The position numbers and the translations under genes were made by a program. This document shows positions 1 through 64,000 of a stretch of DNA of 64,000 nt, piece after piece (the stretch's first letter is position 1; each line of letters starts with the position of its first letter). The notes beneath the pieces were generated by a model. The model did not search any database, was not told the origin of the DNA, and was given only the letters and a program-made list of their open reading frames with translations. Location: positions 119,550 to 183,549 of the forward strand of contig CAJXMG010000001.1 in NCBI GenBank assembly GCA_913056395.1. Reading direction: 5' to 3'. Source of the stretch: an uncultured bacterium (GTDB lineage Bacteria > Planctomycetota > UBA8108 > UBA1146).

Positions 1-314
1 ACCCCTACCTCGCATTCTCCGCCCTGTTGATGGCGGCGATGGACGGTATCAAGAACAAGATCGATCCGGGTCTTCCGTTCGACAAGGATCTTTACGACCT
101 GCCCGCTGAGCAGTTGGCAGAGGTTCCGAGTACTCCGGGATCGCTGGAAGATGCTCTCAACTGCCTGGAGAAGGACCACGAGTTCCTTCTCGCCGGCGAC
201 GTTTTCACTGCCGACGCCATCGCTTCCTGGATCTCCTACAAGCGGGAGCGAGAGGTGGACCAGTTGCGTCTGCGTCCACACCCCTATGAGTTCGCACTCT
301 ACTACGACATCTAG
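1..314 (+). CDS. glnA: Glutamine synthetase type I, C-terminal fragment (5' end outside window)
   Basis: Frame-3 translation reads [24 protein letters not shown]...DKDLYDLP...[29 protein letters not shown]...YEFALYYDI, which is near-colinear with the E. coli GlnA C-terminus. Stop TAG at 312-314. Confidence 0.85.
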
Positions 315-1194
315 TCGTTCCGGTCAGCCGGCGGACGGGTCAGAGGACCTGTCCGCCGGATCTGTCCGCGACCTCTCCGGCAAACTGGATGCCCTGCGTG
401 TCTGGTTCAGAGAGAATGCTCCGGTCGCTGTGGCTCTCTCCGGTGGCGTTGACTCTGCGTTATTGGCTTCTCTGGCTCACGAAGAGCTGGGGGCACAGGC
501 AATAGCCGTCACCGGTGTTTCTCCCAGCCTTTCCCAACAGGAATTGGAATCCGCTCGCAGATTGGCGAGCGAGGTCGGAATCCGGCATCTGGAGTTGGAA
601 ACCCGTGAGTTGGACCGTGAATCCTACAGGGCCAATGCCGGAGATCGTTGCTATCACTGCAAGTCGGAGTTGTACGACGTCATCCTCGATCATCCCCGAT
701 TGAACGGGTATACGGCCATCGATGGGACTCAGGCCTCGGATGTAGTTTCGGACCGTCCCGGAGCAGTGGCTGCCCGTGAGCGGGGAGTTCACAGTCCACT
801 GAGAGCATTCGGCTTCGACAAGGAATCGATTCGGCTTTTGGCCAAAGAGCGCCAACTGTCGAGTCATGACCGCCCTGCACGTCCCTGTCTGGCGAGTCGG
901 GTTCCGGTAGGAACCACCGTCAATGCCGAGTTGCTCGGCAAGATCGAGGCCCTCGAGTCGGTCCTCTCGGGGGAGGGCTTTTCCGTCTACCGGGCACGTT
1001 GTGAGGAATCCCGTCTCGTCGTTGAAATCTCTCCGGAGGAGTTGGCGGAAAGTCTCGGGGGAAGCTGGCGACAGCGTCTCGATGCAATCGCCCGTCAACT
1101 CGGGTTCGCAGAGCGTTGGCTCGACCTGCGTGGATATGGTGGATCGGGATCACCCCGTCTCCAGGCTCTGGCGGGGGATGAGGATGTGGGCTGA
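286..1194 (+). CDS. PP-loop ATP pyrophosphatase, LarE-like (TIGR00268-type sulfur transferase family)
   Basis: SGGVDS PP-loop ([14 protein letters not shown]) and a conserved CYHCK motif. The ORF track starts at 151, inside glnA. The first in-frame ATG after most of glnA is at 286, overlapping glnA by 29 nt, so the start is uncertain. Confidence 0.65.
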
Positions 1195-2683
1195 ACTCTT
1201 TCAGATCCTGCTCGTCCTGTTGCTGGTTTTTTCCGGTATCCACCGATTCATGCTTTGGTTGGGCAGTGGGTTTGTATGGCATTCTGATTCAGCAACGACC
1301 TCTTCAACGAGTGTTTCGTCCCCGCAAAAGCAACAGTGTTCCATGGAAATGTTTCCAAGGGTTCTGATACAGATTCCGGTGTTTAACGATGCCCATGCCC
1401 TGCAGTCCCGACTGGATTGCCTGAAGAGTCTCGACTATCCCCGTTCACTTCTTCAAATCCAGATTCTGGATGATTCCGACGACGGGTCAGCGAATGAAAA
1501 TGCCGCCCTCGTTGAAGCTTTGGTCTCTGAAGGGGTTCCGGTCACTGTGATTCGCAGAGAAGAGCGTACCGGTTTTAAAGCGGGGGCACTGGCCCATGGA
1601 ATGTCCGTATCCGATGCGGAGTTTGTCGCCATTTTCGATGCGGATTTCCAGATACCGGAGCATTTTCTTTCCCAGACCCTTCCCCATTTTGAGGATTCCA
1701 GTGTCGGATGGGTTCAATGCCGCTGGGGATTCGCCAATCGAAACAGCAACTTTCTGACCCGTGCTCAGGCGCGTCTTCTCGATGGCCATTTCCGTATCGA
1801 GCATCAGGCTCGCAGTCGTGGGGGGCGTTTCTTCAACTTCAATGGGACTGCCGGTATCTGGCGCAGGGCTGCCATCGAAGCGGCTGGCGGGTGGAATGGC
1901 AAAACGGTGGTTGAAGATACGGACCTTTCGATGAGGGCATGGGATCAGGGTTGGAAAGGGGTCTACCGCGATGACATCGTCTGCGACGGCTGGCTTCCCG
2001 AGAATTTTTCAGCCTTCAGAACCCAGCAGAGACGCTGGCTTGCAGGCGGGATGGACCTGTTCTTCAAGCGCAAGAGGGATCACTCGGGGAAGCCATTCCT
2101 GACCCGTTTTGATTTCAGCGCACGAGGACTTGCACCACTGGTCAGTGTGGTCGTGGTTCTGCTGGCGATATGGGCTTCCCTGAGAAGAATCTTTCCCGAT
2201 CAACTCGGACCTGAGCCCTGGGTATTCCGATCACTGGGGACCCCCGTGTTTGAGTGGCTCTTTTTCAGCTTTGCCTTTGTTGGAGTGTTGGTCTACTACG
2301 CCTCTACCGGTGGTGGGCGATACAGTCGGTGGCTGGAATCGTTTCTCGTGCTTCTATTGGGAACCGGCTTTGCTTTTTATGCCAGCCTTTGCTGCTTTGA
2401 TGGGATTCTCGGCAGGGTCTCGGAATTTGAACGAACTCCGAAAACAAATCGAGCCACCGGAGGAAGAAGTGCCACACTTTGGGAATGGGCCGTGTTTATC
2501 CTGACAGCATGGCTGATCGTGGAGGTGGCATGGATCGGTGCCTGGTCGGTTCTGCCGCTGATCTCGATGAGTTTTGTTGGGCTGCTCTGGAGTCTTCTTG
2601 GGACCCGATCCCGGGGGACTGCAGAGTCCGCAGGAACCACTCTCTCTTCCCCTTGCCGCAACGTCAGTGATTCCGTAGTTTGA
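1178..2683 (+). CDS. Membrane glycosyltransferase family 2 (processive, cellulose-synthase/NodC-like)
   Basis: N-terminal TM helix, a GT-A fold with DDSDDGS and DAD motifs, a QxxRW motif (RTQQRRWLAGG), and multiple C-terminal TM helices. The ATG at 1178/1184 overlaps the upstream stop at 1192-1194; the ORF-track start at 923 lies inside the upstream gene. Confidence 0.7.
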   Translation: MRMWAELFQILLVLLLVFSGIHRFMLWLGSGFVWHSDSATTSSTSVSSPQKQQCSMEMFPRVLIQIPVFNDAHALQSRLDCLKSLDYPRSLLQIQILDDSDDGSANENAALVEALVSEGVPVTVIRREERTGFKAGALAHGMSVSDAEFVAIFDADFQIPEHFLSQTLPHFEDSSVGWVQCRWGFANRNSNFLTRAQARLLDGHFRIEHQARSRGGRFFNFNGTAGIWRRAAIEAAGGWNGKTVVEDTDLSMRAWDQGWKGVYRDDIVCDGWLPENFSAFRTQQRRWLAGGMDLFFKRKRDHSGKPFLTRFDFSARGLAPLVSVVVVLLAIWASLRRIFPDQLGPEPWVFRSLGTPVFEWLFFSFAFVGVLVYYASTGGGRYSRWLESFLVLLLGTGFAFYASLCCFDGILGRVSEFERTPKTNRATGGRSATLWEWAVFILTAWLIVEVAWIGAWSVLPLISMSFVGLLWSLLGTRSRGTAESAGTTLSSPCRNVSDSVV

Positions 2684-2723
2684 TTTCCACAGGATCGAAC
2701 TCAGGCATGATCGGAGGCGGAGC

Positions 2724-3419
2724 TTGTTGCGAATTGTGACCCTCGACGGGCCGGCAGGTTGCGGCAAGAGTACCGTCTCAAGATTGGTGGCCCGAAAACT
2801 GGGCGGGCGAATGTTCTCCAGTGGGCGTATCTATCGAACTCTGACCTGGATCGGACTCGAGACCGGGGTCGATTTTTCAGATCCTGCCGCAGTTGCTGCC
2901 CTTGCCATCCATCATGACTTGTCTATCACTGCTCCGGGGGATGACTTCAAGGTGCTCGTCGATGGAGTGGATCCCGGTGACGTTCTCGATTCGACACGGG
3001 TGACCGGCAATATTCATTTCATTTCCGGCAATTCAGAGTTGCGTCAAAGCGTTCTGCCGATCCAGAGAATGTTGCCGGAAGACCTTCCCGTTGTTGCTGA
3101 GGGGCGCGATATGGGGACGGTGGTATTCCCCGATGCTCCGGTGAAGATTTTTCTGACCGCAAGTTCCCATCAACGGGCAGTGCGCAGGCAGGCCGAACTG
3201 CGGCAGAGGCTGGAAGAGGATCTCCCTTTTGAAGAGGTGCTTGAGCAGGTCGAGTTGCGTGATGCCCGCGACAGGCAGAGGGATGTTTCTCCCATGCGAC
3301 CTGCAGACGATGCGGCTGAGATCGATTCCACTGAGTTGGGAATTGATGAGGTGGTCGACACAATCATGGAAAGGATCCCGGAAGATTGGATCCCGGCAAC
3401 CGACTCTTCTATCGAGTGA
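2724..3419 (+). CDS. cmk: Cytidylate kinase
   Basis: TLDGPAGCGKSTV P-loop with a downstream IYR motif. Length ~230 aa, TTG start, GGAGG 5 nt upstream. Sits in the conserved cmk-rpsA neighbourhood. Confidence 0.75.
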   Translation: MLRIVTLDGPAGCGKSTVSRLVARKLGGRMFSSGRIYRTLTWIGLETGVDFSDPAAVAALAIHHDLSITAPGDDFKVLVDGVDPGDVLDSTRVTGNIHFISGNSELRQSVLPIQRMLPEDLPVVAEGRDMGTVVFPDAPVKIFLTASSHQRAVRRQAELRQRLEEDLPFEEVLEQVELRDARDRQRDVSPMRPADDAAEIDSTELGIDEVVDTIMERIPEDWIPATDSSIE

Positions 3420-4012
3420 TCCGTTTCATCGCCTGGGTGATCTGCAAGATCCTGTTTCGTCATCGGGCGGAAGGGCATGAAAATCTGCCTACCACGGGAC
3501 CGTTTCTTCTTGCGGTGAATCACACCAGCAATCTGGACCCGGTCCTCGCCGGCATCGCCATGAAGCGACCGTTGGCTTTCATGGCACGGAGCACCCTCTT
3601 CAGCCCTGCGCCACTCGGCTGGTTTCTGCGCAATCTCAACGCCTTGCCCCTGGAACGGGAAGGGGTAGGAATCGCAGGTTTTCGTTCCGTCATGGCCCAT
3701 TTGGAAGCGGGAGGGGCTGCTCTCGTCTTTCCGGAGGGCACCCGCAGCACGGATGGCCGGTTGCGCCGTTTCAAGGGCGGGGTGGTTCGATTGGCCAAAA
3801 TGGCCCAGGTTCCTGTGGTTCCCGCCTATATTTCCGGCAGTCACAAGGCCATGGGGCGTGGAAAATGGCTCCCAAGACCCTTTGGAACCCGGATCTCCTT
3901 CGGAGAATGCATCGACAAGGAGGCTTTCTCCGAGGAAGATAACGGGTTGGAAGTCCTGCGCAGGGCCATGGTGGAACTGATCCCCGAAGGGGAGCCCGGT
4001 TCCGTCGATTGA
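3386..4012 (+). CDS. plsC: 1-acyl-sn-glycerol-3-phosphate acyltransferase
   Basis: HX4D acyltransferase motif (NHTSNLDP) and FPEGTRS motif. Overlaps the cmk 3' end by 34 nt. Confidence 0.75.
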   Translation: MDPGNRLFYRVIRFIAWVICKILFRHRAEGHENLPTTGPFLLAVNHTSNLDPVLAGIAMKRPLAFMARSTLFSPAPLGWFLRNLNALPLEREGVGIAGFRSVMAHLEAGGAALVFPEGTRSTDGRLRRFKGGVVRLAKMAQVPVVPAYISGSHKAMGRGKWLPRPFGTRISFGECIDKEAFSEEDNGLEVLRRAMVELIPEGEPGSVD

Positions 4013-4172
4013 ACTCTGCCACAGTTCTTCCATTCCCGGAGGGACTGCGGAGTCTGCGATGGTCGTCGACAGCAGTCGTTCCCCAAAACCAGGAGTGCCT
4101 GTGCGAGTGGAGGGGTCCGATGGTCGGATCCGCTCGACGGCAATCCGTGACCCACTGAAGGGGCCTTTTTCC

Positions 4173-6044
4173 ATGGCCAAACCAGAACTGCTCAAGCAGT
4201 TTGACCTCAAGGGCGATTCCCTCGAGGACAAAGTCAACGATTTCCTGCAAGGTGACTCCATCGACAAGGTCGATGAAATTCTCAGGGACTCGGTGATCGA
4301 TTTTGAAGAAGAAAAGATTATCCAGGGCAAGGTGGTCAGCATTTCCGATGACTGGGTCATCGTCGATGTGGGCTACAAGGCCGAGGGTGAAGTTCCCAGA
4401 AGCCACTTTGAGGGTGCTGAAATCACCGTCGGAGATTCCGTTGATGTGCTCATCGAGGAAGTCGATGAAGAAGACGGTCGTATCATGCTGTCCAAGCGCA
4501 AAGCGGATCGCATCAAGGGCTGGGAAAAGGTGGTCGACACCCACAACGAGGGGGATGTGGTCACCGGAAAAGTCCTGCGCAAGATCAAGGGTGGCCTGTT
4601 GATCGACATCGGTGTTCCGGTGTTCCTTCCCGCTTCCCAAATCGCCATTCGCAGGGTGGGCGACGTTTCCGAGTTCGTCGGCAAGGATCTGGAGTGCAAG
4701 ATCATCAAGATCGACGAGCCGCGAATGAACATCGTCGTCAGCCGTCGCAAGCTTCTGGAGGAGCGTCGCGACGAATTGAAGTCGAACCTGATGACCGAAA
4801 TCGAACTGGATCAGGTGCGCAAGGGTATCGTCAAGAACATTACCGATTTCGGCGCATTCGTCGATCTGGGTGGCATCGACGGCCTTCTGCACATTACCGA
4901 CATGTCCTGGGGCCGTATCAATCACCCCAACGAGATCCTGACGGTCGAGCAGGAGATCGATGTAAAGGTTCTCAAGATCGACAAGGATCGCGAGAGAATC
5001 TCTCTGGGCCTCAAGCAGACCCAGCCGAGTCCCTGGGACGACATCGAGGAGCGTTTCCCGATCGGTGCCAAGATCAGCGGCAAGGTTGTCAACGTTCTTT
5101 CCTATGGAGCCTTCATCGAACTGGAAGAGGGTATCGAGGGACTGGTTCACGTCTCCGAGATGTCCTGGACCCGTCGGATCTCCAACCCCGGAGAAGTGGT
5201 TTCCGAGGGACAGGAAGTCGATGTGGTGGTCCTCGAGATCAAGAAGGACAAACAGGAGATCAGCCTTGGCATGAAGCAGGTCGAGGTGAACCCCTGGGAG
5301 ATCGTTGCCCAGAAGTACCCCGTGGGGCACTACATCAGCGGCAAGGTTCGCAATCTCACCAACTACGGTGCCTTCGTCGAACTCGAGGATGGCATCGACG
5401 GTCTTCTGCATGTCAGCGACATGTCCTGGACCCGCAAGATCATCCACCCCTCCGAGAAACTGGAGAAGGGTCAAGAGGTCCATGCAGTGGTTCTCGAGAT
5501 CGATCAGGAGCGCAAGCGGATCGCCCTTGGCCTCAAGCAGATGGAAGAGGATCCCTGGGTTCGCGAGATTCCGGACACCTACGCCATCGGTACCGTGGTT
5601 CGGGGCACGGTGACGAAGACCACCAACTTCGGTGCCTTCGTTCAGATGGAAGAGGACCTCGAAGGTCTTCTTCACGTCTCTGAGCTTTCAGGTGACAAGG
5701 TGGAGAGCCCTGAAGAAGTGGTCTCCATCGGTCAGGTTGTGGACGTGAAAGTGATTCGCGTCGACGATGAAAATCGCAAGATCGGTTTGAGTCTCAAGGA
5801 GGTGACTGAGGAGGAGAGCGCACAGCTTGCTGCGCTTTACGCTCAGGCCGCTGAAGGTGAATCCCCGACCGCTGTGGGATCGGTGCCGGAGAATATTCCG
5901 GACGAAGTCCCCGACATCGAGGACGAGCCAGAGGCCCCCGTTGCAGAAATGGAGTCTGCTGATTCAGAAGCGGCTGAAGAGCCTGCTGCTGAAGAAGCGG
6001 AAGAGAGTGCTGGCGATGCGGAAGATTCCGAGAACAAGGAGTAA
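4173..6044 (+). CDS. rpsA: 30S ribosomal protein S1
   Basis: Six S1 domains (repeated GxV..xx.FGAFV...GLLH(V/I)S(E/D)(M/L)SW), with cmk upstream. Start chosen at MAKPELL (ATG 4173); the ORF track extends to 4059. Carries a long acidic C-terminal tail. Confidence 0.85.
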   Translation: MAKPELLKQFDLKGDSLEDKVNDFLQGDSIDKVDEILRDSVIDFEEEKIIQGKVVSISDDWVIVDVGYKAEGEVPRSHFEGAEITVGDSVDVLIEEVDEEDGRIMLSKRKADRIKGWEKVVDTHNEGDVVTGKVLRKIKGGLLIDIGVPVFLPASQIAIRRVGDVSEFVGKDLECKIIKIDEPRMNIVVSRRKLLEERRDELKSNLMTEIELDQVRKGIVKNITDFGAFVDLGGIDGLLHITDMSWGRINHPNEILTVEQEIDVKVLKIDKDRERISLGLKQTQPSPWDDIEERFPIGAKISGKVVNVLSYGAFIELEEGIEGLVHVSEMSWTRRISNPGEVVSEGQEVDVVVLEIKKDKQEISLGMKQVEVNPWEIVAQKYPVGHYISGKVRNLTNYGAFVELEDGIDGLLHVSDMSWTRKIIHPSEKLEKGQEVHAVVLEIDQERKRIALGLKQMEEDPWVREIPDTYAIGTVVRGTVTKTTNFGAFVQMEEDLEGLLHVSELSGDKVESPEEVVSIGQVVDVKVIRVDDENRKIGLSLKEVTEEESAQLAALYAQAAEGESPTAVGSVPENIPDEVPDIEDEPEAPVAEMESADSEAAEEPAAEEAEESAGDAEDSENKE

Positions 6045-7251
6045 TCCTGTTCCTCAGGACAGGGTCGATGACCATTTCGGGGAGAGTCGGGATTTCCCGG
6101 CTCTCCTCGTCATCGTTTCTGCATCCCTTCTGGCACTCTCGTTTTTGATGCCGGTGAATGGATCAGCAATGTCTGTTGCACCGACACTCCATGGGGGAGT
6201 CACCCTCGAACAGACTCATACTGAAGCCAACGACGACCGTATCATTCTGCGCTTTCTCAATGGTCGATTTCGGGATGCTCTCAAAGCTTACCGGGCAGGG
6301 GAATTTGAAAAAGCGTGGAAGATTTCTGAGGCGATTCTGGTCCTCGCTCCCGCCAAATTTGATTTGTACGACCAGGTAAACACTTTGCGACGCCGGGCAC
6401 ATGGTCGCCATCTGAGTCAGAGTACAGTCGCGGTTCGCTTTTCGATCGAGGAGGACCCCCTCGGGGAAGATGAATCTCCCTCCCTCGATGGCGAAGGGAC
6501 TGATCCGCCCCTCTATCCGAAGGCCTATCTCACCGGAATGGTCATCCTCGAGAACCTTTCGGATGAAGTGATCCGCTTCGGGAATGAAGCGGTGGAGGAG
6601 GATATCCTCGGTCAGGTGGTCTGGAGCGTGAAGGACGTCTATCTCGATGGTACCGAACGGATCACTTCAGATACTCGGGTGATCAGGATCGATGGCGGTT
6701 TCAGGGTTGAGCCTGGTGAGAGTCGGGGGATTCCGGTCCAGTTACCGATCCCGGTAGCAAGATCGCGGCCGGTTCTGCAAGAGTGGGTAGTGACGGGCAG
6801 CACTCGTCCCTTGCGCATATCCACACCGGAAGGGGAGATTACCCGGGGATTGCCGTGGATCGAAGAGAAGGGGCGATTTGTCGCACCGGAGCTGGGTGTG
6901 AGTTCTCTTTCACCCACAGAGGCCCTGAAAAAGGCGGCCATCGGAGGCAATGTCGCGGAGATGGTTTTGGCCCGTCATCGCTGGTTCGAGCGCAGGCGGG
7001 AAACAAAAGCAGGTCCGGATTTGACCGATCCGATCATCGAGGAGATGATCTCGCTTCTCGGTGACCATGACGGCAAACTTGACCGCCTGGTTGTGGGAAT
7101 ACTGGAAGAGGTCACCGGGCTTGTCATGGAACGATCTGCTCGGGCATGGAAGATATGGGGACTGTCACGGGAGGTTCGACGGGACGTTCGACCGAACGTT
7201 AGACCGAACGTTAGACCGAACGTTAGACCGAACAGTGGCGAGGGGAGATAG
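6016..7251 (+). CDS. Hypothetical protein with a possible signal peptide; C-terminus is a (V)RPNV x4 tandem repeat
   Basis: 411-aa ORF (ATG start at 6016). Hydrophobic stretch ALLVIVSASLLALSFL near the N-terminus. No recognisable domain. The ORF-track start at 5827 overlaps rpsA; the first in-frame ATG at 6016 still overlaps rpsA by 29 nt, so the start is uncertain. Confidence 0.4.
   Translation: MRKIPRTRSNPVPQDRVDDHFGESRDFPALLVIVSASLLALSFLMPVNGSAMSVAPTLHGGVTLEQTHTEANDDRIILRFLNGRFRDALKAYRAGEFEKAWKISEAILVLAPAKFDLYDQVNTLRRRAHGRHLSQSTVAVRFSIEEDPLGEDESPSLDGEGTDPPLYPKAYLTGMVILENLSDEVIRFGNEAVEEDILGQVVWSVKDVYLDGTERITSDTRVIRIDGGFRVEPGESRGIPVQLPIPVARSRPVLQEWVVTGSTRPLRISTPEGEITRGLPWIEEKGRFVAPELGVSSLSPTEALKKAAIGGNVAEMVLARHRWFERRRETKAGPDLTDPIIEEMISLLGDHDGKLDRLVVGILEEVTGLVMERSARAWKIWGLSREVRRDVRPNVRPNVRPNVRPNSGEGR
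7177..7236 (+). repeat. Tandem 12-nt repeat (agaccgaacgtt) x ~4-5, coding for RPNV repeats
   Basis: Direct reading: cgacgggacgtt cgaccgaacgtt agaccgaacgtt agaccgaacgtt agaccgaacagt. It lies at the 3' end of the 6016-7251 ORF, just upstream of the tyrS RBS (aggggag at 7241-7247). Confidence 0.9.
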
Positions 7252-7252
7252 C

Positions 7253-8461
7253 ATGGGATTCGTACCTGATGAGTCCTTTCAGGAGGTGACCCGAGGTGCG
7301 GTCACCATCGATACTGAGGAAGAACTGCAAAAGAAATGGCAGGCTTCCCAAGAGAGCCAGCAGCCCTTGCGAATCAAGTTGGGTGTCGATCCAACCAACC
7401 CGCAATTGCACGTGGGTCACGCTGTACCCCTGAGAAAAATGCGCCAATTTCAGGACGCGGGTCATCAAGCGGTCCTGATCATCGGTGATTACACCGCCTG
7501 TGTGGGAGATCCGTCAGGGAGGGATAAAACCCGACCGACATTGACCCATGACCAGGTTCGTGAAAATGCAGAAACTTATCTCCAGCAAGCATGGAAGATC
7601 CTCGACAAGGATCGGACAGAACTCTGTTGGAACGGCGACTGGTTTCGGGAGATGTCGTTTCTGGACGTGATCGCTCTCTGCGGCCGCACCACCGTAGCCA
7701 GACAGTTGGAGCGTGACGACTTTCAAAAGCGCTTCAGTGGGGGATTGCCCATCAACCTCCACGAATTTATCTACCCTTTGATGCAAGCATGGGACTCGGT
7801 GAAGGTCAGGGCGGATGTGGAGCTCGGGGGAACCGATCAAACCTTCAATCTGCTTCTTGGCAGGGATTTGATGCGCCAGGAGGGTCTGGAAGCCCAGGTC
7901 TGCATGACATTGCCCCTGCTGGTCGGAACAGATGGCAGCCGAAAGATGTCCAAAACCTATGGCAACTCCATCGGCATTACCGATTCCCCTGAAGAGATTT
8001 TCGGCAAGACGATGTCTATTCCGGACGAAGCCATGCGCGATTACTTCACCCTCGCTACGGATCTGAGTCTTTCCGAGATCGAGGAAAAGTTGGCTCTCAA
8101 TCCCAGAGAGTGCAAAGGCTTCCTGGCCCGTACTCTGGTTCGTCTCTACCACGACGAAGCCGCAGCAGAAGCAGCGGAGCAGCACTTCGTTCAGGTCTTC
8201 TCCAAGGGGGGAGTCCCCGATGACATCGAAGAGTTCGCAGTTCAGGGAGATTTGCTTGAAGAGGGCAAGGTCTGGATCGTCAAGCTGGTGGTCGAGGCCG
8301 GTTTGTCAGCCAGTAACAACGAAGCACGACGCAACGTACAGGCTGGAGGGGTTCGTCTTGACGATCTCCGGGTCGATGATGCGGATGCGCGGGTCGAGTT
8401 GTCAGACGGCATGGTTCTCAGGGTCGGGAAGCGTAAGTTTCGTAAACTGAAACTGGTTTGA
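7253..8461 (+). CDS. tyrS: Tyrosyl-tRNA synthetase
   Basis: HIGH-type motif (PQLHVGHAVPL), KMSKS-type motif (KMSKTYGNSI) and a C-terminal S4 domain. ATG 7253 follows the aggggag SD. The ORF-track start at 7061 is an upstream in-frame extension across the repeat. Confidence 0.85.
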   Translation: MGFVPDESFQEVTRGAVTIDTEEELQKKWQASQESQQPLRIKLGVDPTNPQLHVGHAVPLRKMRQFQDAGHQAVLIIGDYTACVGDPSGRDKTRPTLTHDQVRENAETYLQQAWKILDKDRTELCWNGDWFREMSFLDVIALCGRTTVARQLERDDFQKRFSGGLPINLHEFIYPLMQAWDSVKVRADVELGGTDQTFNLLLGRDLMRQEGLEAQVCMTLPLLVGTDGSRKMSKTYGNSIGITDSPEEIFGKTMSIPDEAMRDYFTLATDLSLSEIEEKLALNPRECKGFLARTLVRLYHDEAAAEAAEQHFVQVFSKGGVPDDIEEFAVQGDLLEEGKVWIVKLVVEAGLSASNNEARRNVQAGGVRLDDLRVDDADARVELSDGMVLRVGKRKFRKLKLV

Positions 8462-8473
8462 TCCGACTCGTCC

Positions 8474-9097
8474 TCAGTCGCGGATCTGATTCCTCACCAG
8501 TGCGTTCACCGCTTTGGGTAATGCGACCATTTCCGCCTCAAAGACCCGTTTGCTCAAACTTGCTACGTCGTCTCCTGAAAGAACAGGAACCTTTTCCTGC
8601 AGAATGATCGGGCCCTGGTCATACTCATTGTCCACGAAGTGAACTGTGCAGCCGGATTCCTGGTCCCCTGCTTCGAGGACCCTTTGGTGAACCCTGTCAC
8701 CATAACAGCCCTTGCCGCCATGACGTGGCAGCAATGAGGGGTGAATATTGATGACCCTGTTTTCCCATGCAGTGGGAATCAGCAACTTGCGCAACCAACC
8801 ACCGAGTATGGCGAACTGGCAACCGGCGTCTTCGAGAGCGGAGAAGATGGCTTCTGAATCCTCGACCCTTTTACAGGGGTGAACCTGGTGGGGGATTCCT
8901 GCTCGGGAAGCCTTTTCGATGCCACCGAGCCCTGCTTTGCTGGCGATCACCAGATCGATTCTGGCGGGAATATCGTCGCGCTGGATCGCCTCGACCAGAT
9001 TTTCGAGGGTTCTGCCTCCTCCGGAAAGAAGAAACCCGACGGAGACCGGGTTGGTCGCCGTCGGGTTCTCACTGTGCAGGTTCTGCATCGACATCAA
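8474..9097 (-). CDS. purN: Phosphoribosylglycinamide formyltransferase
   Basis: VGFLLSGGGRTLENL, INIHPSLLP and HFVDNEYDQGPII motifs typical of PurN. Confidence 0.8.
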   Translation of the reverse strand: MMSMQNLHSENPTATNPVSVGFLLSGGGRTLENLVEAIQRDDIPARIDLVIASKAGLGGIEKASRAGIPHQVHPCKRVEDSEAIFSALEDAGCQFAILGGWLRKLLIPTAWENRVINIHPSLLPRHGGKGCYGDRVHQRVLEAGDQESGCTVHFVDNEYDQGPIILQEKVPVLSGDDVASLSKRVFEAEMVALPKAVNALVRNQIRD

Positions 9098-9099
9098 TT

Positions 9100-9720
9100 C
9101 TAGAGGTCGTTCAGGCTGGTCAGGATTTCACCGATCAAGCCATACTCCTTGGCTTCCTCAGGAGACATCCAGTAGTCCCTGTTGGTGTGCTTCTCAACCT
9201 CTTCAACACTCTTGCCGGTCTCGCTGGCGATCAGTTCATTGCAACGACGACGAAGTTTGAGAATCTCGTCCGCAGTGATCTCGATTTCGGATGCTTTTCC
9301 GCGAACCCCACTGGATGGCTGGTGGATCATGATCCGCGAGTTGGGTAGCGAGAATCTGCGCTCCTTGGGAGTGGCGAGAAGAATCACGGTTCCCGCAGAA
9401 GCATTGAGTCCATTGGTGATGCACAGGACAGGACTGCGGATGAACTTGATGGCGTCGTAAATTGCGAAACCGTCATCTGCAGATCCGCCGGGCGTATTGA
9501 TGAACAAACGGATCGGATCGTCATTTTGGGAATCGAGCCACAAAAGTGCGGGGACCAGTTTGCGGGTCAGCTTTGGAGAAACCTCTTCGGAGATGAAGAG
9601 CGTTCTCTGCTTTTCCATCAAATCCTTGAGGTAATTGCCGGCACCGGCTTCTTTTTTGTTTTCGTCCTTGTCCCCACTGTCATTGAACGTGGGAGAAAGG
9701 TATTCGTCGGGATGGTTCAT
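9100..9720 (-). CDS. clpP: ATP-dependent Clp protease proteolytic subunit
   Basis: ClpP fold motifs (INTPGG, active-site Ser context NASAGT, His context MIHQP). ~40-aa N-terminal extension. Start placed at MNHPDEY; the alternative at 9765 overlaps the upstream gene. Confidence 0.75.
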   Translation of the reverse strand: MNHPDEYLSPTFNDSGDKDENKKEAGAGNYLKDLMEKQRTLFISEEVSPKLTRKLVPALLWLDSQNDDPIRLFINTPGGSADDGFAIYDAIKFIRSPVLCITNGLNASAGTVILLATPKERRFSLPNSRIMIHQPSSGVRGKASEIEITADEILKLRRRCNELIASETGKSVEEVEKHTNRDYWMSPEEAKEYGLIGEILTSLNDL

Positions 9721-9761
9721 CCTATGGACCCCTTTCCGGGTACTCAGTCTCTCGAACCCCT

Positions 9762-10601
9762 TCACTGCAGGAACTGGACGACCAGTTTAGTCAGGAGGGG
9801 TTCGGCTCCTGCTGCGACTTCCAGAATCTCTTCTACGGAAACTTTCTTCAAGTCATCCGGGTCACAGAGATCGGTAACCACGGAAATTGCCGAGGCCCGA
9901 ATCCCTTCATGAGCACAGATGATCACCTCTGGAACGGTCGACATCCCGACCACATCCGCTCCCAAACCCCTCAACATGCGGTATTCAGCCCTTGTTTCGA
10001 GGTTAGGGCCCGGGACGGCCACGTAGACTCCGCTGGAGGCACGGATTCCGGAGGATTGGGCCAATTCGAGCCATTTTTTGACCGATTCCCGGCAATAGGG
10101 CTCGCTCATGTCGGGGAAACGGGGACCCCAGTCGTCATGATTCATACCGGTGAGGGGGTTTTCTCCAAGGAGATGGATGTGGTCATCGAGGATCAGCAGG
10201 TCTCCTTTTTCCAAATTGGGGGAGAGTCCTCCACAACAATTGGAAATGATCGCATGCTCGACTCCCAGTCTTGCGGCCACACGCATTGGCATGACGATGT
10301 CTTCCATGGAGTAACCCTCATACAGATGAAATCTGCCCTGGAAGCACAGGATCCGATGTTGGCCAATGTTGCCGAAGTGAAGTTGGCCACTGTGGCCGGG
10401 TGCAGTCGAAATGGGAAAACCGGGGATCGCCGAGTAATCGATGGTGGTTTTCTCCGAGATCTCCTCGACGAGGCCACCGAGCCCTGTCCCCAGAATGATT
10501 ACCGTATCCGGAGAATCGCCGGGGTTGGCAGCGGCGACCGCTTCAGCAGCGGACTCGATGCGCAAACGTTGTCTCTGGCCTTCTTCCTGAATGGTGCCCA
10601 T
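9762..10601 (-). CDS. Purine nucleoside phosphorylase / MTA phosphorylase family (trimeric PNP)
   Basis: ILGTGLGG motif, RFHLYEGY and VGMSTVPEVI motifs of PNP-I/MTAP. Confidence 0.7.
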   Translation of the reverse strand: MGTIQEEGQRQRLRIESAAEAVAAANPGDSPDTVIILGTGLGGLVEEISEKTTIDYSAIPGFPISTAPGHSGQLHFGNIGQHRILCFQGRFHLYEGYSMEDIVMPMRVAARLGVEHAIISNCCGGLSPNLEKGDLLILDDHIHLLGENPLTGMNHDDWGPRFPDMSEPYCRESVKKWLELAQSSGIRASSGVYVAVPGPNLETRAEYRMLRGLGADVVGMSTVPEVIICAHEGIRASAISVVTDLCDPDDLKKVSVEEILEVAAGAEPLLTKLVVQFLQ

Positions 10602-10619
10602 GGGGGACTTCGCCTTCCT

Positions 10620-10940
10620 TCAGACTTTTCGAATTCCAAGTTCTTCGAGCGTGGTCGTCAATTTTTGCCGATCGAGCCCGGCGAGTAAAAAAGTCTTGTT
10701 TCGCTGATGCTCTCCTCGCAAAAGGCGAACATGACCTTTCGGAATACCAAGGGTACCTGAAAGTACCTTTGAAAGGGTGACATTTGCCTGACCCTTCTCG
10801 GGAGCTGTGGTCACCTTGACCACCAGTGCCCCCTGTCGGATTCCTGAGATGGCATTGATCGAGGCCCCGGGGATCGCCCGGATATTCACTTCGATGCCGT
10901 CAGTAGTCTCTTTGAGGGGAAGATCCTCCAGTGGATTCAC
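10620..10940 (-). CDS. DUF167 (YggU) family protein
   Basis: 106-aa protein with GxxVxVRAxPGAxxN..GIxxGALxVKVTAxPxxGxAN, characteristic of the UPF0235/YggU family. Confidence 0.65.
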   Translation of the reverse strand: MNPLEDLPLKETTDGIEVNIRAIPGASINAISGIRQGALVVKVTTAPEKGQANVTLSKVLSGTLGIPKGHVRLLRGEHQRNKTFLLAGLDRQKLTTTLEELGIRKV

Positions 10941-13504
10941 TCTTTCTCTTCCCCGGTTTCGCGCTGGAGATCCTCAAGGAGGAGGCGCAGGGATTTGTCA
11001 GACTCATTTTTCCAAATCTGGTCTGCTTCCGTGCTTCTTCCGTTGAATTCGAGGAGCAGAGCCAGGAGTTTGGCCCATTCAGCGTCCAATTCGGATTCCT
11101 GCCACAGATCGAGACGACCGCCGGGGGTCAGCTCCTTCCACAGGAGGTAACGACCAGGACCTTCTGAGGTATCCCTGTAAATGACGCGATCTGATCGAAG
11201 GGTGACCCATGGTGCAGAGATCTGTTTATCCGCAGTGGCGACCACACGGGATTTATTGCGAGGCAATGAAACCTCCGTTTGCCGGTCCAGGGTCCGATCG
11301 AATTGTTGCAACAACTGCAGATGTTTTTCGGCGAGTTCGAGGTCAGCGTTGGAGAAACGCTCTTCGAGCAACATCGCCCGCAATTCTCTGGCGGCTTCCA
11401 GGCCACGGAACTGCAGATTCCAAAGATCCCAAGTGCGTTTGAGAACGGGTGCGAGAGAAGCATATCCCGAATCCCCGGAATCCATCTCTGCGGTTTCGAT
11501 CGCGGTGAGCAGTTCAGTTTCAAAGGGCCCGGTTGCCGGAATGGAAGCCCTCGAAACAAGTCCCTGAAACAGGTCTTTTGCTTCCGCTTTTCTTCCCTCC
11601 TGCAGTTTCTCCCGAATCAGCGGCCCTGTCTCACGCCAAAGGTCGATGGCTTGCTGATCGATTTGCGCGAGGAATTGATCCCGGGCATCCCAGGAAGGAG
11701 TGTTTCGATGTTCCTCCGGGTAGGCAGTGATCTCTTGCCGTGCTCTCGCCGGTTGATTGGATTGCAACCAGCCCTCTGCCCGCGGACGGATTCGATTCCA
11801 GTCTCTTTCAGCAGCCTGATTCCTTTGGGTCTGTATACGTATCTCCATTTGCAGATCTTCGATGAGACGGGTAGCACGAAGGGCTGCCCGGGTATCGGGA
11901 AAGTCTGTGACGAGAGCCTGAAGTGCTGGCATGCGCTCAGCGGGGGATTTGGTATTCTCTGTTTCACGAGTCAAGTCCGCAAACAACTCTCTTGCCTGTG
12001 CTTCCTTCTGCAACTCTTTTCGTCTGGAGCTCTCTTTTTCGACCGCTTTCACCACTTCCCGATAACGGTCACGCAGGGGAGAAAGAAGGGCATCGGACCC
12101 GCTGATTTCCCGAGACTCCCAGCCACGAAGGTCAACCTCGAAGTCTTCGAGATCACTTCTGACTTGGGCAAGGTCCACCTCCGGGGATATCCGTTCCTCG
12201 ATGGCACCCAAAATTTGGGAGAGATTCATGGCAGTGGATTCGATTTGTTCCAGCGGATCAGGTTTGGGGGGCAAGTCCCTGTCAGGAATCCACGTCAGGG
12301 CCCAACCACCGATCGAAATGAAAATGAGAACACCAGCGACGATGGAGCCCACGGGAATCGTGGATTTGCCTGCGGGGTAACGGCTGATCAGATGATCGAG
12401 ATCGTGTCCTAATTTTTCTGCGTTCACAGGGCGATCATCCGGTTTCGGAGCCATCATGCGCTGAATCAGTGCGCGCACGTCGAGGGGGATTTGGGATCGG
12501 GAAGTCCACGCCCAGGGGTCGGGAGCTGCGGTGGCATTCATGTGCTTGAGAATCACATCCCTTGCACCTTTTCCCTTATAGGGAGTCTTCCCGGTCAGGC
12601 AGTGAAAGAGCGTTGCTCCGAGGGAGTAAATGTCCGCCCGTTGATCGATGGCTTCACCACGAGCCTGTTCGGGGGCGATGTAGTGCGGAGAGCCGCTGAC
12701 GCCTTCCTTCTGGGAAACCACACCGGATGCATCCGCTTTGCGGGCGATGCCGAGATCGCCGATCTTGACGGTTCCATCCTGCGACATCATCAGGTTGCCA
12801 GGCTTGATATCCCTGTGAACGATCCCCTGCTTTTCAGCGTATTCGAGTCCCTTTGCTGCTTGGCGAACGATATCGAGGGCGATGTCGAGGGGCAGGGCAC
12901 CATTCTCATCAATCCTTTTTTCAGCACTGCCATGATCCATCAACTCCATGGTGAAGTAATGGAGATCGTCTTCCCTGCCTACGTCGTAGACCTGAACGAT
13001 GTGGGGGTGGCTCAACAAGCCTGCGGCACGGGCTTCGCGAATGAAGAGGTCGATGAAGGCGGGGTCACGGGTGTACTTGTCGGAGAGAACCTTGAGAGCG
13101 ACAGGGCGATCCAGGGAGATTTGTCGTGCAGAGTAGACGGTACCCATACCACCACGACCGATCCTTGCGAGTACCTTGCAACCACCCAGGGTTTTGCCAA
13201 TCAGTGGGTCCTCTTCAACCAGAAAGGTCAGTCGGGTGAGGCCGAGGTCGATATGGTCATTGTGTTTGAGCCTGACCCTGTCGGCGATGGTTTCACCGTT
13301 GATCTGAATGCCGTTGGTGCTTTCCAGATCGCGGATCCACCAGCAGGAGTCCTTGAATTCAATCTGACAATGGCGGCGGCTGATTTCTTCATCTCGCAAA
13401 CTTATCTGAGCAGCAGTGTCTCTGCCCACCAGAAAAGCACCATCCGATTTGACGCTCCATGATCGACCCCGATCGGGTCCTTTTTCAGCGAGAATTCTGG
13501 GCAT
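10937..13504 (-). CDS. FHA-domain Ser/Thr protein kinase, membrane-anchored with a large C-terminal region
   Basis: N-terminal FHA (GRDTAAQISLRDEEISRRHCQIEF...WIRDLESTNGIQING). Hanks kinase motifs (LGRGGMGTVY, VALKVL, HRDIKPGNLM, DLGIA, SPHYIAPE). One TM helix (IVAGVLIFISIGGWALTWI). ~430-aa helical C-terminal domain. Confidence 0.85.
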   Translation of the reverse strand: MPRILAEKGPDRGRSWSVKSDGAFLVGRDTAAQISLRDEEISRRHCQIEFKDSCWWIRDLESTNGIQINGETIADRVRLKHNDHIDLGLTRLTFLVEEDPLIGKTLGGCKVLARIGRGGMGTVYSARQISLDRPVALKVLSDKYTRDPAFIDLFIREARAAGLLSHPHIVQVYDVGREDDLHYFTMELMDHGSAEKRIDENGALPLDIALDIVRQAAKGLEYAEKQGIVHRDIKPGNLMMSQDGTVKIGDLGIARKADASGVVSQKEGVSGSPHYIAPEQARGEAIDQRADIYSLGATLFHCLTGKTPYKGKGARDVILKHMNATAAPDPWAWTSRSQIPLDVRALIQRMMAPKPDDRPVNAEKLGHDLDHLISRYPAGKSTIPVGSIVAGVLIFISIGGWALTWIPDRDLPPKPDPLEQIESTAMNLSQILGAIEERISPEVDLAQVRSDLEDFEVDLRGWESREISGSDALLSPLRDRYREVVKAVEKESSRRKELQKEAQARELFADLTRETENTKSPAERMPALQALVTDFPDTRAALRATRLIEDLQMEIRIQTQRNQAAERDWNRIRPRAEGWLQSNQPARARQEITAYPEEHRNTPSWDARDQFLAQIDQQAIDLWRETGPLIREKLQEGRKAEAKDLFQGLVSRASIPATGPFETELLTAIETAEMDSGDSGYASLAPVLKRTWDLWNLQFRGLEAARELRAMLLEERFSNADLELAEKHLQLLQQFDRTLDRQTEVSLPRNKSRVVATADKQISAPWVTLRSDRVIYRDTSEGPGRYLLWKELTPGGRLDLWQESELDAEWAKLLALLLEFNGRSTEADQIWKNESDKSLRLLLEDLQRETGEEKE

Positions 13505-14238
13505 CAGTCGGGGCTCACCGGTGGGTAAAGAGATTGGCCGATCCTCAGAAGGGTGGCGCCTTCACTGACCGCGACTTGCCAATCTGCAGACATGCCCATC
13601 GACAAGTGACGAAAATCCTCGGCTTTTGAAGATTCCATGGAGTGCCGCAGGTTATCACGGAGTTTTCTCAGGGAGCGGAAGACCGGTCGACACTCTTCAG
13701 CAGGTATCTGCGGAGCCATCGTCATCAATCCCTCGAAACGCAATTGGGGGCACCGATCGATCCATTCAGGGATCAACTCCAGAGCCTCTACCGGATCGAG
13801 CCCCGATTTTTGTGACTCCCCCGCAATATTGATTTGGATCAGAACGCCCAAACGGCGATTCAAATGATCTTCCACCCAGCGATCAAGGGTTTCTGCCAGT
13901 CGCTGTGAATCGACACTGTGGATCAGGTCCACTCTGGGGGCGACGACGGAGATCTTGTTTCGTTGTAGTTTGCCGATGAAGTGCCACCCGCCGGGGTCTT
14001 GCCCCGGGTCTGTTTTGGCTTCCAGTTCCTGGGCACGATTCTCACCGAGGGGAGCCTGGCCTTCATCGAGTAACAATCGGGTCTCTTCAGCAGTGATGTA
14101 CTTGGTGACCGGAAGAACACACGGACTCAATCGATCCAACTCATCAGCACCGGTTGGTGCCAGATTTGCGGCTTCATTCTCAATCTCTTGTCGTTTTTGG
14201 AGAAAGAAGTCGAGATCGAGTTGGAGCGTTTTCCTCAT
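13504..14238 (-). CDS. yggS: YggS-family PLP homeostasis protein (alanine-racemase N-terminal-like fold)
   Basis: WHFIGKLQRNK signature of YggS/PROSC. Start at MRKTLQL (14238), 3 nt from the dnaE stop; the ORF-track start at 14361 overlaps dnaE. Confidence 0.75.
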   Translation of the reverse strand: MRKTLQLDLDFFLQKRQEIENEAANLAPTGADELDRLSPCVLPVTKYITAEETRLLLDEGQAPLGENRAQELEAKTDPGQDPGGWHFIGKLQRNKISVVAPRVDLIHSVDSQRLAETLDRWVEDHLNRRLGVLIQINIAGESQKSGLDPVEALELIPEWIDRCPQLRFEGLMTMAPQIPAEECRPVFRSLRKLRDNLRHSMESSKAEDFRHLSMGMSADWQVAVSEGATLLRIGQSLYPPVSPD

Positions 14239-17200
14239 GCACGTTCCTTTGGCTTGGCAATTTCCATCCGAATGGCGCTTTCCCCGAGCAAGGTGCGAAC
14301 CTCCTCGATAAAGCCCGATTCTCCCGAGACCATCTGGCGATTGCCACAGGGAACCCGCCATGCATGTTCATCCACGTGGTCAAAGATCAGGGTGACAGGG
14401 ATCTTGCCAGGGAATCGCTCCATGATGTCACGGGTCTCGAAGAGCATTTTTTCATTCACGTCTGACGGGAATGAAATACCGATCTGCTTGGCAAGTTTTG
14501 AAGCCGCAGATGAGAGAGAGAATGCCCGATTGACGATAATTTTTCTCTCACCGCGTATGCCCTCTTCTTCGGCGACGATCTCAGCGGTTCCCTGAATCAC
14601 AAGGATTTCATCAACGGCCAGGTCTTCCCGGAATTCCAGATAGGCCTTGGGGAAGTAGATGGCTTCCAGTGATCCGGATCGATCCTCGATGGTGACGACG
14701 GCCATCGGGTCGCCCTTGCGGGTTTGCCGGGGGACGATCTGGGAAACCATGGCAGCCAGAGTGACCTGCGTTTTGTGGTGTTTTTCACTGAGTTCACGGA
14801 TGAGGTGGGTTCGTACGGGAAGAAGCTCCTCTTCCTTCCGCTCCAGAGGATGTCCACTGAGATAGAACCCCAATGCGGACTTTTCGCGGGAAAGCATTTC
14901 TCCGTCGGTCCATTTCGGGACCTTAGGCCAATTTTCTTCCGCTACGGGTTCGCTGCCATCACCGAAGAGAGAGAGTTGTCCTGCCTCTCTTTCTGCGTGG
15001 ATTCGCTTTCCTTCCTCCAGGGCGTCGCCGACCGCTGCAGTCATCGTCGAACGTGATTGGCCGAGGTTGTCTAAAGCTCCACCATTGATCAGGGATTCAA
15101 GTACCTTTTTGTTGATCAACTCCGGTTTGACTCTCGTAGTCAGATCATAAAGGGACTTGAAGGGACCTTTCCTGTCCCTCTCCGCAAGAATATGCGCGAT
15201 GACTTTTTCGCCAACTCCCTTAATGGCCACTAGACCATAAACCACCTTGTCTTCTCTCAGGGAAAAGTTGCTTTTGGAGAAGTTGACATGAGGCGGAATG
15301 ACCTCGATGTCCATCTCCTTGCACTCCTCCAAATACGTAACCATGGTGTCGACGGTGGAGATGTAGCAGGACATCACTGCAGCAAGGAACGCCTCGGGAT
15401 GGTTGGCTTTCAGATAGGCACACTGGTAAGAGATCAAGGCGTAGGCTGTCGAGTGTGATTTGTTGAATCCATATTTGGCGAACTGTTCGATCTGTTCGAA
15501 AATCGCCTTTGAAATTTTCTCGGGAACCTGATTTTTTTCTTTTGCTCCGTTGATGAACTGATCGCGGAATTTTTCCATCAGTTCAATCTTCTTTTTACCC
15601 ATCGCCTTGCGCAGGTTGTCTGCGTCGTTCATGGAGAAGCCGGCCATCTGGTTGGCGATACGCATGACCTGCTCCTGATAGAGGATCACTCCATTGGTGT
15701 CATGGAGGAGCTCTTCCAGTGAGGGGTGAAGGTATTCCATTTTTTCGCGACCATGTTTGCGATCGCAATAAAGGTGATGCATGCCTGATCCGATAGGACC
15801 TGGTCTGTAGAGTGCGAGTACTGCGATGATGTCTTCGAAGCAGTCGGGTTTGAGGTTGCGCAGCAACTCCCGCATCCCGCCACTCTCCAACTGGAAGATT
15901 CCATGGGTCTCACCCTGACAAAGCAGGTCATAGGTAGGCTTGTCGTCGAGGGGCAGATTTTCGAGGTCCAATTTTTCACCGGTGGAGTCCTCGATCAATC
16001 GGGTCGCCTTGTCGAGGATGGTCAAATACCTCAGTCCAAGGAAGTCGACCTTGAGAAGACCGATTTTTTCCAGAATCTCCATCGGGAACTGGGTGACGAT
16101 ATCTTCCCCATTTCGGGAAAGGGGGATCAGTTCCGTGAGAGGGCGGTCGGCGATGACCACCCCTGCCGCATGGGTGGAACAGTGCCGGTTGAGTCCCTCG
16201 AGTTTCTGTGCAACTTCGAAAAGTTCGAGGTAACGGGGGTCCCGAGTGGCCTTTGCCAGATCCGGTTCCGACTCGATGGCTTCCTTCAGTTTGATGCCCG
16301 GAACGTCAGGGACTTTTTTGGTGAGTTCGTTTACCTCCGAAAGAGGGATATTGAGAACTCTGCCGACGTCTTTGAGGGCTGCCTTTGCGGCCATCGTTCC
16401 AAAGGTCGCAATCTTGCAGACACGGTCCTCACCATATTTGTCGCGGACGTACTCGATCACCTTTTCTCGACCATCGACACAAAAGTCGATATCGATATCA
16501 GGCATGGAGATACGATCACTGTTGAGGAATCGCTCGAAGATCAGATCGTATTTCAGCGGGCACAGATTTGTGATTCCCAGACAGTAGGAAACGATGGAAC
16601 CAACAGCGGATCCACGGCCCGGTCCGATGGGAATGTCATTCTCCCGTGCGTAGTGACAGAAGTCCCAGGTGATGAGGAAGTACGAAATGAATCCCATATC
16701 GGTGATGATTCCGATTTCGTACTCCAGCCTTTCCCGAGCTCCCTCAGGTGGATCGGGGTAGAGCCTGGCAAACCCTTCTTCGACCAGTTCCCGGAAGCGT
16801 CCGATGTTTTCATCTTCTGCCTTTTGCGCACTGGCCTCGTCAAAAGCAGGTGGCTCGTTCCCCTCAAAATAGACGGGCAGGAACATCTTGTCGGTTTCCA
16901 ATTCGAAATCGACCATCGCTGCGATCTCGTCAGTGTTGGTCAGGTATTCCGGGAAATCTCCGAAGAGTTGTTCCATCTCTTTGCCGGTCTTGAAGTAGAA
17001 CTCTTTCGATTCAAAGGTCATCCGATCGGAATCGTCGATCTGCTTGCCGGTATTGATGCAAAGGTGAACTTCCTGAGCACGCGCGTGATTGTTGGTCAAA
17101 TAGTGGACATCATTGGTGGCGATAATCGGCACACCCATTTTGCGGGCGAGGTCCGGGGCCCTTTCGACGATTCTGCGCTGTTCGGTCAAGCCGTGATCCT

Positions 17201-17741
17201 GGACCTCCATGAAAAAGTGACCGGGCTCAAAGATGTCGATGTAACGACGGGCGCATTCCTCCGCTTTCTCCGAATCACCATGAAGCAAAGCACGATTGAT
17301 TTCGCCGGCAAGGCATGCGCTCGTCGCGATCAATCCTTCAGAGTGAAGCTTGAGGATCTCATGATCGATTCTCGGCTTGTAATAGAACCCCTCGATAAAA
17401 GCGAGGCTCGACAGCTTGCAAAGGTTTCTGTATCCCGCTTCATTTTTTGCCAACAGCACCAAGTGGAAGTGGGGCTGGCGCCCTGCTTCACGCTTTTTGT
17501 CGTGACGACTCCCATCGGTGATATAAGCCTCCATGCCGATGATGGGCTTGATTCCTTCCTGACGACACGTCTGGTGAAACTCGACCGCACCGAACATGTT
17601 TCCATGGTCCGTCAAGGCGAGCGCTTTCATGCCTTGGTCTTTGGCGAGGCGAACCATGTTCGGGATCGTATTGACCCCATCCAGCAGGCTGAAATGGCTG
17701 TGTACATGGAGATGGCAGAATCGATCGGCAGCCTTGGACAA
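14235..17741 (-). CDS. dnaE: DNA polymerase III alpha subunit
   Basis: 1168 aa. PHP domain (FCHLHVHSHFSLLDG...TDHGNMFG), a polymerase core and an OB-fold C-terminus. Confidence 0.9.
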   Translation of the reverse strand: MSKAADRFCHLHVHSHFSLLDGVNTIPNMVRLAKDQGMKALALTDHGNMFGAVEFHQTCRQEGIKPIIGMEAYITDGSRHDKKREAGRQPHFHLVLLAKNEAGYRNLCKLSSLAFIEGFYYKPRIDHEILKLHSEGLIATSACLAGEINRALLHGDSEKAEECARRYIDIFEPGHFFMEVQDHGLTEQRRIVERAPDLARKMGVPIIATNDVHYLTNNHARAQEVHLCINTGKQIDDSDRMTFESKEFYFKTGKEMEQLFGDFPEYLTNTDEIAAMVDFELETDKMFLPVYFEGNEPPAFDEASAQKAEDENIGRFRELVEEGFARLYPDPPEGARERLEYEIGIITDMGFISYFLITWDFCHYARENDIPIGPGRGSAVGSIVSYCLGITNLCPLKYDLIFERFLNSDRISMPDIDIDFCVDGREKVIEYVRDKYGEDRVCKIATFGTMAAKAALKDVGRVLNIPLSEVNELTKKVPDVPGIKLKEAIESEPDLAKATRDPRYLELFEVAQKLEGLNRHCSTHAAGVVIADRPLTELIPLSRNGEDIVTQFPMEILEKIGLLKVDFLGLRYLTILDKATRLIEDSTGEKLDLENLPLDDKPTYDLLCQGETHGIFQLESGGMRELLRNLKPDCFEDIIAVLALYRPGPIGSGMHHLYCDRKHGREKMEYLHPSLEELLHDTNGVILYQEQVMRIANQMAGFSMNDADNLRKAMGKKKIELMEKFRDQFINGAKEKNQVPEKISKAIFEQIEQFAKYGFNKSHSTAYALISYQCAYLKANHPEAFLAAVMSCYISTVDTMVTYLEECKEMDIEVIPPHVNFSKSNFSLREDKVVYGLVAIKGVGEKVIAHILAERDRKGPFKSLYDLTTRVKPELINKKVLESLINGGALDNLGQSRSTMTAAVGDALEEGKRIHAEREAGQLSLFGDGSEPVAEENWPKVPKWTDGEMLSREKSALGFYLSGHPLERKEEELLPVRTHLIRELSEKHHKTQVTLAAMVSQIVPRQTRKGDPMAVVTIEDRSGSLEAIYFPKAYLEFREDLAVDEILVIQGTAEIVAEEEGIRGERKIIVNRAFSLSSAASKLAKQIGISFPSDVNEKMLFETRDIMERFPGKIPVTLIFDHVDEHAWRVPCGNRQMVSGESGFIEEVRTLLGESAIRMEIAKPKERA

Positions 17742-17853
17742 TTGACCTCCGTGAATGAGTGTTTGGGAGCAGGATTTTCCCTGAGTCCCTTCGTTGTATG
17801 GGGAGGATTCCCTCCGGGCAAGGGCTGCGATTCCTTGATGTGGGACTCGGGGG

Positions 17854-18633
17854 GTGAGACCCTTTCTGAAGATGGAGGATCAAGTGACCGAGATCGGTGA
17901 AGAGAAGGCTTCCGGGGAATCTGCAGGGGGCAAAAAAGCCACCTTTGCACGATTACGTGACGAGGAGCAGAGAGTTGCCGGGGGAGGACGCTGGAGCGTC
18001 GATTCCAGCCGTCGCTTCTGTGCCCTGACACGGGAGGAAATTCCCCGGGGGACACCCTTCTGGACCGTCCTCGCTCCAGCAGACCCCGGGGACGCCCCCG
18101 AATCTGCTGGCCGGCTGACCGCTTTCTTTTCACGACAGGACTACTGTGACGAGGCGATGGCCCAGTTGGATTCCTCCAGCTTTTTCGCCCGGTGGCGAAC
18201 CGTGATTCCTGAGGAATCAGGGCCCGAGAAGCGTGTCGTCAATGTGGCTTCCCTGTTGGCGACCTTTCTGGAGCTGGTTGAGCCTCTGCGTTCAAAGTCC
18301 TCCGGTGAGGAGGAGGCCGCCGACGAAGAGGGGGACGGATCCTCCTTTGACCCCGATTCCACCCCTGAATCACCGGAAGGGGAGGATTCTGGAGTTTCCG
18401 CCCTCGGGTCCAGGGGATTGCAAGTGGACCAGTCCACCGACCGCCTCAGGTTGGCGTACCTGCTCGCCCTTTTTCTGGTGCGTAAAAGGGCATTGATCTG
18501 GGAAGACCATGACGAAGAGCTGCTGAAGGTTCGCGAAAAGGCTTCCGAAGAGATTTACGAAATCCCGACTCCTGCCATGGATCGCGAGACCCTTGAGGGG
18601 GCGATTCGGGAGATCGAGTCCATCTTCGGCTGA
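17854..18633 (+). CDS. Hypothetical protein
   Basis: 259-aa ORF divergent from dnaE. Acidic and serine-rich centre. No recognised domain; the start could be the downstream Met at 17872. Confidence 0.35.
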   Translation: MRPFLKMEDQVTEIGEEKASGESAGGKKATFARLRDEEQRVAGGGRWSVDSSRRFCALTREEIPRGTPFWTVLAPADPGDAPESAGRLTAFFSRQDYCDEAMAQLDSSSFFARWRTVIPEESGPEKRVVNVASLLATFLELVEPLRSKSSGEEEAADEEGDGSSFDPDSTPESPEGEDSGVSALGSRGLQVDQSTDRLRLAYLLALFLVRKRALIWEDHDEELLKVREKASEEIYEIPTPAMDRETLEGAIREIESIFG

Positions 18634-19095
18634 TCTTCGACCCAGAAGGAGGGCTCAATCGCCCTCCTGGGGACGCTTCCGTTCTCTCCGTTTCTTCCTT
18701 TCAACATTGATCATGCACGAGTCTGCTCAGTTGCCGTAGGCACATCCTCGTGCCCGCCCCAGATCACTTTTGCTGGGTCTCCACTATACTCCCCACTTTC
18801 AACTCCCCACTTTTCACCACCGGGCAGCCACTCTGGCCAAGGGGGCTGCCAGGGGGCTCTGGAGTGAGTTTGTCCCAATAAGGGTTCAATCGCCTCTGAG
18901 GATCTGAATTCAAACAAAGAGGAATAATTTCGGCCCATAGCTAGGGCGGAAAATTTTTTTGAGGGGTGAAGGCCCAAGATGTGGGGGTGCTCTTGGGGAG
19001 GACCCAAACCCGTTGTGGAGGGCACCTCTTAAGTCCTTATTCTGCATAGATATGTGAAAAATAGTCCCTTGCGGGGGCGAAGAGTGCCCATAAAG

Positions 19096-19120
19096 TGGGG
19101 CCAAGTGGGAACAAAGGGGG
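19096..19120 (+). promoter_or_regulatory. Candidate MraZ boxes (TGGGN direct repeats with 10-bp phasing) upstream of mraZ
   Basis: TGGGG-ccaag-TGGGA-acaaa-GGGGG at 19096-19120, ~85 nt upstream of the mraZ GTG start. The E. coli MraZ operator is three TGGGN repeats separated by 5-nt spacers. A second pair, TGGGG...TGGGG, lies at 18982-18998. Confidence 0.35.
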
Positions 19121-19204
19121 AGGGGTTCCACGTTGTGGACCCGAATGAAACACCCGGAGTTTTCGCCATAGAGGTGAAACCAACCCAGAGACCTGGAGAG
19201 ATCT

Positions 19205-19711
19205 GTGACCGCGCATTTCAAGGGACAGTTCGAGCTGACTCTCGACGACAAGGGAAGAGTGATCATCCCTTCTCGTCTGCGCTCAAAGATCGATCCTCGT
19301 TTCGATGGTGAGGGATTTGTGGCCACTGCCGGAACGGCTCCATGTCTCTGGGTCTACACCTCTGCTGAATGGGATCGGATCTCGGAAGAGGTTCGGAGAT
19401 ACGAGCGGGGTTCTGCGGAGCTCCACGAACTTCAGCGAGACCTGTTTGGTCGGGCGGAAGATTTGAACCCGGACCGTCAAGGACGGGTATTGCTCAACGA
19501 CCGTTTGAGAAATTGGGCGCAACTGGACAAGGAACTGGTCTTCGTCGGTTGCTTCGATCGCATCGAGATTTGGGATTCAACGGTCTGGACCGAACGCAAT
19601 GAAGACCGTGAAGCCTACCAGACTCGCCTCGACGTGTTCATGGGCGAGCACGGTGACTACGCAAGAAGAATGGACAAGTTCTTCGGTGGTGGATCTACCG
19701 AAGAAAAATAG
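19205..19711 (+). CDS. mraZ: Transcriptional regulator MraZ
   Basis: GTG start. Duplicated DxxxR MraZ motifs (DDKGRVIIP and DRQGRVLL). ~168 aa. Heads the dcw cluster. Confidence 0.8.
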   Translation: MTAHFKGQFELTLDDKGRVIIPSRLRSKIDPRFDGEGFVATAGTAPCLWVYTSAEWDRISEEVRRYERGSAELHELQRDLFGRAEDLNPDRQGRVLLNDRLRNWAQLDKELVFVGCFDRIEIWDSTVWTERNEDREAYQTRLDVFMGEHGDYARRMDKFFGGGSTEEK

Positions 19712-19765
19712 GGGGATGGCTGCCGAAGGGGAATCGGCAGCCGGGGAATCGACAGGGGGACAGAG

Positions 19766-20029
19766 ATGATTTCATTACTGGATCAACACGTGGATTCAAA
19801 CCACCGGCAGTCACAGGTGGTCAGCAGAATTCGGGAATTTTTGCAGACAGGTCAGCACCTTGACGAAGCTCCGGAGTCGGTGCTGAGAGACCTCGACGAG
19901 CTGTGGGATCGCGTTCAGCGCGCCCGTGCTCGCGGCGTTGAAGGCGTGCGACTGTCGAAAGGTTTGCACCGGGCTGCACGCGCCAGGGCATTTGGAAAGT
20001 TCGCCGCTCCGACCCTCGACCACATTTGA
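19766..20029 (+). CDS. Small hypothetical ORF between mraZ and rsmH
   Basis: 87-aa ORF that fills the 333-nt gap. No recognisable domain; may not be a real gene. Confidence 0.25.
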   Translation: MISLLDQHVDSNHRQSQVVSRIREFLQTGQHLDEAPESVLRDLDELWDRVQRARARGVEGVRLSKGLHRAARARAFGKFAAPTLDHI

Positions 20030-20044
20030 TTCGGGTCGTTCAGG

Positions 20045-20953
20045 TTGGCCGGGCATGTCCCCGTTCTCCTTGACGAGGTCCTCGATTCTTTGGCCCCGGC
20101 ACCGGGAGAGCATCTTCTGGACCTGACCCTGGGCAGGGCAGGTCATTCTGTGGAAATCCTTCAGCGGACATCTCCTGATGGACGTCTCGTGGGTGTGGAT
20201 CGTGATCCGGTCGCACTCCAGGAGTCGGCCCAGCGATTGCCGGAGGAAAGAGTTCTCCTGATTCAGGGCGACTTCGGCCACCTTCCGGAGTTGCGGGAGA
20301 AGATCGGTCATGAAACGTGGGATCTGATTCTTGCAGATCTGGGCGTTTCATCTCCGCAGATCGATGAGGGGGAGCGAGGGTTTTCTTTTCGCCACGACGG
20401 TCCCCTGGATATGCGCATGGACCCGACGACGGGTGAGACTGCTGCAGAGTACATCGCACGGATTGACGAGGGAGAGTTGGCGCGAATCATCCATGAGTAT
20501 GGAGAAGATCGCCATTCGAGAAGGATCGCAGCGGCGATCATCAGGGCCCAGAAGATCCAGCCACTGGAAACGACCTCCGGGTTGGCAAAGGTCATTCTGG
20601 AGGCGGTTCCCAGAAAAGCGGATCACCATATTCACCCCGCCACCCGCACCTTTCAGGCTTTGAGGATCGAAATCAACAGGGAAATGCCGGCTCTGCAGCA
20701 TCTCCTTGATCGTTGCGGGAATTTGCTCTCTCCGGGAGGGCGTCTGGCGATCCTCAGTTATCACTCTCTGGAAGACCGCAAAGTCAAACAGGCCTTCCGG
20801 AGATTGGTTCGTGAAGGGGATCACGAGCTTGTCACTCCCAAGCCGGTTCGTCCAGGCGAAGAAGAGTTGCAGCGTAATCCGCGGTCGCGATCGGTACGGA
20901 TGCGGGTTCTGAGAAGGTTGCCGGCAGTAAACAGTGGAGGAGCGAATCGATGA
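20045..20953 (+). CDS. rsmH: 16S rRNA (cytosine1402-N4)-methyltransferase
   Basis: HVPVLLDEVL N-terminus and SAM-MTase motifs (DLTLGRAGHS, ILADLGVSSPQID, DMRMD) typical of MraW/RsmH. Confidence 0.85.
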   Translation: MAGHVPVLLDEVLDSLAPAPGEHLLDLTLGRAGHSVEILQRTSPDGRLVGVDRDPVALQESAQRLPEERVLLIQGDFGHLPELREKIGHETWDLILADLGVSSPQIDEGERGFSFRHDGPLDMRMDPTTGETAAEYIARIDEGELARIIHEYGEDRHSRRIAAAIIRAQKIQPLETTSGLAKVILEAVPRKADHHIHPATRTFQALRIEINREMPALQHLLDRCGNLLSPGGRLAILSYHSLEDRKVKQAFRRLVREGDHELVTPKPVRPGEEELQRNPRSRSVRMRVLRRLPAVNSGGANR

Positions 20954-21237
20954 GTCGCAAATCCCTGTGGATGCTGCTTTGGGTTGTCGTCGCCGGTTTT
21001 GGAATGTCATGGGTGGGAATCCAGAAGATGGTCTTGAAAAGAGATGCTTACAAAGGCGCGGATCAACTGAAGGAAACCCAAAGGCTTAATGAGGAGTTGC
21101 AGATCGAAAAGATCCTTCTTGAATCAGCCCTCGTCAGGGAGATGCGACAGGCAGAATTGCGAGAGGCTCTGGTACTCGTGGGGAACTCATTCAGTGAGCA
21201 GGGAGTTCCAACACAGGGAAACTCGGAAGAGCAATGA
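20950..21237 (+). CDS. ftsL: FtsL-like small bitopic division protein
   Basis: 95 aa with an N-terminal TM (LWMLLWVVVAGFGMSWV) followed by a coiled-coil. ATGA overlap with the rsmH stop; sits in the canonical ftsL slot. Confidence 0.5.
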   Translation: MSRKSLWMLLWVVVAGFGMSWVGIQKMVLKRDAYKGADQLKETQRLNEELQIEKILLESALVREMRQAELREALVLVGNSFSEQGVPTQGNSEEQ

Positions 21238-21282
21238 GTGGAAAAATAAATACGCCCGGATAGAGAGTGAACAATCAGTTAA

Positions 21283-23355
21283 ATGATTAGACGAGATCAA
21301 ATCGACGAAGAGACTCAGGGGTTCCCGGTAAATATGTCAGCAGAACCACGCGATGATATGAAACAGCCAAACAAACTCAGCAACATCACTTTTGCAATCA
21401 TCCTGACAGGTTTAACACTGGTATTGGTGAGGTCAGCATGGATGCAACTTTTTCAAAGGGACTATTATCGTGGGGTCCAAGTCGAGGCTCAGTCTCGGAT
21501 TTCTCATGGTGGGGAAAAGCGGGGGCGGATTCTGGATCGAAATGACCAGCCCATGGCCATGGATCGCGAAATCCACAGACTGGCCATCGACCCCGATCAT
21601 TTGTCACACTGTTTTGAATTGAACCTTCAGGATCAAATTCAGCCGAAGAAGTTGTCAGTGGAGGCGATCATCCAAAAACTGGAGAACTCAGGAATTCAAT
21701 TTCTGAGTGATCGTCAGGTGCTGATCGAAGAACTATCTGCAGACATCCAGCACAGCCTTAAAGTACGAAGGAACGGAAAAGGAAATAGAATTAGGTATCG
21801 CCGTTTGGGCGATTTGGCGCCCGATGCGAAGCGTGGAATTCTTGATCAGAGCCTGTCAGAAATCAGCCGTGAATTGGGCAAATGGGTTTTCCCAAAAGTG
21901 GAAACAGAGATGGTCCGGTTTTACCCCTTTGGCACTGTAGGATCGACTTTGATCGGTGAAAAGGGCCGCAGTGAGGGCCTCTGGGGAATGGAGAGTCAGT
22001 TCAATCCAACTTTGCGCAAGGTGAAGAGCCTTGTCAAAGAGCAGATGGCACCCGGGGGCAAGAAGATGGCTCCCAATCGTGAGGCGATCCCGGGCCAGCA
22101 GGGGACAGATGTCCACACCACCATCGACATGACACTGCAGGCAGAACTGGAACATCTCTGCTTTGAAAATTATCAACGAGCCTCGGCGCGTAGTGTTTCC
22201 GCAATGGTGGTCGACCCCTTCACCGGTGAAACTCTGGCCATGGCAACAGTTCCAGGATTGCAGCGAGGTCAAATGACCGAGTTTGCCAATCAGGATCTGA
22301 TCAATGGGAGCCGTGAAGGAATGGAAACGGCTTACGGCCTGATGGCGCGCCTCCAGCGGGTTTCATTGGAACCGGGATCCGTGGTCAAGCCCCTCATTCT
22401 GGCGAGGGCTCTCGAATTGGGAATCCCCCTCGACCTTCCATTGGCTGTGAGGTCCAAAAACCAGAGGATCGATGGTCGCCGTCGACTTTTCCGTGACAGC
22501 AGCCTGCTGAAGGAGAAGACTCCGGAAGGTGCGGTCGTCTTCTCCAGCAACATTGGTATGGTTCTGCTGGGTGTGAAGCATATGAAGAAAAGTGACGTCG
22601 AATCGATTCTCAGGAGATTCGGTTTTGGATCGAAAACCGGCATCGAGTTGCCGGGAGAAGAGTTTGGTCAACTGAAGCCACTTTCAAAGTGGAATCGGTT
22701 TTCCTGGGAGTCGGCCTGCTACGGCTATGAAATGATGGTGACCCCGGTCCAGGTGCTCAGAGCCTACATGGCCATCGCCAATGGGGGATACCTTTTGGAG
22801 CCGACACTACTCAAGAAATCGCAAGATTCACCTGCACCGATCATCCTCAGTGAGAAGGTCGCAGCGGAGTGTCGTCGCGTCCTGGGCCGGGCAGTCTCTG
22901 ACGGTACCGGCAGGCACATCGTCCATCATGTGAGCCCCGAATTGCGGGAGTTGATCCGCGAGGGGAAGTTGCAGATGGCGGGGAAAACCGGCACCACCAA
23001 GTTGATGGACCCGGAAACAGGCCTCTATTCCGAGGACAAGTACAACTCGAGCTTCGTTGGATTTGCACCGGTCGACAATGCCCGCTTCCTGACAGTGGTC
23101 CTCGTGGAGGAGCCTACTCCAGAGGACAACATGTACTACGCCTCCAAATCTGCGGCTCCACTGGGGGCCCAGATCCTGTCGGCGGCCATGAATCTGCCCG
23201 GATTTAACCCCTTTTCGGTGGCATACGATGATCCGCGGGATTCTGAACCATTGATCTTGGCGACCCATGAATCGGCCGATAACCTGAGTCCTTCGGGGAG
23301 TCAGGTGGAGCCGGCCCGGGATTCCGGGCAGGAGGGGGAGCCGGATCGGTGGTAA
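21283..23355 (+). CDS. ftsI: Penicillin-binding protein, class B transpeptidase (FtsI/PBP3-like)
   Basis: N-terminal TM, SAMVVDPFTGETLAMATVP, SxxK (GSVVKP), SxN (FSSNIG) and KTGT (GKTGTTK) motifs. The true start could be a downstream Met. Confidence 0.8.
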   Translation: MIRRDQIDEETQGFPVNMSAEPRDDMKQPNKLSNITFAIILTGLTLVLVRSAWMQLFQRDYYRGVQVEAQSRISHGGEKRGRILDRNDQPMAMDREIHRLAIDPDHLSHCFELNLQDQIQPKKLSVEAIIQKLENSGIQFLSDRQVLIEELSADIQHSLKVRRNGKGNRIRYRRLGDLAPDAKRGILDQSLSEISRELGKWVFPKVETEMVRFYPFGTVGSTLIGEKGRSEGLWGMESQFNPTLRKVKSLVKEQMAPGGKKMAPNREAIPGQQGTDVHTTIDMTLQAELEHLCFENYQRASARSVSAMVVDPFTGETLAMATVPGLQRGQMTEFANQDLINGSREGMETAYGLMARLQRVSLEPGSVVKPLILARALELGIPLDLPLAVRSKNQRIDGRRRLFRDSSLLKEKTPEGAVVFSSNIGMVLLGVKHMKKSDVESILRRFGFGSKTGIELPGEEFGQLKPLSKWNRFSWESACYGYEMMVTPVQVLRAYMAIANGGYLLEPTLLKKSQDSPAPIILSEKVAAECRRVLGRAVSDGTGRHIVHHVSPELRELIREGKLQMAGKTGTTKLMDPETGLYSEDKYNSSFVGFAPVDNARFLTVVLVEEPTPEDNMYYASKSAAPLGAQILSAAMNLPGFNPFSVAYDDPRDSEPLILATHESADNLSPSGSQVEPARDSGQEGEPDRW

Positions 23356-24800
23356 AGGGGAACGGAATATCGCTGATTGATTCCGCGACTGGGGACCTGC
23401 AAGAGGTTCTCGGTGCACCTTTGCTTTCCGGTTCGCAGACCGACTCCTTCAAATGTCTGACCTGGGATGACCGACAGGCTCCCGGAGATCTCTTCATCGC
23501 CATTCGCGGAACGGTTCATGACGGCGCGGCTTCCATCCCACAAATGCTGGAATTGGGAGTCCGTGGCATCATTTCGGAAAATGAGCCTCCCGCCAATCCG
23601 CCGGCAGATCTGACCTGGTGGCAAGTGGAGAATTCACGGGAGGCTTTCGCCCGACTGGTTCACCACGCCTGGGGTGAGCCCGCCGCGCAGATTCCGGTCT
23701 TTGGCATCACTGGGACCAATGGCAAAAGCAGTACGGTTCATCTGTTGGCTTCGATTCTGGATGTCGCAAACATGAACCCGGGTTGGGTAACGACCGTCGA
23801 TCAAAGGATCGCAGGAGCATGTCGAGAGAGTTCCTGCACCACTCCTTCTGCGGATCAGTTGGCTCTCAGTCTTCGTGAACATGTCGAGTCGGGTGGTCGA
23901 TCGATGGTGTTGGAGATCTCCTCCCATGCCATCCATCAACACCGTGTCACGGGAATTCCGCTGGTCGCTGCCGCTGTGACACAGTTGGGGCGCGACCATC
24001 TCGACTATCACGGAACCGTCGAAGAGTACCATGCCGTCAAAAAGGAACTTCGCCATCAAGTCAGGGAGGGGGGCGTTTTCCTGCTTCCCGATCACGTAGA
24101 CAAGGACACGGTGGCATTCGAGGATCTTTTTACGGGCCGACGCTGGACCGGCAAGGTTCTTCAACAGAATGCAAAAGGGGTGCGGGCTATCCTTCAGGGT
24201 GCTGATTGGGAGTTCGAACTGAATTGGAACCGGCCTGCACGCCACGATCTTTCGAATGCTTTGTGTGCTACTGTTCTCGCCGATTCCGCAGGGATATCTG
24301 TTGCCTGTATTCGGGAGGGATTGGTGAGTGCCAAGCCAGTTCCCGGTCGGATGGAAGAAGTTTCCCGGGGAGTCTTCGTCGATTATGCGCACACTCCTGA
24401 CGCTCTCGAATCGGCGTTGAAAGTGTGTCGTGAGATTTGCCGTGGAGAATTGAGAGTCCTCTTTGGTTGCGGGGGGGACCGTGATCAGGGGAAGCGATCA
24501 CAAATGGGCAAGGTGGCTGCGGATCATGCGGATGCCATTTTTCTCACCGATGACAATCCCCGATCAGAGTCCTCCGATCAGATCCTTGAGCAGATCCTCG
24601 TCGGTGTGGGGGATCATCCCCGGGTAGAGAAAAATACGGACAGGCGTCAAGCCATCGGGACAGCCCTTCAGAACCTTCGTGAAGAAGACATCCTGTTGAT
24701 CGCCGGAAAAGGTCATGAAACCACGCAGGAGATCAGGGGGGAGAAGTTTCCCTTCGACGACTGTGAAGTGGTCAGGGATTGGCTGGGGGTGACCACGTGA
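23349..24800 (+). CDS. murE: UDP-N-acetylmuramoyl-L-alanyl-D-glutamate--2,6-diaminopimelate ligase
   Basis: Mur ligase P-loop (GITGTNGKSST) and MurE-type N-terminal domain (DSFKCLTWDDRQAPGDLFIAIRG). Sits in the dcw slot after ftsI. Confidence 0.8.
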   Translation: MVKGNGISLIDSATGDLQEVLGAPLLSGSQTDSFKCLTWDDRQAPGDLFIAIRGTVHDGAASIPQMLELGVRGIISENEPPANPPADLTWWQVENSREAFARLVHHAWGEPAAQIPVFGITGTNGKSSTVHLLASILDVANMNPGWVTTVDQRIAGACRESSCTTPSADQLALSLREHVESGGRSMVLEISSHAIHQHRVTGIPLVAAAVTQLGRDHLDYHGTVEEYHAVKKELRHQVREGGVFLLPDHVDKDTVAFEDLFTGRRWTGKVLQQNAKGVRAILQGADWEFELNWNRPARHDLSNALCATVLADSAGISVACIREGLVSAKPVPGRMEEVSRGVFVDYAHTPDALESALKVCREICRGELRVLFGCGGDRDQGKRSQMGKVAADHADAIFLTDDNPRSESSDQILEQILVGVGDHPRVEKNTDRRQAIGTALQNLREEDILLIAGKGHETTQEIRGEKFPFDDCEVVRDWLGVTT

Positions 24801-26236
24801 AGCCGATTTCACTTTCAGCCCTTGTTTCCCGATTGCGAACCCCCGTCCAGAGTGGCGACGCTTCCCTGGCGGGAATCGATGTGAAAGTTCACTCCAGCTC
24901 CCACAAGGATGGGGGTGAAGTGACGATCACCGGATTCGCCCTGGACAGCCGGCATGTGAAGCCAGGCTTCGCCTTTCTCGCATTTCAGGGGGACAATTGT
25001 CATGGACTCGATTTTGCTGAACAGGCGATAGCGTCGGGGGCCTGCCTGGCGATCTCTGAACCTGGATACGATCGGGAACTCCCGATACCCCTTTTGGAAA
25101 TCCCGGACCTGCGTCAGGGGTTACGTCACTTGGCTACCGCAGAGCAGGTACCGGCTCCCGGCAAGCCCAAAACTGTAGCGGTCACCGGGAGTGTTGGAAA
25201 AACGACGACCTGTCAACTGGGGTCTGCATTGAGTAGCAGTCTCTACTCGACCCACTCGCCCAGAAACTCTTTCAATAATTTCCTCGGCGTCCCCATCACC
25301 ATTCTCGAAGCCTCCGCAGAGACAGAAGTTCTGTGGCTGGAGATGGGAACCAACGAGCCCGGCGAAATTTCGGGATTGGCAGCGATGGGGCAACCGGACA
25401 TTGCGGTGGTTACCGCAGTGGGGGCGACCCATCTGGAGAAGTTGCAGAGTACCGAAGGTGTTTTCCGGGAAAAATTTTCCCTCTTTGATCAGGCCGGAAT
25501 TCAAAGGGCTGTTGCCCCGATTCAATATCGATTTGATTCGATGCCTGTGCCCTGTTGGTGGACAGGGCCGGGAGGAGATGTGGAAATCCAGCCGATTATA
25601 TCCTTGCCGGGAAGGTATCGTTTCGAGCATCGCCCTCAAGGTTTGATCTTCGAATTCGAAACAACGTTACAGGGAACAGGTTCACTTCGCTGTCTCGAGT
25701 CTGCGATCACCGTGGCGTTGGAGTTGGGGATTCCTGTCGAAAAAATACGTGCTTCAACTCCACTCCTCGAGCTTCCTCGCCTTCGCCAGGAACTGTATTC
25801 CATCGATGGTGTGGAGTTGGTGCTCGATTGTTACAACGCTTCACCCCCTTCCGTTGAGGGGGCAATCGCAGACTTAAGTTCCACTTCTGCTTCCCGCAAA
25901 ATGGCTGTCCTCGGCACCATGGAGGAGTTGGGAGCCGACGAGGCGGAATACCATCGGCAAATGGGACAGGCTTGTGCCAATGCGGGACTCGACCATCTTT
26001 GGTGTGTGGGGCGAGGCGCACAGTGGTTGCATGAAGGGGCCCAATCTGCGGGTGGGGCGTCTTCAATCCTTTCCAGAGATGATCACGGTTTGGCCTGCCT
26101 CCTATCAGAGTTGCAGTCTGGGGACCGAGTGCTCTTCAAGGCTTCCAGAAAGGAAGCTCTCGAATCTCTTGCTCATGATTTAAAGAATCGAATGGAAGAG
26201 CGGCTTGCCATGGCGAAGGGGGGACCCCAGGAATGA
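24779..26236 (+). CDS. murF: UDP-N-acetylmuramoyl-tripeptide--D-alanyl-D-alanine ligase
   Basis: FALDSRHVKPGFAFLAFQGDNCHG N-domain and P-loop (VTGSVGKTTT). Start is TTG 24779, or GTG 24797 which overlaps the murE TGA as GTGA. Confidence 0.8.
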   Translation: MAGGDHVKPISLSALVSRLRTPVQSGDASLAGIDVKVHSSSHKDGGEVTITGFALDSRHVKPGFAFLAFQGDNCHGLDFAEQAIASGACLAISEPGYDRELPIPLLEIPDLRQGLRHLATAEQVPAPGKPKTVAVTGSVGKTTTCQLGSALSSSLYSTHSPRNSFNNFLGVPITILEASAETEVLWLEMGTNEPGEISGLAAMGQPDIAVVTAVGATHLEKLQSTEGVFREKFSLFDQAGIQRAVAPIQYRFDSMPVPCWWTGPGGDVEIQPIISLPGRYRFEHRPQGLIFEFETTLQGTGSLRCLESAITVALELGIPVEKIRASTPLLELPRLRQELYSIDGVELVLDCYNASPPSVEGAIADLSSTSASRKMAVLGTMEELGADEAEYHRQMGQACANAGLDHLWCVGRGAQWLHEGAQSAGGASSILSRDDHGLACLLSELQSGDRVLFKASRKEALESLAHDLKNRMEERLAMAKGGPQE

Positions 26237-27399
26237 GTTCCTCTACCGAGATGACTTCCATCACTTCTGCAGATGGCCGATTGCAACCGGCCAAACAGAG
26301 AGTGCCGATCTTTGCTTCTCTGGTTTTCTTGTTGATCATCGGATCCATCGCCCTGTTCAGTGCCACCAGTTATCGTTCAGAGGTTCAGCATGATGACGTC
26401 TGGCAGATGTGGGCGGGTCAATTCAGAGGGTACACTCTTGGCCTGCTATTTTTTATGATCGGTTACTTCGTCTCTCCGCGTCGTTGGTTAACCTCGGGAG
26501 CGAGTGTGAGCCTTGCAGTGGTTCTGGTTCTACTTCTTTTGGGAACCAAATTCTCGCCGATGGGGATTGAGAGAAATGATGCCCAGCGTTGGTTAAAGAT
26601 TGGCAGTCTCGTTTTTCAGCCGTCGGAGTTGGCCAAGTTTGTTCTTCCGGTTTTACTTATCTATCTCACTGGGCCGTGGAAGTTTCAGGGCAATCCCCTG
26701 AATCCGCCGAGTAATACTCCCCGGTATATCCTTTCTGTGGGCCTGATTTTCTTCCCCCTGTTTCTTATCCTGATCCAGCCGGATCTCGGAACCACCGTCG
26801 TCGTCGGAGGCCTCTGCCTGATTCCGATTTCCAGATCCCGACGGCTCCGCCGTTTGGTCAGCATGGGTGCGGTCGGACTCATGGCGATCCTCCTTTTGAC
26901 TCAGACTTCCCGATTCCCTGAGTTCGGAGAGCGATTCAGGGCGATCTGGGACCCCCAGTCAGTGGATCAGGTTTGGGCCGGTTTCCAGTCCATCGGCAGT
27001 GGTGGACTCTTTGGCAGGGGGCTTGGTGAAGGCGCAGGGAAATTGGGTTATCTGCCTTCCGCATACAACGATTTCATCTTTGCTGTCTACGCAGAAGAGA
27101 CCGGGTTCGTTGGAGTGACAGTGGTGGTGGTGCTCTTCGGTACGCTGCTGTGGTGTGGCCGCAAGCTCTGGCAGTCACTGGAAGACGATGATCTTTCATT
27201 GCTGGCGATGGTGTTGACTCTGGCCATCACCGGACAGGCCGCATTGAATATCATGGTCAATCTGGCCTTGCTCCCGACCAAAGGAATTGCTTTGCCCTTT
27301 TTCTCCCATGGATCCACGGGATTGGCGGTATTCATGGGCATGTCAGGTGTGCTCTTGGCCCTGACACGATGTCGTGGCAAGGAGGTCTTGCCGGCATGA
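26233..27399 (+). CDS. ftsW: SEDS-family peptidoglycan glycosyltransferase FtsW
   Basis: ~10 TM helices and SEDS motifs (GSGGLFGRGLGEG, LPSAYNDFIFAVYAEETGFVG, LPTKGIALPFFSHGSTG). ATGA overlap with murF. Confidence 0.8.
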   Translation: MSSSTEMTSITSADGRLQPAKQRVPIFASLVFLLIIGSIALFSATSYRSEVQHDDVWQMWAGQFRGYTLGLLFFMIGYFVSPRRWLTSGASVSLAVVLVLLLLGTKFSPMGIERNDAQRWLKIGSLVFQPSELAKFVLPVLLIYLTGPWKFQGNPLNPPSNTPRYILSVGLIFFPLFLILIQPDLGTTVVVGGLCLIPISRSRRLRRLVSMGAVGLMAILLLTQTSRFPEFGERFRAIWDPQSVDQVWAGFQSIGSGGLFGRGLGEGAGKLGYLPSAYNDFIFAVYAEETGFVGVTVVVVLFGTLLWCGRKLWQSLEDDDLSLLAMVLTLAITGQAALNIMVNLALLPTKGIALPFFSHGSTGLAVFMGMSGVLLALTRCRGKEVLPA

Positions 27400-28502
27400 A
27401 TCGCAGAATCCTCATCGTGGGCGGCCATACGGGTGGGCATCTTTATCCGGCGGAGTCTCTCGCCAGAGAGTTGATAGTCGGGGGAGTGGGAACTCCGGTA
27501 TTGCTGGATCATCAGCGACCTCTTGAACAACGGGTGTTCAACGATGAAGGAATGGAAAAAGTTCTCGCTCCATGGCATGCAAAGGGGCGATTTGCGTTTG
27601 TCTCCTCCTTGCCAGCCGCCATTAAATTTTTGAGACAGCAGAAGATCTCCGCAGTGGTCGGTTTTGGTGCCTTCCCTTCTGTGATCGCCGGGTTGGCAGC
27701 AAAGTGTCTCAGGATTCCCCTCTATCTTCATGAACAGAACCGGGTGATGGGATTGGCAAACAGGATCCTTGCCCCGCTGGCGGAGAAAGTTTTTCTCTCC
27801 TCTCCACTCGTTTCCCCTTCCAGAAATCTGCGCTCAAAAAGCGCAATTCTGGGTTGCCCGATCCGGCCAGAGTTTCAGCCTTGCGAAGCCCCCGACACAC
27901 CCCTGCGTTGCTTGATTCTCGGCGGAAGTCAGGGAGCGGAAGAGGTCAATCACCGGATTCTTGCTGCCGCAGATTTCCTCAAGCCGGAGTTGAAGCAGAA
28001 TCTCAAGGTCGTTCACATGGCGAGCGAGCCGAACACTCAGCAAGTCAGGAAGGCCTGGAGTGACAAGGGCTTCAGTGCCCGTGTAGAACCCTACCTTCCC
28101 GAGATGTTTAAAGAGATGTCACAATCCCATCTGGTGATCTCGCGAGCGGGGGCATCGACATTGGCGGAGTTGACAGCAGTGGGTCGTGGAGGAATCTTCC
28201 TTCCGTATCAGAATCATGCAGATCAACACCAACTTCATAACGCCCGATTCCTAGAAGAATGGGGTGCCGGAATCGTATTGGATTCTGGCACTACAGCGGA
28301 ACACTTCGCCGAGATTCTGGAAAAAGCATTGTTGAATGGCCTATGGCGCGAGTATTCGAGTCGGGCTGGCGAGTTGGGCCGCCCCCGGGCGGCGACCGCC
28401 ATCAGTGAAACGATTCGTATCCATCTGGACGCACGGGAGGGACGTTCCTTTTCCGATCGTCCTGGAGAGCCAGCCTTGTTACGGAATGAGGTGGAAGCCT
28501 GA
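27369..28502 (+). CDS. murG: Undecaprenyldiphospho-muramoylpentapeptide beta-N-acetylglucosaminyltransferase
   Basis: N-terminal GGHTGGHLYPA motif and a GT28 C-terminal domain (ISRAGASTLAEL). Confidence 0.8.
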   Translation: MSWQGGLAGMNRRILIVGGHTGGHLYPAESLARELIVGGVGTPVLLDHQRPLEQRVFNDEGMEKVLAPWHAKGRFAFVSSLPAAIKFLRQQKISAVVGFGAFPSVIAGLAAKCLRIPLYLHEQNRVMGLANRILAPLAEKVFLSSPLVSPSRNLRSKSAILGCPIRPEFQPCEAPDTPLRCLILGGSQGAEEVNHRILAAADFLKPELKQNLKVVHMASEPNTQQVRKAWSDKGFSARVEPYLPEMFKEMSQSHLVISRAGASTLAELTAVGRGGIFLPYQNHADQHQLHNARFLEEWGAGIVLDSGTTAEHFAEILEKALLNGLWREYSSRAGELGRPRAATAISETIRIHLDAREGRSFSDRPGEPALLRNEVEA

Positions 28503-29185
28503 TGGGTGCGTTGATCCGCTGGACTCTGGTGCTGGGAATACTCTTTTTCGGGGTCAGTGGAACCATCGATTGGTGGACTCCCGTGGTCGTGCCTTCGTCC
28601 AATGCCATCAGTGATCGCTCCGTTTCAAGAGTCGATCTAGTTTGGGTTTCCGATTCCGGGACCGGTGAGGTTTCGACGGAGCGTGGGGAACAACGAGAGA
28701 TTCTTCCGGAAAGGCTGGAACCCGGGCCGGGTCAATATCGGGGAGGGATCGTCGATCTTGATGAACCTTCAGATCCCATGATTTCCGGGGGCCGTCAGCA
28801 AACGCAATCGAGGGTCTATTCCGTTCAGCAGGGGGACACACTGGGAGAGATCGCTCAGCGATTTTTGGGCTCTGTGGGGGTTGGCACCCGAAAGCTCCGA
28901 GAACTGAATCCCGAGATTCCCGAGAACGGCATGATCAGGGTCGGGCAGGAATTGTTGATTCCAGCGGTAGTTTCCACGCCTTCTCCAAAGGCTCCCCCGG
29001 TTCAGACACAAACACCGATTTCACCCAGGATTCATGTGGTTCAGGAGGGCGATACCCTCTCCGCAATTACCCGCAAATATTTGGGGCATGAAAACTTCAG
29101 CGAGATTCTGAGTGCCAACCGGGATATCCTCTCCGATCCGAACCAACTCAAGCCAGGTTTGAGATTGAGGATTCCGAATGATTGA
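28502..29185 (+). CDS. Membrane-anchored protein with two LysM domains
   Basis: N-terminal TM (LIRWTLVLGILFFGVSG). Two LysM repeats (YSVQQGDTLGEIAQRFLG...LNPEI; HVVQEGDTLSAITRKYLG...ANRDIL). TGATG overlap with the murG stop, and an 8-nt overlap with the murC start. Confidence 0.7.
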   Translation: MGALIRWTLVLGILFFGVSGTIDWWTPVVVPSSNAISDRSVSRVDLVWVSDSGTGEVSTERGEQREILPERLEPGPGQYRGGIVDLDEPSDPMISGGRQQTQSRVYSVQQGDTLGEIAQRFLGSVGVGTRKLRELNPEIPENGMIRVGQELLIPAVVSTPSPKAPPVQTQTPISPRIHVVQEGDTLSAITRKYLGHENFSEILSANRDILSDPNQLKPGLRLRIPND

Positions 29186-30617
29186 ATCCCATGAGAGGCG
29201 CACAAGGATGCCGGCACAGAAAAACCAAGGGACTGATTCTCCTCAAAATGAGTGGATTCATGTCATTGGTGTCGGCGGCAGTGCGACCCGAGGTTTGGCC
29301 TGCATGCTTCGTCGCCAAGGGCATCCCGTTTCTGGCAGTGATCAGGATCCCGATTCCCGGAGTATTCTGGAAGAACATGGGGTGATCTTCTACGAAGGCC
29401 ATGCCGCTTCAAACCTAGCTCAAGAAGTGCAGACGGTCGTTCATACCCGTGCAATTCACCCTTCCAACCCGGAGTTGCTGGAGGCTCACAAGAGGTCGGG
29501 AGTAAAGATCTACACCTACAGCGAATATCTGGGTTTGATCTCCGAACGCCTGTCGACGATCGCAGTGGCGGGAACCCACGGGAAAACCTCTACCACGGCC
29601 TGTTTGTTCAGTGTTTTTCAGGCTGCAAAAAGGGATCCTTCCCTGATCGTGGGGGGAGAGGTGGTCCAGATTCAAGCCGGTTGGCATCAAGGAGAGGGAA
29701 CCGAGTTTCTGGTTGAGGCTTGCGAGTTTGACAAGGCGTTCCTCGACCTGAAGCCAAAGGCTGCAATCATCACCAATGTGGATTTGGATCACCCCGAGAT
29801 CTACAAAGATCTCGAATCGGTGAGGCAAACTTTCCGTGAATTTCTCGCCAATCTTTCTGACGGTTCCTGGGTGGTTTGCCCCATCGAGGTCAAGGAGGCT
29901 CTCAAAGTCGACGATCGACTGAGGTGGCGTACCTTCGGTATGGAAAACAATGCAGATTTGCAGCTGAAGGAAAGTGTCAGTACTGCAGGCTCTACAAAGG
30001 TTCTGTGGAGTTGGGCAGACGGCAGGGTGTTTTCTGCCACCCTCAATGTTCCCGGTGCCCACACCAGATCCAATGCTTCCGCGGTGGTGGCGCTGGCGGA
30101 TGCCCTGAATATCTCATCTGAAGAGATGGCCCGCGGCCTTGAAAACTACCGGGGAGTTTGCCGGAGATTTGAGAAGCGAGAAATTCTCCCGGGGATTGAG
30201 TGGATCGAAGACTATGCGCATCATCCAGAAGAGGTTCGTGCCACGCTGGAGACCGCTCGGGAGGTCTACCCCCATCAGCGACTTCACGCACTTTTCCAAC
30301 CGCATCAGGCGACTCGATTGAGTGCCTTCAGTAAAGGCTTTGCTGAGGAGTTGTCCCGAGCAGATCAGGTGACTCTTTTGCCAATTTTTTCAGTTCGTGA
30401 AGAATTAGACCAGTTTCCAGAGGACCTTGTCGATCAACTGGCTTTGAAAATCCGTCAAAAGGGCAAAGAGTGTCAGGTCACGGATTTTGAAAAAGCGGTT
30501 TCAGAATTGCCCAAACATCTCCAATCAGGAGATGTACTGATCTCCATCGGTGCAGGGAATGTGTACCAGGTTGGTAATCTCGTTCGAGAGAACCAGCGCA
30601 GGCAGGTGACACAATGA
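29178..30617 (+). CDS. murC: UDP-N-acetylmuramate--L-alanine ligase
   Basis: IHVIGVGGSATRGLA (MurC N-terminal Rossmann) and P-loop (VAGTHGKTSTT). Confidence 0.8.
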   Translation: MIESHERRTRMPAQKNQGTDSPQNEWIHVIGVGGSATRGLACMLRRQGHPVSGSDQDPDSRSILEEHGVIFYEGHAASNLAQEVQTVVHTRAIHPSNPELLEAHKRSGVKIYTYSEYLGLISERLSTIAVAGTHGKTSTTACLFSVFQAAKRDPSLIVGGEVVQIQAGWHQGEGTEFLVEACEFDKAFLDLKPKAAIITNVDLDHPEIYKDLESVRQTFREFLANLSDGSWVVCPIEVKEALKVDDRLRWRTFGMENNADLQLKESVSTAGSTKVLWSWADGRVFSATLNVPGAHTRSNASAVVALADALNISSEEMARGLENYRGVCRRFEKREILPGIEWIEDYAHHPEEVRATLETAREVYPHQRLHALFQPHQATRLSAFSKGFAEELSRADQVTLLPIFSVREELDQFPEDLVDQLALKIRQKGKECQVTDFEKAVSELPKHLQSGDVLISIGAGNVYQVGNLVRENQRRQVTQ

Positions 30618-31513
30618 AACCGCCAACCAACATTCAGGAAAACAAATCGATGGGGGACCTGACGTGGTTCCGCAGTGGTGGTAACGCCAGGTTTTACCTG
30701 TCTCCTTCTTCTGAAGAAGAATTGATAGAGGCCACCAAGTGGGCTTTCCGTGAAGAAGTGCCTTTTCACCTCATGGGCTTGGGGGCCAACTCTCTCTTTC
30801 CGGATGACGGTTATCCCGGTTTGATTCTCCACATGGTCAGGTTTCGACAGAGAGGGGAGCACTATCGAAGTTGCACTCCATCGGTGGTGGAGGTCGATGC
30901 CGGAATCAATCTCGAAAATCTGGTGAAAAAATTGAACGAGGCCGGTCTCGGTGGTTTCGAAAAGTTTGTGGGAATTCCCGGTACCGTCGGTGGATCTGTA
31001 TGGGGGAATGCCGGTGCGCAAAATTCCAGCCTGGGAGACCGGGTCGAATCTGTGAAAATTCTCGACTCGCAGGGTGCTGTCCATTGGGTCAAGGGAGATC
31101 AGATTACATGGAGATACCGTTCCTCCGGCTTGGGAAACCGAATCATTCTTGCTGCACGATTCCAGGTTGATCCTGATCAGGAACCGGAAGAGTTGAAAAG
31201 CCGGAGTGCGGGCTTTTTGCAATACAAAAAAAGTGTTCAGCCTTATGACGAAAAGTCGACCGGCTGCATTTTCAAAAACCCCGGTGCGGGTCGCAGTGCC
31301 GGTCAGTTGATCGATGAGTTGAACCTCAAGGGGTTATGCGAGGGGGGAGCACAGGTTTCCGATTTGCACGGGAACTTCATCGTCAACACTGAGCAGACTG
31401 CAACCACGGCGGACGTACTAGCTCTCGTCAGCAAAGTGCAGGAAAAAGTCTACGAAGAAGAGGGCGTGAGATTGGAACGGGAAGTCATCGTCGTCGGGGA
31501 GGGCAGTGAATGA
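30614..31513 (+). CDS. murB: UDP-N-acetylenolpyruvoylglucosamine reductase
   Basis: FAD-binding domain (WFRSGGNARFY, HLMGLGANSLF, GIPGTVGGSVWGNAGA) and a MurB C-terminal region. ATGA overlap with murC. Confidence 0.75.
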   Translation: MKPPTNIQENKSMGDLTWFRSGGNARFYLSPSSEEELIEATKWAFREEVPFHLMGLGANSLFPDDGYPGLILHMVRFRQRGEHYRSCTPSVVEVDAGINLENLVKKLNEAGLGGFEKFVGIPGTVGGSVWGNAGAQNSSLGDRVESVKILDSQGAVHWVKGDQITWRYRSSGLGNRIILAARFQVDPDQEPEELKSRSAGFLQYKKSVQPYDEKSTGCIFKNPGAGRSAGQLIDELNLKGLCEGGAQVSDLHGNFIVNTEQTATTADVLALVSKVQEKVYEEEGVRLEREVIVVGEGSE

Positions 31514-32352
31514 GTACTCCCAATGCTTCTCAGGGCCAATGGAAAACAGCCTTTGCTTTTTTACTGGCTTTTGTCTTTGTGGGACTTGCTCTCAGGCATG
31601 CCCGCAATGAGGTCGACCTTCAACGAGCTGCGGACGCAGGTTCCTGGAGCCTGACTGAAGACAGTTTTCCGGATTGGTTTCCTCAAACATTGACACCGGC
31701 CCTCAAAGAATTACAGCAGATCCCATCCCGAATTCCCCATGACAGCGTTCACTGGCGTGATCACGTTCGAAGTCAATTGTTGGAGAATCCATGGGTTCAT
31801 TCTGTGGGGTCGATTGAACGTCAGATGGGCGAGATTTCTTTCAGCGCAGTTTTGAGAAGACCCGTCGTCGCCGTCCGTTGTCCTGGAGGGCATCTGTTGG
31901 TGACCCCAGAGGGAAGGGTCATCGATTACGAAGAGGGATATACGCTGGATCCTCACTGGAGGATTCCGGAGTATTCATCCATGGGAGGCAATGCAAATGT
32001 GGAGGCAAACCTCCGCACGTTGCCGGCTGGAGATGAGTGGAGTCAGTTGTTGACATTGGTGGGTGACCTCTTCGATCACGGAATCCTCTCTGATCACTCA
32101 GGGTTTGTGGAGGAACTCCGCTGGAGTCCGCAGAATGATGGTGGATTCTGGTATCTGATCTGTGAGGGGGGACTGCGTCTGGCCTGGGGAAAGGCCACCG
32201 GTTCCGGGTCCAGATTGCCGGGGAGCGTGCGGGATAAAATCACTGCCATGAGAAAAGTGATTGCTGACAAGGATCGATTGGTCCCATTGGCAACCTCCAT
32301 CGACGAAATCAGCCTCTTCGCTGGTCCTAACCCGATCGTTACCCAACGCTGA
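31510..32352 (+). CDS. ftsQ: FtsQ/DivIB-like bitopic protein (assigned mainly by position)
   Basis: ATGA overlap with murB. N-terminal TM (WKTAFAFLLAFVFVGLAL) and a ~250-aa periplasmic domain. It is the last coupled gene of the dcw operon. Sequence similarity to FtsQ is weak. Confidence 0.4.
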   Translation: MSTPNASQGQWKTAFAFLLAFVFVGLALRHARNEVDLQRAADAGSWSLTEDSFPDWFPQTLTPALKELQQIPSRIPHDSVHWRDHVRSQLLENPWVHSVGSIERQMGEISFSAVLRRPVVAVRCPGGHLLVTPEGRVIDYEEGYTLDPHWRIPEYSSMGGNANVEANLRTLPAGDEWSQLLTLVGDLFDHGILSDHSGFVEELRWSPQNDGGFWYLICEGGLRLAWGKATGSGSRLPGSVRDKITAMRKVIADKDRLVPLATSIDEISLFAGPNPIVTQR

Positions 32353-32484
32353 ACACCTCCCGGCTACTGACCCTGAATATCACCCCGGATCCCTCCCATA
32401 ACCCCTCGGAGAGGTAGCGTCTGGGAGGCTCGGGGATTATCCTGATAGCTGTTCAGAGGCAAAAAATGTCGAAAAGGAGCCGGA

Positions 32485-32754
32485 GTGTCCAATCCGGATC
32501 GGTATCGCAGGTTGATCGGGGAAGTGGCCCAGGAGATGGGTTACGTTTCCGCCGAAGCTGTCGACGAAGCTTTGTCTGTTCAGGAGAAGCGCCGATCGGA
32601 GGGACTCAAGGTTCCCCTGTTGGGGCAAATCCTGGTTGAGCTGAATCATTTGACCCCGGAACAACTGCAACAACTGATTGAAGTGATCTACCCCGTCGAG
32701 GAAGACGGGGGCGAAGATCCAGATCCCCCCTCAGAGAGCGGTGAGGAAGACTGA
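32485..32754 (+). CDS. Small acidic protein with a tandem MshEN/GspE-N-like motif
   Basis: 89 aa. RRLIGEVAQEMGYVSAEAVDEALSVQ and LLGQILVELNHLTPEQLQQLIEV fit the MshEN pattern RLGxxLxxxGxLxxxxLxxALxxQ. Its stop overlaps the next start as TGATG. Confidence 0.5.
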   Translation: MSNPDRYRRLIGEVAQEMGYVSAEAVDEALSVQEKRRSEGLKVPLLGQILVELNHLTPEQLQQLIEVIYPVEEDGGEDPDPPSESGEED

Positions 32755-34772
32755 TGTCCGCAGACGACGGCAAGAAAAAACGCAGAGTACCTGCACCCAG
32801 AAAAAAAGCCGGTGGTGGGGAAAGCTCCCGAAGAGTTCCACCGAGAAGAGTCGCTCCGGGAAAGAAGCCCGCAACTCCTTCTGAAGAATCGGTCGATTCC
32901 TCCGCTGCAGAAGAAGCCGCAGCAAAGCAAGCCGCAGCCCAGCAAGCCGCAGCCCAGCAAGCCGCAGCAAAGCAAGCCGCAGCAAAGCAGGCCGCAGCAA
33001 AGCAGGCCGCAGCAAAGCAGGCCGCAGCAAAGCAGGCCGCAGCAAAGCAGGCCGCAGCAAAGCAAGCCGCAGCAAAGCAGGCCGCAGCCCAGCAAGCCGC
33101 AGCAAAGCAGGCCGCAGCAAAGCAAGCCGCAGCAAAGCAGGCCGCAGCCCAGCAAGCCGCAGCAAAGCAAGCCGCAGCAAAGCAAGCCGCAGCAAAGCAA
33201 GCCGCAGCGCGTCAGGCTGGTGCTCCCCAAGGAGATACCGCAAAGAAGCCAGCAGTTCCTGCGCGGAAGGCGAGACCTGGCTCGCGGGCACCTGCTGCAA
33301 CGGGATCCGCTGCCAGAGCGGCCTCACCTCGCAAGGGTGCAGGTCGCCGGGGCGCTCCGCCCGCAAGTGCACGTCGCAGGACAGGCGGAGAAGGTGATCT
33401 TGATGAGTTCGAGGGAGATGAGAAAAAATCACCACTGGTGTGGATTCTAGGTGGGGCTGCAGTGGTATTGATCGGTGGATTGGGCATCGTGATGATGTCG
33501 GGTGATGATCCGCCACCTGAGCCAGCCCCCAGCGCCAATACCGCCGCAAACAAACCCAGCCCCAAACAGCAAGAAGAGATTCGTGAGGAGCGGGCCAGAA
33601 AAGCCCTCGACCGGGTCGAGAAAGCAAACTCTGCCAATCCGACCCAACGCTATGAATGTGCAGCCCGATTGCAAATGGTCGCGATCGATTACTCCAATAC
33701 CCAGGCCGGTGCTGAAGCGGGTGAGTTGAGATCCCAACTGCTCAGGACCTGGAATGACGAAGTCGTCGCCGCCTGGAATGCGCTCCGCGGTGATGTATTG
33801 ACCGCATTCAGTGAGGCACGATTTGAGCAGGCTGAGCGCATGCTTGAAGAATTGCCGCCAGTGTTTTTGGGGGCGGCAGACGTTTTGGAGTCTGCATTTG
33901 AAAATGAAATCGATCGACTGCGGAAAGACGCCAAGGCGCAGGCACGTTTCAAGAAACGTCTGGATGAACTCTCGACCAAGGCCGGGGTCTACGCCCGGAA
34001 AGGCTATGAGGACATTGCGATTGCTGTGATCGAAGCCCTCCCCGAAAAAGTGGAGGAAGATGCTCCGGATGTCTGGCGCTTGAAGGAAGAGTTGATCCAG
34101 AAAATTCAGCGTGACGGCCTCGCCTTGTTGATCGAACAGGAATCGGCTCTGGAAGCGGAATTGGCAGAAGCTCGTCGCCTGGAAGAAGAGCGCAAGCAAG
34201 CCGAGCGTATCCGGCGCTGGCAGGAGCTGCGTGACTCTGTCGCATGGAAACCCCTGTTGAGTCGATTCAACCTGTACAACTGGGTGGCCTCCAGCGACAA
34301 GATGTTGGAGAAACCACTCTGGAGGGTTCTCGATCGCAATGGTGCAGGTGTCATGCTGGTGGACAATCGTTCCGGCCGCGATGCCTACACCGGGGTATAT
34401 TCGAACCATTGGGAAGATTATGTCCTCGAGTTTGAGCTCAACCTGAAGGTGGGGGCATTGCGAATTTCCCCGCGAACCCAGGCGAATGCTCAAATGGGGG
34501 CGATCACCGATGGCACTTCACCGCCTTTGGAATTGGGAGACGATTTCCCGAAGAACCGCTGGCTCAAAGTCACCATGGAGGTCAACGGCAACTCGGTGGA
34601 ACTCCGCTACGGCGATTCGGGTAAACGGCTGACCATGGATTCCGAAACAACTCGACTTCCCTCCACCGGTGGTTTTGTGTTTTACGCAGGTGACGGCACC
34701 CGGCTCGAGATTCGTGGAGTCAGGGTCAAGCTGGTCAATGACACCCGTGAGGGGGGAATCTTCGCCAAATAG
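32754..34772 (+). CDS. Bitopic protein: basic N-terminus, ~20 AAAKQ pentapeptide repeats, one TM, ~430-aa C-terminal domain
   Basis: 672 aa. Reads KKKRRVPAPRKKAGG..., then (AAAKQ/AAAQQ) x ~20, then an Arg/Pro-rich linker, a TM (LVWILGGAAVVLIGGLGIVMM) and a helical plus beta-rich C-terminus. Followed by a terminator. Confidence 0.6.
   Translation: MSADDGKKKRRVPAPRKKAGGGESSRRVPPRRVAPGKKPATPSEESVDSSAAEEAAAKQAAAQQAAAQQAAAKQAAAKQAAAKQAAAKQAAAKQAAAKQAAAKQAAAKQAAAQQAAAKQAAAKQAAAKQAAAQQAAAKQAAAKQAAAKQAAARQAGAPQGDTAKKPAVPARKARPGSRAPAATGSAARAASPRKGAGRRGAPPASARRRTGGEGDLDEFEGDEKKSPLVWILGGAAVVLIGGLGIVMMSGDDPPPEPAPSANTAANKPSPKQQEEIREERARKALDRVEKANSANPTQRYECAARLQMVAIDYSNTQAGAEAGELRSQLLRTWNDEVVAAWNALRGDVLTAFSEARFEQAERMLEELPPVFLGAADVLESAFENEIDRLRKDAKAQARFKKRLDELSTKAGVYARKGYEDIAIAVIEALPEKVEEDAPDVWRLKEELIQKIQRDGLALLIEQESALEAELAEARRLEEERKQAERIRRWQELRDSVAWKPLLSRFNLYNWVASSDKMLEKPLWRVLDRNGAGVMLVDNRSGRDAYTGVYSNHWEDYVLEFELNLKVGALRISPRTQANAQMGAITDGTSPPLELGDDFPKNRWLKVTMEVNGNSVELRYGDSGKRLTMDSETTRLPSTGGFVFYAGDGTRLEIRGVRVKLVNDTREGGIFAK
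32916..33209 (+). repeat. Tandem 15-nt DNA repeat (gccgcagcaaagcaa / gccgcagcccagcaa) x ~20
   Basis: Near-perfect head-to-tail 15-mers visible directly in the sequence. They encode the AAAKQ repeats and create spurious ORFs in other frames on both strands. Confidence 0.9.
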
Positions 34773-34821
34773 AAGATGAACGCGGGCTGTCACTCTGGCA
34801 GGCCTGTGCTGAAGAGTCAGA

Positions 34822-34861
34822 GGAGGGGCTGTCACTGTGGCAGTCCCTCCTTTTTCTTTTT
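34822..34861 (+). terminator. Rho-independent terminator
   Basis: GGAGGGGCTG...CAGTCCCTCC hairpin (10 bp, one G-T wobble) followed by TTTTTCTTTT. Confidence 0.6.
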
Positions 34862-35120
34862 CGAAGAGGTTTTCTTAAGTTGCCCTGATTTATAGGTTTA
34901 GAGCAGCGGATTCTGTGGCATATGGCCCGCTCTTTGCTGTGAAGATCATGGCCGCCCATAGTCTGCGCAGGCTTCTGGCAGGTTGATCGCCCGTGATCGG
35001 TCCTCCGGAGCAGGGTCAGAGGGGGTACCCGGCTGTTGCACGGGAACTTTCGGGAAACAGTGATTCCCCTTTTGTGGCGGTGTCCAACTTTGCGAATTCG
35101 AAACAAGAGGAGAGGCTCCA

Positions 35121-36755
35121 ATGGCCAAGGAACTGACGTTTGAGGACTCCGCCAGAGAAAAGCTGCTGAGTGGAGCGGACAAGGTGGCCCGTGCGGTGAA
35201 AACCACACTGGGACCGAGGGGGCGAACCGCCATCATCGATCGATCCTGGGGTGGTCCAAAGGTCACCAAGGACGGTGCGACCGTTGCCGAGGAGATCGAT
35301 CTCGACGATCGCGTGGAAAACATTGGTGCGCGACTGATGCGCGAGGCGGGCTCATTGACGGCGCGTGAAGCCGGAGATGGCAGTACCACTGCCACCGTGC
35401 TCGCCCATGCCATCTTTTCCCAGGGAATGAGACAGGTCGCAGCGGGGGAGAATCCTGTTTTGCTGCAGCGTAGTCTCCTGACCGTCACCGGCAAGATCGA
35501 CAAGTACCTCAGGGAGATGGCTGCCGAGGTGGAGGACTATGATGCCGTGACCAACATTGCCACTATCGCTGCCAACAATGATGAAGCGATCGGCAAATGC
35601 ATCGCGGAAGCTCTCGAGCGTGTGGGTGAGGACGGAGTTTGCAGCATCGAGGAAGGCAAGAGCACGGAAACGGTTCTTGATGTCGTCGATGGACTGCACT
35701 TCGATCGTGGTTACATTTCGCAGCAGTTTGTTACCGACGCCGATTCAGCCTCTATCACTCTGGAGAACCCCTACATTCTGATCATGGAGGAGAAGGTTTC
35801 GAACATCTCCCAGATCCTGCCTGTTCTGGAGAAGGTGGTCGAGAAGAACCAGCCGCTGTTGTTGATTGCAGAGGATGTGGACGGTGAAGCGCTGTCGACA
35901 CTTGTGGTCAACAGTCAGAAGGGGGCCCTCAAGGTCGTAGCCGTAAAAGCTCCCGGATACGGTGATCGTCGCAAGGCGATGCTGGAAGATATTGCTGTCG
36001 CCACCGGTGGCCGTGCCATTTTCAAGGATTTGGGAATTGAGCCTTCCGGCCTGAAGATTTCTGATTTGGGTAAAGCCAAAAAGGTGGAGATCAACTCCCA
36101 GACCACCACGGTTCTCGAGGGTGGCGGGAAAAAGAAGGACATGAAGGAGCGTACTCGCCTGATTCGCATGGAAATCGACAACGCAAGCAGCGATTACGAT
36201 CGAGAAAAACTGCAAGAGCGTTTGGCCCGTCTGGTAGGTGGCGTGGCTGTGATCCGTGTCGGTGGAGCAACGGAGGGTGAGGTCAAGGAGCGCAAGAAGC
36301 GTTTTGACAATGCCTTGTCCGCGACCCGTTCTGCCCTCGAGGCCGGTATTCTCCCTGGAGGTGGAATCGGTTTGATCCATGCCAGTGCGGAAGTTTCGTT
36401 GTCACGATTCAAGAATCCTCTCGACAAGTTGGCCGCAGTGATCCTTGCCAAGGCTCTTGAGGGGCCTTTCCGTCAACTTGCAGTCAACGCCGACCTTGAG
36501 CCGTCCCGTATTCTGCGGGAGATCAAGGCTGAGGAGAGTGAAAGCTATGGCTACGACTTTGCCTCCCTTGATTACTGTGACATGTATGAAAATGGAATTA
36601 TCGACTCCTGTGCGGTGATTTGCAGTGCCCTGCAAAATGCGGTGAGCACGGCAACGATGCTTCTGACTTCGAATGCGGTCGTCACCGACATTCCGAAGGA
36701 GACTGAGGAAGATGATCATCACCACCATGACCACGAAGGCGTTGGCGCATTCTAG
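35121..36755 (+). CDS. groEL: Chaperonin GroEL (paralog 1, His-rich C-terminal tail)
   Basis: MAKELTFEDSAREKLL...GPRGRTAIIDRSWGGPKVTKDGATVA, AGDGSTTATVLA and GGGIGLI motifs. The C-terminus is EEDDHHHHDHEGVGAF rather than a GGM tail. Confidence 0.9.
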   Translation: MAKELTFEDSAREKLLSGADKVARAVKTTLGPRGRTAIIDRSWGGPKVTKDGATVAEEIDLDDRVENIGARLMREAGSLTAREAGDGSTTATVLAHAIFSQGMRQVAAGENPVLLQRSLLTVTGKIDKYLREMAAEVEDYDAVTNIATIAANNDEAIGKCIAEALERVGEDGVCSIEEGKSTETVLDVVDGLHFDRGYISQQFVTDADSASITLENPYILIMEEKVSNISQILPVLEKVVEKNQPLLLIAEDVDGEALSTLVVNSQKGALKVVAVKAPGYGDRRKAMLEDIAVATGGRAIFKDLGIEPSGLKISDLGKAKKVEINSQTTTVLEGGGKKKDMKERTRLIRMEIDNASSDYDREKLQERLARLVGGVAVIRVGGATEGEVKERKKRFDNALSATRSALEAGILPGGGIGLIHASAEVSLSRFKNPLDKLAAVILAKALEGPFRQLAVNADLEPSRILREIKAEESESYGYDFASLDYCDMYENGIIDSCAVICSALQNAVSTATMLLTSNAVVTDIPKETEEDDHHHHDHEGVGAF

Positions 36756-36761
36756 AAATAG

Positions 36762-38378
<1,617 letters not shown>

Positions 38379-38387
38379 GGGAGTTGC

Positions 38388-39509
38388 ATGGCAACCAGGG
38401 ATTACTACGACGTTCTCGGAGTCGATCGCGATGCGAGCGACTCCGAGATCAAAAAAGCCTATCGAAAGATGGCTCTCAAGTATCACCCGGATAAAAATCC
38501 CGGGGATGAAGCTGCTGAGAGGCATTTCAAGGAAGCGGCTGAGGCCTATGAAATCCTCAGTGATTCCGAGAAGAGAAAAATCTACGACACCCATGGTCAT
38601 GATGGACTCAGCGGCATGGGGGGTGGTGGAGGCTTCTCCGACATCGAGGATATCTTCCGCAATTTCGGAGATATTTTCGGCGGCGGTGGTGGAATCTTTG
38701 GAGACATCTTTGGTGGAGGTCAGGGGGCTGCCCGCAGGGGAGAAAGCCTTCGGGCTCATGTCACGATTTCCCTTGAAGCGGCCGCCAGCGGAACCAGCAA
38801 AACGATCAGGTTGAGACGCAAGGTTCATTGCGGACCTTGTTCCGGTAGCGGAGCAGCAGCGGGAAGTCGCCCCGTAACCTGTAACACCTGCTCCGGCCGT
38901 GGTCAGGTATTGCGTTCTCAGGGTTTCTTCAGTGTTCGCAGTGCATGTCCCACCTGTCAGGGGCAGGGGGAGATCATCGAAAACCCTTGCAAAACCTGTC
39001 AGGGAGCAGGACTCGAACAGAAGAATGAAGAGATCGAGATCGAAATCCCCGCGGGTGTTGAAGAGGGAATGATTCTCCGAGTCACCGGCAGGGGTAATGA
39101 AGGTGCTCGCGGAGTCCCTGCAGGGGATTTGCAAGTCGTCATCGGCTATGAGCGTCATGCCTTTTTCCAGCGCGTCGATGATCATGTCGGATTTGAACTT
39201 CCTGTCTCCTATTCCCAGGCGGTGCTCGGTGCAGATCTGGAAGTCCCCACCCTTGAGGGGAAAGCTGTATTGACCGTTCCCCCGGGTACACAAAGCGGTG
39301 AGATCCTGCGTATGCGAGGGATGGGTTTCCCTTCAGTGCATTCCCGTCGCAGCAAGGGGGACCAGTTGGTCGAAGTGACCATCGAGGTTCCCAAAAAGGT
39401 CAGTGACGAACAGGAAGAGTTGTTGAGGCAACTCGCAGAGATTGAAGAGACTGAAGTCGGTGCTAGAAGGAAGGGATTCCTTGATCGCTTCAAGGAATAC
39501 TTCGGTTAG
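38388..39509 (+). CDS. dnaJ: Molecular chaperone DnaJ
   Basis: J domain with HPD (YHPDKNP), a G/F-rich region and four CxxCxGxG zinc-finger repeats. Confidence 0.9.
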
Positions 39510-39519
39510 GAGCCGAACC

Positions 39520-40128
39520 ATGGAAACCAACAAGCAGGACACATCGATGGAGCATGAAGGTCAGCCTGAAGAGACCCAGCAATCAGGTGAGGGGCAGGAA
39601 TCTGTCAATCAACAGGAAGCGGTCGATCAGGAGTCCCCTGAAATGGGGGAGAAAGACACTGAGACCGTTGAGCAGGATCCTGAAGAAGAGAAGGCTTTTC
39701 TTCTCGATCAGCTTCAGCGTGCACACGCAGAGTTAGCCAACTTTCGCCGCCGAACCCTGGAAGATCAGTCTACCCAGCGATTGCGAACGACCGTTTCAGT
39801 TGTCAGGTCATTTCTACCTGTTCTCGACGGTCTTGAGGCAGCAGTAAAAGCCGGGGCCGACGAGGGCGGTGAAGAAGCCATCCGCGAGGGATTGGCGATG
39901 ATCGCCGAACGCGTGGATTCGGTTTTGAAGGACCTCAAGGTCGAAAAAATCGATTCCAAAGGGGAAGACTTCAACCCTGAGTTGCACGAAGCGATGTTGC
40001 AGGTGGATCAACCGGATGCACGTCAGGGTGAAATCGTCGAGGAAGTTGAAAAGGGTTACCGCTGCGGAGACCTTTTGGTCAGGGCTGCACGAGTCGTAGT
40101 TGCCCGCGGCAGTGAATCTGCTGAATAG
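39520..40128 (+). CDS. grpE: Nucleotide exchange factor GrpE
   Basis: GrpE helical N-terminal motif (ELANFRRRTLEDQ) and C-terminal beta domain (GEIVEEVEKGYRCGDLLVRAARVVV). ATG 39520 is preceded by TAGGAG; the ORF-track start at 39442 overlaps dnaJ. Confidence 0.75.
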   Translation: METNKQDTSMEHEGQPEETQQSGEGQESVNQQEAVDQESPEMGEKDTETVEQDPEEEKAFLLDQLQRAHAELANFRRRTLEDQSTQRLRTTVSVVRSFLPVLDGLEAAVKAGADEGGEEAIREGLAMIAERVDSVLKDLKVEKIDSKGEDFNPELHEAMLQVDQPDARQGEIVEEVEKGYRCGDLLVRAARVVVARGSESAE

Positions 40129-40136
40129 AGATACTC

Positions 40137-40421
40137 ATGCCAACATATGATTATGTCTGTGATGAATGTGAGCACTCCTTTGAGGCTTTTCAGAGAATCG
40201 ACGAAGAGGTTCTGACAGATTGCCCGGAATGTGGCAAATCTGCATTGCGTCGTCTCTTTGGCGCAGGCAGTGGACTTCTCTTCAAGGGGTCAGGCTTTTA
40301 TGAGACTGATTACCGCAGCGACAACTACAAGAAGCGTCAGAAAGAGGACAAGCCCGAGTCCAAGACCAAGTCGGAGGCTTCGAAGTCCTCGAAGAAAGAT
40401 AAGGGAAAGAGTTCCTCGTGA
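40137..40421 (+). CDS. FmdB-family zinc ribbon protein
   Basis: MPTYDYVCDECEH...CPECG CxxC...CxxC zinc ribbon, with a lysine/serine-rich tail. Confidence 0.65.
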   Translation: MPTYDYVCDECEHSFEAFQRIDEEVLTDCPECGKSALRRLFGAGSGLLFKGSGFYETDYRSDNYKKRQKEDKPESKTKSEASKSSKKDKGKSSS

Positions 40422-40624
40422 GTCGATCTTCGAAGTGCCCTGTTTGTAGGGAGCCGGTGGAGGAAACGACCGGGGAGACGCAGCCGAGGATCTTTCCTTT
40501 CTGCAGTGAATCCTGTCGTGACCGCGATTTGGGAGGCTGGTTGCAGGATCAGTACCGTCTGGGATCCCGTCCCCTGGAGTCAGACGAGGTGGATGGATTT
40601 ACGGACACGCCAGCGGGGGATTGA
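40418..40624 (+). CDS. yacG: DNA gyrase inhibitor YacG-like zinc finger protein
   Basis: CPVC...PFCSESCRDRDLGGW matches the YacG signature (CPxC-x-PFCSxRCxxxDLGxW). 68 aa. Confidence 0.65.
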   Translation: MSRSSKCPVCREPVEETTGETQPRIFPFCSESCRDRDLGGWLQDQYRLGSRPLESDEVDGFTDTPAGD

Positions 40625-40674
40625 GTCGCTTCGGCAAGTTGGCAACAGCTGCTGTTGCTGACTATTGGCATCAG

Positions 40675-40716
40675 AAAAGGCCCGGGAGCGAATCGCTCCC
40701 GGGCCTTTTCTTTTTC
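40675..40716. terminator. Bidirectional rho-independent terminator between convergent genes
   Basis: AAAA-GGCCCGGGAGCG-aat-CGCTCCCGGGCC-TTTTCTTTTTC. Perfect 12-bp stem flanked by an A tract and a T tract. Confidence 0.75.
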
Positions 40717-40734
40717 TTTGGTCCAGATCGAGTC

Positions 40735-41352
40735 TTACTCGCCAGCCTGATTGACGAGACGCTTCGGAAGAACCCGGCCTTCCGGCAGTTCGTCAGCATT
40801 GACTTTCTTCACGTCACCACCGGCGTAGACGACCATGACAAATCCCTCATGGTTCTCTTCAATCCCGTTTTCCTTGTCAGCGATGGAATCATCACTTCCG
40901 AGTGCGGTGTCGGTGGCAGTCGAGGACTTGGTGCGCTGACCGAGCCATGCGTAAGAGCAGGAGTCCTCATCGAGAACGAAGTTGCCGTCGGCATCTTTTT
41001 CGGCTGCAACCTCAAGAGAAGAGGGGCAGATGAAAACTTCCGGGCTCAGATCGGAGCCTTCTCCCGAGCTGACCAGCACATTCAGGGACTCGTAAGCGGG
41101 AGGGTTCTTGCCTTTGGCTACTGGGAAGAATCTTTTATCCAGTGCATAGGCGATCGCCGACTGGCCCATGTTTCTGAGATTGTTGGTGCAGCTGACTTCG
41201 TCACCCTTGCGCAGTGCACTCAGGATGTTTCCGGAGAAGAGTGCGGCGAGGGTTCCGATGATGGCGATAACCACCAGCAGCTCGACCAAGGTGAATCCCT
41301 CTGCGCCTCTTCCTCGAAGGGATGCGCTGTCTTGCAATGATTGCTGTTTCAT
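40735..41352 (-). CDS. Prepilin-type N-terminal cleavage/methylation domain protein (pseudopilin-like)
   Basis: N-terminus reads GFTLVELLVVIAIIGTLAALF immediately after a short leader. ~205 aa. This class is abundant in Planctomycetota and Verrucomicrobiota (DUF1559-like). Confidence 0.8.
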   Translation of the reverse strand: MKQQSLQDSASLRGRGAEGFTLVELLVVIAIIGTLAALFSGNILSALRKGDEVSCTNNLRNMGQSAIAYALDKRFFPVAKGKNPPAYESLNVLVSSGEGSDLSPEVFICPSSLEVAAEKDADGNFVLDEDSCSYAWLGQRTKSSTATDTALGSDDSIADKENGIEENHEGFVMVVYAGGDVKKVNADELPEGRVLPKRLVNQAGE

Positions 41353-42073
41353 GAAGTCTCCTTCCGGGAGTCCTGATTAAATGGGGTTCGTGACAGTACT
41401 GGAGCGGGTCTCAAGGTAGGGCCAGCCACCGCAAACAGGAATGTTTCTGTCTGAGGATCGATTGGGCTTCTCCGATCTCGATCTGTGCCAGAGGGCTTCC
41501 CCTTGCCCCCTCAGGCGACCTTTGTCCAGTTCACTGTTGAACTTGCGTGGGTCAGACGGGGGAATTCTTTCCTTTTCCCAAATCTGCCCTGACTAAGCGA
41601 GCATCATAAGCCGGATTTTTACGGATTACCACCCTACCGGGGACGTTGACACCCTCGATGGGGGATTGCTATGATTCTGGCTTCATCCCTGCGAAGATGA
41701 TCATTCGAGCCCTTGCTTTGGATAGAGGCAGGATAGAGGCCGGAAGGGTGCCCGAAACAACGGGATTCTCTTGAGGTTGTGCTTTTGCCGGGATTGAAAG
41801 CGGAAGGAAAATGGTTCGGGGAGGCCCGATTGGCGGTGGATCCGTCGATGGGCCGTCAGGATTCGAACGGGCTGTCTCGCTCGAATCGCTGCTGTTGATT
41901 CTGGTTCTCTTCAGAGGATTCTCCGTATTGGGGCCTGAAGTGAAGTGGATCATCGGTTTTCGTCCTGGTTTTCTGTCTTTGGTGTTACAGCACCGCAATT
42001 CAAAGTACTGTGAATCAACTCAAGGGGAGGCATTTTGCGATCCTCTTTCAGACACACGAGATACGACGGAGTA

Positions 42074-42814
42074 ATGACCATGAAGAACAACTTCCAGAGG
42101 GTCGTACTGCTGGGGCTCGTCACTCTTTTCATGGTGACGTTTTCTGCACCCTTCGGGTTCCTGAATTCCGGATTCGAAGGATCCACTGCCTTCGCACAGG
42201 ATGATCCTGGTATCGCCCGTCTCGAATTGAAGTTCGAGCGTCCACGCCAGATCACTGTTTTTGGTGGTGAAGGCAACGATCTTCGACCGGATGGAGTTCC
42301 GGAGTCGGGGAGGACCTACTGGTACCTCCGCTACACCGTCGAAAACAAGTCCGGCATCGATGGCACTTTCCATGTGGGTATCAAGGCCCGTTCCGACAAG
42401 AATCGTCGTTACGCCAACATCGCTTTGCCCTGGGTGGAAGATGCAGTCGAGCGTCGGGAGGGCAAGATGCTCTTCTCAAGAGCCGATCTGCTGAAGAAGA
42501 ATGGTGCCGGAGATCTGGGAATGAAGGTCAATGCCGGTGACAAGGTGGAATGTGTGGCCATCTTTAATGCCATCGACCCAGAGGCGGACAAGGTGATGGT
42601 CGATTTCCACGGCCTTGTTGACGATATCGAGGTGGAGGAAACCCCCGGTGGCTCTTTGAAGCTGACCGAGAGAGTCCTGCGTCTGAATTTCGAACGTCCT
42701 GGTGACGAGTTCTACACCTCCATGGACCTCTTCCGCTTCAAGAGCAAGGCCTGGAGAATGAATACCCTCGAGTTCAGCGGACCAGATCTGACCCCGGTTA
42801 CCCGGGATCAGTGA
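42074..42814 (+). CDS. Secreted hypothetical protein
   Basis: Signal peptide (MTMKNNFQRVVLLGLVTLFMVTFSAPFG). No recognised domain. The ORF-track start at 42035 is an in-frame upstream extension. Confidence 0.5.
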   Translation: MTMKNNFQRVVLLGLVTLFMVTFSAPFGFLNSGFEGSTAFAQDDPGIARLELKFERPRQITVFGGEGNDLRPDGVPESGRTYWYLRYTVENKSGIDGTFHVGIKARSDKNRRYANIALPWVEDAVERREGKMLFSRADLLKKNGAGDLGMKVNAGDKVECVAIFNAIDPEADKVMVDFHGLVDDIEVEETPGGSLKLTERVLRLNFERPGDEFYTSMDLFRFKSKAWRMNTLEFSGPDLTPVTRDQ

Positions 42815-43098
42815 TGGAGTTGAACAGAGGAGGGGTTTCGGAGATGACGCCAGATCATGGAAGATTTCTGAGCGAACTCTCCGAAAAGGAGCGCACGCTC
42901 CTGATCCTGCGTGAAGAACTTTACGAAGGATCCTGGAAGGAAATGATTCTGGATCTCTCTGCAAGGCTGCAGAAAGGACCCCAGGTCTTTGAGCTGACGG
43001 AAACGATTGAGGCCGACCTCGAACGAATCGAGGAGTTGGCGCAATACGAGAAGGAACACGACATCAATCTCGGGGATTACCTCGAGGATGAAAATTAA
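42811..43098 (+). CDS. Small acidic hypothetical protein
   Basis: 95-aa ORF with an ATGA overlap with the upstream gene. Helical and glutamate-rich. Confidence 0.4.
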   Translation: MMELNRGGVSEMTPDHGRFLSELSEKERTLLILREELYEGSWKEMILDLSARLQKGPQVFELTETIEADLERIEELAQYEKEHDINLGDYLEDEN

Positions 43099-43171
43099 GA
43101 CCTGATTGGACTGCAACCGGATTTTTTCCAAGTCCGGCTTGTGATTCGATATTGAGTGGAGAACCGAGCCC

Positions 43172-44380
43172 ATGAACTCGCGCATTTCACTGAGTTTGAT
43201 GATTCTGCTTCTGGTGATTCCCGTGCTTGCCGGATGTTCCGGTGGTGGGGAAACTCGAGATGAGGGATCTGCTTCCAGCATGCAATCCAAGGCCACTGCA
43301 GCGAGCAGGAATGACAGTGGAGCTGCCGGTTTCAGCAAAGAGGATGTCGCCCCCATGGGCCTGGATCTTCGCTGGAATTACCGTCACTCCGGACCGATCC
43401 ACCAGAGTTATGTCGCCAATGGGAATATCTACATCGTGTCCAGCACGAGAGATTATCCCCAAGTATTGGTAAAGATCGATGGGGAGAGTGGCCTTCCACG
43501 GTGGACTTACCCTTTGGAGGAGCGCCTTGAGCATGCCCCTTCAGTCTACGTTTATCCTGAAGAGTTGCGCTCCAGCCAGCCGGATGAGCTTTTCATCGTC
43601 CAGCGGGGTCGGGTTCACTGTGTGGATGATCAGTACGGTGCTCGTAACTACGTGGTCAAGTGCGACTTCCCCATTTCCACCGGTGTCTCTCCAGGAATGG
43701 AGAATCTGGTCATTGGTGGCTTTGACATGCGTGCCTACGGAATTTCGAAGAAGGACCGTTTCGTTAACTGGACCTTCCTGACCGGGGGTGGAGTGACGGC
43801 GGACGCCGCCAACTACCTCAATGCCTCCTATGTGGGCAGTGAAGACGGAACCGTCTACAAGCTGCTTCAGGGTGCGGGATTCGTCAAAAGTGACTGCTGG
43901 GATTACCGAACCTACGGAGCCATCGAGGCTTCCCCGACAGTCTCCGGTGATCGAATCTATGTCGGTTCCAGGGACACCAAAGTGCACTGCTTCTCCGATG
44001 CCGGCGAAGAGGCCTTTTTGCATTGGTCCACACCGACCGGAAAGCCAGTAGTTTCCAGTCCAGTTGTCTCAGGCTCCTCCGTTTTTGCAGTCTTGACGGA
44101 TGATCGCTACAGGGTCCCTGTCAGTGAGGTTGTTTGCCTCGACAGCGCTGATGGCAAAGAAAAATGGCGCCTTGGAGGATACGACCGAATCCTTTTCAGT
44201 GGACGTGATTCTGTTTCGTTGCTGAACTCTGCAGGATTATTGGTGAACTGCTCCGCGAGTGATGGCAGGGAGCGTTGGTCCCTCGATACCTCGGCCTGCG
44301 ATTCTGTTGAGGCCATTGGTCAAGGCATGTTGCTGGTCTATGGTGATGGGCTTCTGCAGAGAATCCAGATTCGCCGTTAA
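43172..44380 (+). CDS. Lipoprotein with PQQ-like beta-propeller repeats (BamB-like fold)
   Basis: Lipobox (VLAGCSGG). Repeated ...YVGSxDGxVYxL / IYVGSRDTKVHCF blades. Followed by a terminator. Confidence 0.55.
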   Translation: MNSRISLSLMILLLVIPVLAGCSGGGETRDEGSASSMQSKATAASRNDSGAAGFSKEDVAPMGLDLRWNYRHSGPIHQSYVANGNIYIVSSTRDYPQVLVKIDGESGLPRWTYPLEERLEHAPSVYVYPEELRSSQPDELFIVQRGRVHCVDDQYGARNYVVKCDFPISTGVSPGMENLVIGGFDMRAYGISKKDRFVNWTFLTGGGVTADAANYLNASYVGSEDGTVYKLLQGAGFVKSDCWDYRTYGAIEASPTVSGDRIYVGSRDTKVHCFSDAGEEAFLHWSTPTGKPVVSSPVVSGSSVFAVLTDDRYRVPVSEVVCLDSADGKEKWRLGGYDRILFSGRDSVSLLNSAGLLVNCSASDGRERWSLDTSACDSVEAIGQGMLLVYGDGLLQRIQIRR

Positions 44381-44412
44381 CAGTAAGTTGTCGTCTCTGT
44401 TAAGACTCTGAA

Positions 44413-44449
44413 CCGGTGCCGATTCGATTTGAGTCGGCACCGGTTTTTT
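44413..44449 (+). terminator. Rho-independent terminator
   Basis: CCGGTGCCGA-loop-TCGGCACCGG followed by TTTTTT. Confidence 0.7.
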
Positions 44450-44462
44450 GTGTGGGCTGATT

Positions 44463-45818
44463 TCAGTCAATTTGCGGGTGAGTGACTCTCAGTAAATGGA
44501 AACCGAGGGGGCCCGGTTTTGTCGATGCCTTGGAGCTCAATCGGACTTGTGGCCCACAGATCCCTGGAGAACCGATCACGTCGCCGGATTCGGGGTCCTC
44601 AAAAACAGGCCACAAGGATCTGAGTTCCGCTGGAATACCGGCAAGACGCAGTGATTCCACAGAACGGGTGACTCTGCCTGGCCAACGATCCTCTTCACTC
44701 CAACAGCGCAAGAGCAGGGGGGTGGGATTCTCCACCTCCCATTTGAGATCGAGGTGGAAGAGAGGGTGGTCAGGATGGGTCATGACCGGCTCCCATCGGG
44801 CAGTTGTCGGTAATTTTTTTGGCGAGACGTGAATCCAACCTCCGCACCGACGGGCGACTCTCTGTCCGGGGAGTTCGGTTTCAGAGGTCTTCTCTCCCCG
44901 GGTCAGCAGGAGCAGTTGCTGCAGATGTCCTCGATCCAATTGCTGCTTCGAACCGTCACCCCGCAAAGTTTCGCGAAAGAGGTCGGTCGACTCATGATCG
45001 GCCAATTCTTCCCATGTCTCCGGCGGGAAAGAGATGAATTCCTCCCGATTGAAGAGACGACTTTGAAGGGGGTTCAGTTTCTGTTTTGACTGATACCAGC
45101 GTTCTCTCATCTCAACGGAGAGATGATGCAGGTGAGTGATCAACTCGGGACTCTCCTCTTCAAGGAGAGGAATCAAACGGTGGCGAATCCTGTTTCTCCG
45201 GTGTTGAGGAGAGGTATTGGTGGAATCCTCCACGGCTTTCAGTGATCGACTGTGAAGGAAGTCGGCCAGAGTTTCTTTCCGGCACCCCAGCAGAGGTCGC
45301 GCGACATTCAGGCCGGAATCTCCCAATGGGGTCAGGGGGTGAATCCCTGCCAATCCCCGCAAACCGCAACCCCTGAGGAGGTTACCCAACAGTGTTTCAG
45401 CCTGATCTTCGATGTGATGGCCGAGGAGGATGTGGCTGCACTTGCGAGCGTGGGCGATTTCTTCAAAGTGGAATCTGCGGCGATCTCTGGCCACCGTTTC
45501 CATGGAGGGCTTGCCGTTTCCCCATTGCAGATCCAGATTTTCATGGACGATGTGCAGGGGGATTGACCAGCGTCGACACAATTGAAAGCAGTGTGCGGCA
45601 TCCCGATCTGCCTCTTCACCGCGCAGCCCGTGATGTAAATGAAAAGACTCGATGGGCCTTGGAACTTCCCGGCTCTGATTCACTTCTGCCACGGCGGCGA
45701 GAAGTGCCACAGAATCGACTCCTCCGGAGAGGCTGATCAGTAATCCCGACTCGTTGGGGGTGGGCAGTGAATCAAGAAAAGAATCGACGGCGGATAGAAC
45801 CGGGTGGGGCTGTTTCAT
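44463..45818 (-). CDS. tilS: tRNA(Ile)-lysidine synthetase
   Basis: N-terminal PP-loop (LISLSGGVDSVALL). ~450 aa with a C-terminal substrate-binding domain. Confidence 0.75.
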   Translation of the reverse strand: MKQPHPVLSAVDSFLDSLPTPNESGLLISLSGGVDSVALLAAVAEVNQSREVPRPIESFHLHHGLRGEEADRDAAHCFQLCRRWSIPLHIVHENLDLQWGNGKPSMETVARDRRRFHFEEIAHARKCSHILLGHHIEDQAETLLGNLLRGCGLRGLAGIHPLTPLGDSGLNVARPLLGCRKETLADFLHSRSLKAVEDSTNTSPQHRRNRIRHRLIPLLEEESPELITHLHHLSVEMRERWYQSKQKLNPLQSRLFNREEFISFPPETWEELADHESTDLFRETLRGDGSKQQLDRGHLQQLLLLTRGEKTSETELPGQRVARRCGGWIHVSPKKLPTTARWEPVMTHPDHPLFHLDLKWEVENPTPLLLRCWSEEDRWPGRVTRSVESLRLAGIPAELRSLWPVFEDPESGDVIGSPGICGPQVRLSSKASTKPGPLGFHLLRVTHPQID

Positions 45819-46669
45819 TCGATGTTTTGAACCCGAAGTTGCAGTTTGATCGGTGTTTTCACCCCAGCGGGGGCAGCTTTCAAAGGATTGAGACCGGCGA
45901 TCATGTCACGAATCCCGAAGGCATCAATTTCTACACCGGGAGCCGGTTTGAGAGAGAGATCGTAGATCCAGCCTTCACCGTCTATCCAGAATGAGAGCAG
46001 AAACTTGCCCTGACCTTCCGCATCCGAGACAGAGACTCCGCGTCCATGAAGTACGCTCAATCCCCGGCGAATCGGTTCCCGTACCTCGAGCATCAGCCAG
46101 CGGTCTCGGGCTTTGTCGCTCTTGGACAGCTGTAAAGTTTCGCTGAGGAGTGACTGAATCCTCTCAATCTCTCCATCTTCCACGGGTGATTCCGGCTCAG
46201 CGGGAGCATCGAGTGGGAGATCGGGAATTGTCGATTCAGGGCTGGGGATCGTCGGCGGGATCGGTGGATTGGATTCTGGAGAAAGGTCGGTAGGAGGATC
46301 CTCTTCGATGGGCGATTGTTCTTCGATGGTTTCCTGATCCAGCTCTTCCTCGGTGGTGCTGATTTCTTCTTTCGCAGGAGGTGCAGGCTCTAGTTCCGGT
46401 TCCCTCGCGAGTAATTGGATGGACATGGGGCCAGACTGGGCGGGCAGTGCTCCCCGGTTTCCGGGAGCGGGTAACAGGATCAGCAGACCCAAATGAAGGA
46501 AAATTGAGAAGAGTGCTGCAATCTGCAACCAGGTGTCTTCACTGAAGGAGGATTTCTTTGGAAAGAAGGAAGGCTGATCTGAATCTGCAGCGGACGGTGA
46601 ATTTCGGAGAGACCGCAGGAAGGTGAGAGCACGGGAGATACCGGTAGTGAGGATCTCTTTGCCCTTCAT
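45815..46669 (-). CDS. TonB-like protein (TM, Pro/Glu-rich spacer, C-terminal domain)
   Basis: TM (WLQIAALFSIFLHLGLLILL). Long P/E-rich linker (PIPPTIPSPESTIPDLPLDAPAEPESP). C-terminal ~90-aa domain resembling the TonB C-terminal fold. Confidence 0.45.
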   Translation of the reverse strand: MKGKEILTTGISRALTFLRSLRNSPSAADSDQPSFFPKKSSFSEDTWLQIAALFSIFLHLGLLILLPAPGNRGALPAQSGPMSIQLLAREPELEPAPPAKEEISTTEEELDQETIEEQSPIEEDPPTDLSPESNPPIPPTIPSPESTIPDLPLDAPAEPESPVEDGEIERIQSLLSETLQLSKSDKARDRWLMLEVREPIRRGLSVLHGRGVSVSDAEGQGKFLLSFWIDGEGWIYDLSLKPAPGVEIDAFGIRDMIAGLNPLKAAPAGVKTPIKLQLRVQNIE

Positions 46670-46675
46670 CTCCGC

Positions 46676-48469
46676 TTACCCCCTTCGGTCGACCAAATCC
46701 CCTACCCAGCGTTGCTGGAGTTTATGCAAGGTATCGGCCTCTTTGGTGCTTCTCAAGAAGGCCTCCAGTCCCAGATCCCGAATTTGTTGCAACCTGAGGG
46801 GGATCAAGGCCCTCGGAGTCGTATCCAGCAACTGGTCGACGATGGCTCCACATGCCGCCCTGTGAACTTCATGGTCCACATGCACCATTTCAATAAGGTC
46901 CCTGACGTCGGGCAGGCGTCCCTGTTCAAGGGCCTGAACGAGAAGGAATTGGTCCCTGGCTCTCGCCAATGGCCCTCTCGCCCTTGCTGAGAGTCCTTCC
47001 TGAAGCCATGGAGGACAACGCGGCGTCTCGAGAACCGTGTCGATCAGTGAGCGGAACAGTTCTCGGGGAAGTTGATCCTGACACAAAAAGGGGATGTCGC
47101 GGACCACGTGCAGGGTCAAATTTTGTATCTGTCCATACTCGCTGAAGGATTCCAACCGAACCGGCCCTCCGGTGCTGCCCAGATACTGATCCAGCTCCTC
47201 GAGGGAGGAATGTTCGAGGATGACAGGGATCTGGGGAGGGGATCCTGAAAATGCAAACCGGTTCCAGAATTGACGGTACCATTCAGTGGCGATTTTCTCG
47301 AGGAGGGGATCTGTGAAAGTCTCCCCGCGTAACTCTTCCACGGCTGCTCGGGAGAGATCTTGACGAATCTTCACGGCATCGATTTCTTCGCCAACCAACT
47401 GAGTGACTTTTTTCAAATGAGGAGTCATGTCGAGGGGGTGCTCCGATTGGGCGGATTCTTTGGCTAGGGCCAAATGCAACGCAGGTGAATCGGGGAGCCA
47501 GGTCAATACTCCGGTCAATGATTCGTGACCATTTTCGATCCATGCCAGAGCCAGTGCAGATCGGCAAAACGGCCATGAATTTGTCGATCGTCGGAGCAGT
47601 TTTTCCAGAGTCTGTTGTAAGGCAGGGAAGTCCGAACGCTCGAGAAGTTGTAGCGCCGCTAACCGCGATTGCTCTTCATAAACTTTCAACCAGCCTCTGG
47701 ATTCGGCTGGGTATCGGCGAGCCAGCTCTTCCAGTCTGTCGATGACCTGCTCAGATTCACCGCGTTCGATGCACGACAGAATCTCTTTTTCCATTTGGAA
47801 AAGTCTCGACTGCTCCTTCAGGACAAGAGGGCGAAGTCGACTGACTTCGGGGTCCGTCCCAGGAAGCGTGACGACTTCATTCCACAGAGTCAGTGCGGTT
47901 TCGACCGATTCTTTTTTGAGTTCCAGTTTCAACTCTGCCACGAGGCACTCCCGGTAAAGGGGGAGTAATCCGTGCAGATCGGGACGATGGATGTACTCCT
48001 TGCGCAGCCATGGCAATGCCGAGCCCGGGAATCCTCCCTGCAGTCTCCGGCGACATTCTGCCAGCATGGAATCATTGGCAGGGATTCTGACAACGTAGTC
48101 GACGAGGTGGCGTTGGAGGCGGATCGTTCCTTCCGGGACCTCCAGAAGCAGGTGGTGGCGACCGATTTCGCAGATCTTGCCGGTAATCTGGTGGCCATTT
48201 TTGAGCCAGACTTCATCCCCCTGAACCCGGACAGGCCCGAGGACGCAAAGGCTGAATACAGCCAAAGCGAGGGCGAAAACGAAGCCCTCTGCTTGTGCAG
48301 GGGGACTTCCCTCTCTTTTCCGGGAGCAGTTGACGAGGGGACTCACCACGAGTGATGATCCTTTCTTCCGGGGGTTACCCGGTGCGTCACGCACGGGGGG
48401 CTGGTCGATCCAGGCCCTACAGTGGCGACATCTGTTTATCGACCTCCCTGGAGGGGCCCTGAAGGCCAA
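46676..48469 (-). CDS. Secreted/periplasmic helical hypothetical protein
   Basis: Hydrophobic signal-like segment (FVFALALAVFSLCVLG) followed by a VWLKNGHQITGKI motif and ~500 aa of helical sequence. Start uncertain. Confidence 0.4.
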   Translation of the reverse strand: MAFRAPPGRSINRCRHCRAWIDQPPVRDAPGNPRKKGSSLVVSPLVNCSRKREGSPPAQAEGFVFALALAVFSLCVLGPVRVQGDEVWLKNGHQITGKICEIGRHHLLLEVPEGTIRLQRHLVDYVVRIPANDSMLAECRRRLQGGFPGSALPWLRKEYIHRPDLHGLLPLYRECLVAELKLELKKESVETALTLWNEVVTLPGTDPEVSRLRPLVLKEQSRLFQMEKEILSCIERGESEQVIDRLEELARRYPAESRGWLKVYEEQSRLAALQLLERSDFPALQQTLEKLLRRSTNSWPFCRSALALAWIENGHESLTGVLTWLPDSPALHLALAKESAQSEHPLDMTPHLKKVTQLVGEEIDAVKIRQDLSRAAVEELRGETFTDPLLEKIATEWYRQFWNRFAFSGSPPQIPVILEHSSLEELDQYLGSTGGPVRLESFSEYGQIQNLTLHVVRDIPFLCQDQLPRELFRSLIDTVLETPRCPPWLQEGLSARARGPLARARDQFLLVQALEQGRLPDVRDLIEMVHVDHEVHRAACGAIVDQLLDTTPRALIPLRLQQIRDLGLEAFLRSTKEADTLHKLQQRWVGDLVDRRG

Positions 48470-48507
48470 TTCCGGGATTTTTCACATGTTCGAGAGGAAG
48501 GGATGCG

Positions 48508-49926
48508 GTGTCTCAGGAACGATATGTCGATCCAGTCGCACAGCGGTATGCCTCGTCCGAAATGCAGGTGCTCTTTTCACCCCTGGAGCGGGCCAAGACG
48601 TGGCGTGACGTCTGGATTGCCCTCGCCCGTGTTGAACAGCAGTCCGGGCTTCCGGTCTCGGAAAATCAGGTCATCGAGCTGGAGAAAGCCAGAGATCAGA
48701 TCGATCTCGACAGGGTTGCAGAGATTGAACGTGAAACTCGTCACGATGTGATGGCGCACATTCACCATTACGGAGAAGTGGCGCCGGGAGCAGCGGGAAT
48801 TATTCACCTCGGAGTGACCTCCTGCTTTGTGACTGACAATGCAGATCTGGTTCTCTTCCGGCGTGCTTTGGAGATGATTGAGAATCGACTCCTCCTGGCG
48901 ATTCACGATCTCGGAAGTTTCTGTCGCAAACAGGCAAACGTACCCACCCTCGGATTGACGCATCTTCAGCCCGCACAGTTGACGACAATAGGAAAACGCG
49001 CCTCCTTGTGGTTACAGGATCTGGTGGATGCCTATACGGATCTGGTCGAGTTCCGTGAAAGACTTCCATTGCGGGGGCTTAAGGGAACAACCGGAACGCA
49101 GGCAACTTTCCTTCACCTTTGTGGGGGCGATGGTGACAAGGTCGATCAACTGGAGTCCAATCTGGCCCGTGAATTGGGCTTCGATCGCGTGTTTGATCTT
49201 TGTGGGCAAACATATCCGAGGATTTGGGACCACAAGCTGGCTTCCCGCCTGACAGATGTGGCCATTGCGGTTCATAAGGCCGCCACCGATATCCGATTGT
49301 TGCAATCCTGGGGAGAAGTTGAAGAACCTTACGAGTCAACACAGGTAGGATCCTCGGCGATGCCGTACAAGCGCAATCCTATGCGATCCGAGCGATTGTG
49401 TGCTCTTTGTCGCCATGTGATGACTTTGGCACCGGGTCTCGGTCAACTGGCTGCCAACCAGTGGATGGAAAGAACCCTCGATGACAGTGCCCAGAGAAGG
49501 GTTCAGATTCCAGGACTCTTCCTCGCTTTGGATGCCATCCTGATCATCTCCAGAAATGTCTTTGCGGGATTGGGTGTTCACGATGATGTCCGCATGAAGC
49601 GAATCGATGAGCACCTGCCATTTATGGCCGCTGAAGAATTGTTGATGGAAGGAGTCTCCCGGGGGGGAGATCGCCAGCAACTCCATGAGCAAATTCGGAA
49701 ACACGCGTGGGCAGCCCGGGAAGCCGTCGTCAGGGGAGAAAAAAATCCTCTGAGAAGTCTCCTCGAAGCAGATGAAATCCTCTCTCCGGTCGTAGCAGCA
49801 TTGCCCGATTGGGATGCCCAGAGATTTACCGGAAGGGCTGGAGATCAAACTGTGCGGTACCTTGATCAAATCGTCGCGAAACTACCCCAACCGAGTGAGG
49901 ATCACCTCACGGATCTGAAGGTTTGA
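48508..49926 (+). CDS. purB: Adenylosuccinate lyase
   Basis: Fumarate-lyase signature (GSSAMPYKRNP). Colinear with PurB, including the ASEM N-terminal motif. Confidence 0.85.
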   Translation: MSQERYVDPVAQRYASSEMQVLFSPLERAKTWRDVWIALARVEQQSGLPVSENQVIELEKARDQIDLDRVAEIERETRHDVMAHIHHYGEVAPGAAGIIHLGVTSCFVTDNADLVLFRRALEMIENRLLLAIHDLGSFCRKQANVPTLGLTHLQPAQLTTIGKRASLWLQDLVDAYTDLVEFRERLPLRGLKGTTGTQATFLHLCGGDGDKVDQLESNLARELGFDRVFDLCGQTYPRIWDHKLASRLTDVAIAVHKAATDIRLLQSWGEVEEPYESTQVGSSAMPYKRNPMRSERLCALCRHVMTLAPGLGQLAANQWMERTLDDSAQRRVQIPGLFLALDAILIISRNVFAGLGVHDDVRMKRIDEHLPFMAAEELLMEGVSRGGDRQQLHEQIRKHAWAAREAVVRGEKNPLRSLLEADEILSPVVAALPDWDAQRFTGRAGDQTVRYLDQIVAKLPQPSEDHLTDLKV

Positions 49927-50852
49927 TGTCAGCCCTGCGAGGACAGGTCATCTTCAGGTCCAGCAGAGAAGTTCGTGTTCTTCACGAAGGAGAGGTCTTT
50001 CGCTGTGATCTCGCTGGTCGCCTGAGAAAAGCGGGGGCTAATCCCATCGTTGTAGGGGACTGGGTTGAGTTTGAGCGTAATGAGAACACGGACGTCGAGT
50101 CGGACGGTCGTGTCCTTTCGGTTGAGGAACGCAAAGTTTGGTTATCACGCAGGCGTGACGTCGGCAAAGCACGTGAACTGATTCTCGCTGCAAATGTCGA
50201 CCAGGTTGCAGGCGTTTTCTCTGTCAAAAAACCTCGAATCAAATTCGGGGCGCTTGATAGAATCTTGATGGCCAGTGAATGCATGTCGCTTCCTGCTTTG
50301 GTGGTCATCAACAAGACAGATCTGGGGATACCTGACGAAATTGAGGACAGACTCTCTGTCTACCCGGATTTGGGGTATGAAATCCTGCGCACTTCCGCTG
50401 AGACAGGTGAAGGTCTCGATTTGCTCGAGAAAAAACTTCGTGGAAAAGCGACGGTGTTGTCTGGTCCCAGCGGAGCAGGTAAATCTTCGTTGATTTCAAA
50501 GGTGCTGGGAATTGATCTGAAGACGGGTGAAGTCAGTGAGCACAATGAAAAAGGGAAGCACACGACCACAGCCGTGACATGGCATCCGGGAGCCGCTGAT
50601 TCTGCCATCGTTGATACACCCGGTTTTCGTGATTGGGCTCTATGGGGCCTGGAGCCCAGAGAACTGGCCCATTGGATGCCGGATCTCAAAAGACATCTTC
50701 ACGATTGTAAATTCAACGACTGCATGCATCGGGAAGAGCCGGGTTGTGGCATTCTGGGAGCTGTTGAGAGTGGGGATCTGGACCCCCGTCGTTATCGATC
50801 CTATCTCGGAATACTGGAGTCGGTGCTGGAGAGAATCGAAAGGGATCGTTAA
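49923..50852 (+). CDS. rsgA: Ribosome small subunit-dependent GTPase A
   Basis: Circularly permuted GTPase: NKTDL comes before GPSGAGKSSL. C-terminal zinc finger (HDCKFNDCMHREEPGC). ATGA overlap with purB. Confidence 0.8.
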   Translation: MMSALRGQVIFRSSREVRVLHEGEVFRCDLAGRLRKAGANPIVVGDWVEFERNENTDVESDGRVLSVEERKVWLSRRRDVGKARELILAANVDQVAGVFSVKKPRIKFGALDRILMASECMSLPALVVINKTDLGIPDEIEDRLSVYPDLGYEILRTSAETGEGLDLLEKKLRGKATVLSGPSGAGKSSLISKVLGIDLKTGEVSEHNEKGKHTTTAVTWHPGAADSAIVDTPGFRDWALWGLEPRELAHWMPDLKRHLHDCKFNDCMHREEPGCGILGAVESGDLDPRRYRSYLGILESVLERIERDR

Positions 50853-50919
50853 TCCGGTTTTTTTCAAGGGATCAGGCCTTCTGCAATCGTCATACAGGCA
50901 AGAAAGTATTGGTTAGCCA

Positions 50920-51504
50920 TTGAATCGCCATGAATCGGAGTCAGTGGAAAAGTTGGTGCGTCGGGCAAAGTCCGGTGACCGCGAAGCTTTTCGTCAACTG
51001 GTTCTGCAGTACCAGCGAATCGCTGGAGGAGTGGCATACGGAATTTTGAGTGATACTCACCTTGCTGCAGATGCGGTTCAGGATTCTTTCGTTCACGCAT
51101 GGCAAAAATTAGGGCAACTAAAGGAAAATCAAAAGTTCAAAAGTTGGTTTCTGATGATTGTTCGTTCGAGGGCAATCGATTTGAAAAGGCGAAGATTCTC
51201 AAAGGTCAGGGAATCTTTCAGCATCGATGAGTCTATCGATTCCAGTGCTGAAAAAGGACCTGCTGAAGAGTTGGAAACTCGGGAGAGATCGCATTTGATC
51301 CGTGAGATGTTTCGTGAGTTGCCGGATGAGTATCGTGAGATTTTATTGCTCAAACACCAGTTGAAGCACAGTTATCAAGAGATCGCAAAAATTCATGGGA
51401 CAACACCGAAGGCGGTGGAATCAAAATTGTCCAGAGCCCGAAAGTTGCTGGCTGAGAAGTGGCAAAAACTCCAGGACATTGAGTCAGGAGATTCCAATGG
51501 TTGA
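50920..51504 (+). CDS. ECF-type RNA polymerase sigma-70 factor
   Basis: Sigma region 2 (FRQLVLQYQRIAGGVAYGILSDTHLAADAVQDSFVHAW) and region 4 (YREILLLKHQLKHSYQEIAKIHGTTPKAVESKLSRARKLL). TTG start. Confidence 0.8.
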   Translation: MNRHESESVEKLVRRAKSGDREAFRQLVLQYQRIAGGVAYGILSDTHLAADAVQDSFVHAWQKLGQLKENQKFKSWFLMIVRSRAIDLKRRRFSKVRESFSIDESIDSSAEKGPAEELETRERSHLIREMFRELPDEYREILLLKHQLKHSYQEIAKIHGTTPKAVESKLSRARKLLAEKWQKLQDIESGDSNG

Positions 51505-52525
51505 AAACAGGGATTGCGAAAACATTCGTCACTTGATTTCTCTGGAACTCGATAGCGAGATCCATGATCAGCAAAGAGTTCAATTAGATGCGCATCTTGA
51601 TGACTGCAAGGAGTGCAGAGAGTGGGAGCGTTTGCTTCAATCAGGGTTGGAAAACATCGACACCGATTTCAGTGAGGTTTCCGGTGAACTGGATGATCTG
51701 CTTCGGGAAAACCTGAAAACCTCTGATCTCTCTGATCCGAAACCTGAAGACACGGAGTCCCGCCATGGAGGTGGAGTTGCGGCCTCCAGGCTCTCTTTGG
51801 TCTTAATGTTGATTGCTTTGACAGTGATCGGTTACCTCATGCGATCTGAAACGCCCACAGATCGATACCCAGTGACAGCTGAAATCTCGGGAATGTCGCT
51901 CATTGAAAGCCAGGGAGAGGTCAAAAATATCTCAGGGAGCGAGATGGCTTCGCTTTCATTTCAGGTTGGTGAAACGCTGACCTGCAATGAAGGGAGTGCA
52001 CGCCTGCTTGACGACAACGGATTTGAGGCTGAGGTTTCATTTGAATCGGTTGTTACGTTGAGATCACCTCGGGAATTCCGGATTCATCGGGGTGAGGTAC
52101 GCTTCACACTGAATCCGGGGGAGGGCAGGCTGAAAGTCAGCACTGAGGAAGTGGATGTTTCAGTGGTGGGGACAGAGTTTATTGTCCGCCGATGGGACAA
52201 AGTAGGGAGAACCGAAGTTTTTGTGCTGGCTGGAGAGGTCATGGTTCAGTGGGGTAAGCGAATTCCATTACCGGTCAGGGCAGATGAATGGGTAGAAGTT
52301 TCAGGCAGAGGGTTCATGTTTCACTCCAGTCGAGAACCGGTTTTGACCCCTTCTGGAGATCCGATTTCCCGCCCAGATGCAGGTATCGGTGGAGAGCAAC
52401 CTGATAGCGAGAGACTCTTTAGGGATATTCCAAAGAGAAGTGTTGTAGACGAGAGTGATCAAAAACCACTCGACATGCCTTTACGGCAACCGAAGGAGTC
52501 GAACCCGGATGGAGAAGATGGTTGA
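51497..52525 (+). CDS. Anti-sigma factor (zinc-finger N-terminus, TM, FecR-like C-terminal domain)
   Basis: ATG overlaps the sigma stop by 8 nt. HxxxCxxC zinc anti-sigma motif (HLDDCKECREW). TM (LSLVLMLIALTVIGYL). FecR-like beta region. Confidence 0.65.
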   Translation: MVENRDCENIRHLISLELDSEIHDQQRVQLDAHLDDCKECREWERLLQSGLENIDTDFSEVSGELDDLLRENLKTSDLSDPKPEDTESRHGGGVAASRLSLVLMLIALTVIGYLMRSETPTDRYPVTAEISGMSLIESQGEVKNISGSEMASLSFQVGETLTCNEGSARLLDDNGFEAEVSFESVVTLRSPREFRIHRGEVRFTLNPGEGRLKVSTEEVDVSVVGTEFIVRRWDKVGRTEVFVLAGEVMVQWGKRIPLPVRADEWVEVSGRGFMFHSSREPVLTPSGDPISRPDAGIGGEQPDSERLFRDIPKRSVVDESDQKPLDMPLRQPKESNPDGEDG

Positions 52526-52531
52526 AGCAGA

Positions 52532-53452
52532 TCAATTCGACTTCAGGGAGATATCCGTCGACTTCTTGAGTTCATACACACGACCATTGATCAGTCGCAC
52601 ATGGCGATCCTGATAAGTCCACTGTTCAATCATTTGTTGATCTATTCGAACCCAGTCTACCTTTTGTGGGTCTCCCCAAGCAGATCGTACAGACTTTCTC
52701 TGGCTACCAATTCCTACGGGAGTGTTTATGGATTTTCTTGAGGTCTTTTTGAGCATTTCGTTCAAGCCGTGCCTAGTCTGATTTAACAGATTCGATCTAA
52801 TTTCCGAGATAAACCCATGGGGTGTTGCAACCAGACCAAGGCTTTTTGCTAAATCACTAGAGGATATCCAAGTTGAATTAAAGGGGTGCAATCCAGCAAG
52901 GGAAGCCGCCTTTTCAATTTTAGACACCTCGATCAAACTCGATAATTCTGGTGAACCAGAAAAGAAATCGCCACCCAGTCTTAACCATTCAGCTTGATGA
53001 TCCGAGGATCCCGTACGAAGAGACTTCCACAATTCCCATCTTTCAGAAGAGTTGGATTCTCTGACCAGGAATCTGTCAATAGCACTGACAAGATTCACGT
53101 CCGAGTTAGCGAGAGCTTTCTCCCTGGCTACCATTTGTTCTTCTATCACCACGGAGATGGGGACTTCTCCGAGGTAATCAACAATCTCGAGTTGGTCCCC
53201 ATGATTCAATAATCGTACATTCAGACATGAATCCTGATTTTGATCACTGATTCGTGGTATTTGGATCTTATGGGAGACGAGTACCTCTTGCTTGATACCT
53301 GAGATACGAACGGAATTTCCTACACGCTCTAATAATCGGGTATACACCTTTGCATGAGGGGGAGAGAAGTGGTTTATCTGATCACTGACACACTGGTTTT
53401 CAGGTTGTGCAGCAAACCCTAAGGTTACGAGAAGTGTGAATTGTAAAAACAT
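52532..53452 (-). CDS. Secreted hypothetical protein
   Basis: Signal peptide (MFLQFTLLVTLGFAAQP). Lower GC than flanking DNA. Its start is adjacent to the stop of the upstream 976-aa gene. Confidence 0.45.
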   Translation of the reverse strand: MFLQFTLLVTLGFAAQPENQCVSDQINHFSPPHAKVYTRLLERVGNSVRISGIKQEVLVSHKIQIPRISDQNQDSCLNVRLLNHGDQLEIVDYLGEVPISVVIEEQMVAREKALANSDVNLVSAIDRFLVRESNSSERWELWKSLRTGSSDHQAEWLRLGGDFFSGSPELSSLIEVSKIEKAASLAGLHPFNSTWISSSDLAKSLGLVATPHGFISEIRSNLLNQTRHGLNEMLKKTSRKSINTPVGIGSQRKSVRSAWGDPQKVDWVRIDQQMIEQWTYQDRHVRLINGRVYELKKSTDISLKSN

Positions 53453-56382
53453 TAATTCTGCTCCTTCACAACACAGAGTGTTCCATCTGATAGACTGACC
53501 AGGATTTTCCCTGAATCGATTACACTCATATCATTCGCTTGTGCACCAAGAGCTACTTCTCCCATTAAATTACCGACAAGGTCAAATAATCGTAAAATAC
53601 CATCTTCACCAGCAACCCAAGCAAGGTTGGTATTTGTTGAGTGTCTAAGAGGGGAGCATGTACTCGAGATAGAGAGTGGATTTTCCTGGAAATCTTGCCC
53701 AGTCACATGGACCCAGCCTTTTGATGAATTGTAGAAGGTGATGTCATTAAATGATCTCGGTGTCGATTTGGGTGTCGGAAGGTCTTTGATTTTTCCATTA
53801 AACCAATTGTTTTCATCTCGGAACAACTTGCTGACCTCTGTCAGAGTGCTGTAGTGGTCTGCAGGGATCACGTAGGGAGACGATAAGACTTCTCCCAAAC
53901 TTGTGAAGTGCTGGCAATTTCTCATAGAGTCTATGGCAATGATTTCGCTTGAATCGACTTCAATGAGAGAAGCGATTGGAGCAGGCATTTTCTGAGTATG
54001 AATCCGTCTACCCTTAGAATTATGAAAGTAGATGTTTCCGTTTGCATCGCCGAGGACCCACCTGTTATCGCCAGAAGGGGTAGCGCTGGTCCACGGGGCA
54101 TCATTGAGCGAGCCAATTGGTTTAGATTTTCCATTTCGAGAAAACACAACTGGTTTGCCAGCAAGTGGCAATGCCAAAATCTCTTTGTCTGACATGAAAA
54201 GTTTAGGTGCAGGATGTCCCTCTATACCTACAGAATAGGTTTGTTCAGCATGTAAGAGATCTTTACTCAATCGGGTGACTTTTCCATTCCTGTCAGAGGT
54301 GAAAATCCAATCCCCGATTACTGCTAAGTGCTCTGCAGAATCCGCGACCTTCATGGTTTGATCGGGGCTCCTTACAAGTGAGACCAATAAATGTGGAACC
54401 GTGTCTGCCGTTACTTTTATTTTTCTTGATCGGCAACCTTTTTTCTCAAGTATGACTTCCGAATACTCATGATCAGAAAGTGTTAGGATCAATGGGCTTT
54501 TACCCAACTGATTGCCCATACTGTCAAGAATTCTTGCACCCGCGGGTATGCTTTCGATTACTACGGGGTAACGAACCATGTTAACGAGGTCACTTGGAAG
54601 TGTCTTTAGATCAAGTTCTGCGATGTCGTCGACTAACGCCCTTGCTTTCAGAGGCTGCCCCTCTTTAAGCAGTTGGTTTGCTTTTGAAATGGCCGTTTCC
54701 ACCTTATGCCTAAGACTCTGACGCTGAAAGCGGGCTTCTTCCCTGGCTCTATGTAGGTTGTCTTTTTCAGAAGTGATCTCATTGGAGATCAACTTACGCA
54801 TTCTAATAGCATTTTCAGAGCCACTTCTCGCTGAAAGAGTCCATGGGTGGATTTGATTAACTCGTTCATAAGCTTCTGCAGCAGTGATGTACTGGTGGAT
54901 TGCATTTGCGTCTTTTTCGATTTGCTTGGCTGCTACGAGCATCCCTCTGGCTCTCCATTCGGAAGAGATAAAATAAATCAAAACAATACAAAGCAGTGAC
55001 CCTACTGAAATCGTAGCGACTTTTTTTCTTTGCTTGTTTGCTTCTATCTCATTCTGTCTCTGGAGAATTTCTTCAAGCGTCTTATCATCCAAGCCCTGAT
55101 CAGGGCTCAGAGACCTGAGTACTTTTTCTGCTCTAAGTGCAATCTCTGGGGATTCTTTCTGTGATAATGCGATCGCTTTTCTAAGGCAATCTTGAGCTTC
55201 GGGTGATTTGGTTTTGTAAAGGGCTTCCCCTAGTTGGAGCCAATACGCCGCTTCTTTACCTCGAAGATCTTCCGCTTCTTTGAGAACAGTCGTCAATTTT
55301 TGATAGTCGCCGTTCTTTCGTAAAGCTTTGCAAAGATCTTCATGGATTTGAGGGAGCTTTTTTGTGGGAATGGCGTCGCGGATTTGCCAGCAGGTCAATA
55401 AATCTTCAATTTGACCTGTTGTTAGAATCAATAAGCGCTGTAACTTCTTCCAAGCTTCTTTCTTTTCACCTTTGGCTAGTAAGAGCGAGACTATTTTTCT
55501 TAGAAAATCAGTCTGAATTTCTGGGTTCGCATGTCCTGCGCAATCACTCGCCTCTTCAAGCAAATCCATCGATACGTCAGAGTTTTGTACTTCCAGCAGA
55601 GTTTCATAAAGCGCCAAGGCTGACTGTGGAATTTCAGAGGCTCGATCTCTTGCCCTACGAATCATCTCATTCGTATCAGCTTCTCGTATGATTTTTTCCT
55701 CGAGAAATCTGTAAACTACCATGCACGTGTCAAACTTCGTGAGGGGGGATGACTCGAGAATCTCCTCAAGAGTACTTTTTCCATCAACCAGCTTGTAGAT
55801 TGCATGGTTCTCTGCAGGTTGTGGGGCTCCTTCAACTGGAATAAGAATCCACTTAAAGTTCTTTATTCTTTGGCGAATCACTGTCCATTCATCTGCCTGG
55901 CGAAGGCCTTCGATGATGACACTCATTGGGTCAACTTGAATCCGTGTGACGTGAGACGCATCGTCTTCATTCGTTGACTTCAATTGTTCTGGAAAAAATT
56001 CAAAGTTTCCTTTTGTCCATAAAAAAAGATCGAATAGTTCTTCTTCGATTTTTTTTCTTAATGCTTTTTCAAGGGCTTTCTCTTCAATGAAGCCTCGGTC
56101 TATCAATGCACGCCCGAGCAGGATTCCTGTTTCCTCATGATCCTTACCAGCCTGTTCGAGTTCCTCAGCTGAGACGAGACCTTCTCTGAGTAAAATGCTT
56201 CTCAAGCGGAGTTGTCTCGAAGATCCGGTTCGCACAAGAGTAATGTGTCCGGTTTCGAAAACTATCGACACCTTTTCGTCATCACGACAAATCTCAAGAG
56301 TTCCTGAACGAGCCCCTTGTGAAAGTGTCTGCAGGAGTTCCTGCAGTCCGAAGTGCTCAAGGTGTCCTTTTAAGATGCTCAT
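53452..56382 (-). CDS. Large multidomain protein: DUF4388, MshEN-like motif, TPR-like helical region, TM, C-terminal beta-propeller
   Basis: N-terminal DUF4388-like region (LKGHLEHFGLQELLQTLSQGARSGTLEI...). MshEN-like LRLRSILLREGLVSAEELEQA plus ILLGRALIDRGFIEEKALEKAL. One TM (VATISVGSLLCIVLIYFISS). C-terminal repeated propeller blades. Lower GC than flanking DNA. Confidence 0.6.
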   Translation of the reverse strand: MSILKGHLEHFGLQELLQTLSQGARSGTLEICRDDEKVSIVFETGHITLVRTGSSRQLRLRSILLREGLVSAEELEQAGKDHEETGILLGRALIDRGFIEEKALEKALRKKIEEELFDLFLWTKGNFEFFPEQLKSTNEDDASHVTRIQVDPMSVIIEGLRQADEWTVIRQRIKNFKWILIPVEGAPQPAENHAIYKLVDGKSTLEEILESSPLTKFDTCMVVYRFLEEKIIREADTNEMIRRARDRASEIPQSALALYETLLEVQNSDVSMDLLEEASDCAGHANPEIQTDFLRKIVSLLLAKGEKKEAWKKLQRLLILTTGQIEDLLTCWQIRDAIPTKKLPQIHEDLCKALRKNGDYQKLTTVLKEAEDLRGKEAAYWLQLGEALYKTKSPEAQDCLRKAIALSQKESPEIALRAEKVLRSLSPDQGLDDKTLEEILQRQNEIEANKQRKKVATISVGSLLCIVLIYFISSEWRARGMLVAAKQIEKDANAIHQYITAAEAYERVNQIHPWTLSARSGSENAIRMRKLISNEITSEKDNLHRAREEARFQRQSLRHKVETAISKANQLLKEGQPLKARALVDDIAELDLKTLPSDLVNMVRYPVVIESIPAGARILDSMGNQLGKSPLILTLSDHEYSEVILEKKGCRSRKIKVTADTVPHLLVSLVRSPDQTMKVADSAEHLAVIGDWIFTSDRNGKVTRLSKDLLHAEQTYSVGIEGHPAPKLFMSDKEILALPLAGKPVVFSRNGKSKPIGSLNDAPWTSATPSGDNRWVLGDANGNIYFHNSKGRRIHTQKMPAPIASLIEVDSSEIIAIDSMRNCQHFTSLGEVLSSPYVIPADHYSTLTEVSKLFRDENNWFNGKIKDLPTPKSTPRSFNDITFYNSSKGWVHVTGQDFQENPLSISSTCSPLRHSTNTNLAWVAGEDGILRLFDLVGNLMGEVALGAQANDMSVIDSGKILVSLSDGTLCVVKEQN

Positions 56383-56497
56383 CTTTCAACTTCCGTTTTG
56401 GTACCGCTGGTACTCTTATCTGGAGGTCGAAAGGTGCTGTATCCCATCTGTATCAGAACGGGTAGCATCTTCAGTAGACCTCGAATAAGGATACAAA

Positions 56498-57706
56498 ATG
56501 GATGCCAGATCAACCAACTGGGGATTTAACAGTGAGAATGGGAGATGTCATTATAATGCCTCTCCGGGCCTCTACGTGCATGTCCCGTTTTGCCGCAGCA
56601 GGTGTACTTATTGTGATTTCCACGTGGCAGCTATGCGCCCGACAGTGATGGTTGACTATATTGAGGCTTTGAAATCCGAAATCGATCAAGTCGCAAATTC
56701 TGGCTTCATTCCGAAAACGATCTTTATAGGAGGCGGCACTCCTAGTGCTCTTCCCCAAGAACAATGGATTCAGCTCCTGGAAGCTCTTGCAGAGTCATTT
56801 TCCGATTCATTAGTGGAATGGACCATCGAGGCGAATCCGGAGTCGATCAATCCCCAAAAAATTAAAGCGGCATTACAAGCTGGCGTGGATCGATTCAGTA
56901 CCGGTGCACAGACCTTTTCAGAGAAGGGGCTTTCCTTGATGGGGCGCAGGCATAATGCGCAGAGGGTTGTGGAAGTACACCGGTGGTTTGAAGAGTTAGG
57001 AGTTCCTCGAACTAGCCTGGACATTATTGTGGGTTGGCCCGGACAAGATCTGGAGTCTATCGATAATGACCTTGCTGCAGTTGAGCGGATTGATCCGGAC
57101 CACATTAGTCTCTATCACCTTAGTTATGAATCAGGCACTTGGTTGCACGCAATGCGGGAACGAGGTGGGTTGAAGCCATTGCTGGACGATACCTGTATAA
57201 AATTCTCCAATGCTTTTCTCAGTGGTTTGAGATTGCAAGGCTATCGGCGATATGAAGTTTCTAATTTGGAGAAGCGGGGAGGTGTCTCCTGGCACAACCT
57301 GAATTATTGGCAACGGGGTGAGTATTGGGGGATTGGAAGTGGAGCTGCTTCATTTATTGAAGGACAAAGGTGGAAAAACAAGCCTGACGTGGGGGCTTAT
57401 ATCGCAGCTGGTGGTTCACCTGAGCGGATAGACCTCGAAAAGTCTGGTGAATTGGACATTGTCGTTGAGTTGATCATGTTGCAGTTGAGATTGTCCTCCG
57501 GTTTAGACCTCAATCATTTTCGGAATCTGACGAAACACCAGTTTAAGGATCTCTGCAAAGGGAGTTTGCGTAACTTCACTGAAAAGGGTTTTCTTACAGA
57601 GGAAGCGGGCTATGTGCGCGCGACTCAAAGGGGATTCGACGTTCTCGATTCGATGATCCTGCAGTTTGTGGAAGATGCCGAAAAGAGATTGAATGCGCGA
57701 ACGTGA
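56498..57706 (+). CDS. hemW: Radical SAM heme chaperone HemW / HemN-like
   Basis: CxxxCxxC radical SAM motif (FCRSRCTYCDF). HemN-like C-terminal domain. ~400 aa. Confidence 0.75.
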   Translation: MDARSTNWGFNSENGRCHYNASPGLYVHVPFCRSRCTYCDFHVAAMRPTVMVDYIEALKSEIDQVANSGFIPKTIFIGGGTPSALPQEQWIQLLEALAESFSDSLVEWTIEANPESINPQKIKAALQAGVDRFSTGAQTFSEKGLSLMGRRHNAQRVVEVHRWFEELGVPRTSLDIIVGWPGQDLESIDNDLAAVERIDPDHISLYHLSYESGTWLHAMRERGGLKPLLDDTCIKFSNAFLSGLRLQGYRRYEVSNLEKRGGVSWHNLNYWQRGEYWGIGSGAASFIEGQRWKNKPDVGAYIAAGGSPERIDLEKSGELDIVVELIMLQLRLSSGLDLNHFRNLTKHQFKDLCKGSLRNFTEKGFLTEEAGYVRATQRGFDVLDSMILQFVEDAEKRLNART

Positions 57707-58238
57707 TATTCCGTTGGTGGAAATCAGCCTTGCGGTGAGATTTCTGAGGCAACGCGATTGGCTCGACAGCGAAGTCCTGGACCGCTTGCTGGCTCTCCGA
57801 GAGTCCAGAAGCGGACTGAACGGATTATTGGGGGTGATTCAGGAAGAGGCCCTTCTCTGTTCAGATAGAATTGAATCGCTGGTCAAGAGAGTCCGAAATC
57901 AAATGCGCCGAATCCATGCTGAGTTGCCCGAAACACGGGTTTTCGACGGAAGGTTTGGCCGAATCGCCCTTTCTGCAGGTTGGATCTCCCACCAAGACTT
58001 GGAAAATGCCCTTTTGGAGCAATCCCGATTGAGGCGAATCGGCCTCAAATTTCGATTGGGTGAAATTTTATTCAAAATGGGCCTTCTCAGTCGTCAGCAG
58101 GTTGAGTCGGTTCTCGAGCAGCAAGGTCAGCGATCCAAAACATGCCCAGGTTGCCAATCTGTAGCGCCATTCACGGCAGAAATCTGTCATTGCGGGCAAA
58201 TTTTGCAGTCTGCTCCACTTCTGTGCCCTGTCGTCTAA
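57693..58238 (+). CDS. MshEN-like domain protein with C-terminal Cys4 zinc ribbon
   Basis: RFGRIALSAGWISHQDLENALLEQ and RLGEILFKMGLLSRQQVESVLEQQ both fit RLGxxLxxxGxLxxxxLxxxLxxQ. C-terminus reads CPGCQ...CHCGQ. Overlaps the hemW stop by 14 nt. Confidence 0.5.
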   Translation: MRERDIPLVEISLAVRFLRQRDWLDSEVLDRLLALRESRSGLNGLLGVIQEEALLCSDRIESLVKRVRNQMRRIHAELPETRVFDGRFGRIALSAGWISHQDLENALLEQSRLRRIGLKFRLGEILFKMGLLSRQQVESVLEQQGQRSKTCPGCQSVAPFTAEICHCGQILQSAPLLCPVV

Positions 58239-58358
58239 GGACCTGGTACTCATTTTTGGCAGTGATCGCCATTTGCCAGTTTTGGACTTCCCATCCTAGT
58301 CTTCTATGAGGTACCAGCACCGACTGTGCTGGAAATGCGTGACAGGTAGGGGAAACAG

Positions 58359-58949
58359 ATGAAGGACGAAAATTTGAAGTCCAATCCTGAAGAATCCTCC
58401 GCAAACAGCGGAGAATTGCCGGAAGTGAAGGCGGTCCCAGTGGATTCTCCTCCGCAACCGAAAATTATCTCTCATGAAGAGCTCAATGAAGATGACGTCA
58501 TCGTCTATCTGGACGACGACATTGAAGTCTGCAATCCGGAAAACAACCCGGACCTGCTCTCCCATCGCCCAGGTGAGGAAGACGTGCTGACCGAGTTTGA
58601 GAGACTTCCCGAAGTTCAGGCTGAGCTGGTTGAGGATATTCCAGAAGTTTTGAGCGTGGATGACGTCACCGCTCTGGTTTCGGAAGAGGTCGATACAGAT
58701 TGGTCAGAGTTCTTTGCTGATCATGCACTTGTTTTAGAGAGAGCTAGGGATTTTGTTAGCGAGCATCGAAAATGGTTTGCCGGTGCGGCTGCAGTACTCT
58801 TGCTGGTTGTTGTTGCGACTCTTTTCCCAGGTGGAAGTGATTCAAAAGGAGCTTCCGCCACCTCGGAAGTCAATGCTACGGCAGAAGCCTACGATCAGTG
58901 GGTCGATCAGGCATTGAGTGGCCACCTGTCCGAGATCGGAGAATTCTAA
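58359..58949 (+). CDS. Acidic hypothetical protein with C-terminal TM
   Basis: Asp/Glu-rich with a single TM (FAGAAAVLLLVVVATLF). Its stop overlaps the next start as TAATG. Confidence 0.4.
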   Translation: MKDENLKSNPEESSANSGELPEVKAVPVDSPPQPKIISHEELNEDDVIVYLDDDIEVCNPENNPDLLSHRPGEEDVLTEFERLPEVQAELVEDIPEVLSVDDVTALVSEEVDTDWSEFFADHALVLERARDFVSEHRKWFAGAAAVLLLVVVATLFPGGSDSKGASATSEVNATAEAYDQWVDQALSGHLSEIGEF

Positions 58950-59812
58950 TGCTCAGAGCACTGACCATAATCATGACAGTCTGCCTGATTCTTACGCCAG
59001 GTTTGGTTCAATCAGGAACAATCGTTCTTAAAAATGGACACGTCATCAACGGTAAAGTCATCGTTAGTGACGATGAAAAAGTGATCATGAGTTGGGGTAA
59101 TGGCAGAACGACCATTTACCACCGGTTTATAGAGTCGGTTTCTTTGACGGAAGAAGAGAAACTCGCCGTCCGAAAATACAACACCGCTAAGTCGGATTCT
59201 GTTTCAAGAGAGGTGACAGAGGCGATCCAGTTGCCAGAGTTCAGTGAACTTCATGGTGAAGTTGGTGTTGAAGTAGTGGCGAATGAAGACGAACTCGATT
59301 CTAGCTCCAGTGAAGATGGAACTGAATTTGATGAAGTTGCGACCTCTTCAGAAGTGGAAAATTTCTCAATACCGCTTCTCGAGCAAAGAAACTTTCCCAG
59401 ATTTGGACTTTCCCTGAATATACCTGATTCATGGACTGTTCAAGAGTTCAAGGATTCTCTCAGCATTCGCTCTGATTGTGGGGGAGTACTGTTGGCTCTG
59501 GATCGTTACCAAGGTGGGACTCTGTCTGCTGGCAGGGCAGCGGTTGGACTTCAGGGAATGTTGAACGACCAGGGATTTCAGCAGGTGCAAAATGGTTTAA
59601 GCGAATTCATGGGGAATTTAGACGCAGGTTTTCAAGTGGAAAGTCTTTCGCCAGGTCAAAACCACCATTCGGTTCATGCCCTCGTGAGTCATGAATCGGG
59701 TGAGAATCAGCAACTTTTTTCACTCTACAGGTCGCTGAGCTGTCAGGATGAAACACGCCATGTATTAGAATCTGTAATGGAATCAATGGAGTTTGTCCGC
59801 CTGAACCCCTGA
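58949..59812 (+). CDS. Secreted hypothetical protein
   Basis: Signal peptide (MLRALTIIMTVCLILTPGLVQSG) followed by IVLKNGHVINGKVI, the same motif seen in the 46676-48469 protein. Followed by a strong terminator. Confidence 0.5.
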   Translation: MLRALTIIMTVCLILTPGLVQSGTIVLKNGHVINGKVIVSDDEKVIMSWGNGRTTIYHRFIESVSLTEEEKLAVRKYNTAKSDSVSREVTEAIQLPEFSELHGEVGVEVVANEDELDSSSSEDGTEFDEVATSSEVENFSIPLLEQRNFPRFGLSLNIPDSWTVQEFKDSLSIRSDCGGVLLALDRYQGGTLSAGRAAVGLQGMLNDQGFQQVQNGLSEFMGNLDAGFQVESLSPGQNHHSVHALVSHESGENQQLFSLYRSLSCQDETRHVLESVMESMEFVRLNP

Positions 59813-59840
59813 TCAAAATCTTTCTAGTCATGAGCAAAAG

Positions 59841-59878
59841 AAGTGCAGAGCGAGAATTCGCTCTGCACTTTTTTTTTG
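59841..59878 (+). terminator. Rho-independent terminator
   Basis: AAGTGCAGAGCGA-gaat-TCGCTCTGCACTT followed by a run of 9 T. Confidence 0.8.
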
Positions 59879-60507
59879 TAGTTGGCTGAAAAAAAAGTTG
59901 AACTGACAGAAAATATCCCGTTACCATATTCCCAAGGTTAGGGGAAAGCGGAGACGAGGTGGCCGGAAGGGGATCCGGTGATCGGCCTGAAGAGGGCAGT
60001 TTCCGAAACAGCGAAGATCTACTAGGCACAAAAAATTGGTTTCATGCCGGTTGATAGGTCGTTGTTCCGAACTTTCTTTTGCAGGCTGGGTACACCTGTT
60101 TCTTTTCGAACGACTTGGGTTAAGTCGTCTCGGTTTTCCACTGGTTTGAGTTGCTGTAACTTTTGAGCAGATCTTGTGCCCTTTGCAATGGTGAAATCCT
60201 TGCGAATCGCTATGGGTGCTCAAATGTTGTGCCGCTGTGATTGTGGTTCTAGGGATGGCAAATCCAGTGCACGGTTGTTTTCGGATGAGTTTTGAAAATC
60301 CGAAGATGCGATGGTGACTCGTTGGGGGAATTAAGGGGTGAAAGATGTTCCTTGCATCTTTAACGCCTTTTCCGTCATACTCTTGGAGATTTCTATCGGC
60401 GAGCGGTCCTGGGCAGTGGTTGTCCTGTTCCCGTTCACCGATCGCTCCCTCGGAGGGGAGCGGATGCATCAGGGTTGAGGGGCACTGCCCCCGATAGGAG
60501 TTGGCTC

Positions 60508-60870
60508 ATGGCCAAGAAGAAAGCGGCGAAGAAAAAGGTCGCCAAAAAGAAGGCAGCTAAGAAAAAAGTTGCCAAGAAGAAGGTAGCGAAGAAGAAGGCC
60601 GCCAAGAAAAAGGTGGCGAAGAAGAAGACTGCCAAGAAAAAGGTAGCGAAGAAGAAGACTGCCAAGAAGAAGGCGGCGAAGAAGAAGACTGCCAAGAAAA
60701 AGGTAGCGAAGAAGAAGACGGCGAAGAAGAAGACTGCCAAGAAGAAGACGGCGAAGAAGAAGACCGCCAAGAAGAAGACGGCGAAAAAGAAAGTAGCCAA
60801 GAAGAAGGCGAAGAAAAAGGTCGCCAAGAAGAAGACTGCCAAGAAGAAAACCGCACGTAGAAAAAAGTAG
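60508..60870 (+). CDS. Histone H1-like lysine/alanine-rich DNA-binding protein
   Basis: [25 protein letters not shown]..., ~120 aa of (A/V/T)AKKK repeats. AGGAG RBS 8 nt upstream. The DNA is an imperfect 12/24-nt tandem repeat (gccaagaagaag...). Confidence 0.7.
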
Positions 60871-61039
60871 CGGCGCCTTCAGGTCAGTCACGCCCGTGGC
60901 GAAAGGGAACCCAGCGTTCCAGGTCTACACCTGATACGAGTCCCAAGTACAGTTACTGGGACTGAGAATGCGAGGATCCCGGCTGAAGCCGGGCGTACCC
61001 TGGGGGCGAATCTTCCCCCTGCTTTCTCCGGGGCAACTT

Positions 61040-61082
61040 GCGCGGAGATACGGAATCATTTCCGTATCTCCGCGCTTTTTTT
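61040..61082 (+). terminator. Rho-independent terminator
   Basis: GCGCGGAGATACGGAA-tca-TTCCGTATCTCCGCGC, a perfect 16-bp stem, followed by TTTTTTTT. Confidence 0.85.
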
Positions 61083-61116
61083 ATGAAATGAAACCCTAAA
61101 CGGTTTGTTTTGATCG

Positions 61117-61836
61117 ATGGGAGGGAGGCCGAGGTTGTCGATTGAAATCGAAGTGGTGCGGGAGCTTCTTCAATCCGTCGAAAAAGTTGCGGTATTTACC
61201 GGTGCCGGAATGAGTGCAGAAAGCGGTATTCCGACTTTTCGTGGAGATGGGGGCTTGTGGAGAGGAAGAAGGCCGGAGGAGTGGGCGACACCGGAAGCGT
61301 TTATTCAATCGCCGAAGGAGGTCAGAGAGTTTTATCAATGGAGACGGGGGATTGTCGAAGACGCACAACCCCATGCTGGGCACCTTGCGTTGGGTGAATG
61401 GTCGAGGGGCGATTCCCATCAAGTTGAAATCGTGACCCAAAATGTGGATGGGCTTCATCAAAGGAGTGGCTGCTCCCGGGTGTGGGAACTTCATGGCACT
61501 CTCTGGTCCCAGCACTGTCATGATTGTGGAACTCCGGAAAGTGATCTCGAAAAAACTCACTGCCCTTGTGGGGGAAGATTGCGCCCTTCGGTCGTCTGGT
61601 TTGGTGAGGGTCTGCCGTCAGAAGTTTGGGCTGAGTCGGAACGGATCATGCGGGAGTCAGAGCTCGTCCTGGTGATTGGAACTTCTGCGGTGGTCTATCC
61701 CGCTGCAGGTCTCGTCGGTATGGCTGCAGGAGCGGGGATTCCCGTGGTTGAAATCAATCCGCAACCCGCTCTGGATAATCAGACCGTCTCTATCACGGGC
61801 ACTGCTGCACAGGTCCTCCCCATTCTTCTCGCATAA
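61117..61836 (+). CDS. cobB: NAD-dependent protein deacylase, Sir2 family
   Basis: FTGAGMSAESGIPTFRG, QNVDGLHQRSG and a Zn-binding pattern (CHDCG...CPCGG). The true start may be TTG 61135, which has GGAGG 8 nt upstream. Confidence 0.8.
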   Translation: MGGRPRLSIEIEVVRELLQSVEKVAVFTGAGMSAESGIPTFRGDGGLWRGRRPEEWATPEAFIQSPKEVREFYQWRRGIVEDAQPHAGHLALGEWSRGDSHQVEIVTQNVDGLHQRSGCSRVWELHGTLWSQHCHDCGTPESDLEKTHCPCGGRLRPSVVWFGEGLPSEVWAESERIMRESELVLVIGTSAVVYPAAGLVGMAAGAGIPVVEINPQPALDNQTVSITGTAAQVLPILLA

Positions 61837-62084
61837 ACGGGGTTGAAACTGATCTGGAAAAGGGTGTGGCTTGACCTGTGTCCTCGGATTTTGAGTTCAG
61901 GAAAAGGGAGTTCATGAATGTGGGACTGATTACAAAGAGGAATCGGAGAGATTTACTCAGGTTGATCAGGCAAACTGCAGGCACCGGTGAGGAGGGCCCA
62001 CATAAACCGGTTAATCAGACCAGCATGTCAACCATGGATGAGACTGATCCAAACAGGGATTAGGTGGACCAGAAAAGAAAAGAG

Positions 62085-62168
62085 TGCCGAGGGGGGGACT
62101 CGAACCCCCATGAGCCGAAGCTCATCAGATCCTTAGTCTGACGCGTCTGCCAGTTCCGCCACCTCGGC
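62085..62168 (-). tRNA. tRNA-Leu (class II, long variable arm); anticodon reads AAG
   Basis: Reverse complement folds as acceptor GCCGAGG/CCTCGGC, discriminator A, D-arm GCGGAACTGGCAGACGC (E. coli tRNA-Leu-like), anticodon stem TCAGA/TCTGA with loop CTAAGGA, variable stem-loop TGAGC-TTCG-GCTCA, and T-arm GGGGG-TTCGAGT-CCCCC. Confidence 0.8.
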
Positions 62169-62257
62169 AATGATCGGAAACAGGAAGTTTAGGTGGCAAT
62201 ATTCCTGTGTCAAGTTTGACCGGAATATTGCCTCCCAACTTCTTCAAAAACGCTGAT

Positions 62258-63079
62258 TTAGGGCGCTGCTCCCTGATCGATCCAATCTTTGACCAATTGG
62301 ATCTCAGCCGGGGTCAGACAGCAGAAGCCGCCGATGGGCATCTGTGAGCCGGCCGCGGCAGTAGAACAGCCTGCAGCCTGAGCCGCAGCCACATGGGTTC
62401 CCTCGATTTTACGGAAGAGCCAACTGGCGGAGGAGTCGCCAGGCTCGACGAAGTCGTAAGAACCGCACTCCGCAGAGGGCTGATTGACCAAAGTGGCGTA
62501 GGAGTCATTGGTCATGCTGTCTTCAAGGTTCAAGCCCCCAAAGTTCGATGGGGGAGCATGGCAAACGGTGCACTTGGTCTGGATCACCTGCGGGTATACA
62601 TCTCCGAAATAGGAATATGTGGGGGGCAGGCAAACCGGGTCTGTCGCACAGTCCGAATCCGCACAGTCGATGTCACCGTCAAGATCGTCGTCGACATTGT
62701 TGTCGCAAATCTCTGCCGGGGGAGCAGTGCAGCCGCTGCTTGTGGTGGGGCAGTCGAGTCCATCGGGAGTGGGGTCTTGTCCACAAGTGATGGGGGCAGG
62801 CGGAGGGCCGGCGTTGGAAAACAGGATCGATAGTAGTGAAACCGGGTCACTGATATCGGTGTTTCCGTCGTCATTGACATCGCAGGCATCCGGGCAGAGC
62901 GCCGGGCCAGCTCCGGAAAAGAGAATACTCAATGAAAGGACCGCATCGGCAATGTTGATCTGGTCATCCAAATTGCAATCGCCACGGCTGAAATTTTCCT
63001 GGGCTGAAACCGGAACGGTTGCCACAAACATGGCAAACAGGACCACCACTAGGGGGCTGATAAACCTCAAATTTGTCAT
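62258..63079 (-). CDS. Secreted protein with two dockerin-like Ca-binding repeats and a PSCyt1-like CxxCH domain
   Basis: Signal peptide (MTNLRFISPLVVVLFAMFVATVPVSAQ). DCNLDDQINIADAVLSLSILFSG and DVNDDGNTDISDPVSLLSILFSN dockerin-type repeats. Cys-rich linker. CTVCHAPPSNFGGLNLED matches the planctomycete cytochrome C (PSCyt1) pattern. The ORF-track start at 63199 is an upstream extension. Confidence 0.55.
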   Translation of the reverse strand: MTNLRFISPLVVVLFAMFVATVPVSAQENFSRGDCNLDDQINIADAVLSLSILFSGAGPALCPDACDVNDDGNTDISDPVSLLSILFSNAGPPPAPITCGQDPTPDGLDCPTTSSGCTAPPAEICDNNVDDDLDGDIDCADSDCATDPVCLPPTYSYFGDVYPQVIQTKCTVCHAPPSNFGGLNLEDSMTNDSYATLVNQPSAECGSYDFVEPGDSSASWLFRKIEGTHVAAAQAAGCSTAAAGSQMPIGGFCCLTPAEIQLVKDWIDQGAAP

Positions 63080-63297
63080 GTGATCAATCCTCAACTGCGG
63101 GACAGGTTTTTCATTTTGCGGCTTTGGGACCGCTTCAGATGTATAGGCCAGTACCCATTTTATCGCATTCAAGGCGGCCCGCAACTTCACCCTTCCCAAT
63201 GTTGTAAAGCTGTTCGTCTCGATTCATCGACTCCAGAGGGCTAAGATCCGGCCTGAGTAGCCGGGAATTACAGCCGGAATAGTCGAGAGAAGGATGC

Positions 63298-64000
63298 ATG
63301 ATCAGCCAAAGAGTCCGAACCATTACCCCTTCAGCAACCCTTTCCCTGAATGCACGACTTCAGGAGATGCGTGCTCAGGGGTCAGAGATCATCAATCTCA
63401 GTGTCGGGGAACCGGACTTTGAGACTCCCAAGTTCATTCGGGATGTTGCCCATGATGCGATGGAATCTGGTTGGACTCGATACACACCAACGAGTGGTCA
63501 TCCCGAGGCCAGAGAAGCGGTCTGCCGTCATGTTCTTCGGACACGAAATGTCGAAGTTAAACCTGAGCAGGTCATTCTGTCATCCGGAGTGAAGCATTCC
63601 CTTTCTCAGGCATTGTTGTCTCTGGTGAATCCCGGAGACGAAGTGATGATTGGTGCCCCTTACTGGGTTTCCTATCCTGAACTGATTCGTCTCGCAGACG
63701 GGATTCCGGTGGTCGTCGAAACTCGTATCGAAGATGGTTTCCGCCTGACCCGTGAAGCACTCGAAGCCCAACTGACTCCAAGGACGATGGGAATCATACT
63801 CAACGAGCCAGGTAATCCGACAGGTGTTGTCAGCAGTGCGTCAGAAGTCTTGGAGATCATCGAGTTTGCCCGCGATAATGATTTGTGGGTGATCAGTGAT
63901 GAAATTTATGAAGCGATGGTTCACGAGGGCAAACTCAACAGTCCGTTCAGCATCGACCCGGAGCGGGTCAGTTATATCTCGGGTCTGTCCAAATCTTTTG
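63298..64000 (+). CDS. Aspartate/aromatic aminotransferase (class I), N-terminal part (3' end outside window)
   Basis: Manual translation from ATG 63298 (RBS gagagaagga) gives MISQRVRTITPSATLSLNARLQEMRAQGSEIINLSVGEPDF...GNPTGVV...SGLSKSF, the class-I aminotransferase PLP-lysine context. Confidence 0.75.
   Translation, partial: MISQRVRTITPSATLSLNARLQEMRAQGSEIINLSVGEPDFETPKFIRDVAHDAMESGWTRYTPTSGHPEAREAVCRHVLRTRNVEVKPEQVILSSGVKHSLSQALLSLVNPGDEVMIGAPYWVSYPELIRLADGIPVVVETRIEDGFRLTREALEAQLTPRTMGIILNEPGNPTGVVSSASEVLEIIEFARDNDLWVISDEIYEAMVHEGKLNSPFSIDPERVSYISGLSKSF

Follow-up and report, generated by a model that had tools for sequence, protein, structure and literature searches.

The dcw cluster of E. 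coli reads mraZ-rsmH-ftsL-ftsI-murE-murF-mraY-murD-ftsW-murG-murC-ddlB-ftsQ-ftsA-ftsZ, and the operator bound by MraZ in this organism consists of GTGGG repeats with 5-nt spacers. Within the pathway, MurD and MraY produce substrates of MurE and MurG, which are left without substrate when the former two enzymes are missing. In planctomycetes the dcw cluster is eroded and fragmented, ftsZ having been lost in all of them and ftsA in most (PMC12673574). MraY is probably present in every PVC genome (PMC5147048), and most mur genes have truly been lost in some Planctomycetia (PMC12283558), so gene loss does happen in this phylum. The genes of Planctopirus limnophila include murF and murE (Plim_0680/0681), murB and murC (Plim_0011/0012), murG (Plim_0205), murD (Plim_1571), mraY (Plim_1131), ftsW (Plim_1127) and ddl (Plim_0009) (PMC12283558, Table 1).

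Results

Within the window (the whole stretch of DNA that was analysed, 64 kb), 13 genes lie at positions 19205-32352 of the plus strand, most of them identified by Pfam and NCBIfam scans, in the order mraZ-orf87-rsmH-ftsL-like-ftsI-murE-murF-ftsW-murG-LysM-murC-murB-divergent ftsQ. We consider this locus very likely to be the dcw operon of a marine, uncultured lineage of Planctomycetota in which mraY, murD and ddl have been relocated, not lost. The planctomycete origin that a previous sequence-only reading had proposed is borne out by its relatives: MurF homologues with a source name and at least ~35% identity come from Planctomycetota MAGs without exception, and nearly all related GTDB loci are Planctomycetota. 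Loci with the identical gene order are likewise from Planctomycetota MAGs, the sole exception being L014, a record titled Bacillota.

All window features given with coordinates below lie on the plus strand. The first gene, mraZ (19205..19711), encodes a transcriptional regulator that matches PF02381 in two stretches (E 3.7e-26) and has a dN/dS of 0.06 versus its counterpart in the sister species, L092. Between mraZ and rsmH lies orf87 (19766..20029), encoding a clade-specific three-helix protein that has no Pfam or NCBIfam family and whose AF2 model gave no match in a PDB search. The orf87 product is 45-82% identical within the clade, and its amino-acid identity to the L092 protein is 100% although dS is 0.49. 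The adjacent rsmH (mraW; 20045..20953) encodes the 16S rRNA m4C1402 methyltransferase (PF01795, E 8e-96; 44% identity to E. coli RsmH) and is followed by orf95 (20950..21237), which encodes a small bitopic protein with an N-terminal TM helix (residues 5-25) and then a charged helical region, an architecture shared with FtsL. Family scans (Pfam, NCBIfam) of orf95 gave no match, and its dN/dS versus L092 is 0.47. Counterparts of equal position and architecture are found in all clade loci, and it is on position and architecture that the assignment of orf95 as FtsL-like holds up.

The next gene, ftsI (21283..23355), encodes a class-B PBP transpeptidase (PF00905, E 4e-47; PF03717) with a TM helix at its N-terminus and the motifs SVVK366, SSN421 and KTG568. 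It is followed by murE (23349..24800), which encodes a meso-DAP-adding ligase with a DNPR motif (TIGR01085, 377 bits; cut-off 257), and by murF (24797..26236), which encodes the D-Ala-D-Ala-adding ligase with a GSVGKT P-loop. TIGR01143 is by far the best family for MurF and is spanned over positions 1-417 of 418, yet the score (265 bits) falls below the curated cut-off of 288.6. The product of ftsW (26233..27399) is a SEDS glycosyltransferase (PF01098, E 1e-64; TIGR02614), which scored 232 bits with the ftsW model and 190 bits with the rodA model. The earlier reading, which had argued from motifs that neither murF nor ftsW is a mistaken mraY or murD, assigned both genes correctly. The murG gene (27396..28502) encodes lipid II synthase (PF03033, PF04101; TIGR01133, 204 bits); MurF, FtsW and MurG all score under the NCBIfam equivalog cut-offs, which indicates strong divergence.

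Between murG and murC is a gene (28502..29185) for a membrane-anchored protein that has an N-terminal TM helix and two peptidoglycan-binding LysM domains (PF01476, two stretches). In the clade, as well as in the distant Planctomycetota L043 and L079, homologues of this LysM protein are encoded within the dcw cluster. The two genes that follow are murC (29208..30617; TIGR01082, 369 bits, cut-off 335) and murB (30650..31513; PF02873, PF01565). Read from their alternative starts, 29178 for murC and 30614 for murB, they overlap the LysM gene and murC, respectively. MurC scored only 106 bits with the murD model. Every gene of the cluster is under purifying selection, with dN/dS values versus L092 of 0.04-0.15 for all enzymes. 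As these include MurE and MurG, which are fed by the products of MurD and MraY, we conclude that the pathway is in use.

The last of the 13 genes, orf280 (31510..32352), is a divergent ftsQ/divIB, a conclusion drawn from four lines of evidence: profile, predicted fold, an HMM link to L079 and an NCBI name. The protein itself has no match to Pfam POTRA_1 or FtsQ_DivIB_C, and the best of nine clade members of its family reached E 0.034 with the FtsQ Pfam models (1 of 9). Its alignment to the FtsQ profile with hhalign gave E 1.3e-4. The protein has a TM helix at residues 10-33, and its AF2 model (pLDDT 75.6) contains a POTRA and a C-terminal beta domain; when this model was compared with the PDB by Foldseek, ranks 1-4 were FtsQ (E 1.6e-6 to 2.3e-5) and rank 5 was DivIB. 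The orf280 family HMM matches L079 at 14621-15502 (E 8.8e-7), and this stretch passes FtsQ_DivIB_C with 24 bits (cut-off 21). Finally, a protein 99% identical to orf280 carries the NCBI name FtsQ/DivIB. Family scans, architecture and fold matches thus agree with all the gene assignments of the sequence-only reading, including its tentative ftsL and "ftsQ-like".

The cluster had also been described as fully coupled. Most junctions do overlap (7 to 9 of the 12, depending on the chosen starts), but full coupling was an overstatement, as 3-5 of the 12 junctions are gaps. Overlaps of -4 nt are found at rsmH/orf95, murE/murF, murF/ftsW, ftsW/murG and murB/ftsQ, with further overlaps at ftsI/murE (-7 nt) and murG/LysM (-1 nt), and intergenic gaps of +54, +15 and +45 nt also occur in the cluster. 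The LysM/murC and murC/murB junctions measure +22 and +32 nt, or -8 and -4 nt with the longest ORFs. Many of the cistrons would be translationally coupled in this arrangement. At the ATGA where the murF stop overlaps the ftsW start, the two genes meet exactly where mraY and murD usually sit.

Upstream of mraZ, at a distance of ~90-110 nt, are MraZ-box-like direct repeats (19095..19119; GTGGG-GCCAA-GTGGG-AACAA-AGGGG). The pattern GTGGGN5GTGGR has one match in the window versus 0.41 expected by chance, which is not significant alone. In 12 clade loci its core, CCCATAARGTGGGNNNAAGTGG, occurs as a single copy at the same site upstream of mraZ, and the repeat is invariant within an otherwise diverged intergenic alignment. 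The repeat is a putative operator of the operon promoter. A scan that does not cover non-canonical promoters predicted no sigma-70-like promoter upstream of mraZ. We propose that a promoter upstream of mraZ, bearing this conserved repeat, probably drives the operon and would be controlled by MraZ.

Beyond 32352, the transcription unit probably continues as a single unit through two clade-specific genes to a terminator-like hairpin (34819..34853) with a 16-pair stem and a T-run. This is the strongest terminator-like site within 18400-35200, and no comparable plus-strand site was found inside the operon. The first of these genes, orf89 (32485..32754), encodes a small protein that is 57-72% identical within the clade (dN/dS 0.06), gave nothing above threshold in the family scan, and is probably co-transcribed with the dcw genes. 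The second (32754..34772) encodes a clade-conserved 672-aa bitopic protein (dN/dS 0.06) whose N-terminal region consists of repeats rich in Ala, Lys and Gln, whose TM helix spans residues 225-251 and whose C-terminal domain measures ~420 aa. Its sole match is of low complexity, to HC2 / histone H1-like models and under their cut-offs, and its gene contains a 15-nt tandem repeat of 20.5 copies (32902-33208). Both genes follow ftsQ, at the position that ftsA-ftsZ hold in other clusters.

Five canonical genes, mraY, murD, ddl, ftsA and ftsZ, were said to be missing from this cluster, and our searches confirmed this. Using tblastn with E. coli MraY, FtsQ, FtsA and FtsZ, we found zero matches at E<1 in all frames of the 64 kb window, where E. 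coli MurD matched only the MurC and MurE paralogues and DdlB aligned just twice, by chance (E 0.19 and 0.38). The MraY, MurD, Ddl, FtsA and FtsZ families were all absent from a Pfam scan of ~50 ORFs, and they also went undetected in ~7 kb past the left window end. The absence therefore applies to the cluster, the window and this ~7 kb, a contiguous ~71 kb in total. In addition, mraY, murD and ddl were not found in any 20 kb clade locus. The lack of ftsA and ftsZ would follow from the division of the whole phylum without FtsZ, and the most likely location of mraY, murD and ddl is elsewhere in the genome.

We compared the dcw order across related loci, as the sequence-only reading had suggested, and found it kept in marine Planctomycetota MAGs that form a deep clade, monophyletic with 100% bootstrap in a tree of five dcw proteins. 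The full order, dnaE (minus strand), orf259 and then mraZ-orf87-rsmH-ftsL-like-ftsI-murE-murF-ftsW-murG-LysM-murC-murB-ftsQ-like-orf89-672aa-groEL, is present in the sister species L092 (85% MurF identity), L007 (57%) and L009-L018 (40-44%), among which L012 and L017 are short loci with a partial gene order only. In L019 (34% MurF identity) the core from ftsI to the ftsQ-like gene is present.

In the non-planctomycete loci sampled, mraY follows murF in 64 of 64, and in 46 of 61 it is followed directly by ftsW without murD. The earlier view that mraY and murD are usually retained most tightly stands for mraY but not for murD, which frequently leaves the cluster. Most sampled Clostridia clusters lack murD; the Oscillospirales-type order, mraZ-rsmH-ftsI-murE-murF-mraY-ftsW-murG-ftsZ, resembles our locus in having no murD before ftsW but differs in having mraY after murF, plus ftsZ. 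Four loci of other Planctomycetota represent intermediate states of the planctomycete cluster, and all of them share with our locus the lack of murD, ftsA and ftsZ. L046 and L065 read murF-mraY-ftsW without murD, and thus differ from our locus in retaining mraY and in having no LysM gene. L043 and L079 read murF-ftsW-LysM, with ftsW directly after murF as in our locus, and more genes are missing from their clusters (murG in L043, murG and murC in L079). Since these four loci group together in the five-protein tree (88%), one and two exits of mraY are indistinguishable.

Discussion

The operon shares with the E. coli dcw cluster its mraZ-rsmH 5' end, the relative order of all shared genes, the overlaps between cistrons and GTGGG-type repeats 5' of mraZ, here a putative operator. 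As in canonical clusters, ftsL-ftsI-murE-murF (ftsL by position and architecture) come after mraZ-rsmH, and the order ftsW-murG-murC-murB-ftsQ is kept, but with a LysM gene between murG and murC and without ddl. Unlike the E. coli cluster, it contains murB and the additional orf87, LysM, orf89 and 672-aa genes and lacks mraY, murD, ddl, ftsA and ftsZ. It resembles the eroded clusters of Planctomycetota such as P. limnophila in being without ftsZ and ftsA and in having none of mraY, murD and ddl next to murE-murF (PMC12673574, PMC5147048, PMC12283558). In contrast to P. limnophila, in which the genes are scattered in pairs, they form a compact, partly overlapping operon of at least 13 genes here.

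An assembly or binning artefact, in which a collapsed or chimeric contig created the direct murF-ftsW junction, is almost inconceivable. Although the sources are metagenome assemblies, and in the related contig L093 ftsW is split and the 3' end looks foreign, at least four independent assemblies, which stem from different projects (ENA, Logan, TARA), encode identical FtsW beside MurF. About a dozen diverged species share the junction, and both reading frames are intact through the ATGA overlap. We consider it quite improbable that the clade truly lacks mraY, murD and ddl genome-wide, be it because the pathway is being lost or because it is modified, with non-homologous or very divergent enzymes adding D-Glu and making lipid I. 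These genes are untraced in ~71 kb of contiguous sequence and in all related clade loci, and many mur genes have been lost in several orders of Planctomycetia (PMC12283558, PMC12673574). However, 71 kb is a few per cent of a genome, and P. limnophila has both mraY and murD, far from murEF (PMC12283558). Moreover, MurE, MurF, MurG, FtsW and FtsI are under strong purifying selection (dN/dS 0.04-0.12) and the genes are kept across the clade down to 34% MurF identity, which disfavours a decaying pathway, and true absence of MurD and MraY would leave MurE and MurG without substrate. It is very improbable that the whole clade retains MurB, MurC, MurE, MurF, MurG, FtsW and FtsI under purifying selection without any MraY or MurD homologue; were this so, unrecognised, non-homologous enzymes would have to form lipid I and add D-Glu, and one or more of the conserved unknown genes in or near the operon could also serve an FtsZ-independent divisome.

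The additional genes offer another, unlikely reading, in which orf87, the LysM protein, orf89 and the 672-aa protein are lineage-specific divisome parts that make up functionally, in part, for the missing canonical genes and stand in for FtsA, FtsZ or FtsN. They are positionally conserved and under purifying selection, orf89 and the 672-aa gene occupy the exact ftsA-ftsZ place, and the LysM gene is retained in dcw clusters of distant Planctomycetota. Against this, we found no homology or fold match to division proteins, searches beyond the clade recovered none of orf87, orf89 and the 672-aa protein, and co-location by itself is weak evidence; nor could any of these proteins replace the enzymes MraY or MurD.

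We therefore favour relocation, in which mraY, murD and ddl would have moved out of the cluster during planctomycete dcw erosion and fragmentation while the enzymes were retained. The arrangement is one more example of the dcw erosion already known in Planctomycetota and not a novel type of system. The operon would supply four cytoplasmic enzymes for peptidoglycan precursors (MurB, MurC, MurF and the meso-DAP-type MurE), MurG for lipid II synthesis, FtsW and FtsI as the septal synthase pair, and the FtsL-like and FtsQ-like scaffold proteins, and would add a membrane-anchored LysM peptidoglycan binder. The retention of the ftsL-like gene, ftsI, ftsW and ftsQ matches what has been reported for planctomycete groups that retain peptidoglycan genes.

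Gene content of the dcw cluster

Thirteen consecutive open reading frames (ORFs) lie on the + strand at 19205-32352, and family scans named 10 of them: MraZ, RsmH, the class-B PBP FtsI (motifs SVVK, SSN, and KTG), MurE, MurF, an FtsW-type SEDS protein, MurG, a membrane-anchored protein with two LysM domains (28502-29185, +), MurC, and MurB. MurE, which carries the meso-DAP motif DNPR, and MurC scored above the TIGR01085 and TIGR01082 cut-offs, respectively. TIGR01143 matched MurF over its full length and far ahead of other families, at 265 bits relative to a cut-off of 288.6. The other three ORFs, orf87, orf95, and orf280, had zero family matches in these scans. orf95 (20950-21237, +) encodes a protein with a single TM helix at its N terminus and a tail that is charged and helical, and an ORF of the same architecture occupies the same position in all relatives. 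From its position and architecture, it is reasonable to regard orf95 as FtsL-like.

The window orf280 protein (31510-32352, +) matched nothing in Pfam or NCBIfam, and its profile gave only chance matches to PDB sequences. Profile-profile alignment with FtsQ gave an E value of 1.3e-4 in the right register, and NCBI names a 99%-identical protein FtsQ/DivIB. The orf280 family HMM also matches the positional equivalent in L079, a distant Planctomycetota locus, whose protein passes Pfam FtsQ_DivIB_C. The homologue search yielded only six proteins and hence a shallow alignment for AF2; the resulting model had a pLDDT of 75.6, and its four best PDB matches were E. coli and Yersinia FtsQ (E 1.6e-6 to 2.3e-5), with DivIB fifth. 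Despite the shallow alignment, we consider that this fold search with a predicted structure settles the identity of orf280 as a divergent FtsQ. The family scans, the orf280 fold match, and the orf95 architecture thus uphold the gene assignments of the sequence-only reading, including its tentative ones.

Conservation and selection across the clade

All source-named MurF homologues above ~35% identity came from Planctomycetota MAGs (e.g. TMED53, 57%), in agreement with the planctomycete origin previously proposed for this cluster. A comparison of dcw order across related genomes, which had been suggested as a check, showed that the order dnaE (-), orf259, mraZ, orf87, rsmH, FtsL-like, ftsI, murE, murF, ftsW, murG, LysM, murC, murB, ftsQ-like, orf89, a ~650-aa gene, and groEL recurs in a clade of marine Planctomycetota loci. 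This order was found in the sister species L092 (GCA_041258965.1; MurF 85%), in L007, L009, and L010, and in the GTDB species representatives L011 and L013-L018, with fragments in L012 and L017; L019 (MurF 34%) contains the core from ftsI to the ftsQ-like gene. Assemblies in which the cluster occurs include, besides the MAG of the window, GCA_041258965.1 (JBETIO01), GCA_041259255.1 (JBETJC01), Planctomycetia bacterium TMED53, JAYZTT01, JAAZXB01, JABHOG01, and CBFIET01. The clade is monophyletic with 100% bootstrap in a neighbour-joining tree built from five dcw proteins, in which the deep topology is unresolved. Clade MurF is ~34% identical to that of the loci available as sources of a planctomycete MraY seed (L027 and L046), and the clade is no closer to them than to other phyla.

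Relative to the sister species, dN/dS was 0.04-0.15 for all enzymes, 0.15 for the FtsQ-like protein, 0.22 for the LysM protein, and 0.47 for the FtsL-like protein. From these low values and the clade-wide gene order, we conclude that the dcw cluster is a functional, long-conserved unit and not a decaying remnant.

Two loci deserve comment. L014 (QNYK01000092.1), titled 'Bacillota bacterium MAG 7', carries a complete cluster of this planctomycete clade in unchanged order, and this MAG is probably misclassified or contaminated. L093 (GCA_041259255.1, JBETJC010000052.1), from the sister species, has ftsW split into ORFs of 226 and 145 aa (11455-12621) and, after orf89, a Phage-tail_3-domain gene (17953-19983) in place of the 672-aa gene; the contig may be chimeric or contain a frameshift or an assembly error, or the insertion may be real.

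Absence of mraY, murD, ddl, ftsA, and ftsZ from the cluster and its surroundings

The five genes described earlier as missing from the cluster, mraY, murD, ddl, ftsA, and ftsZ, were also missing in tblastn and Pfam searches of the 64 kb. Across the whole window, tblastn with E. coli MraY, FtsQ, FtsA, and FtsZ gave zero matches at E<1, DdlB matched only twice, by chance (E 0.19 and 0.38), and MurD recovered only the MurC and MurE paralogues. None of the missing gene families was found by Pfam among the ~50 window ORFs scanned. There are no dcw genes in the ~7 kb to the left of the window, where thiF, plsY, gpsA, glnB, glnA, and similar genes are present, or in the ~1 kb to its right.

Two candidates within the cluster were rejected. 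One of the three Mur ligases might have been MurD, but they scored only 23-106 bits with the murD model and 265-377 bits with the models of their own families. With ~360 aa and ~10 TM helices, MraY cannot be the product of any of the small family-less ORFs, none of which has more than one TM helix.

The direct murF-ftsW junction is not an assembly artefact, as four or more assemblies made independently from ENA, Logan, and TARA samples have the identical FtsW adjoining MurF. Furthermore, murF ends and ftsW begins within one shared ATGA, which leaves no remnant of mraY or murD between them. If MraY and MurD had truly been lost from this organism, MurE and MurG would be without the MurD and MraY products that they need; since both enzymes are under strong purifying selection here, we regard a true loss as very improbable. 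We instead consider it likely that this is an ordinary, well-preserved planctomycete dcw operon, which lacks ftsA and ftsZ, like the rest of the phylum, and from which mraY, murD, and ddl would have been displaced to other places in the genome.

Comparison with other dcw clusters

Among 80 loci retrieved with a MurF profile, a set biased to Oscillospirales-like Clostridia, mraY follows murF in all 64 non-planctomycete loci and is itself followed directly by ftsW, without murD, in 46 and by murD in 15. This shows that murD is often outside the cluster and that the murF-mraY pair is very stable, sample bias notwithstanding. The view that mraY and murD are usually the most tightly retained genes is therefore supported for mraY and not for murD.

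The Planctomycetota loci have murF-ftsW in 11 cases and murF-mraY in three. Among the distant ones, L046 and L065 keep mraY and are missing murD, whereas L043 and L079 are without mraY and have a LysM gene directly after ftsW; L043 also lacks murG, and L079 both murG and murC. L043 and L079 group with L046 and L065 at 88%, and therefore one exit of mraY is indistinguishable from two.

Previous studies reported that no planctomycete has kept ftsZ and that most have also lost ftsA, and described the planctomycete dcw cluster as 'eroded and fragmented' (PMC12673574; also PMC5147048, PMC8871954). The P. limnophila genes occur at scattered loci, namely Plim_0680/0681 (murF/E), Plim_1571 (murD), Plim_1131 (mraY), Plim_1127 (ftsW), Plim_0205 (murG), Plim_0011/0012 (murB/C), and Plim_0009 (ddl) (PMC12283558, Table 1). 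MraY is considered probably present in all PVC genomes (PMC5147048). Erosion of the dcw cluster is thus a phylum-level trait already in the literature, and the locus described here is another eroded planctomycete cluster, unusual mainly in its compactness, its direct murF-ftsW junction, and its inserted LysM gene. It is one more case, and a well-preserved one, of the erosion that this normally very stable cluster is known to undergo in Planctomycetota: an uncultured marine lineage with a compact operon, an MraZ-box-like repeat, FtsI, FtsW, and proteins assigned as FtsL and FtsQ, without FtsA or FtsZ, and with mraY gone from an otherwise invariant murF-mraY pair. As it stands, the finding leaves existing knowledge unchanged.

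Clade-specific and inserted genes

Between mraZ and rsmH, orf87 (19766-20029, +) encodes a small three-helix protein that is kept throughout the clade and has zero amino-acid changes relative to the sister species (100% identity) despite a dS of 0.49. It matched no family, and its single-sequence AF2 model resembled no PDB structure; no counterpart was found in the more distant Planctomycetota loci. The LysM protein is recurrent in planctomycete dcw clusters, occurring after murG here and at 12737-13399 in L043 and 12538-13194 in L079; the literature searched held no mention of LysM with dcw and planctomycetes together.

The place of ftsA and ftsZ is occupied by orf89 (32485-32754, +) and a gene for a 672-aa bitopic protein (32754-34772, +), both conserved in the clade. 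Family matches to orf89 were sub-threshold or low-complexity only. In the 672-aa protein, Ala/Lys/Gln-rich N-terminal repeats precede a TM helix and a ~420-aa C-terminal domain with a faint 3-keto-disaccharide-hydrolase-like signal; the protein's only family matches, to HC2 and histone H1-like proteins, were low-complexity and below cut-off. No homology of either protein to division proteins was found. The 672-aa protein owes its AAKQA-type units to a 15-nt tandem repeat of 20.5 copies (32902-33208), and it has 642 aa in the otherwise identical assembly L001, which reflects either a repeat-number polymorphism or assembly collapse. Their positions make orf87, the LysM anchor, orf89, and the 672-aa protein possible candidates for a role in FtsZ-less division.

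Gene junctions, upstream region, and extent of the unit

With conservative starts, 7 of the 12 junctions overlap, or 9 if murC and murB are taken as their longest ORFs. The genes share ATGA or GTGA at rsmH/orf95, murE/murF, murF/ftsW, ftsW/murG, and murB/ftsQ and TGATG at murG/LysM, while ftsI and murE overlap by 7 nt; at three junctions, gaps of 15-54 nt separate the genes. Most junctions therefore do overlap, as the sequence-only reading stated, and the overlapping cistrons may be translationally coupled, but its description of the operon as fully coupled was too strong given the three gaps.

The E. coli MraZ operator consists of direct GTGGG repeats with 5-nt spacers. An MraZ-box-like repeat, GTGGG-GCCAA-GTGGG-AACAA-AGGGG, lies ~100 nt upstream of mraZ (19095-19119) and is the sole match to GTGGGN5GTGGR in the window, which alone is not significant (0.41 expected by chance). 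In the last 186 nt upstream of mraZ, the region compared across relatives, 12 clade loci share an invariant, identically placed core motif with diverged flanks. A sigma-70 promoter scan gave no site upstream of mraZ, and Rfam and tRNA scans were negative for the operon and its vicinity. At ~570 nt, the intergenic region that precedes mraZ (18634-19204) is unusually long, and it contains further GTGGG/CCCAC-type sequences, such as two - strand copies of AAGTGGGGAG near 18790-18815 and GTGGGGG/TGGGGAGG near 18980-19000.

No strong terminator-like site occurs inside the operon, and the best one of the region, at 34819-34853 with a stem of 16 pairs and a T-run, follows the conserved orf89 and 672-aa genes. 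The transcription unit therefore probably reaches ~34850, past the end at 32352 proposed earlier. Directly downstream, two tandem groEL genes (35121-36755 and 36774-38378) precede dnaJ and grpE, to 40128 (+), and every clade locus has groEL after the cluster.

Upstream of mraZ, the family-less orf259 (17854-18633, +) is conserved in the clade, and homologues lie upstream of the dcw clusters in the distant loci L046, L065, and L079 (HMM E 3e-9 to 2e-5). Farther upstream, just beyond dnaE, the - strand encodes a Ser/Thr protein kinase with an FHA domain (10937-13504) and a protein of 285 aa with an Ala_racemase_N-type fold (13504-14361), the latter probably YggS-like rather than an alanine racemase.

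Follow-up and report, generated by a model that had tools for sequence, protein, structure and literature searches.

A double-LysM protein encoded between murG and murC is a fixed part of the dcw operon of one uncultured marine lineage of Planctomycetota and a candidate division accessory factor

In a stretch of 64,000 nucleotides of DNA from a metagenome-assembled genome of an uncultured member of the Planctomycetota (the whole of which we call the window), the dcw operon carries a gene between murG and murC whose 227-aa product combines a predicted transmembrane (TM) helix, a linker and two LysM domains. We regard this gene as a co-translated, fixed part of the dcw operon in an uncultured marine lineage of the phylum, and its product as a candidate division accessory factor. 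The coding sequence starts with an ATG and occupies positions 28502..29185 of the forward strand, as defined by the open reading frame list, Pfam matches, homologues and dN/dS. Its GC and GC3 equal those of the neighbouring genes, and dN/dS is 0.20-0.35 overall, falling to 0.06-0.08 in the first LysM domain, with near-neutral evolution in the linker regions. By these measures the gene is real and under purifying selection.

The putative operon (19205..34772, forward strand) comprises mraZ, rsmH, an ftsL-like gene, ftsI, murE, murF, ftsW, murG, the LysM gene, murC, murB, an ftsQ-like gene and open reading frames of 89 and 672 aa. From rsmH to ftsQ, all junctions are overlaps of 1-31 nt, except that 45 nt separate the ftsL-like ORF from ftsI. 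The only strong terminator-like hairpin follows at 34819-34853, with no strong terminator internally, and no promoter-like site belonging to the LysM gene itself was seen inside the dcw operon. An Rfam scan of the window returned a single tRNA and no rRNA; the phylum was assigned from the names carried by 90%-identity clusters of GroEL, FtsW, MurB and FtsQ.

Both junctions of the LysM gene are tight. Upstream, murG (27369..28502, forward strand; Pfam GT28 N- and C-terminal domains) ends in a TGA (28500-28502) whose last base is also the first base of the LysM-gene ATG (28502), giving exactly the TGATG overlap noted in the preliminary description. The start of murG itself is probably the ATG at 27396 (M10), given that this Met never varies and that the gene calls of homologues give 368 aa; from this start, murG overlaps ftsW by 4 nt. 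An SD-like motif, GAGGTGGA (28488..28495, forward strand), lies within the terminal part of murG, with 6 nt between it and the LysM-gene ATG, where it may direct translation of the LysM gene. The same motif or its variant AAGGTAGA, together described by (G/A)AGGT(G/A)GA, precedes the LysM gene in the divergent loci L003, L005 and L006; it is not kept in the most distant locus, L100. Downstream, murC (29178..30617, forward strand; Pfam Mur ligase domains) has two possible starts. The longest ORF begins at ATG 29178 and overlaps the LysM gene by the 8 nt reported earlier, this ATG arising from the conserved run of codons, Asn-Asp/Glu-stop, that ends the LysM gene. A second ATG in the same frame, roughly 30 nt further downstream (window position 29208), is found in 4/4 sequenced divergent lineages, in each case preceded by an SD-like GAGAGG or GAAAGG (window positions 29193-29198), and gene callers chose the downstream start in L003 and L005. 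The conserved SD-like motif favours 29208, from which there would be no overlap; the two possible starts put the junction at -8 nt or at +22 nt, which is tight either way.

Within the protein, the LysM pair is the best-defined part. The Pfam LysM model (PF01476) matched with a score of 78.9 bits (cut-off 20.9; E=2.6e-22) over residues 106-154 and ~178-225, and the two modules were the sole confident parts of an AlphaFold2 model with a pTM of 0.28 (pLDDT 81-91 across both). LysM1 (residues 103-155; 28808..28966, forward strand) was modelled as a beta-alpha-alpha-beta fold (E103-107/H114-122/H125-135/E150-154; pLDDT 81-89). LysM2 (residues 176-226; 29027..29179, forward strand) was modelled as E176-179/H186-194/H200-205/E221-224 (pLDDT 83-91); it is of a Kbp/YgaU-like subtype, matches NF008399 over residues 173-226 and has an RLRIPN end. 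Alignment showed that both domains keep a GDTL loop motif; as LysM domains they would be expected to bind glycans that contain GlcNAc, such as peptidoglycan or chitin. Between them lies a Pro/Ser/Thr-rich linker (residues 156-175; 28967..29026, forward strand) with 0/20 identities to L005 and a pLDDT of 46-66. Ahead of them, pLDDT falls below 50 across most of residues 26-100, consistent with a flexible linker of ~75 residues; this region holds a P-E/N-R triplet that is conserved in alignments (residues 69-71; 28706..28714, forward strand), followed by a variable, disordered segment (residues 72-102; 28715..28807, forward strand) with indels, only 4/21 identities to L005 and L006 and a pLDDT of 31-38. 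No catalytic or known protein-interaction domain was found in the 227 residues by Pfam, NCBIfam or AlphaFold2.

The N-terminal hydrophobic helix (residues 3-25; 28508..28576, forward strand) is read here as a signal anchor with an N-in/C-out orientation. Kyte-Doolittle hydropathy in a 19-residue window reached 1.78 at the N-terminus only, and AlphaFold2 placed a helix at residues 3-21; together these predictions support the bitopic, two-LysM protein of the preliminary description. The single Arg (R6) ahead of the helix suggests that the N-terminus lies inside. With a dN/dS of 0.06-0.23 the helix equals the LysM domains in conservation, and its invariant residues (L4, R6, W7, V10, L11, L14, G17, G20 and W24) fall on one face, although with four lineages this is a weak statistic (permutation p=0.04). 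Such conservation exceeds the needs of a mere anchor. Directly after the helix, the juxtamembrane motif PxxxP...RSVSxVxxxWxS (residues 27-50; 28580..28651, forward strand) is invariant in four divergent lineages; AlphaFold2 gave it a pLDDT below 50 and no predicted fold, and we propose that it may be a partner-binding segment. The motif looks like the opening two strands of the FN3 repeats of the protein P0252, but an FN3 identity was dropped in view of zero Pfam fn3 matches even at E<=10 and the lack of an AlphaFold2 fold. Searched on its own against 1.84 billion representatives, the N-terminal module (residues 1-102) returned nothing beyond its own family except two fragments and a protein with nine FN3 repeats, and no fusion of this module to a SPOR or other peptidoglycan-binding domain was found among these representatives.

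Searches of 5.8 billion and 1.84 billion proteins placed the full-length family in just 12 protein clusters of 46-100% identity, all metagenomic, so that its description as lineage-specific holds. Far from being absent from the dcw clusters of close relatives, the gene occurs in the order murG-LysM-murC in every family member with a readable context, down to 46% identity in the LysM protein and 54% in MurG. A MurG search of genome contigs gave one close MAG, L001 ('bacterium bin129'). The corresponding MurG-alignment search of metagenome contigs gave distant loci only (MurG 25-37% identity), which we therefore used as a background set and not as a profile of near relatives. In this background, murC comes straight after murG, leaving no space for another gene, in 53/53 loci that have both genes, and a LysM ORF lies within 4 kb in 0/80 loci, in agreement with the earlier statement that no canonical dcw gene belongs in this slot. 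Close kin of the LysM pair also occur outside dcw clusters in Planctomycetota (with lpxD near P0095, anmK and a GH3 gene near P0120, and an EamA gene near P0076), which means that the LysM module itself is not division-specific. Annotation pipelines label the dcw-embedded protein only as 'LysM domain protein' or, wrongly, 'nucleoid-associated protein YgaU'. We found no prior description in the literature of a LysM protein of the Planctomycetota or Phycisphaera dcw cluster.

A second family of bitopic LysM proteins is encoded in the dcw clusters of the deeply diverged Phycisphaerae, including the cultured Algisphaera agarilytica (P0262). Here the gene lies in the order rsmH-LysM-ftsL-like-ftsI in 5/5 loci; the window's own rsmH-ftsL-like-ftsI run has no such insertion, and there is no second LysM ORF anywhere in the 64 kb. 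In both families a short N-terminal tail leads into a TM helix, which is followed by a linker of low complexity, and both are embedded in the dcw cluster. Their LysM domains are of the same two subtypes in collinear order, and hhalign aligned both in order over 122 columns (probability 99.4%, E=8.7e-22); beyond the LysM pair, hhalign detected no homology. They differ in size, the Phycisphaerae proteins having 262-540 aa and sometimes a third LysM domain compared with 227 aa and two LysM domains in the window protein, and at the N-terminus, which reads MTRExK...ISDH in the Phycisphaerae and MGALIRW...IDWW in the window protein. Their dcw slots also differ, rsmH/ftsL-like in the one and murG/murC in the other, and the host lineages are far apart (FtsI ~31% identical). 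The Phycisphaerae proteins are annotated merely as LysM peptidoglycan-binding domain-containing proteins.

Planctomycetota lack FtsZ and FtsA, and their division mechanism is poorly understood, while Phycisphaerae and Planctomycetales retain the remaining dcw genes (PMC12283558). In the planctomycete P. limnophila the dcw genes are mostly non-essential (PMC12283558), and membership of the operon is therefore no proof of a role in division. Against this background we propose, at somewhat less than even confidence, that the window protein is an inner-membrane-tethered peptidoglycan binder that works with FtsW and FtsI, following the logic of FtsN with an architecture like that of YneA. It would share its mRNA with FtsI, MurE, MurF, FtsW, MurG, MurC, MurB and FtsQ, with its translation coupled to theirs, and would insert as a type II (N-in) inner-membrane protein whose flexible ~75-residue periplasmic linker carries the LysM pair. 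The LysM pair would bind the glycan backbone of peptidoglycan, gripping existing or nascent strands, while the conserved face of the TM helix, the juxtamembrane motif or both would dock on the FtsW-FtsI(-FtsQ/L) synthase. The synthase would thereby be coupled to the wall and be localised, retained or modulated at a site of septal or zonal synthesis, which is what FtsN, a TM-linker-SPOR protein, accomplishes in Proteobacteria. What the analysis shows is the architecture, the place in the operon, the conservation of the two, purifying selection and a parallel family linked to dcw in Phycisphaerae; we infer the topology and, from context, the function, namely binding to peptidoglycan, the identity of the partner, whether the effect is positive or negative, and a place in division as against general wall growth.

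The preliminary description had suggested a septal peptidoglycan-binding factor analogous to SPOR/FtsN-type proteins. By guilt by association this role is plausible in a phylum without FtsZ and FtsA, and the septal reading is strengthened by the second, diverged bitopic LysM family in another dcw slot; the likeness does not extend to a SPOR domain or to motifs of FtsN type. E. coli FtsN is bitopic and N-in, and in the periplasm a long disordered linker leads to a C-terminal module that binds peptidoglycan glycan. FtsN and the other SPOR proteins (DamX, DedD) thus resemble the window protein in N-in topology (predicted in our case), linker and C-terminal glycan-binding module, and the proposed logic, in which the state of the peptidoglycan is coupled to FtsWI activity, would be common to both. 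However, the binding fold is SPOR in FtsN and LysM in the window protein, in which no SPOR domain (PF05036) was found at a Pfam E<=0.01 or by NCBIfam. The juxtamembrane motif at residues 27-50 has no similarity to EFtsN, the essential helix in the periplasm with which FtsN activates FtsQLB/FtsWI, and the cytoplasmic tail is only ~6 residues long, whereas the tail of FtsN binds FtsA, which this phylum lacks. The FtsN gene lies outside the dcw operon.

The same features could instead describe a general tether between inner membrane and peptidoglycan, or an envelope-integrity factor, fastening the cytoplasmic membrane to the thin planctomycetal sacculus all over the cell without a specific divisome partner and co-expressed with the operon because demand for it scales with wall synthesis. 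Such a role would fit the absence of a catalytic or known protein-interaction domain, the long flexible linkers, which would suit a spacer, and the similar TM-linker-LysM proteins encoded outside dcw clusters in Planctomycetota. However, conservation of the TM helix and of the juxtamembrane motif goes far past what an anchor needs, and the operon position is strictly kept, in two independent dcw slots of two deep lineages. We consider a general tether possible but rather unlikely.

It is also possible, though we think it unlikely, that the N-terminal segment is removed after Sec export as a signal peptide, in which case the membrane tether would be lost and the mature product would be a soluble periplasmic double-LysM binder instead of a bitopic protein. 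A small-x-Ala site (SNA, SEA, TAA or SSA) is indeed conserved at residues ~33-35, about 5 residues past the hydrophobic stretch. That stretch is ~24 residues long (7-30), which is typical of anchors, and the segment, with its one-sided invariant residues, is among the most conserved parts of the protein, whereas signal peptides normally drift.

The best-characterised protein of similar architecture, YneA of B. subtilis (NF010723), which is also the nearest mechanistic precedent for the proposed role, inhibits FtsW rather than activating it (PMC13396833). Like the window protein, it has one N-terminal TM helix, an extracytoplasmic LysM domain and no catalytic domain; its TM helix binds TM7 of FtsW, and its action also needs peptidoglycan binding by the LysM domain (PMC13396833). 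The window protein might accordingly be imagined as a brake on the SEDS polymerase, its TM helix bound to FtsW and its LysM domains clamping glycan, as a constitutive governor rather than one induced by SOS. This parts list is what the two proteins have in common (PMC13396833), and the NCBIfam YneA model does match the window protein weakly, but the 29 bits fall under the cut-off of 60 and only the LysM part aligns. YneA is half as long (~105 aa as against 227 aa), with one LysM domain and almost no linker in place of two LysM domains and a 75-residue linker. In addition, YneA is LexA-controlled, SOS-induced, transient, inhibitory and encoded outside the dcw operon, whereas the window gene is embedded in the operon; to be co-translated with its would-be targets, and to be stably kept across deep divergence, would not be typical of an inhibitor induced by stress. 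A brake of this kind seems to us quite improbable.

A comparably improbable role is that of a scaffold or regulator of peptidoglycan hydrolases like NlpD, DipM or ActS, in which the LysM domains would target peptidoglycan and the linker motif would recruit a hydrolase, either an amidase or a lytic transglycosylase, to separate the daughter cells. All of these proteins share the use of LysM on a known or candidate division accessory factor: LysM targets DipM-type proteins to peptidoglycan (PMC10336132), and both DipM (PMC10336132) and NlpD are brought to the division site by it. Matches of the window protein to the DipM models (18-29 bits against cut-offs of 740-900) and to ActS (19 against 375) are weak, cover LysM only and fall short of membership. 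DipM, NlpD and ActS are lipoproteins or soluble periplasmic proteins that regulate autolysins and contact the hydrolase through a LytM/M23 domain, whereas the window protein is TM-anchored and gave no match to LytM (Peptidase_M23, PF01551). The operon also contains no hydrolase gene.

In Kbp/YgaU the LysM domain is of the same sequence subtype (ANxxxLxxPxxLxPGxxLRIP) as LysM2; the best match in the PDB was 7pvc (Kbp; E=7.9e-08), and the best in NCBIfam was NF008399. The latter gave 68.4 bits where 134 is the cut-off, and covered profile positions 93-147 (LysM) only, with no BON match. Kbp itself senses K+ in the cytoplasm and has a BON domain but no TM helix, in contrast to the TM-anchored window protein. 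By these comparisons, the window protein is not a member of the FtsN, YneA, DipM/NlpD or Kbp families. That it should be a phage-derived or spurious ORF present in the operon by chance is next to impossible: its match to Phage_tail_X (PF05489; 30.9 bits, residues 104-159) is LysM1 itself, tail protein X having a LysM-like fold, and prophage or foreign insertion is ruled out by composition (GC and GC3 as in the neighbours), by context (dcw neighbours and no phage genes in the window) and by purifying selection on a gene whose place is kept where MurG is only 54% identical.

Returning to the proposal that the protein couples the FtsW-FtsI synthase to the wall, a broader form of it can be stated for the whole phylum, which we offer as speculative and probably not correct as it stands. 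Bitopic LysM proteins would be an unrecognised core part of FtsZ-independent division in peptidoglycan-containing Planctomycetota, with one dcw-wired gene per lineage (murG/murC in the marine clade, rsmH/ftsL in Phycisphaerae). The TM helix and juxtamembrane segment would dock on FtsW/FtsI/FtsQL and the LysM pair would read the wall, supplying the peptidoglycan-dependent signal for activation or positioning that otherwise comes from FtsN and ultimately from FtsZ and FtsA.

Taken together, these results provide a concrete candidate where one might be expected, since replacement or accessory factors for division without FtsZ and FtsA are most naturally sought among the dcw genes that were retained: a membrane-tethered, predicted peptidoglycan binder that is hard-wired into the dcw operon. 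The parallel family in the cultivable Phycisphaerae (Algisphaera agarilytica) makes localisation, interaction and deletion work feasible. If the protein does not act on FtsW/FtsI, it would be one more envelope LysM protein and an ordinary finding. If it does, the design of a TM helix joined to a peptidoglycan-binding domain, already known from FtsN (SPOR) and YneA (LysM), would have been reused, with LysM, as a constitutive part of the divisome.

The LysM gene occupies 28502..29185 on the forward strand, where an ATG start opens the 227-aa reading frame reported in the preliminary description, and the TGATG overlap with murG was also found as described, the last base of the murG stop codon (TGA, 28500-28502) being the first base of the ATG. 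An SD-like motif, GAGGTGGA, lies 6 nt 5' of this ATG (28488-28495, forward strand) and is found again, as GAGGTGGA or AAGGTAGA, at the divergent homologous loci L003, L005 and L006; it is not kept in a further homologous locus, L100. The 8-nt overlap into murC proposed at the other end holds for the longest murC ORF (ATG at 29178), and this ATG arises from conserved Asn-Asp/Glu-stop codons of the LysM gene (AAT GAx TGA). A second in-frame murC ATG is present about 30 nt downstream (29208 in the window) in all four divergent lineages with sequence, preceded in each by GAGAGG or GAAAGG (window 29193-29198), and gene callers placed the murC start at the downstream ATG in L003 and L005. Depending on which start is used, the two genes meet at -8 nt or +22 nt, a tight linkage in both cases.

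The surrounding dcw operon reads mraZ, rsmH, ftsL-like (95 aa), ftsI, murE, murF, ftsW, murG, lysM, murC, murB, ftsQ-like, an 89-aa ORF and a 672-aa ORF, and the same order was seen in L003 and L005. From rsmH to the ftsQ-like gene all junctions overlap by 1-31 nt, except that 45 nt separate the ftsL-like ORF from ftsI, and the single strong terminator-like hairpin within 18.6-35.2 kb is located 3' of the 672-aa gene (34819-34853). The longest murG ORF (27369..27399 region) overlaps ftsW by 31 nt; an invariant Met10 and 368-aa calls in homologues suggest a murG start at 27396, giving an ATGA-type overlap of 4 nt. The cluster (19205..32352) has no mraY or murD between murF and ftsW and no ddl, ftsA or ftsZ, and a Pfam scan of further ORFs across the 64 kb recovered none of them. 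Both the GC content (0.547) and GC3 (0.575) of the LysM gene resemble those of its flanking genes. Compared with four homologues, its dN/dS was 0.20-0.35 overall; LysM1 gave 0.06-0.08 and the TM helix 0.06-0.23, and the two linkers were near neutral. The LysM gene is real, under selection and native to the operon.

The 3' part of the operon has features of its own. The 89-aa ORF (32485..32754, forward strand) directly follows the ftsQ-like gene, in the usual place of ftsA; no other gene of the cluster is as well conserved (91-94% identity, compared to 76-87% for FtsQ), and it scores 36.9 bits against the NCBIfam MshE-related cyclic-di-GMP-binding motif NF053729, slightly below the cut-off of 38. 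It is coupled by a 1-nt overlap to the 672-aa protein gene (32754..34772, forward strand), which takes up the position of ftsZ, a gene missing from this phylum, and is conserved in the homologous locus L004. The encoded protein carries a hydrophobic segment and a long (AAAKQ)n repeat, which produces histone-H1-like matches under the cut-offs; its C-terminal region matches nothing in Pfam. Directly downstream of the operon are two tandem groEL genes followed by dnaJ and grpE (35121..40128, forward strand), and the dcw-groEL-groEL order recurs in L003 and L004. Approximately 5 kb upstream of mraZ, an 855-aa FHA-domain Ser/Thr protein kinase gene (10937..13504, reverse strand) adjoins a gene for a YggS/YlmE-like PLP-binding protein (13504..14361, reverse strand). 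In Gram-positives, YlmE is encoded within the dcw cluster.

Two LysM repeats had been claimed for the protein, and they were supported at the level of both sequence and fold: Pfam identified two PF01476 stretches (78.9 bits, gathering score 20.9, E=2.6e-22), and AlphaFold2, run with the 11-sequence family alignment, modelled two beta-alpha-alpha-beta modules, at residues 103-154 and 176-224 (pLDDT 81-91 in the second), separated by a Pro/Ser/Thr linker of low confidence. The model places a helix at residues 3-21 and contains no domain other than the two LysM modules; pLDDT is below 50 across most of residues 26-100. LysM2 belongs to the Kbp/YgaU sequence subtype, its top PDB match being 7pvc (E=7.9e-08). 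The hydropathy peak is confined to the N-terminus (1.78 across residues 1-19), and since R6 is the only positive charge ahead of the helix, the predicted topology is N-in, C-out, which would place both LysM domains in the periplasm.

Conservation in the N-terminal part is marked. In four lineages, TM-helix residues L4, R6, W7, V10, L11, L14, G17, G20 and W24 are invariant, and their spacing of 3-4 residues puts them on one helix face, a pattern that is suggestive only (permutation p=0.04). A juxtamembrane motif (P27, P31, R39-S-x-S42, V44, W48 and S50; residues 27-50, 28580..28651), again invariant in four lineages, and a P-x-R triplet at residues 69-71 are retained despite predicted disorder. 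The motif resembles the first two (A-B) strands of the FN3 repeats in P0252, a protein with nine such repeats (E=1.2e-08 summed over all nine), yet it has no Pfam fn3 match and no predicted fold, and we regard the apparent likeness as an unexplained resemblance.

A search of 5.8 billion proteins recovered a full-length family of 11 clusters (51-100% identity), beyond which the profile score drops from 345 to 123 bits and matches to the LysM pair alone remain. Tara Oceans marine metagenomes are among the samples in which the family occurs. By exact look-up, GroEL, FtsW, MurB and FtsQ of the window belong to 90%-identity clusters in which the members with names are MAGs labelled 'Planctomycetota bacterium'. 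A filter-free HMM search with residues 1-102 against 1.84 billion representatives added one member, P0250 (46% identical), and in none of its hits was this N-terminal module joined to a different domain. Every family member with readable context, in the window, L001, L003/L004, L005, L006-L011 and L100, has the order murG-LysM-murC; the phylogenetic profiling suggested in the preliminary description, which took absence from close relatives as evidence against a lineage-specific septal factor, therefore does not refute that proposal. Across these loci identity falls as low as 54% for MurG, 63% for MurC and 46% for the LysM protein, which diverges faster than its neighbours chiefly through its linkers. 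Among 80 distant murG loci from a metagenome scan, none had a LysM ORF within 4 kb of murG, and murC directly followed murG in all 53 loci containing both, in agreement with the earlier statement that no canonical dcw gene fills this slot. The slot is normally empty, and the insertion is clade-specific.

The best named matches outside the family were Planctomycetota/Phycisphaerales proteins, and a second dcw-linked family, MTRExK, comprises about 70 clusters by profile search. In its members a conserved N-terminus (MTRExK, TM helix, ISDH) is followed by a low-complexity linker and by two or three LysM domains, and in 5/5 contexts (P0032, P0035, P0079, P0093 and P0262, the last from the cultured Algisphaera agarilytica) the gene is flanked by rsmH on one side and on the other by an FtsL-like ORF of 97-116 aa, after which comes ftsI. 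Profile-profile comparison aligned the two families with 99.4% probability over 122 columns that span the two LysM domains collinearly, and aligned nothing outside the LysM pair; the window protein is not an MTRExK member, as its N-terminus and slot both differ. The host lineages are distant (FtsI 30-33%, RsmH 44-48% identical). In the window, the rsmH/ftsL slot is free of LysM genes and the 64 kb contain no second LysM ORF, so the observed pattern is a single bitopic LysM gene for each dcw cluster, placed in one slot or the other. Placement of LysM genes in dcw clusters is thus seen in two lineages; it may reflect either relocation of one ancestral gene or two separate recruitments. In five Phycisphaerae loci (L012, L013, L017, L018 and L101) the cluster is reduced to rsmH-LysM-ftsL-like-ftsI, with no mur genes after it, and three of these (L017, L018 and L101) have a proteasome-family (HslV-like) gene upstream or nearby and a GcvT-like gene downstream.

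Similar LysM pairs also occur outside dcw clusters, which calls for caution about the dcw association. Two such proteins are from Planctomycetota, P0095, encoded near lpxD, and P0120 (L016, 8001..8768), whose gene adjoins the peptidoglycan recycling genes anmK and GH3 (NagZ-like); the gene for the third, P0076, adjoins an EamA gene. P0120 has a TM-linker-LysM arrangement with a C-terminal LysM motif nearly identical to LysM2 of the window protein (ANRDILSSPEKLQPGMRLRIPE).

Several known systems were considered. The protein belongs neither to the FtsN/SPOR proteins, nor with DipM, NlpD and ActS, nor to Kbp/YgaU, as it lacks their SPOR, LytM and BON domains, respectively; for Kbp/YgaU, the NF008399 score also stays below threshold (68 bits, cut-off 134) and comes from the LysM part only. 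On P0011, the JGI annotation 'nucleoid-associated protein YgaU' is a misnomer that stems from the LysM match. Among experimentally understood proteins, YneA, with its TM helix and LysM domain, is closest in design, but the protein is not a YneA member by score (29 bits, cut-off 60), size or domain count. In Bacillus subtilis, YneA combines a TM helix that binds TM7 of FtsW with one LysM domain, and peptidoglycan binding via LysM is needed to block septal synthesis (PMC13396833).

Beyond the architecture, operon position, conservation and selection documented here, our preferred reading, at somewhat less than even confidence, is that the protein is tethered in the inner membrane, binds peptidoglycan and works together with the FtsW-FtsI synthase, which it would couple to the wall where synthesis takes place, an FtsN-like role performed with YneA-like parts. 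FtsN of Escherichia coli follows the same overall logic with a SPOR domain. A non-specific membrane-to-peptidoglycan tether is rather unlikely, if still a serious alternative. Cleavage to a soluble periplasmic form, which is independent of the other readings and would leave the protein no longer bitopic as first described, is suggested by a conserved small-x-Ala site near residue 35; we consider it improbable, since a membrane anchor would better account for the length and unusual conservation of the single N-terminal hydrophobic stretch. A constitutive YneA-like brake and a hydrolase scaffold lacking LytM are both doubtful, each having a small chance of being correct. A phage remnant or spurious ORF is effectively excluded, the Phage_tail_X match, which spans the same residues as LysM1, reflecting a common fold.

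FtsZ is missing from Planctomycetota, whose division is described as poorly understood; nearly all other dcw genes are retained in Phycisphaerae and Planctomycetales, from which ftsA and ftsB are absent together with ftsZ (PMC12283558). We found no published description of a LysM gene in planctomycetal dcw clusters. The components of the protein are well known; what is new is that they form a constitutive and conserved part of the dcw operon in a phylum without FtsZ, in two lineages and two slots. On the strength of genomic context, the LysM protein is a good testable lead, especially via Algisphaera.

Follow-up and report, generated by a model that had tools for sequence, protein, structure and literature searches.

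Planctomycetota divide and make their septal wall with neither FtsZ nor FtsA, and how they do so is still an open question (PMC5147048, PMC12283558). In the genome of an uncultured marine planctomycete, a pair of genes sits directly 3' of the cell-wall/division (dcw) cluster, and the question arises of what this pair encodes and whether its place has anything to do with division. The pair lies in a stretch of 64,000 nucleotides, hereafter the window, on which an earlier note had reported that neither ftsA nor ftsZ follows the ftsQ-like gene. The gene order bears this out: both are absent after the dcw cluster, and the genes downstream of the pair are groEL, groEL, dnaJ and grpE. Our main finding, and what is new here, is that the pair stays syntenic with the dcw genes across the window clade and in distant relatives. 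What was a single-window curiosity becomes a defined gene pair with clear boundaries, domain assignments and a dcw link that reaches down to a GroEL identity of about 51 to 58%. We consider the pair a testable candidate envelope or division factor, with a role in division that is presumed. The features that delimit it are as follows.

31510..32352, + strand: ftsQ-like gene (280 aa, N-terminal transmembrane segment), the last gene of the dcw operon, which defines the position of the module
32413..32443, + strand: promoter-like motif of two blocks, GGTRGCG-N18-TATCCT, lying between the ftsQ-like and small genes
32474..32479, + strand: AAGGAG, Shine-Dalgarno-like, 5 nt before the GTG of the small gene, as read from the sequence
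32485..32754, + strand: small gene, GTG start, encoding an acidic cytoplasmic protein of 89 aa, with an MshEN/GSPII-type core (residues ~6-70, two 24-residue repeats) followed by a 19-aa acidic tail
32754..34772, + strand: large gene, encoding a single-pass (bitopic) membrane protein of 672 aa, coupled to the small gene by TGATG
34819..34863, + strand: intrinsic terminator (hairpin 34819-34853, 16-bp stem, 3-nt loop, then a T-run), which closes the two-gene unit

The dcw cluster reads mraZ, rsmH, an ftsL-like ORF, ftsI, murE, murF, ftsW, murG, a LysM protein gene, murC, murB and the ftsQ-like gene. It had been described as translationally coupled from rsmH to the ftsQ-like gene, and start/stop overlaps do join all of its genes except ftsL and ftsI, which a 45-nt gap separates. 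The naming of the last gene holds as well. Its product resembles FtsQ/DivIB in being single-pass, in the POTRA-plus-beta-domain fold of its periplasmic part and in its place after murB at the dcw 3' end, but is too divergent for sequence profiles: Pfam POTRA_1 and FtsQ_DivIB_C, the NCBIfam FtsQ model and a PDB sequence-profile search gave no match. This resemblance concerns the upstream gene only.

Between the ftsQ-like gene and the pair, the gap previously put at 130 nt is present and measures 132 nt. The promoter-like motif within it is seen at the same position, exactly once per locus, in 14 related loci as well as in the window. Its two blocks are held at a fixed distance of 18 nt with spacer letters that vary among loci, and in the window TATCCT ends 41 nt before the GTG of the small gene. 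A sigma-70 consensus scan did not pick up this motif, which we take to be a promoter, and no + strand terminator was found ahead of it. At the other end, the terminator reported after the large gene is indeed there. Since the pair has a promoter-like motif and a terminator of its own, it is suggested to form a separate operon and not an extension of the dcw transcript; co-transcription with the dcw genes is thus not required.

That both ORFs are real genes is borne out by conserved homologues in many metagenomes. The TGA of the small gene shares TGATG with the ATG of the large gene (32754), as the earlier note had it, and a stop/start overlap of this kind (TGATG or ATGA) links the two genes at 13 of 17 clade loci; at two further loci of the 17 the junction is intact and the large-gene frame is broken inside the repeat described below.

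The order dcw, ftsQ-like, (SAM_HAT), small, large is kept in 15 window-clade loci. The same holds for each of the six distant relatives that have upstream DNA; their GroEL is 51-58% identical and their contexts read ftsW, murG, LysM, murC, (murB), ftsQ-like, SAM_HAT, small, large. Counting the 17 window-clade loci and the distant L029, L031, L032, L034, L036, L038 and L039, the small gene directly neighbours the large one wherever a locus has upstream DNA; the exception is P0094 (L033), the most distant homologue, which is not dcw-linked, has no small partner and lies in an EutN/DeoC metabolic context. A survey of what follows ftsQ in relatives, proposed in the earlier note, therefore shows that the place after dcw is kept across divergent Planctomycetota, even with different downstream neighbours. 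Indeed, L031 and L038 have no downstream groEL genes and retain the dcw genes, so that the dcw linkage is the one that is not broken. In most lineages the whole neighbourhood (dcw, module, groEL, dnaJ, grpE, yacG) is collinear, and part of the synteny may therefore reflect inertia and not function. At the deepest comparisons, identity is 51-58% for GroEL, 39-52% for the small protein, 37-41% for MurB, 26-36% for the FtsQ-like protein and 24-31% for the C-terminus of the large protein. By this measure of sequence, the small protein comes close to GroEL in conservation and is under very strong constraint. The family as a whole is rare, with 77 representatives at E <= 1e-3 among 1.84 billion, and every named source is a MAG. 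Given this rarity and its uncultured carriers, the pair cannot be a general FtsZ substitute of the phylum, nor can it explain division phylum-wide.

Judged by its sequence, the small protein (pI 4.18, net charge -14) is a member of the MshEN/GSPII-type domain family, which includes MshE, PilF, PilB and NfrB. It shares with them two tandem helix-turn-helix repeats of about 24 residues with the pattern hGxxhhxxG...L...L, and the profile of its family significantly matches solved structures over residues 6-66 (PilF GSPII 6f8l, E = 1.2e-11; MshE-N 5htl, E = 2.2e-6). With the NCBIfam model NF053729 (cyclic di-GMP-binding domain, MshE-related), family members reach 28-45 bits, five of 11 being at or above the cutoff of 38 bits and the window protein standing at 36.9 bits; Pfam T2SSE_N (PF05157) had no match at E <= 1 in any of 12 family members. 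Known domains of this type are N-terminal on a secretion/pilus ATPase or C-terminal on a glycosyltransferase, whereas the small protein stands alone (72-97 aa) and adds a DRY(R)R prefix, an L(Y/F)P suffix and, in the window clade, the acidic tail.

The two MshEN-type motifs noticed at the outset are thus real at the family level, but they depart from the published c-di-GMP motif. Neither the strict form of that motif (two copies of RLGxx(L/V/I)(L/V/I)xxG(L/V/I)(L/V/I)xxxxLxxxLxxQ) nor the relaxed one ([RKPN]hGxxhhxx[GAS]hhxxxxhxxxhxx[QNKRYWST]; both from Wang et al. 2016, PMC5013675) is matched by any of 17 family members in a regex search. In the window protein, Leu (L10, L45) takes the place of Arg at position 1 of either repeat, which is why even the relaxed motif is missed; in repeat II, N54 and H55 deviate and the last residue is I68 instead of Gln. 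The inter-repeat spacer has 11 residues (Q33 to L45) and 8-11 in relatives, against five in the published motif. These departures are largely family-wide: position 1 is hydrophobic in both repeats in most members, with a basic residue one position earlier (L031, which has Lys at position 1 of repeat I, is an exception), and repeat II ends in Ile/Leu followed by Tyr/Phe-Pro. The spacer is a soft criterion, as PilF GSPII-C, a c-di-GMP binder, aligns with fewer spacer gaps than MshE-N and must itself have a spacer longer than five residues.

The large protein divides into a cytoplasmic arm, a membrane segment and two outer domains.

32772..32852, + strand: basic Pro-rich N-terminal motifs KKRRVPxPRKK ... 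RVPxRR (residues ~7-33)
32902..33208, + strand: 15-nt tandem repeat that codes for 20 pentapeptides AAA[K/Q/R]Q (residues 55-154)
33216..33434, + strand: basic Pro/Ala/Arg-rich linker (residues 155-227; stretch 161-227 net +8)
33435..33503, + strand: single transmembrane helix (residues 228-250), where the Kyte-Doolittle score over 19 residues peaks at 2.43 (residue 228)
33561..34238, + strand: all-helical periplasmic domain (residues ~270-495) ending in a stalk helix of ~58 residues
34320..34736, + strand: C-terminal concanavalin-A-like (DUF1080-type) beta jelly roll (residues ~523-661)

Within the N-terminal motifs, K8, K9, R10, R11, P13, P15, R16, P29 and R32 are invariant in the orthologue alignment, and distant relatives carry a CxxC...CxxC zinc ribbon (Cys4) in their place. 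The repeat (TRF: 15-nt unit, 20.5 copies, 92% matches, score 479) had been read as some 20 perfect AAAKQ units; the number stands, but by regex only 15 units are AAAKQ, four being AAAQQ and one AAARQ, and the uncharged AAAQQ is common as a repeat unit in orthologues. Ala-based peptides such as the AAKAA and AAQAA models are known for their helix propensity, and the repeat is predicted on this basis to form an Ala-based helical spacer. An ER/K-type single alpha-helix was considered and rejected, as the repeat holds no acidic residues and hence none of the alternating runs of Glu and Lys/Arg (i, i+4) that define this type. The proposal of a rigid rod of about 15 nm is weakened, since orthologues at least 95% identical have 9, 14, 16, 20 and 20 repeats, and distant relatives have disordered basic linkers or different repeats instead. 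What full-length relatives throughout the wider family do keep, with the most distant homologue, P0094, as the exception, is a strongly basic cytoplasmic region of about 160-325 aa with a net charge that is mostly +14 to +46 (+7 in one relative). No hydrophobic segment other than residues 228-250 was found in the large protein by Kyte-Doolittle analysis, in agreement with the single transmembrane helix first proposed. An N-in, C-out topology is plausible, with a zinc ribbon or a highly charged region of ~230 aa and no signal peptide on the N side, and a lectin-like domain on the C side.

The outer part, estimated before at ~430 aa, comprises 422 residues after the membrane segment. Its helical domain is defined by an AF2 model (m69416d874b56, model residues 33-258, pLDDT ~79-92); sequence matches are limited to a weak TPR_19, and no informative structural neighbour was found. 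The jelly roll is closest in fold to solved DUF1080 proteins and is concanavalin-A-like, at moderate confidence (pLDDT 60-80). Its score against DUF1080 / 3-keto-disaccharide hydrolase (PF06439) is under the Pfam threshold (15.1 bits vs 26.8 gathering, E = 0.025, for the C-terminal 173 aa), and P0094 gives a faint match to the same model. Unlike DUF1080 proteins, concanavalin-A-like lectins and carbohydrate-binding modules, this jelly roll shares its polypeptide with a unique helical domain and with a membrane anchor whose long arm reaches into the cytoplasm, and no sign of catalytic residues was seen in it. Its ligand would be a glycan.

The acidic tail of the small protein and the kind of N-terminus on the large one vary together. 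A long tail (15-27 aa, net -4 to -10) goes with a basic Pro-rich N-terminus at eight loci, including the distant L034, and the tail is only 4-9 aa at the five loci where the large protein has a zinc ribbon; L027 is intermediate, and the sample of about 14 loci is not phylogenetically independent. As a sequence pattern, this hints at an interaction between the two proteins.

From the observed gene structure, domain identities at family and fold level, synteny, coupling and co-variation, we infer a small-large physical interaction, a glycan ligand and any role in division, and arrange them in the following scheme, which we favour tentatively and would put a little below an even chance. The two genes would form an operon that has a promoter-like element and a terminator to itself, stands directly after ftsQ at the dcw end and is kept together in uncultured Planctomycetota that make up a deep, sparsely populated set. 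The small protein, cytoplasmic and with a predicted four-helix, two-repeat MshEN/GSPII core, would bind the N-terminus of the large protein, in the window clade partly via its acidic tail. That N-terminus would serve as a short module for partner binding, made of basic Pro-rich peptides here and of a Cys4 zinc ribbon in distant relatives, and would be followed by a long, strongly basic spacer (here the putative Ala/Gln/Lys helical repeat and a disordered linker), the transmembrane helix, and outside the helical domain with its long stalk helix and the DUF1080/lectin-like jelly roll. The complex could couple a cytoplasmic partner or signal to a glycan-binding, plausibly peptidoglycan-binding, periplasmic head, and work beside FtsW/FtsI/FtsQ/FtsL and the Mur proteins encoded nearby. 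The pair would then serve envelope growth/division in an FtsZ-less lineage as an accessory transmembrane linker, in the manner of FtsN or ZipA.

FtsN and ZipA serve here as comparisons for the mode of working. With FtsN (and functionally ZipA and RodZ) the large protein shares a single-pass inner-membrane layout, a short basic cytoplasmic N-terminal peptide, a long low-complexity/helical spacer, a C-terminal periplasmic domain that could bind glycan, and a gene beside divisome genes. It shows no sequence similarity to FtsN and has no FtsA/FtsZ partner in the cluster; its long spacer is cytoplasmic and not periplasmic, and its head is a DUF1080-like jelly roll after a helical domain of ~225 aa. 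No SPOR match was found with Pfam or NCBIfam, the C-terminus being the jelly roll.

A bolder version of this scheme makes the pair a core organiser, in these Planctomycetota, of FtsZ-independent division or of septal peptidoglycan synthesis. Whether or not c-di-GMP takes part, the small protein would replace the FtsA/FtsZ-side input and act via the cytoplasmic arm, and the lectin-like head would read or position peptidoglycan for FtsW/FtsI/FtsQ; we hold this to be improbable. Conversely, the module may be unrelated to division, a lineage-specific envelope or periplasmic carbohydrate-binding anchor with a cytoplasmic adaptor, whose adjacency to dcw is inherited gene order. The promoter-like motif and terminator of its own, the conservation of both flanks (downstream groEL, dnaJ and grpE included) in most lineages, the use of DUF1080-type/lectin-like domains as general glycan-binding or -processing modules and the metabolic EutN/DeoC context of the most distant homologue all fit such an anchor. 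Moreover, Planctopirus limnophila, a model planctomycete, can do without most of its dcw genes according to two reports (PMC12283558, PMC6952346), which makes dcw linkage a weak predictor of a division role. Against inherited order, the dcw link outlasts both the groEL link (L031, L038) and the insertion or loss of SAM_HAT, and it persists at a GroEL identity of ~51-58%, where order is usually scrambled unless selected; the small protein, besides, is very strongly constrained. On balance we regard a module without ties to division as possible but rather unlikely.

The remaining readings concern what the cytoplasmic side does. The large protein could be a membrane-to-nucleoid tether whose histone-H1-like basic Ala/Lys/Pro-rich arm binds DNA, like Noc or the FtsK linker, under modulation by the acidic small protein. 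The basic region of most full-length wider-family members points that way, and the partner's acidic tail could compete with DNA. The compositional matches to PF07382 (Hc2) and NF038053, however, are under their cutoffs (27.7 vs 40 and 33.2 vs 80 bits) and reflect low-complexity composition, the repeat is the uncharged AAAQQ in many orthologues, no recognised DNA-binding domain was found, and the conserved periplasmic domains are left unexplained, so that we give a tether little credence. Distant relatives, with a Cys4 zinc ribbon, one transmembrane helix and a periplasmic domain, have the layout of many transmembrane signalling proteins, and a periplasmic sensor might control a ribbon that sequesters the small protein or a regulator. 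Such an anti-sigma-like or other signalling device is very improbable: the conserved neighbourhood holds no sigma factor or regulator gene, the ribbon is CxxC-N(18-25)-CxxC and not the HxxxCxxC of anti-sigma (ZAS) domains, the window clade has no ribbon, and the small partner is an MshEN-type domain and not a sigma factor. It is conceivable, finally, that the small protein is a true high-affinity c-di-GMP receptor, switching the large protein and through it envelope growth or division. By PilF subdomain, its family profile scores best with the binding domains (GSPII-C 26.7 bits, GSPII-B 15 bits) and lowest with the non-binding GSPII-A (7.3 bits), in line with the MshE-N and NF053729 matches. 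Conservation does extend to the hydrophobic positions of the motif and to its two Gly residues, and it is at these positions that mutation of MshEN costs more than 10-fold in affinity, changes of Arg9 or Gln32 having an effect of less than 5-fold (PMC5013675). On the other side stand the hydrophobic position 1, the Ile/Leu end of repeat II, the long spacer and the T2SSE_N result; the NF053729 alignments (positions 2-50 of 53) leave out the first Arg and last Gln, and small motif deviations abolish c-di-GMP binding in PilF GSPII-A (PMC12002112). Since the motif is mismatched, binding is not implied by the sequence, and the c-di-GMP responsiveness first suggested for the pair seems doubtful, although it merits some weight. 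As a stand-alone member with an altered motif, the small protein helps to delimit the sequence features that predict c-di-GMP binding in MshEN/GSPII domains.

The best-supported reading of this region is a conserved two-protein, membrane-spanning module, genetically tied to the peptidoglycan/divisome (dcw) cluster of a phylum without FtsZ. Upstream, the dcw genes follow the order mraZ, rsmH, ftsL-like ORF, ftsI, murE, murF, ftsW, murG, a LysM gene, murC, murB and an ftsQ-like gene, nearly all joined by start/stop overlaps; groEL, groEL, dnaJ and grpE lie 3' of the pair. The ORF list, raw sequence, Tandem Repeats Finder, charge and hydrophobicity profiles and a terminator scan gave the gene pair and its surroundings as an earlier note had described them, details aside. 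The ORF list and raw sequence define a small and a large gene, which are bounded by two putative transcription signals:

32413-32443, + strand: two-block motif GGTRGCG-N18-TATCCT, in the 132-nt gap between the ftsQ-like and small genes
32485..32754, + strand: small gene, 89 codons, GTG start, AAGGAG 5 nt upstream
32754..34772, + strand: large gene, 672 codons, its ATG sharing one base with the TGA of the small gene (TGATG)
34819-34853, + strand: terminator-like hairpin, 16-bp stem and T-run

By regular-expression search, the window and 14 related loci each have one copy of the two-block motif, identically placed, and the exact motif has no second occurrence within the 64-kb window. The sigma-70 consensus scan did not recover it, but its spacing is constant across loci and its spacer sequence variable, which is the signature of a promoter; it may represent a promoter type used by the uncultured lineage. 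This promoter-like motif and the terminator together suggest that the pair is an operon in its own right, adjoining that of the dcw genes. No + strand terminator-like site was detected between the ftsQ-like and small genes, and transcription of the pair by read-through from ftsQ is possible. Rfam revealed no RNA family in the module region; its sole match in the window is a tRNA gene (62085-62168, - strand, 55.5 bits).

Scanning one genome per GTDB species for the window's close relatives (the clade) yielded 24 loci, nearly all from MAGs labelled Planctomycetota, two being labelled otherwise (Bacillota, Proteobacteria) and one, from isolate MCMED-G47, being 96% identical. The carriers' cluster names read Planctomycetota or Planctomycetes and no finer, and a literature search for UBA1146 returned nothing. 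Every clade locus with upstream DNA carries murB, the ftsQ-like gene, the small gene, the large gene and groEL in this order. The small and large genes overlap by stop and start codons (TGATG or ATGA) at 13 of 17 loci; at two further loci the junction is intact and the frame is broken inside the repeat of the large gene.

Because the clade is collinear on both sides, distant relatives recovered by profile search were examined. All six with upstream DNA (L029, L031, L034, L036, L038 and L039) show the order ftsW, murG, LysM gene, murC, (murB), ftsQ-like, SAM_HAT, small, large. Their small genes encode clear homologues (72-97 aa) of the 89-aa protein, and even on the short contig of L032 the small gene adjoins the large one. 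Downstream of the pair, the genes in L031 and L038 are unrelated to groEL, so the unbroken linkage is to the dcw cluster. The synteny on which the earlier proposal depended is therefore kept in the clade and in six of six distant contexts, a stronger result than could be known from the window. One exception was found: P0094, the most distant large-protein homologue (E = 3.8e-11), lies beside EutN and DeoC genes and has no small partner. Compared with the window copies, distant relatives show 51-58% identity in GroEL, 37-41% in MurB, 26-36% in the FtsQ-like protein and 24-31% in the large-protein C terminus. The small protein reaches 39-52% where GroEL reaches 51-58%, which indicates unusually strong constraint.

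The SAM_HAT gene (PF01887/PF20257, SAM hydroxide adenosyltransferase/DUF62) stands between the ftsQ-like and small genes in all distant lineages, and is not at this position in the window's clade. Its coordinates are:

L029, 6390-7214: SAM_HAT gene
L031, 8621-9424: SAM_HAT gene
L034, 8382-9200: SAM_HAT gene
L036, 8669-9478: SAM_HAT gene
L038, 8422-9165: SAM_HAT gene
L039, 8496-9311: SAM_HAT gene

Several other features of the dcw cluster emerged. The ftsQ-like gene of the window encodes 280 aa; FtsQ was not found by Pfam, NCBIfam, phmmer or a 13-sequence profile searched against PDB, and only fold comparison, using a structure model built from 6 input sequences, succeeded in assigning it. The LysM-domain gene (28502-29185), translationally coupled on both sides, occupies an unusual place inside a dcw cluster, between murG and murC. 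LysM genes of this position also occur in L001, L003, L029, L031, L034, L038 and L039; a gene is kept there in each lineage examined (about 230-370 aa), the L036 copy being without a LysM match. This points to the LysM protein as a second conserved, uncharacterised and putatively peptidoglycan-binding component. The window cluster (20045-32352) is without mraY and murD, ftsW directly following murF; L031 and L038 do have mraY, placed between these two genes, and in L039 it precedes ftsW. L001 carries a murC-murB fusion encoding a 779-aa protein, and an 87-aa ORF (19766-20029) separates mraZ (19205-19711) from rsmH in the window.

The small protein is acidic (pI 4.2, net charge -14). Searched as a single sequence it matched only 16 clusters, all metagenomic, but its family profile matched in PDB the GSPII region of Thermus PilF (6f8l, E = 1.2e-11, the best segment being GSPII-C) and the N-terminal domain of Vibrio MshE (5htl, E = 2.2e-6). 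On NCBIfam NF053729 ('cyclic di-GMP-binding domain, MshE-related') the window protein scores 36.9 bits for a cutoff of 38, and its relatives 28-45 bits. These profile matches and scores support membership of the MshEN/GSPII fold family and bear out the earlier assignment to MshEN-type domains. When both proteins were scanned directly against Pfam, the only matches besides the compositional HC2 ones were FumaraseC_C and a weak DUF4388, which were discarded as family assignments. P0016, a protein of 130 aa with MshEN repeats encoded in a 5.2-Mb genome, has an unrelated gene neighbourhood and does not belong to the module.

The same note had raised the possibility that the pair responds to c-di-GMP, for which the sequences give no support: no family member matches, by regular expression, either the strict or the relaxed form of the defining motif (Wang et al. 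2016, PMC5013675). In most members the equivalents of MshE Arg9 and Arg38 are Leu or Phe in both repeats; the final position of repeat II is hydrophobic instead of Gln, and the inter-repeat spacer measures 8-11 residues. The NF053729 alignments span profile positions 2-50 of 53, and so leave out the motif-initial Arg and the terminal Gln. Two precedents point in opposite directions: in MshEN, hydrophobic positions, which the small protein retains, weigh more than Arg9 and Gln32 (PMC5013675), whereas in PilF GSPII-A slight motif deviations can abolish c-di-GMP binding (PMC12002112). On balance, c-di-GMP binding by the small protein seems rather doubtful.

In the large protein, residues 1-227 carry a net charge of about +30 and the sole hydrophobic segment (228-250) is followed by 422 residues. 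A 15-nt tandem unit present in 20.5 copies (window 32902-33208; Tandem Repeats Finder) encodes 20 AAA[K/Q/R]Q units; the earlier count of about 20 thus stands, but not their description as perfect, 15 being exactly AAAKQ. Neither does the sequence support the rigid rod that the repeat was thought to form: orthologues at least 95% identical over the C-terminal domain have 9, 14, 16, 20 and 20 units, and such variation argues against a fixed-length ruler, a role that now appears less plausible. Part of the variation could come from collapse of the repeat in short-read assemblies. An ER/K-type single alpha-helix was ruled out, as the repeat has zero acidic residues, and HC2/H1-like matches (Pfam, NCBIfam) were discarded as compositional and sub-threshold. 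Many orthologues contain an uncharged AAAQQ unit.

Clade members share the invariant basic, Pro-rich N-terminal peptides KKRRVPxPRKK and RVPxRR. In distant relatives a CxxC...CxxC zinc ribbon replaces them, followed by a basic Pro/Ala/Lys-rich region and, in one lineage, by (AELK[KR]Q)n repeats. The latter is L038, whose large homologue was called too short: the frame is open upstream (~9554-10000) and encodes a Cys4 zinc ribbon, then about 8 units of this different, charged helical repeat where the window has AAAKQ. The 15-nt repeat also generates long by-product ORFs spanning it (32688-33627, - strand; 32812-33450, + strand in another frame), Leu/Cys/Gly-rich and PQQSK-rich, and in L001 and L002 a gene caller chose such a minus-strand ORF, cutting the real large gene to 461 aa.

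For the C-terminal 435 residues, 30 homologues were found at cluster level; a large-protein profile searched against 1.84 billion representatives retrieved 77 sequences at E ≤1e-3 and 52 at E ≤1e-10. An AlphaFold model of this part, built from 23 sequences, predicts a helical domain (model residues 33-258, pLDDT ~79-92), whose last element is a helix of ~58 residues, and a beta domain (286-424, pLDDT 60-80). The family shares an architecture of cytoplasmic partner module, basic spacer (about 160-325 aa), TM helix, helical domain and jelly roll. The zinc ribbon at one end and the lectin-like head at the other support an N-in/C-out topology.

The type of large-protein N terminus co-varies with the tail of the small protein. 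The 8 lineages with a basic Pro-rich N terminus, among them the phylogenetically separate L034, have a long acidic tail (15-27 aa, net -4 to -10); in the 5 lineages with a zinc ribbon the tail is short (4-9 aa), and L027 falls in between. Such co-variation is a suggestive hint of a physical pair but, with loci that are non-independent, falls short of proof. In the mechanism that we propose, the MshEN-type cytoplasmic protein would bind the N-terminal arm of its single-pass partner, whose periplasmic head looks glycan-binding-like, and the module might work, by analogy, as a linker of the FtsN or ZipA class. It belongs to neither family: a SPOR domain is lacking, as is any similarity to these proteins.

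A stronger claim, that the pair plays a central role in division, is argued against on several grounds. The family is rare and its known carriers are all MAGs; the pair has transcription signals apparently of its own; and most lineages conserve the neighbourhood on its groEL side as well. Moreover, Planctopirus limnophila can dispense with most of its dcw genes (PMC12283558). The earlier interpretation is thus supported in part, in its domain family and its dcw synteny, and the pair is at most a candidate for a role in division. No earlier account of the gene pair, whose parts are of known kinds, turned up in the literature.

The downstream block (35121-40128), conserved in most related loci, comprises two divergent groEL paralogues, dnaJ and grpE, after which related loci carry a Zn_ribbon_8 gene and yacG. 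The groEL genes of the window have no adjacent groES, and the first encodes an acidic, His-rich C-terminal tail (EEDDHHHHDHEGVGAF). Upstream of it, the inverted repeat of a CIRCE-like operator was looked for and not found, two short 9-nt palindromes being the only such elements. Further along, GC content falls to 0.44-0.49 at 50001-58000, compared with ~0.55 elsewhere, and this segment may be a horizontally acquired island.
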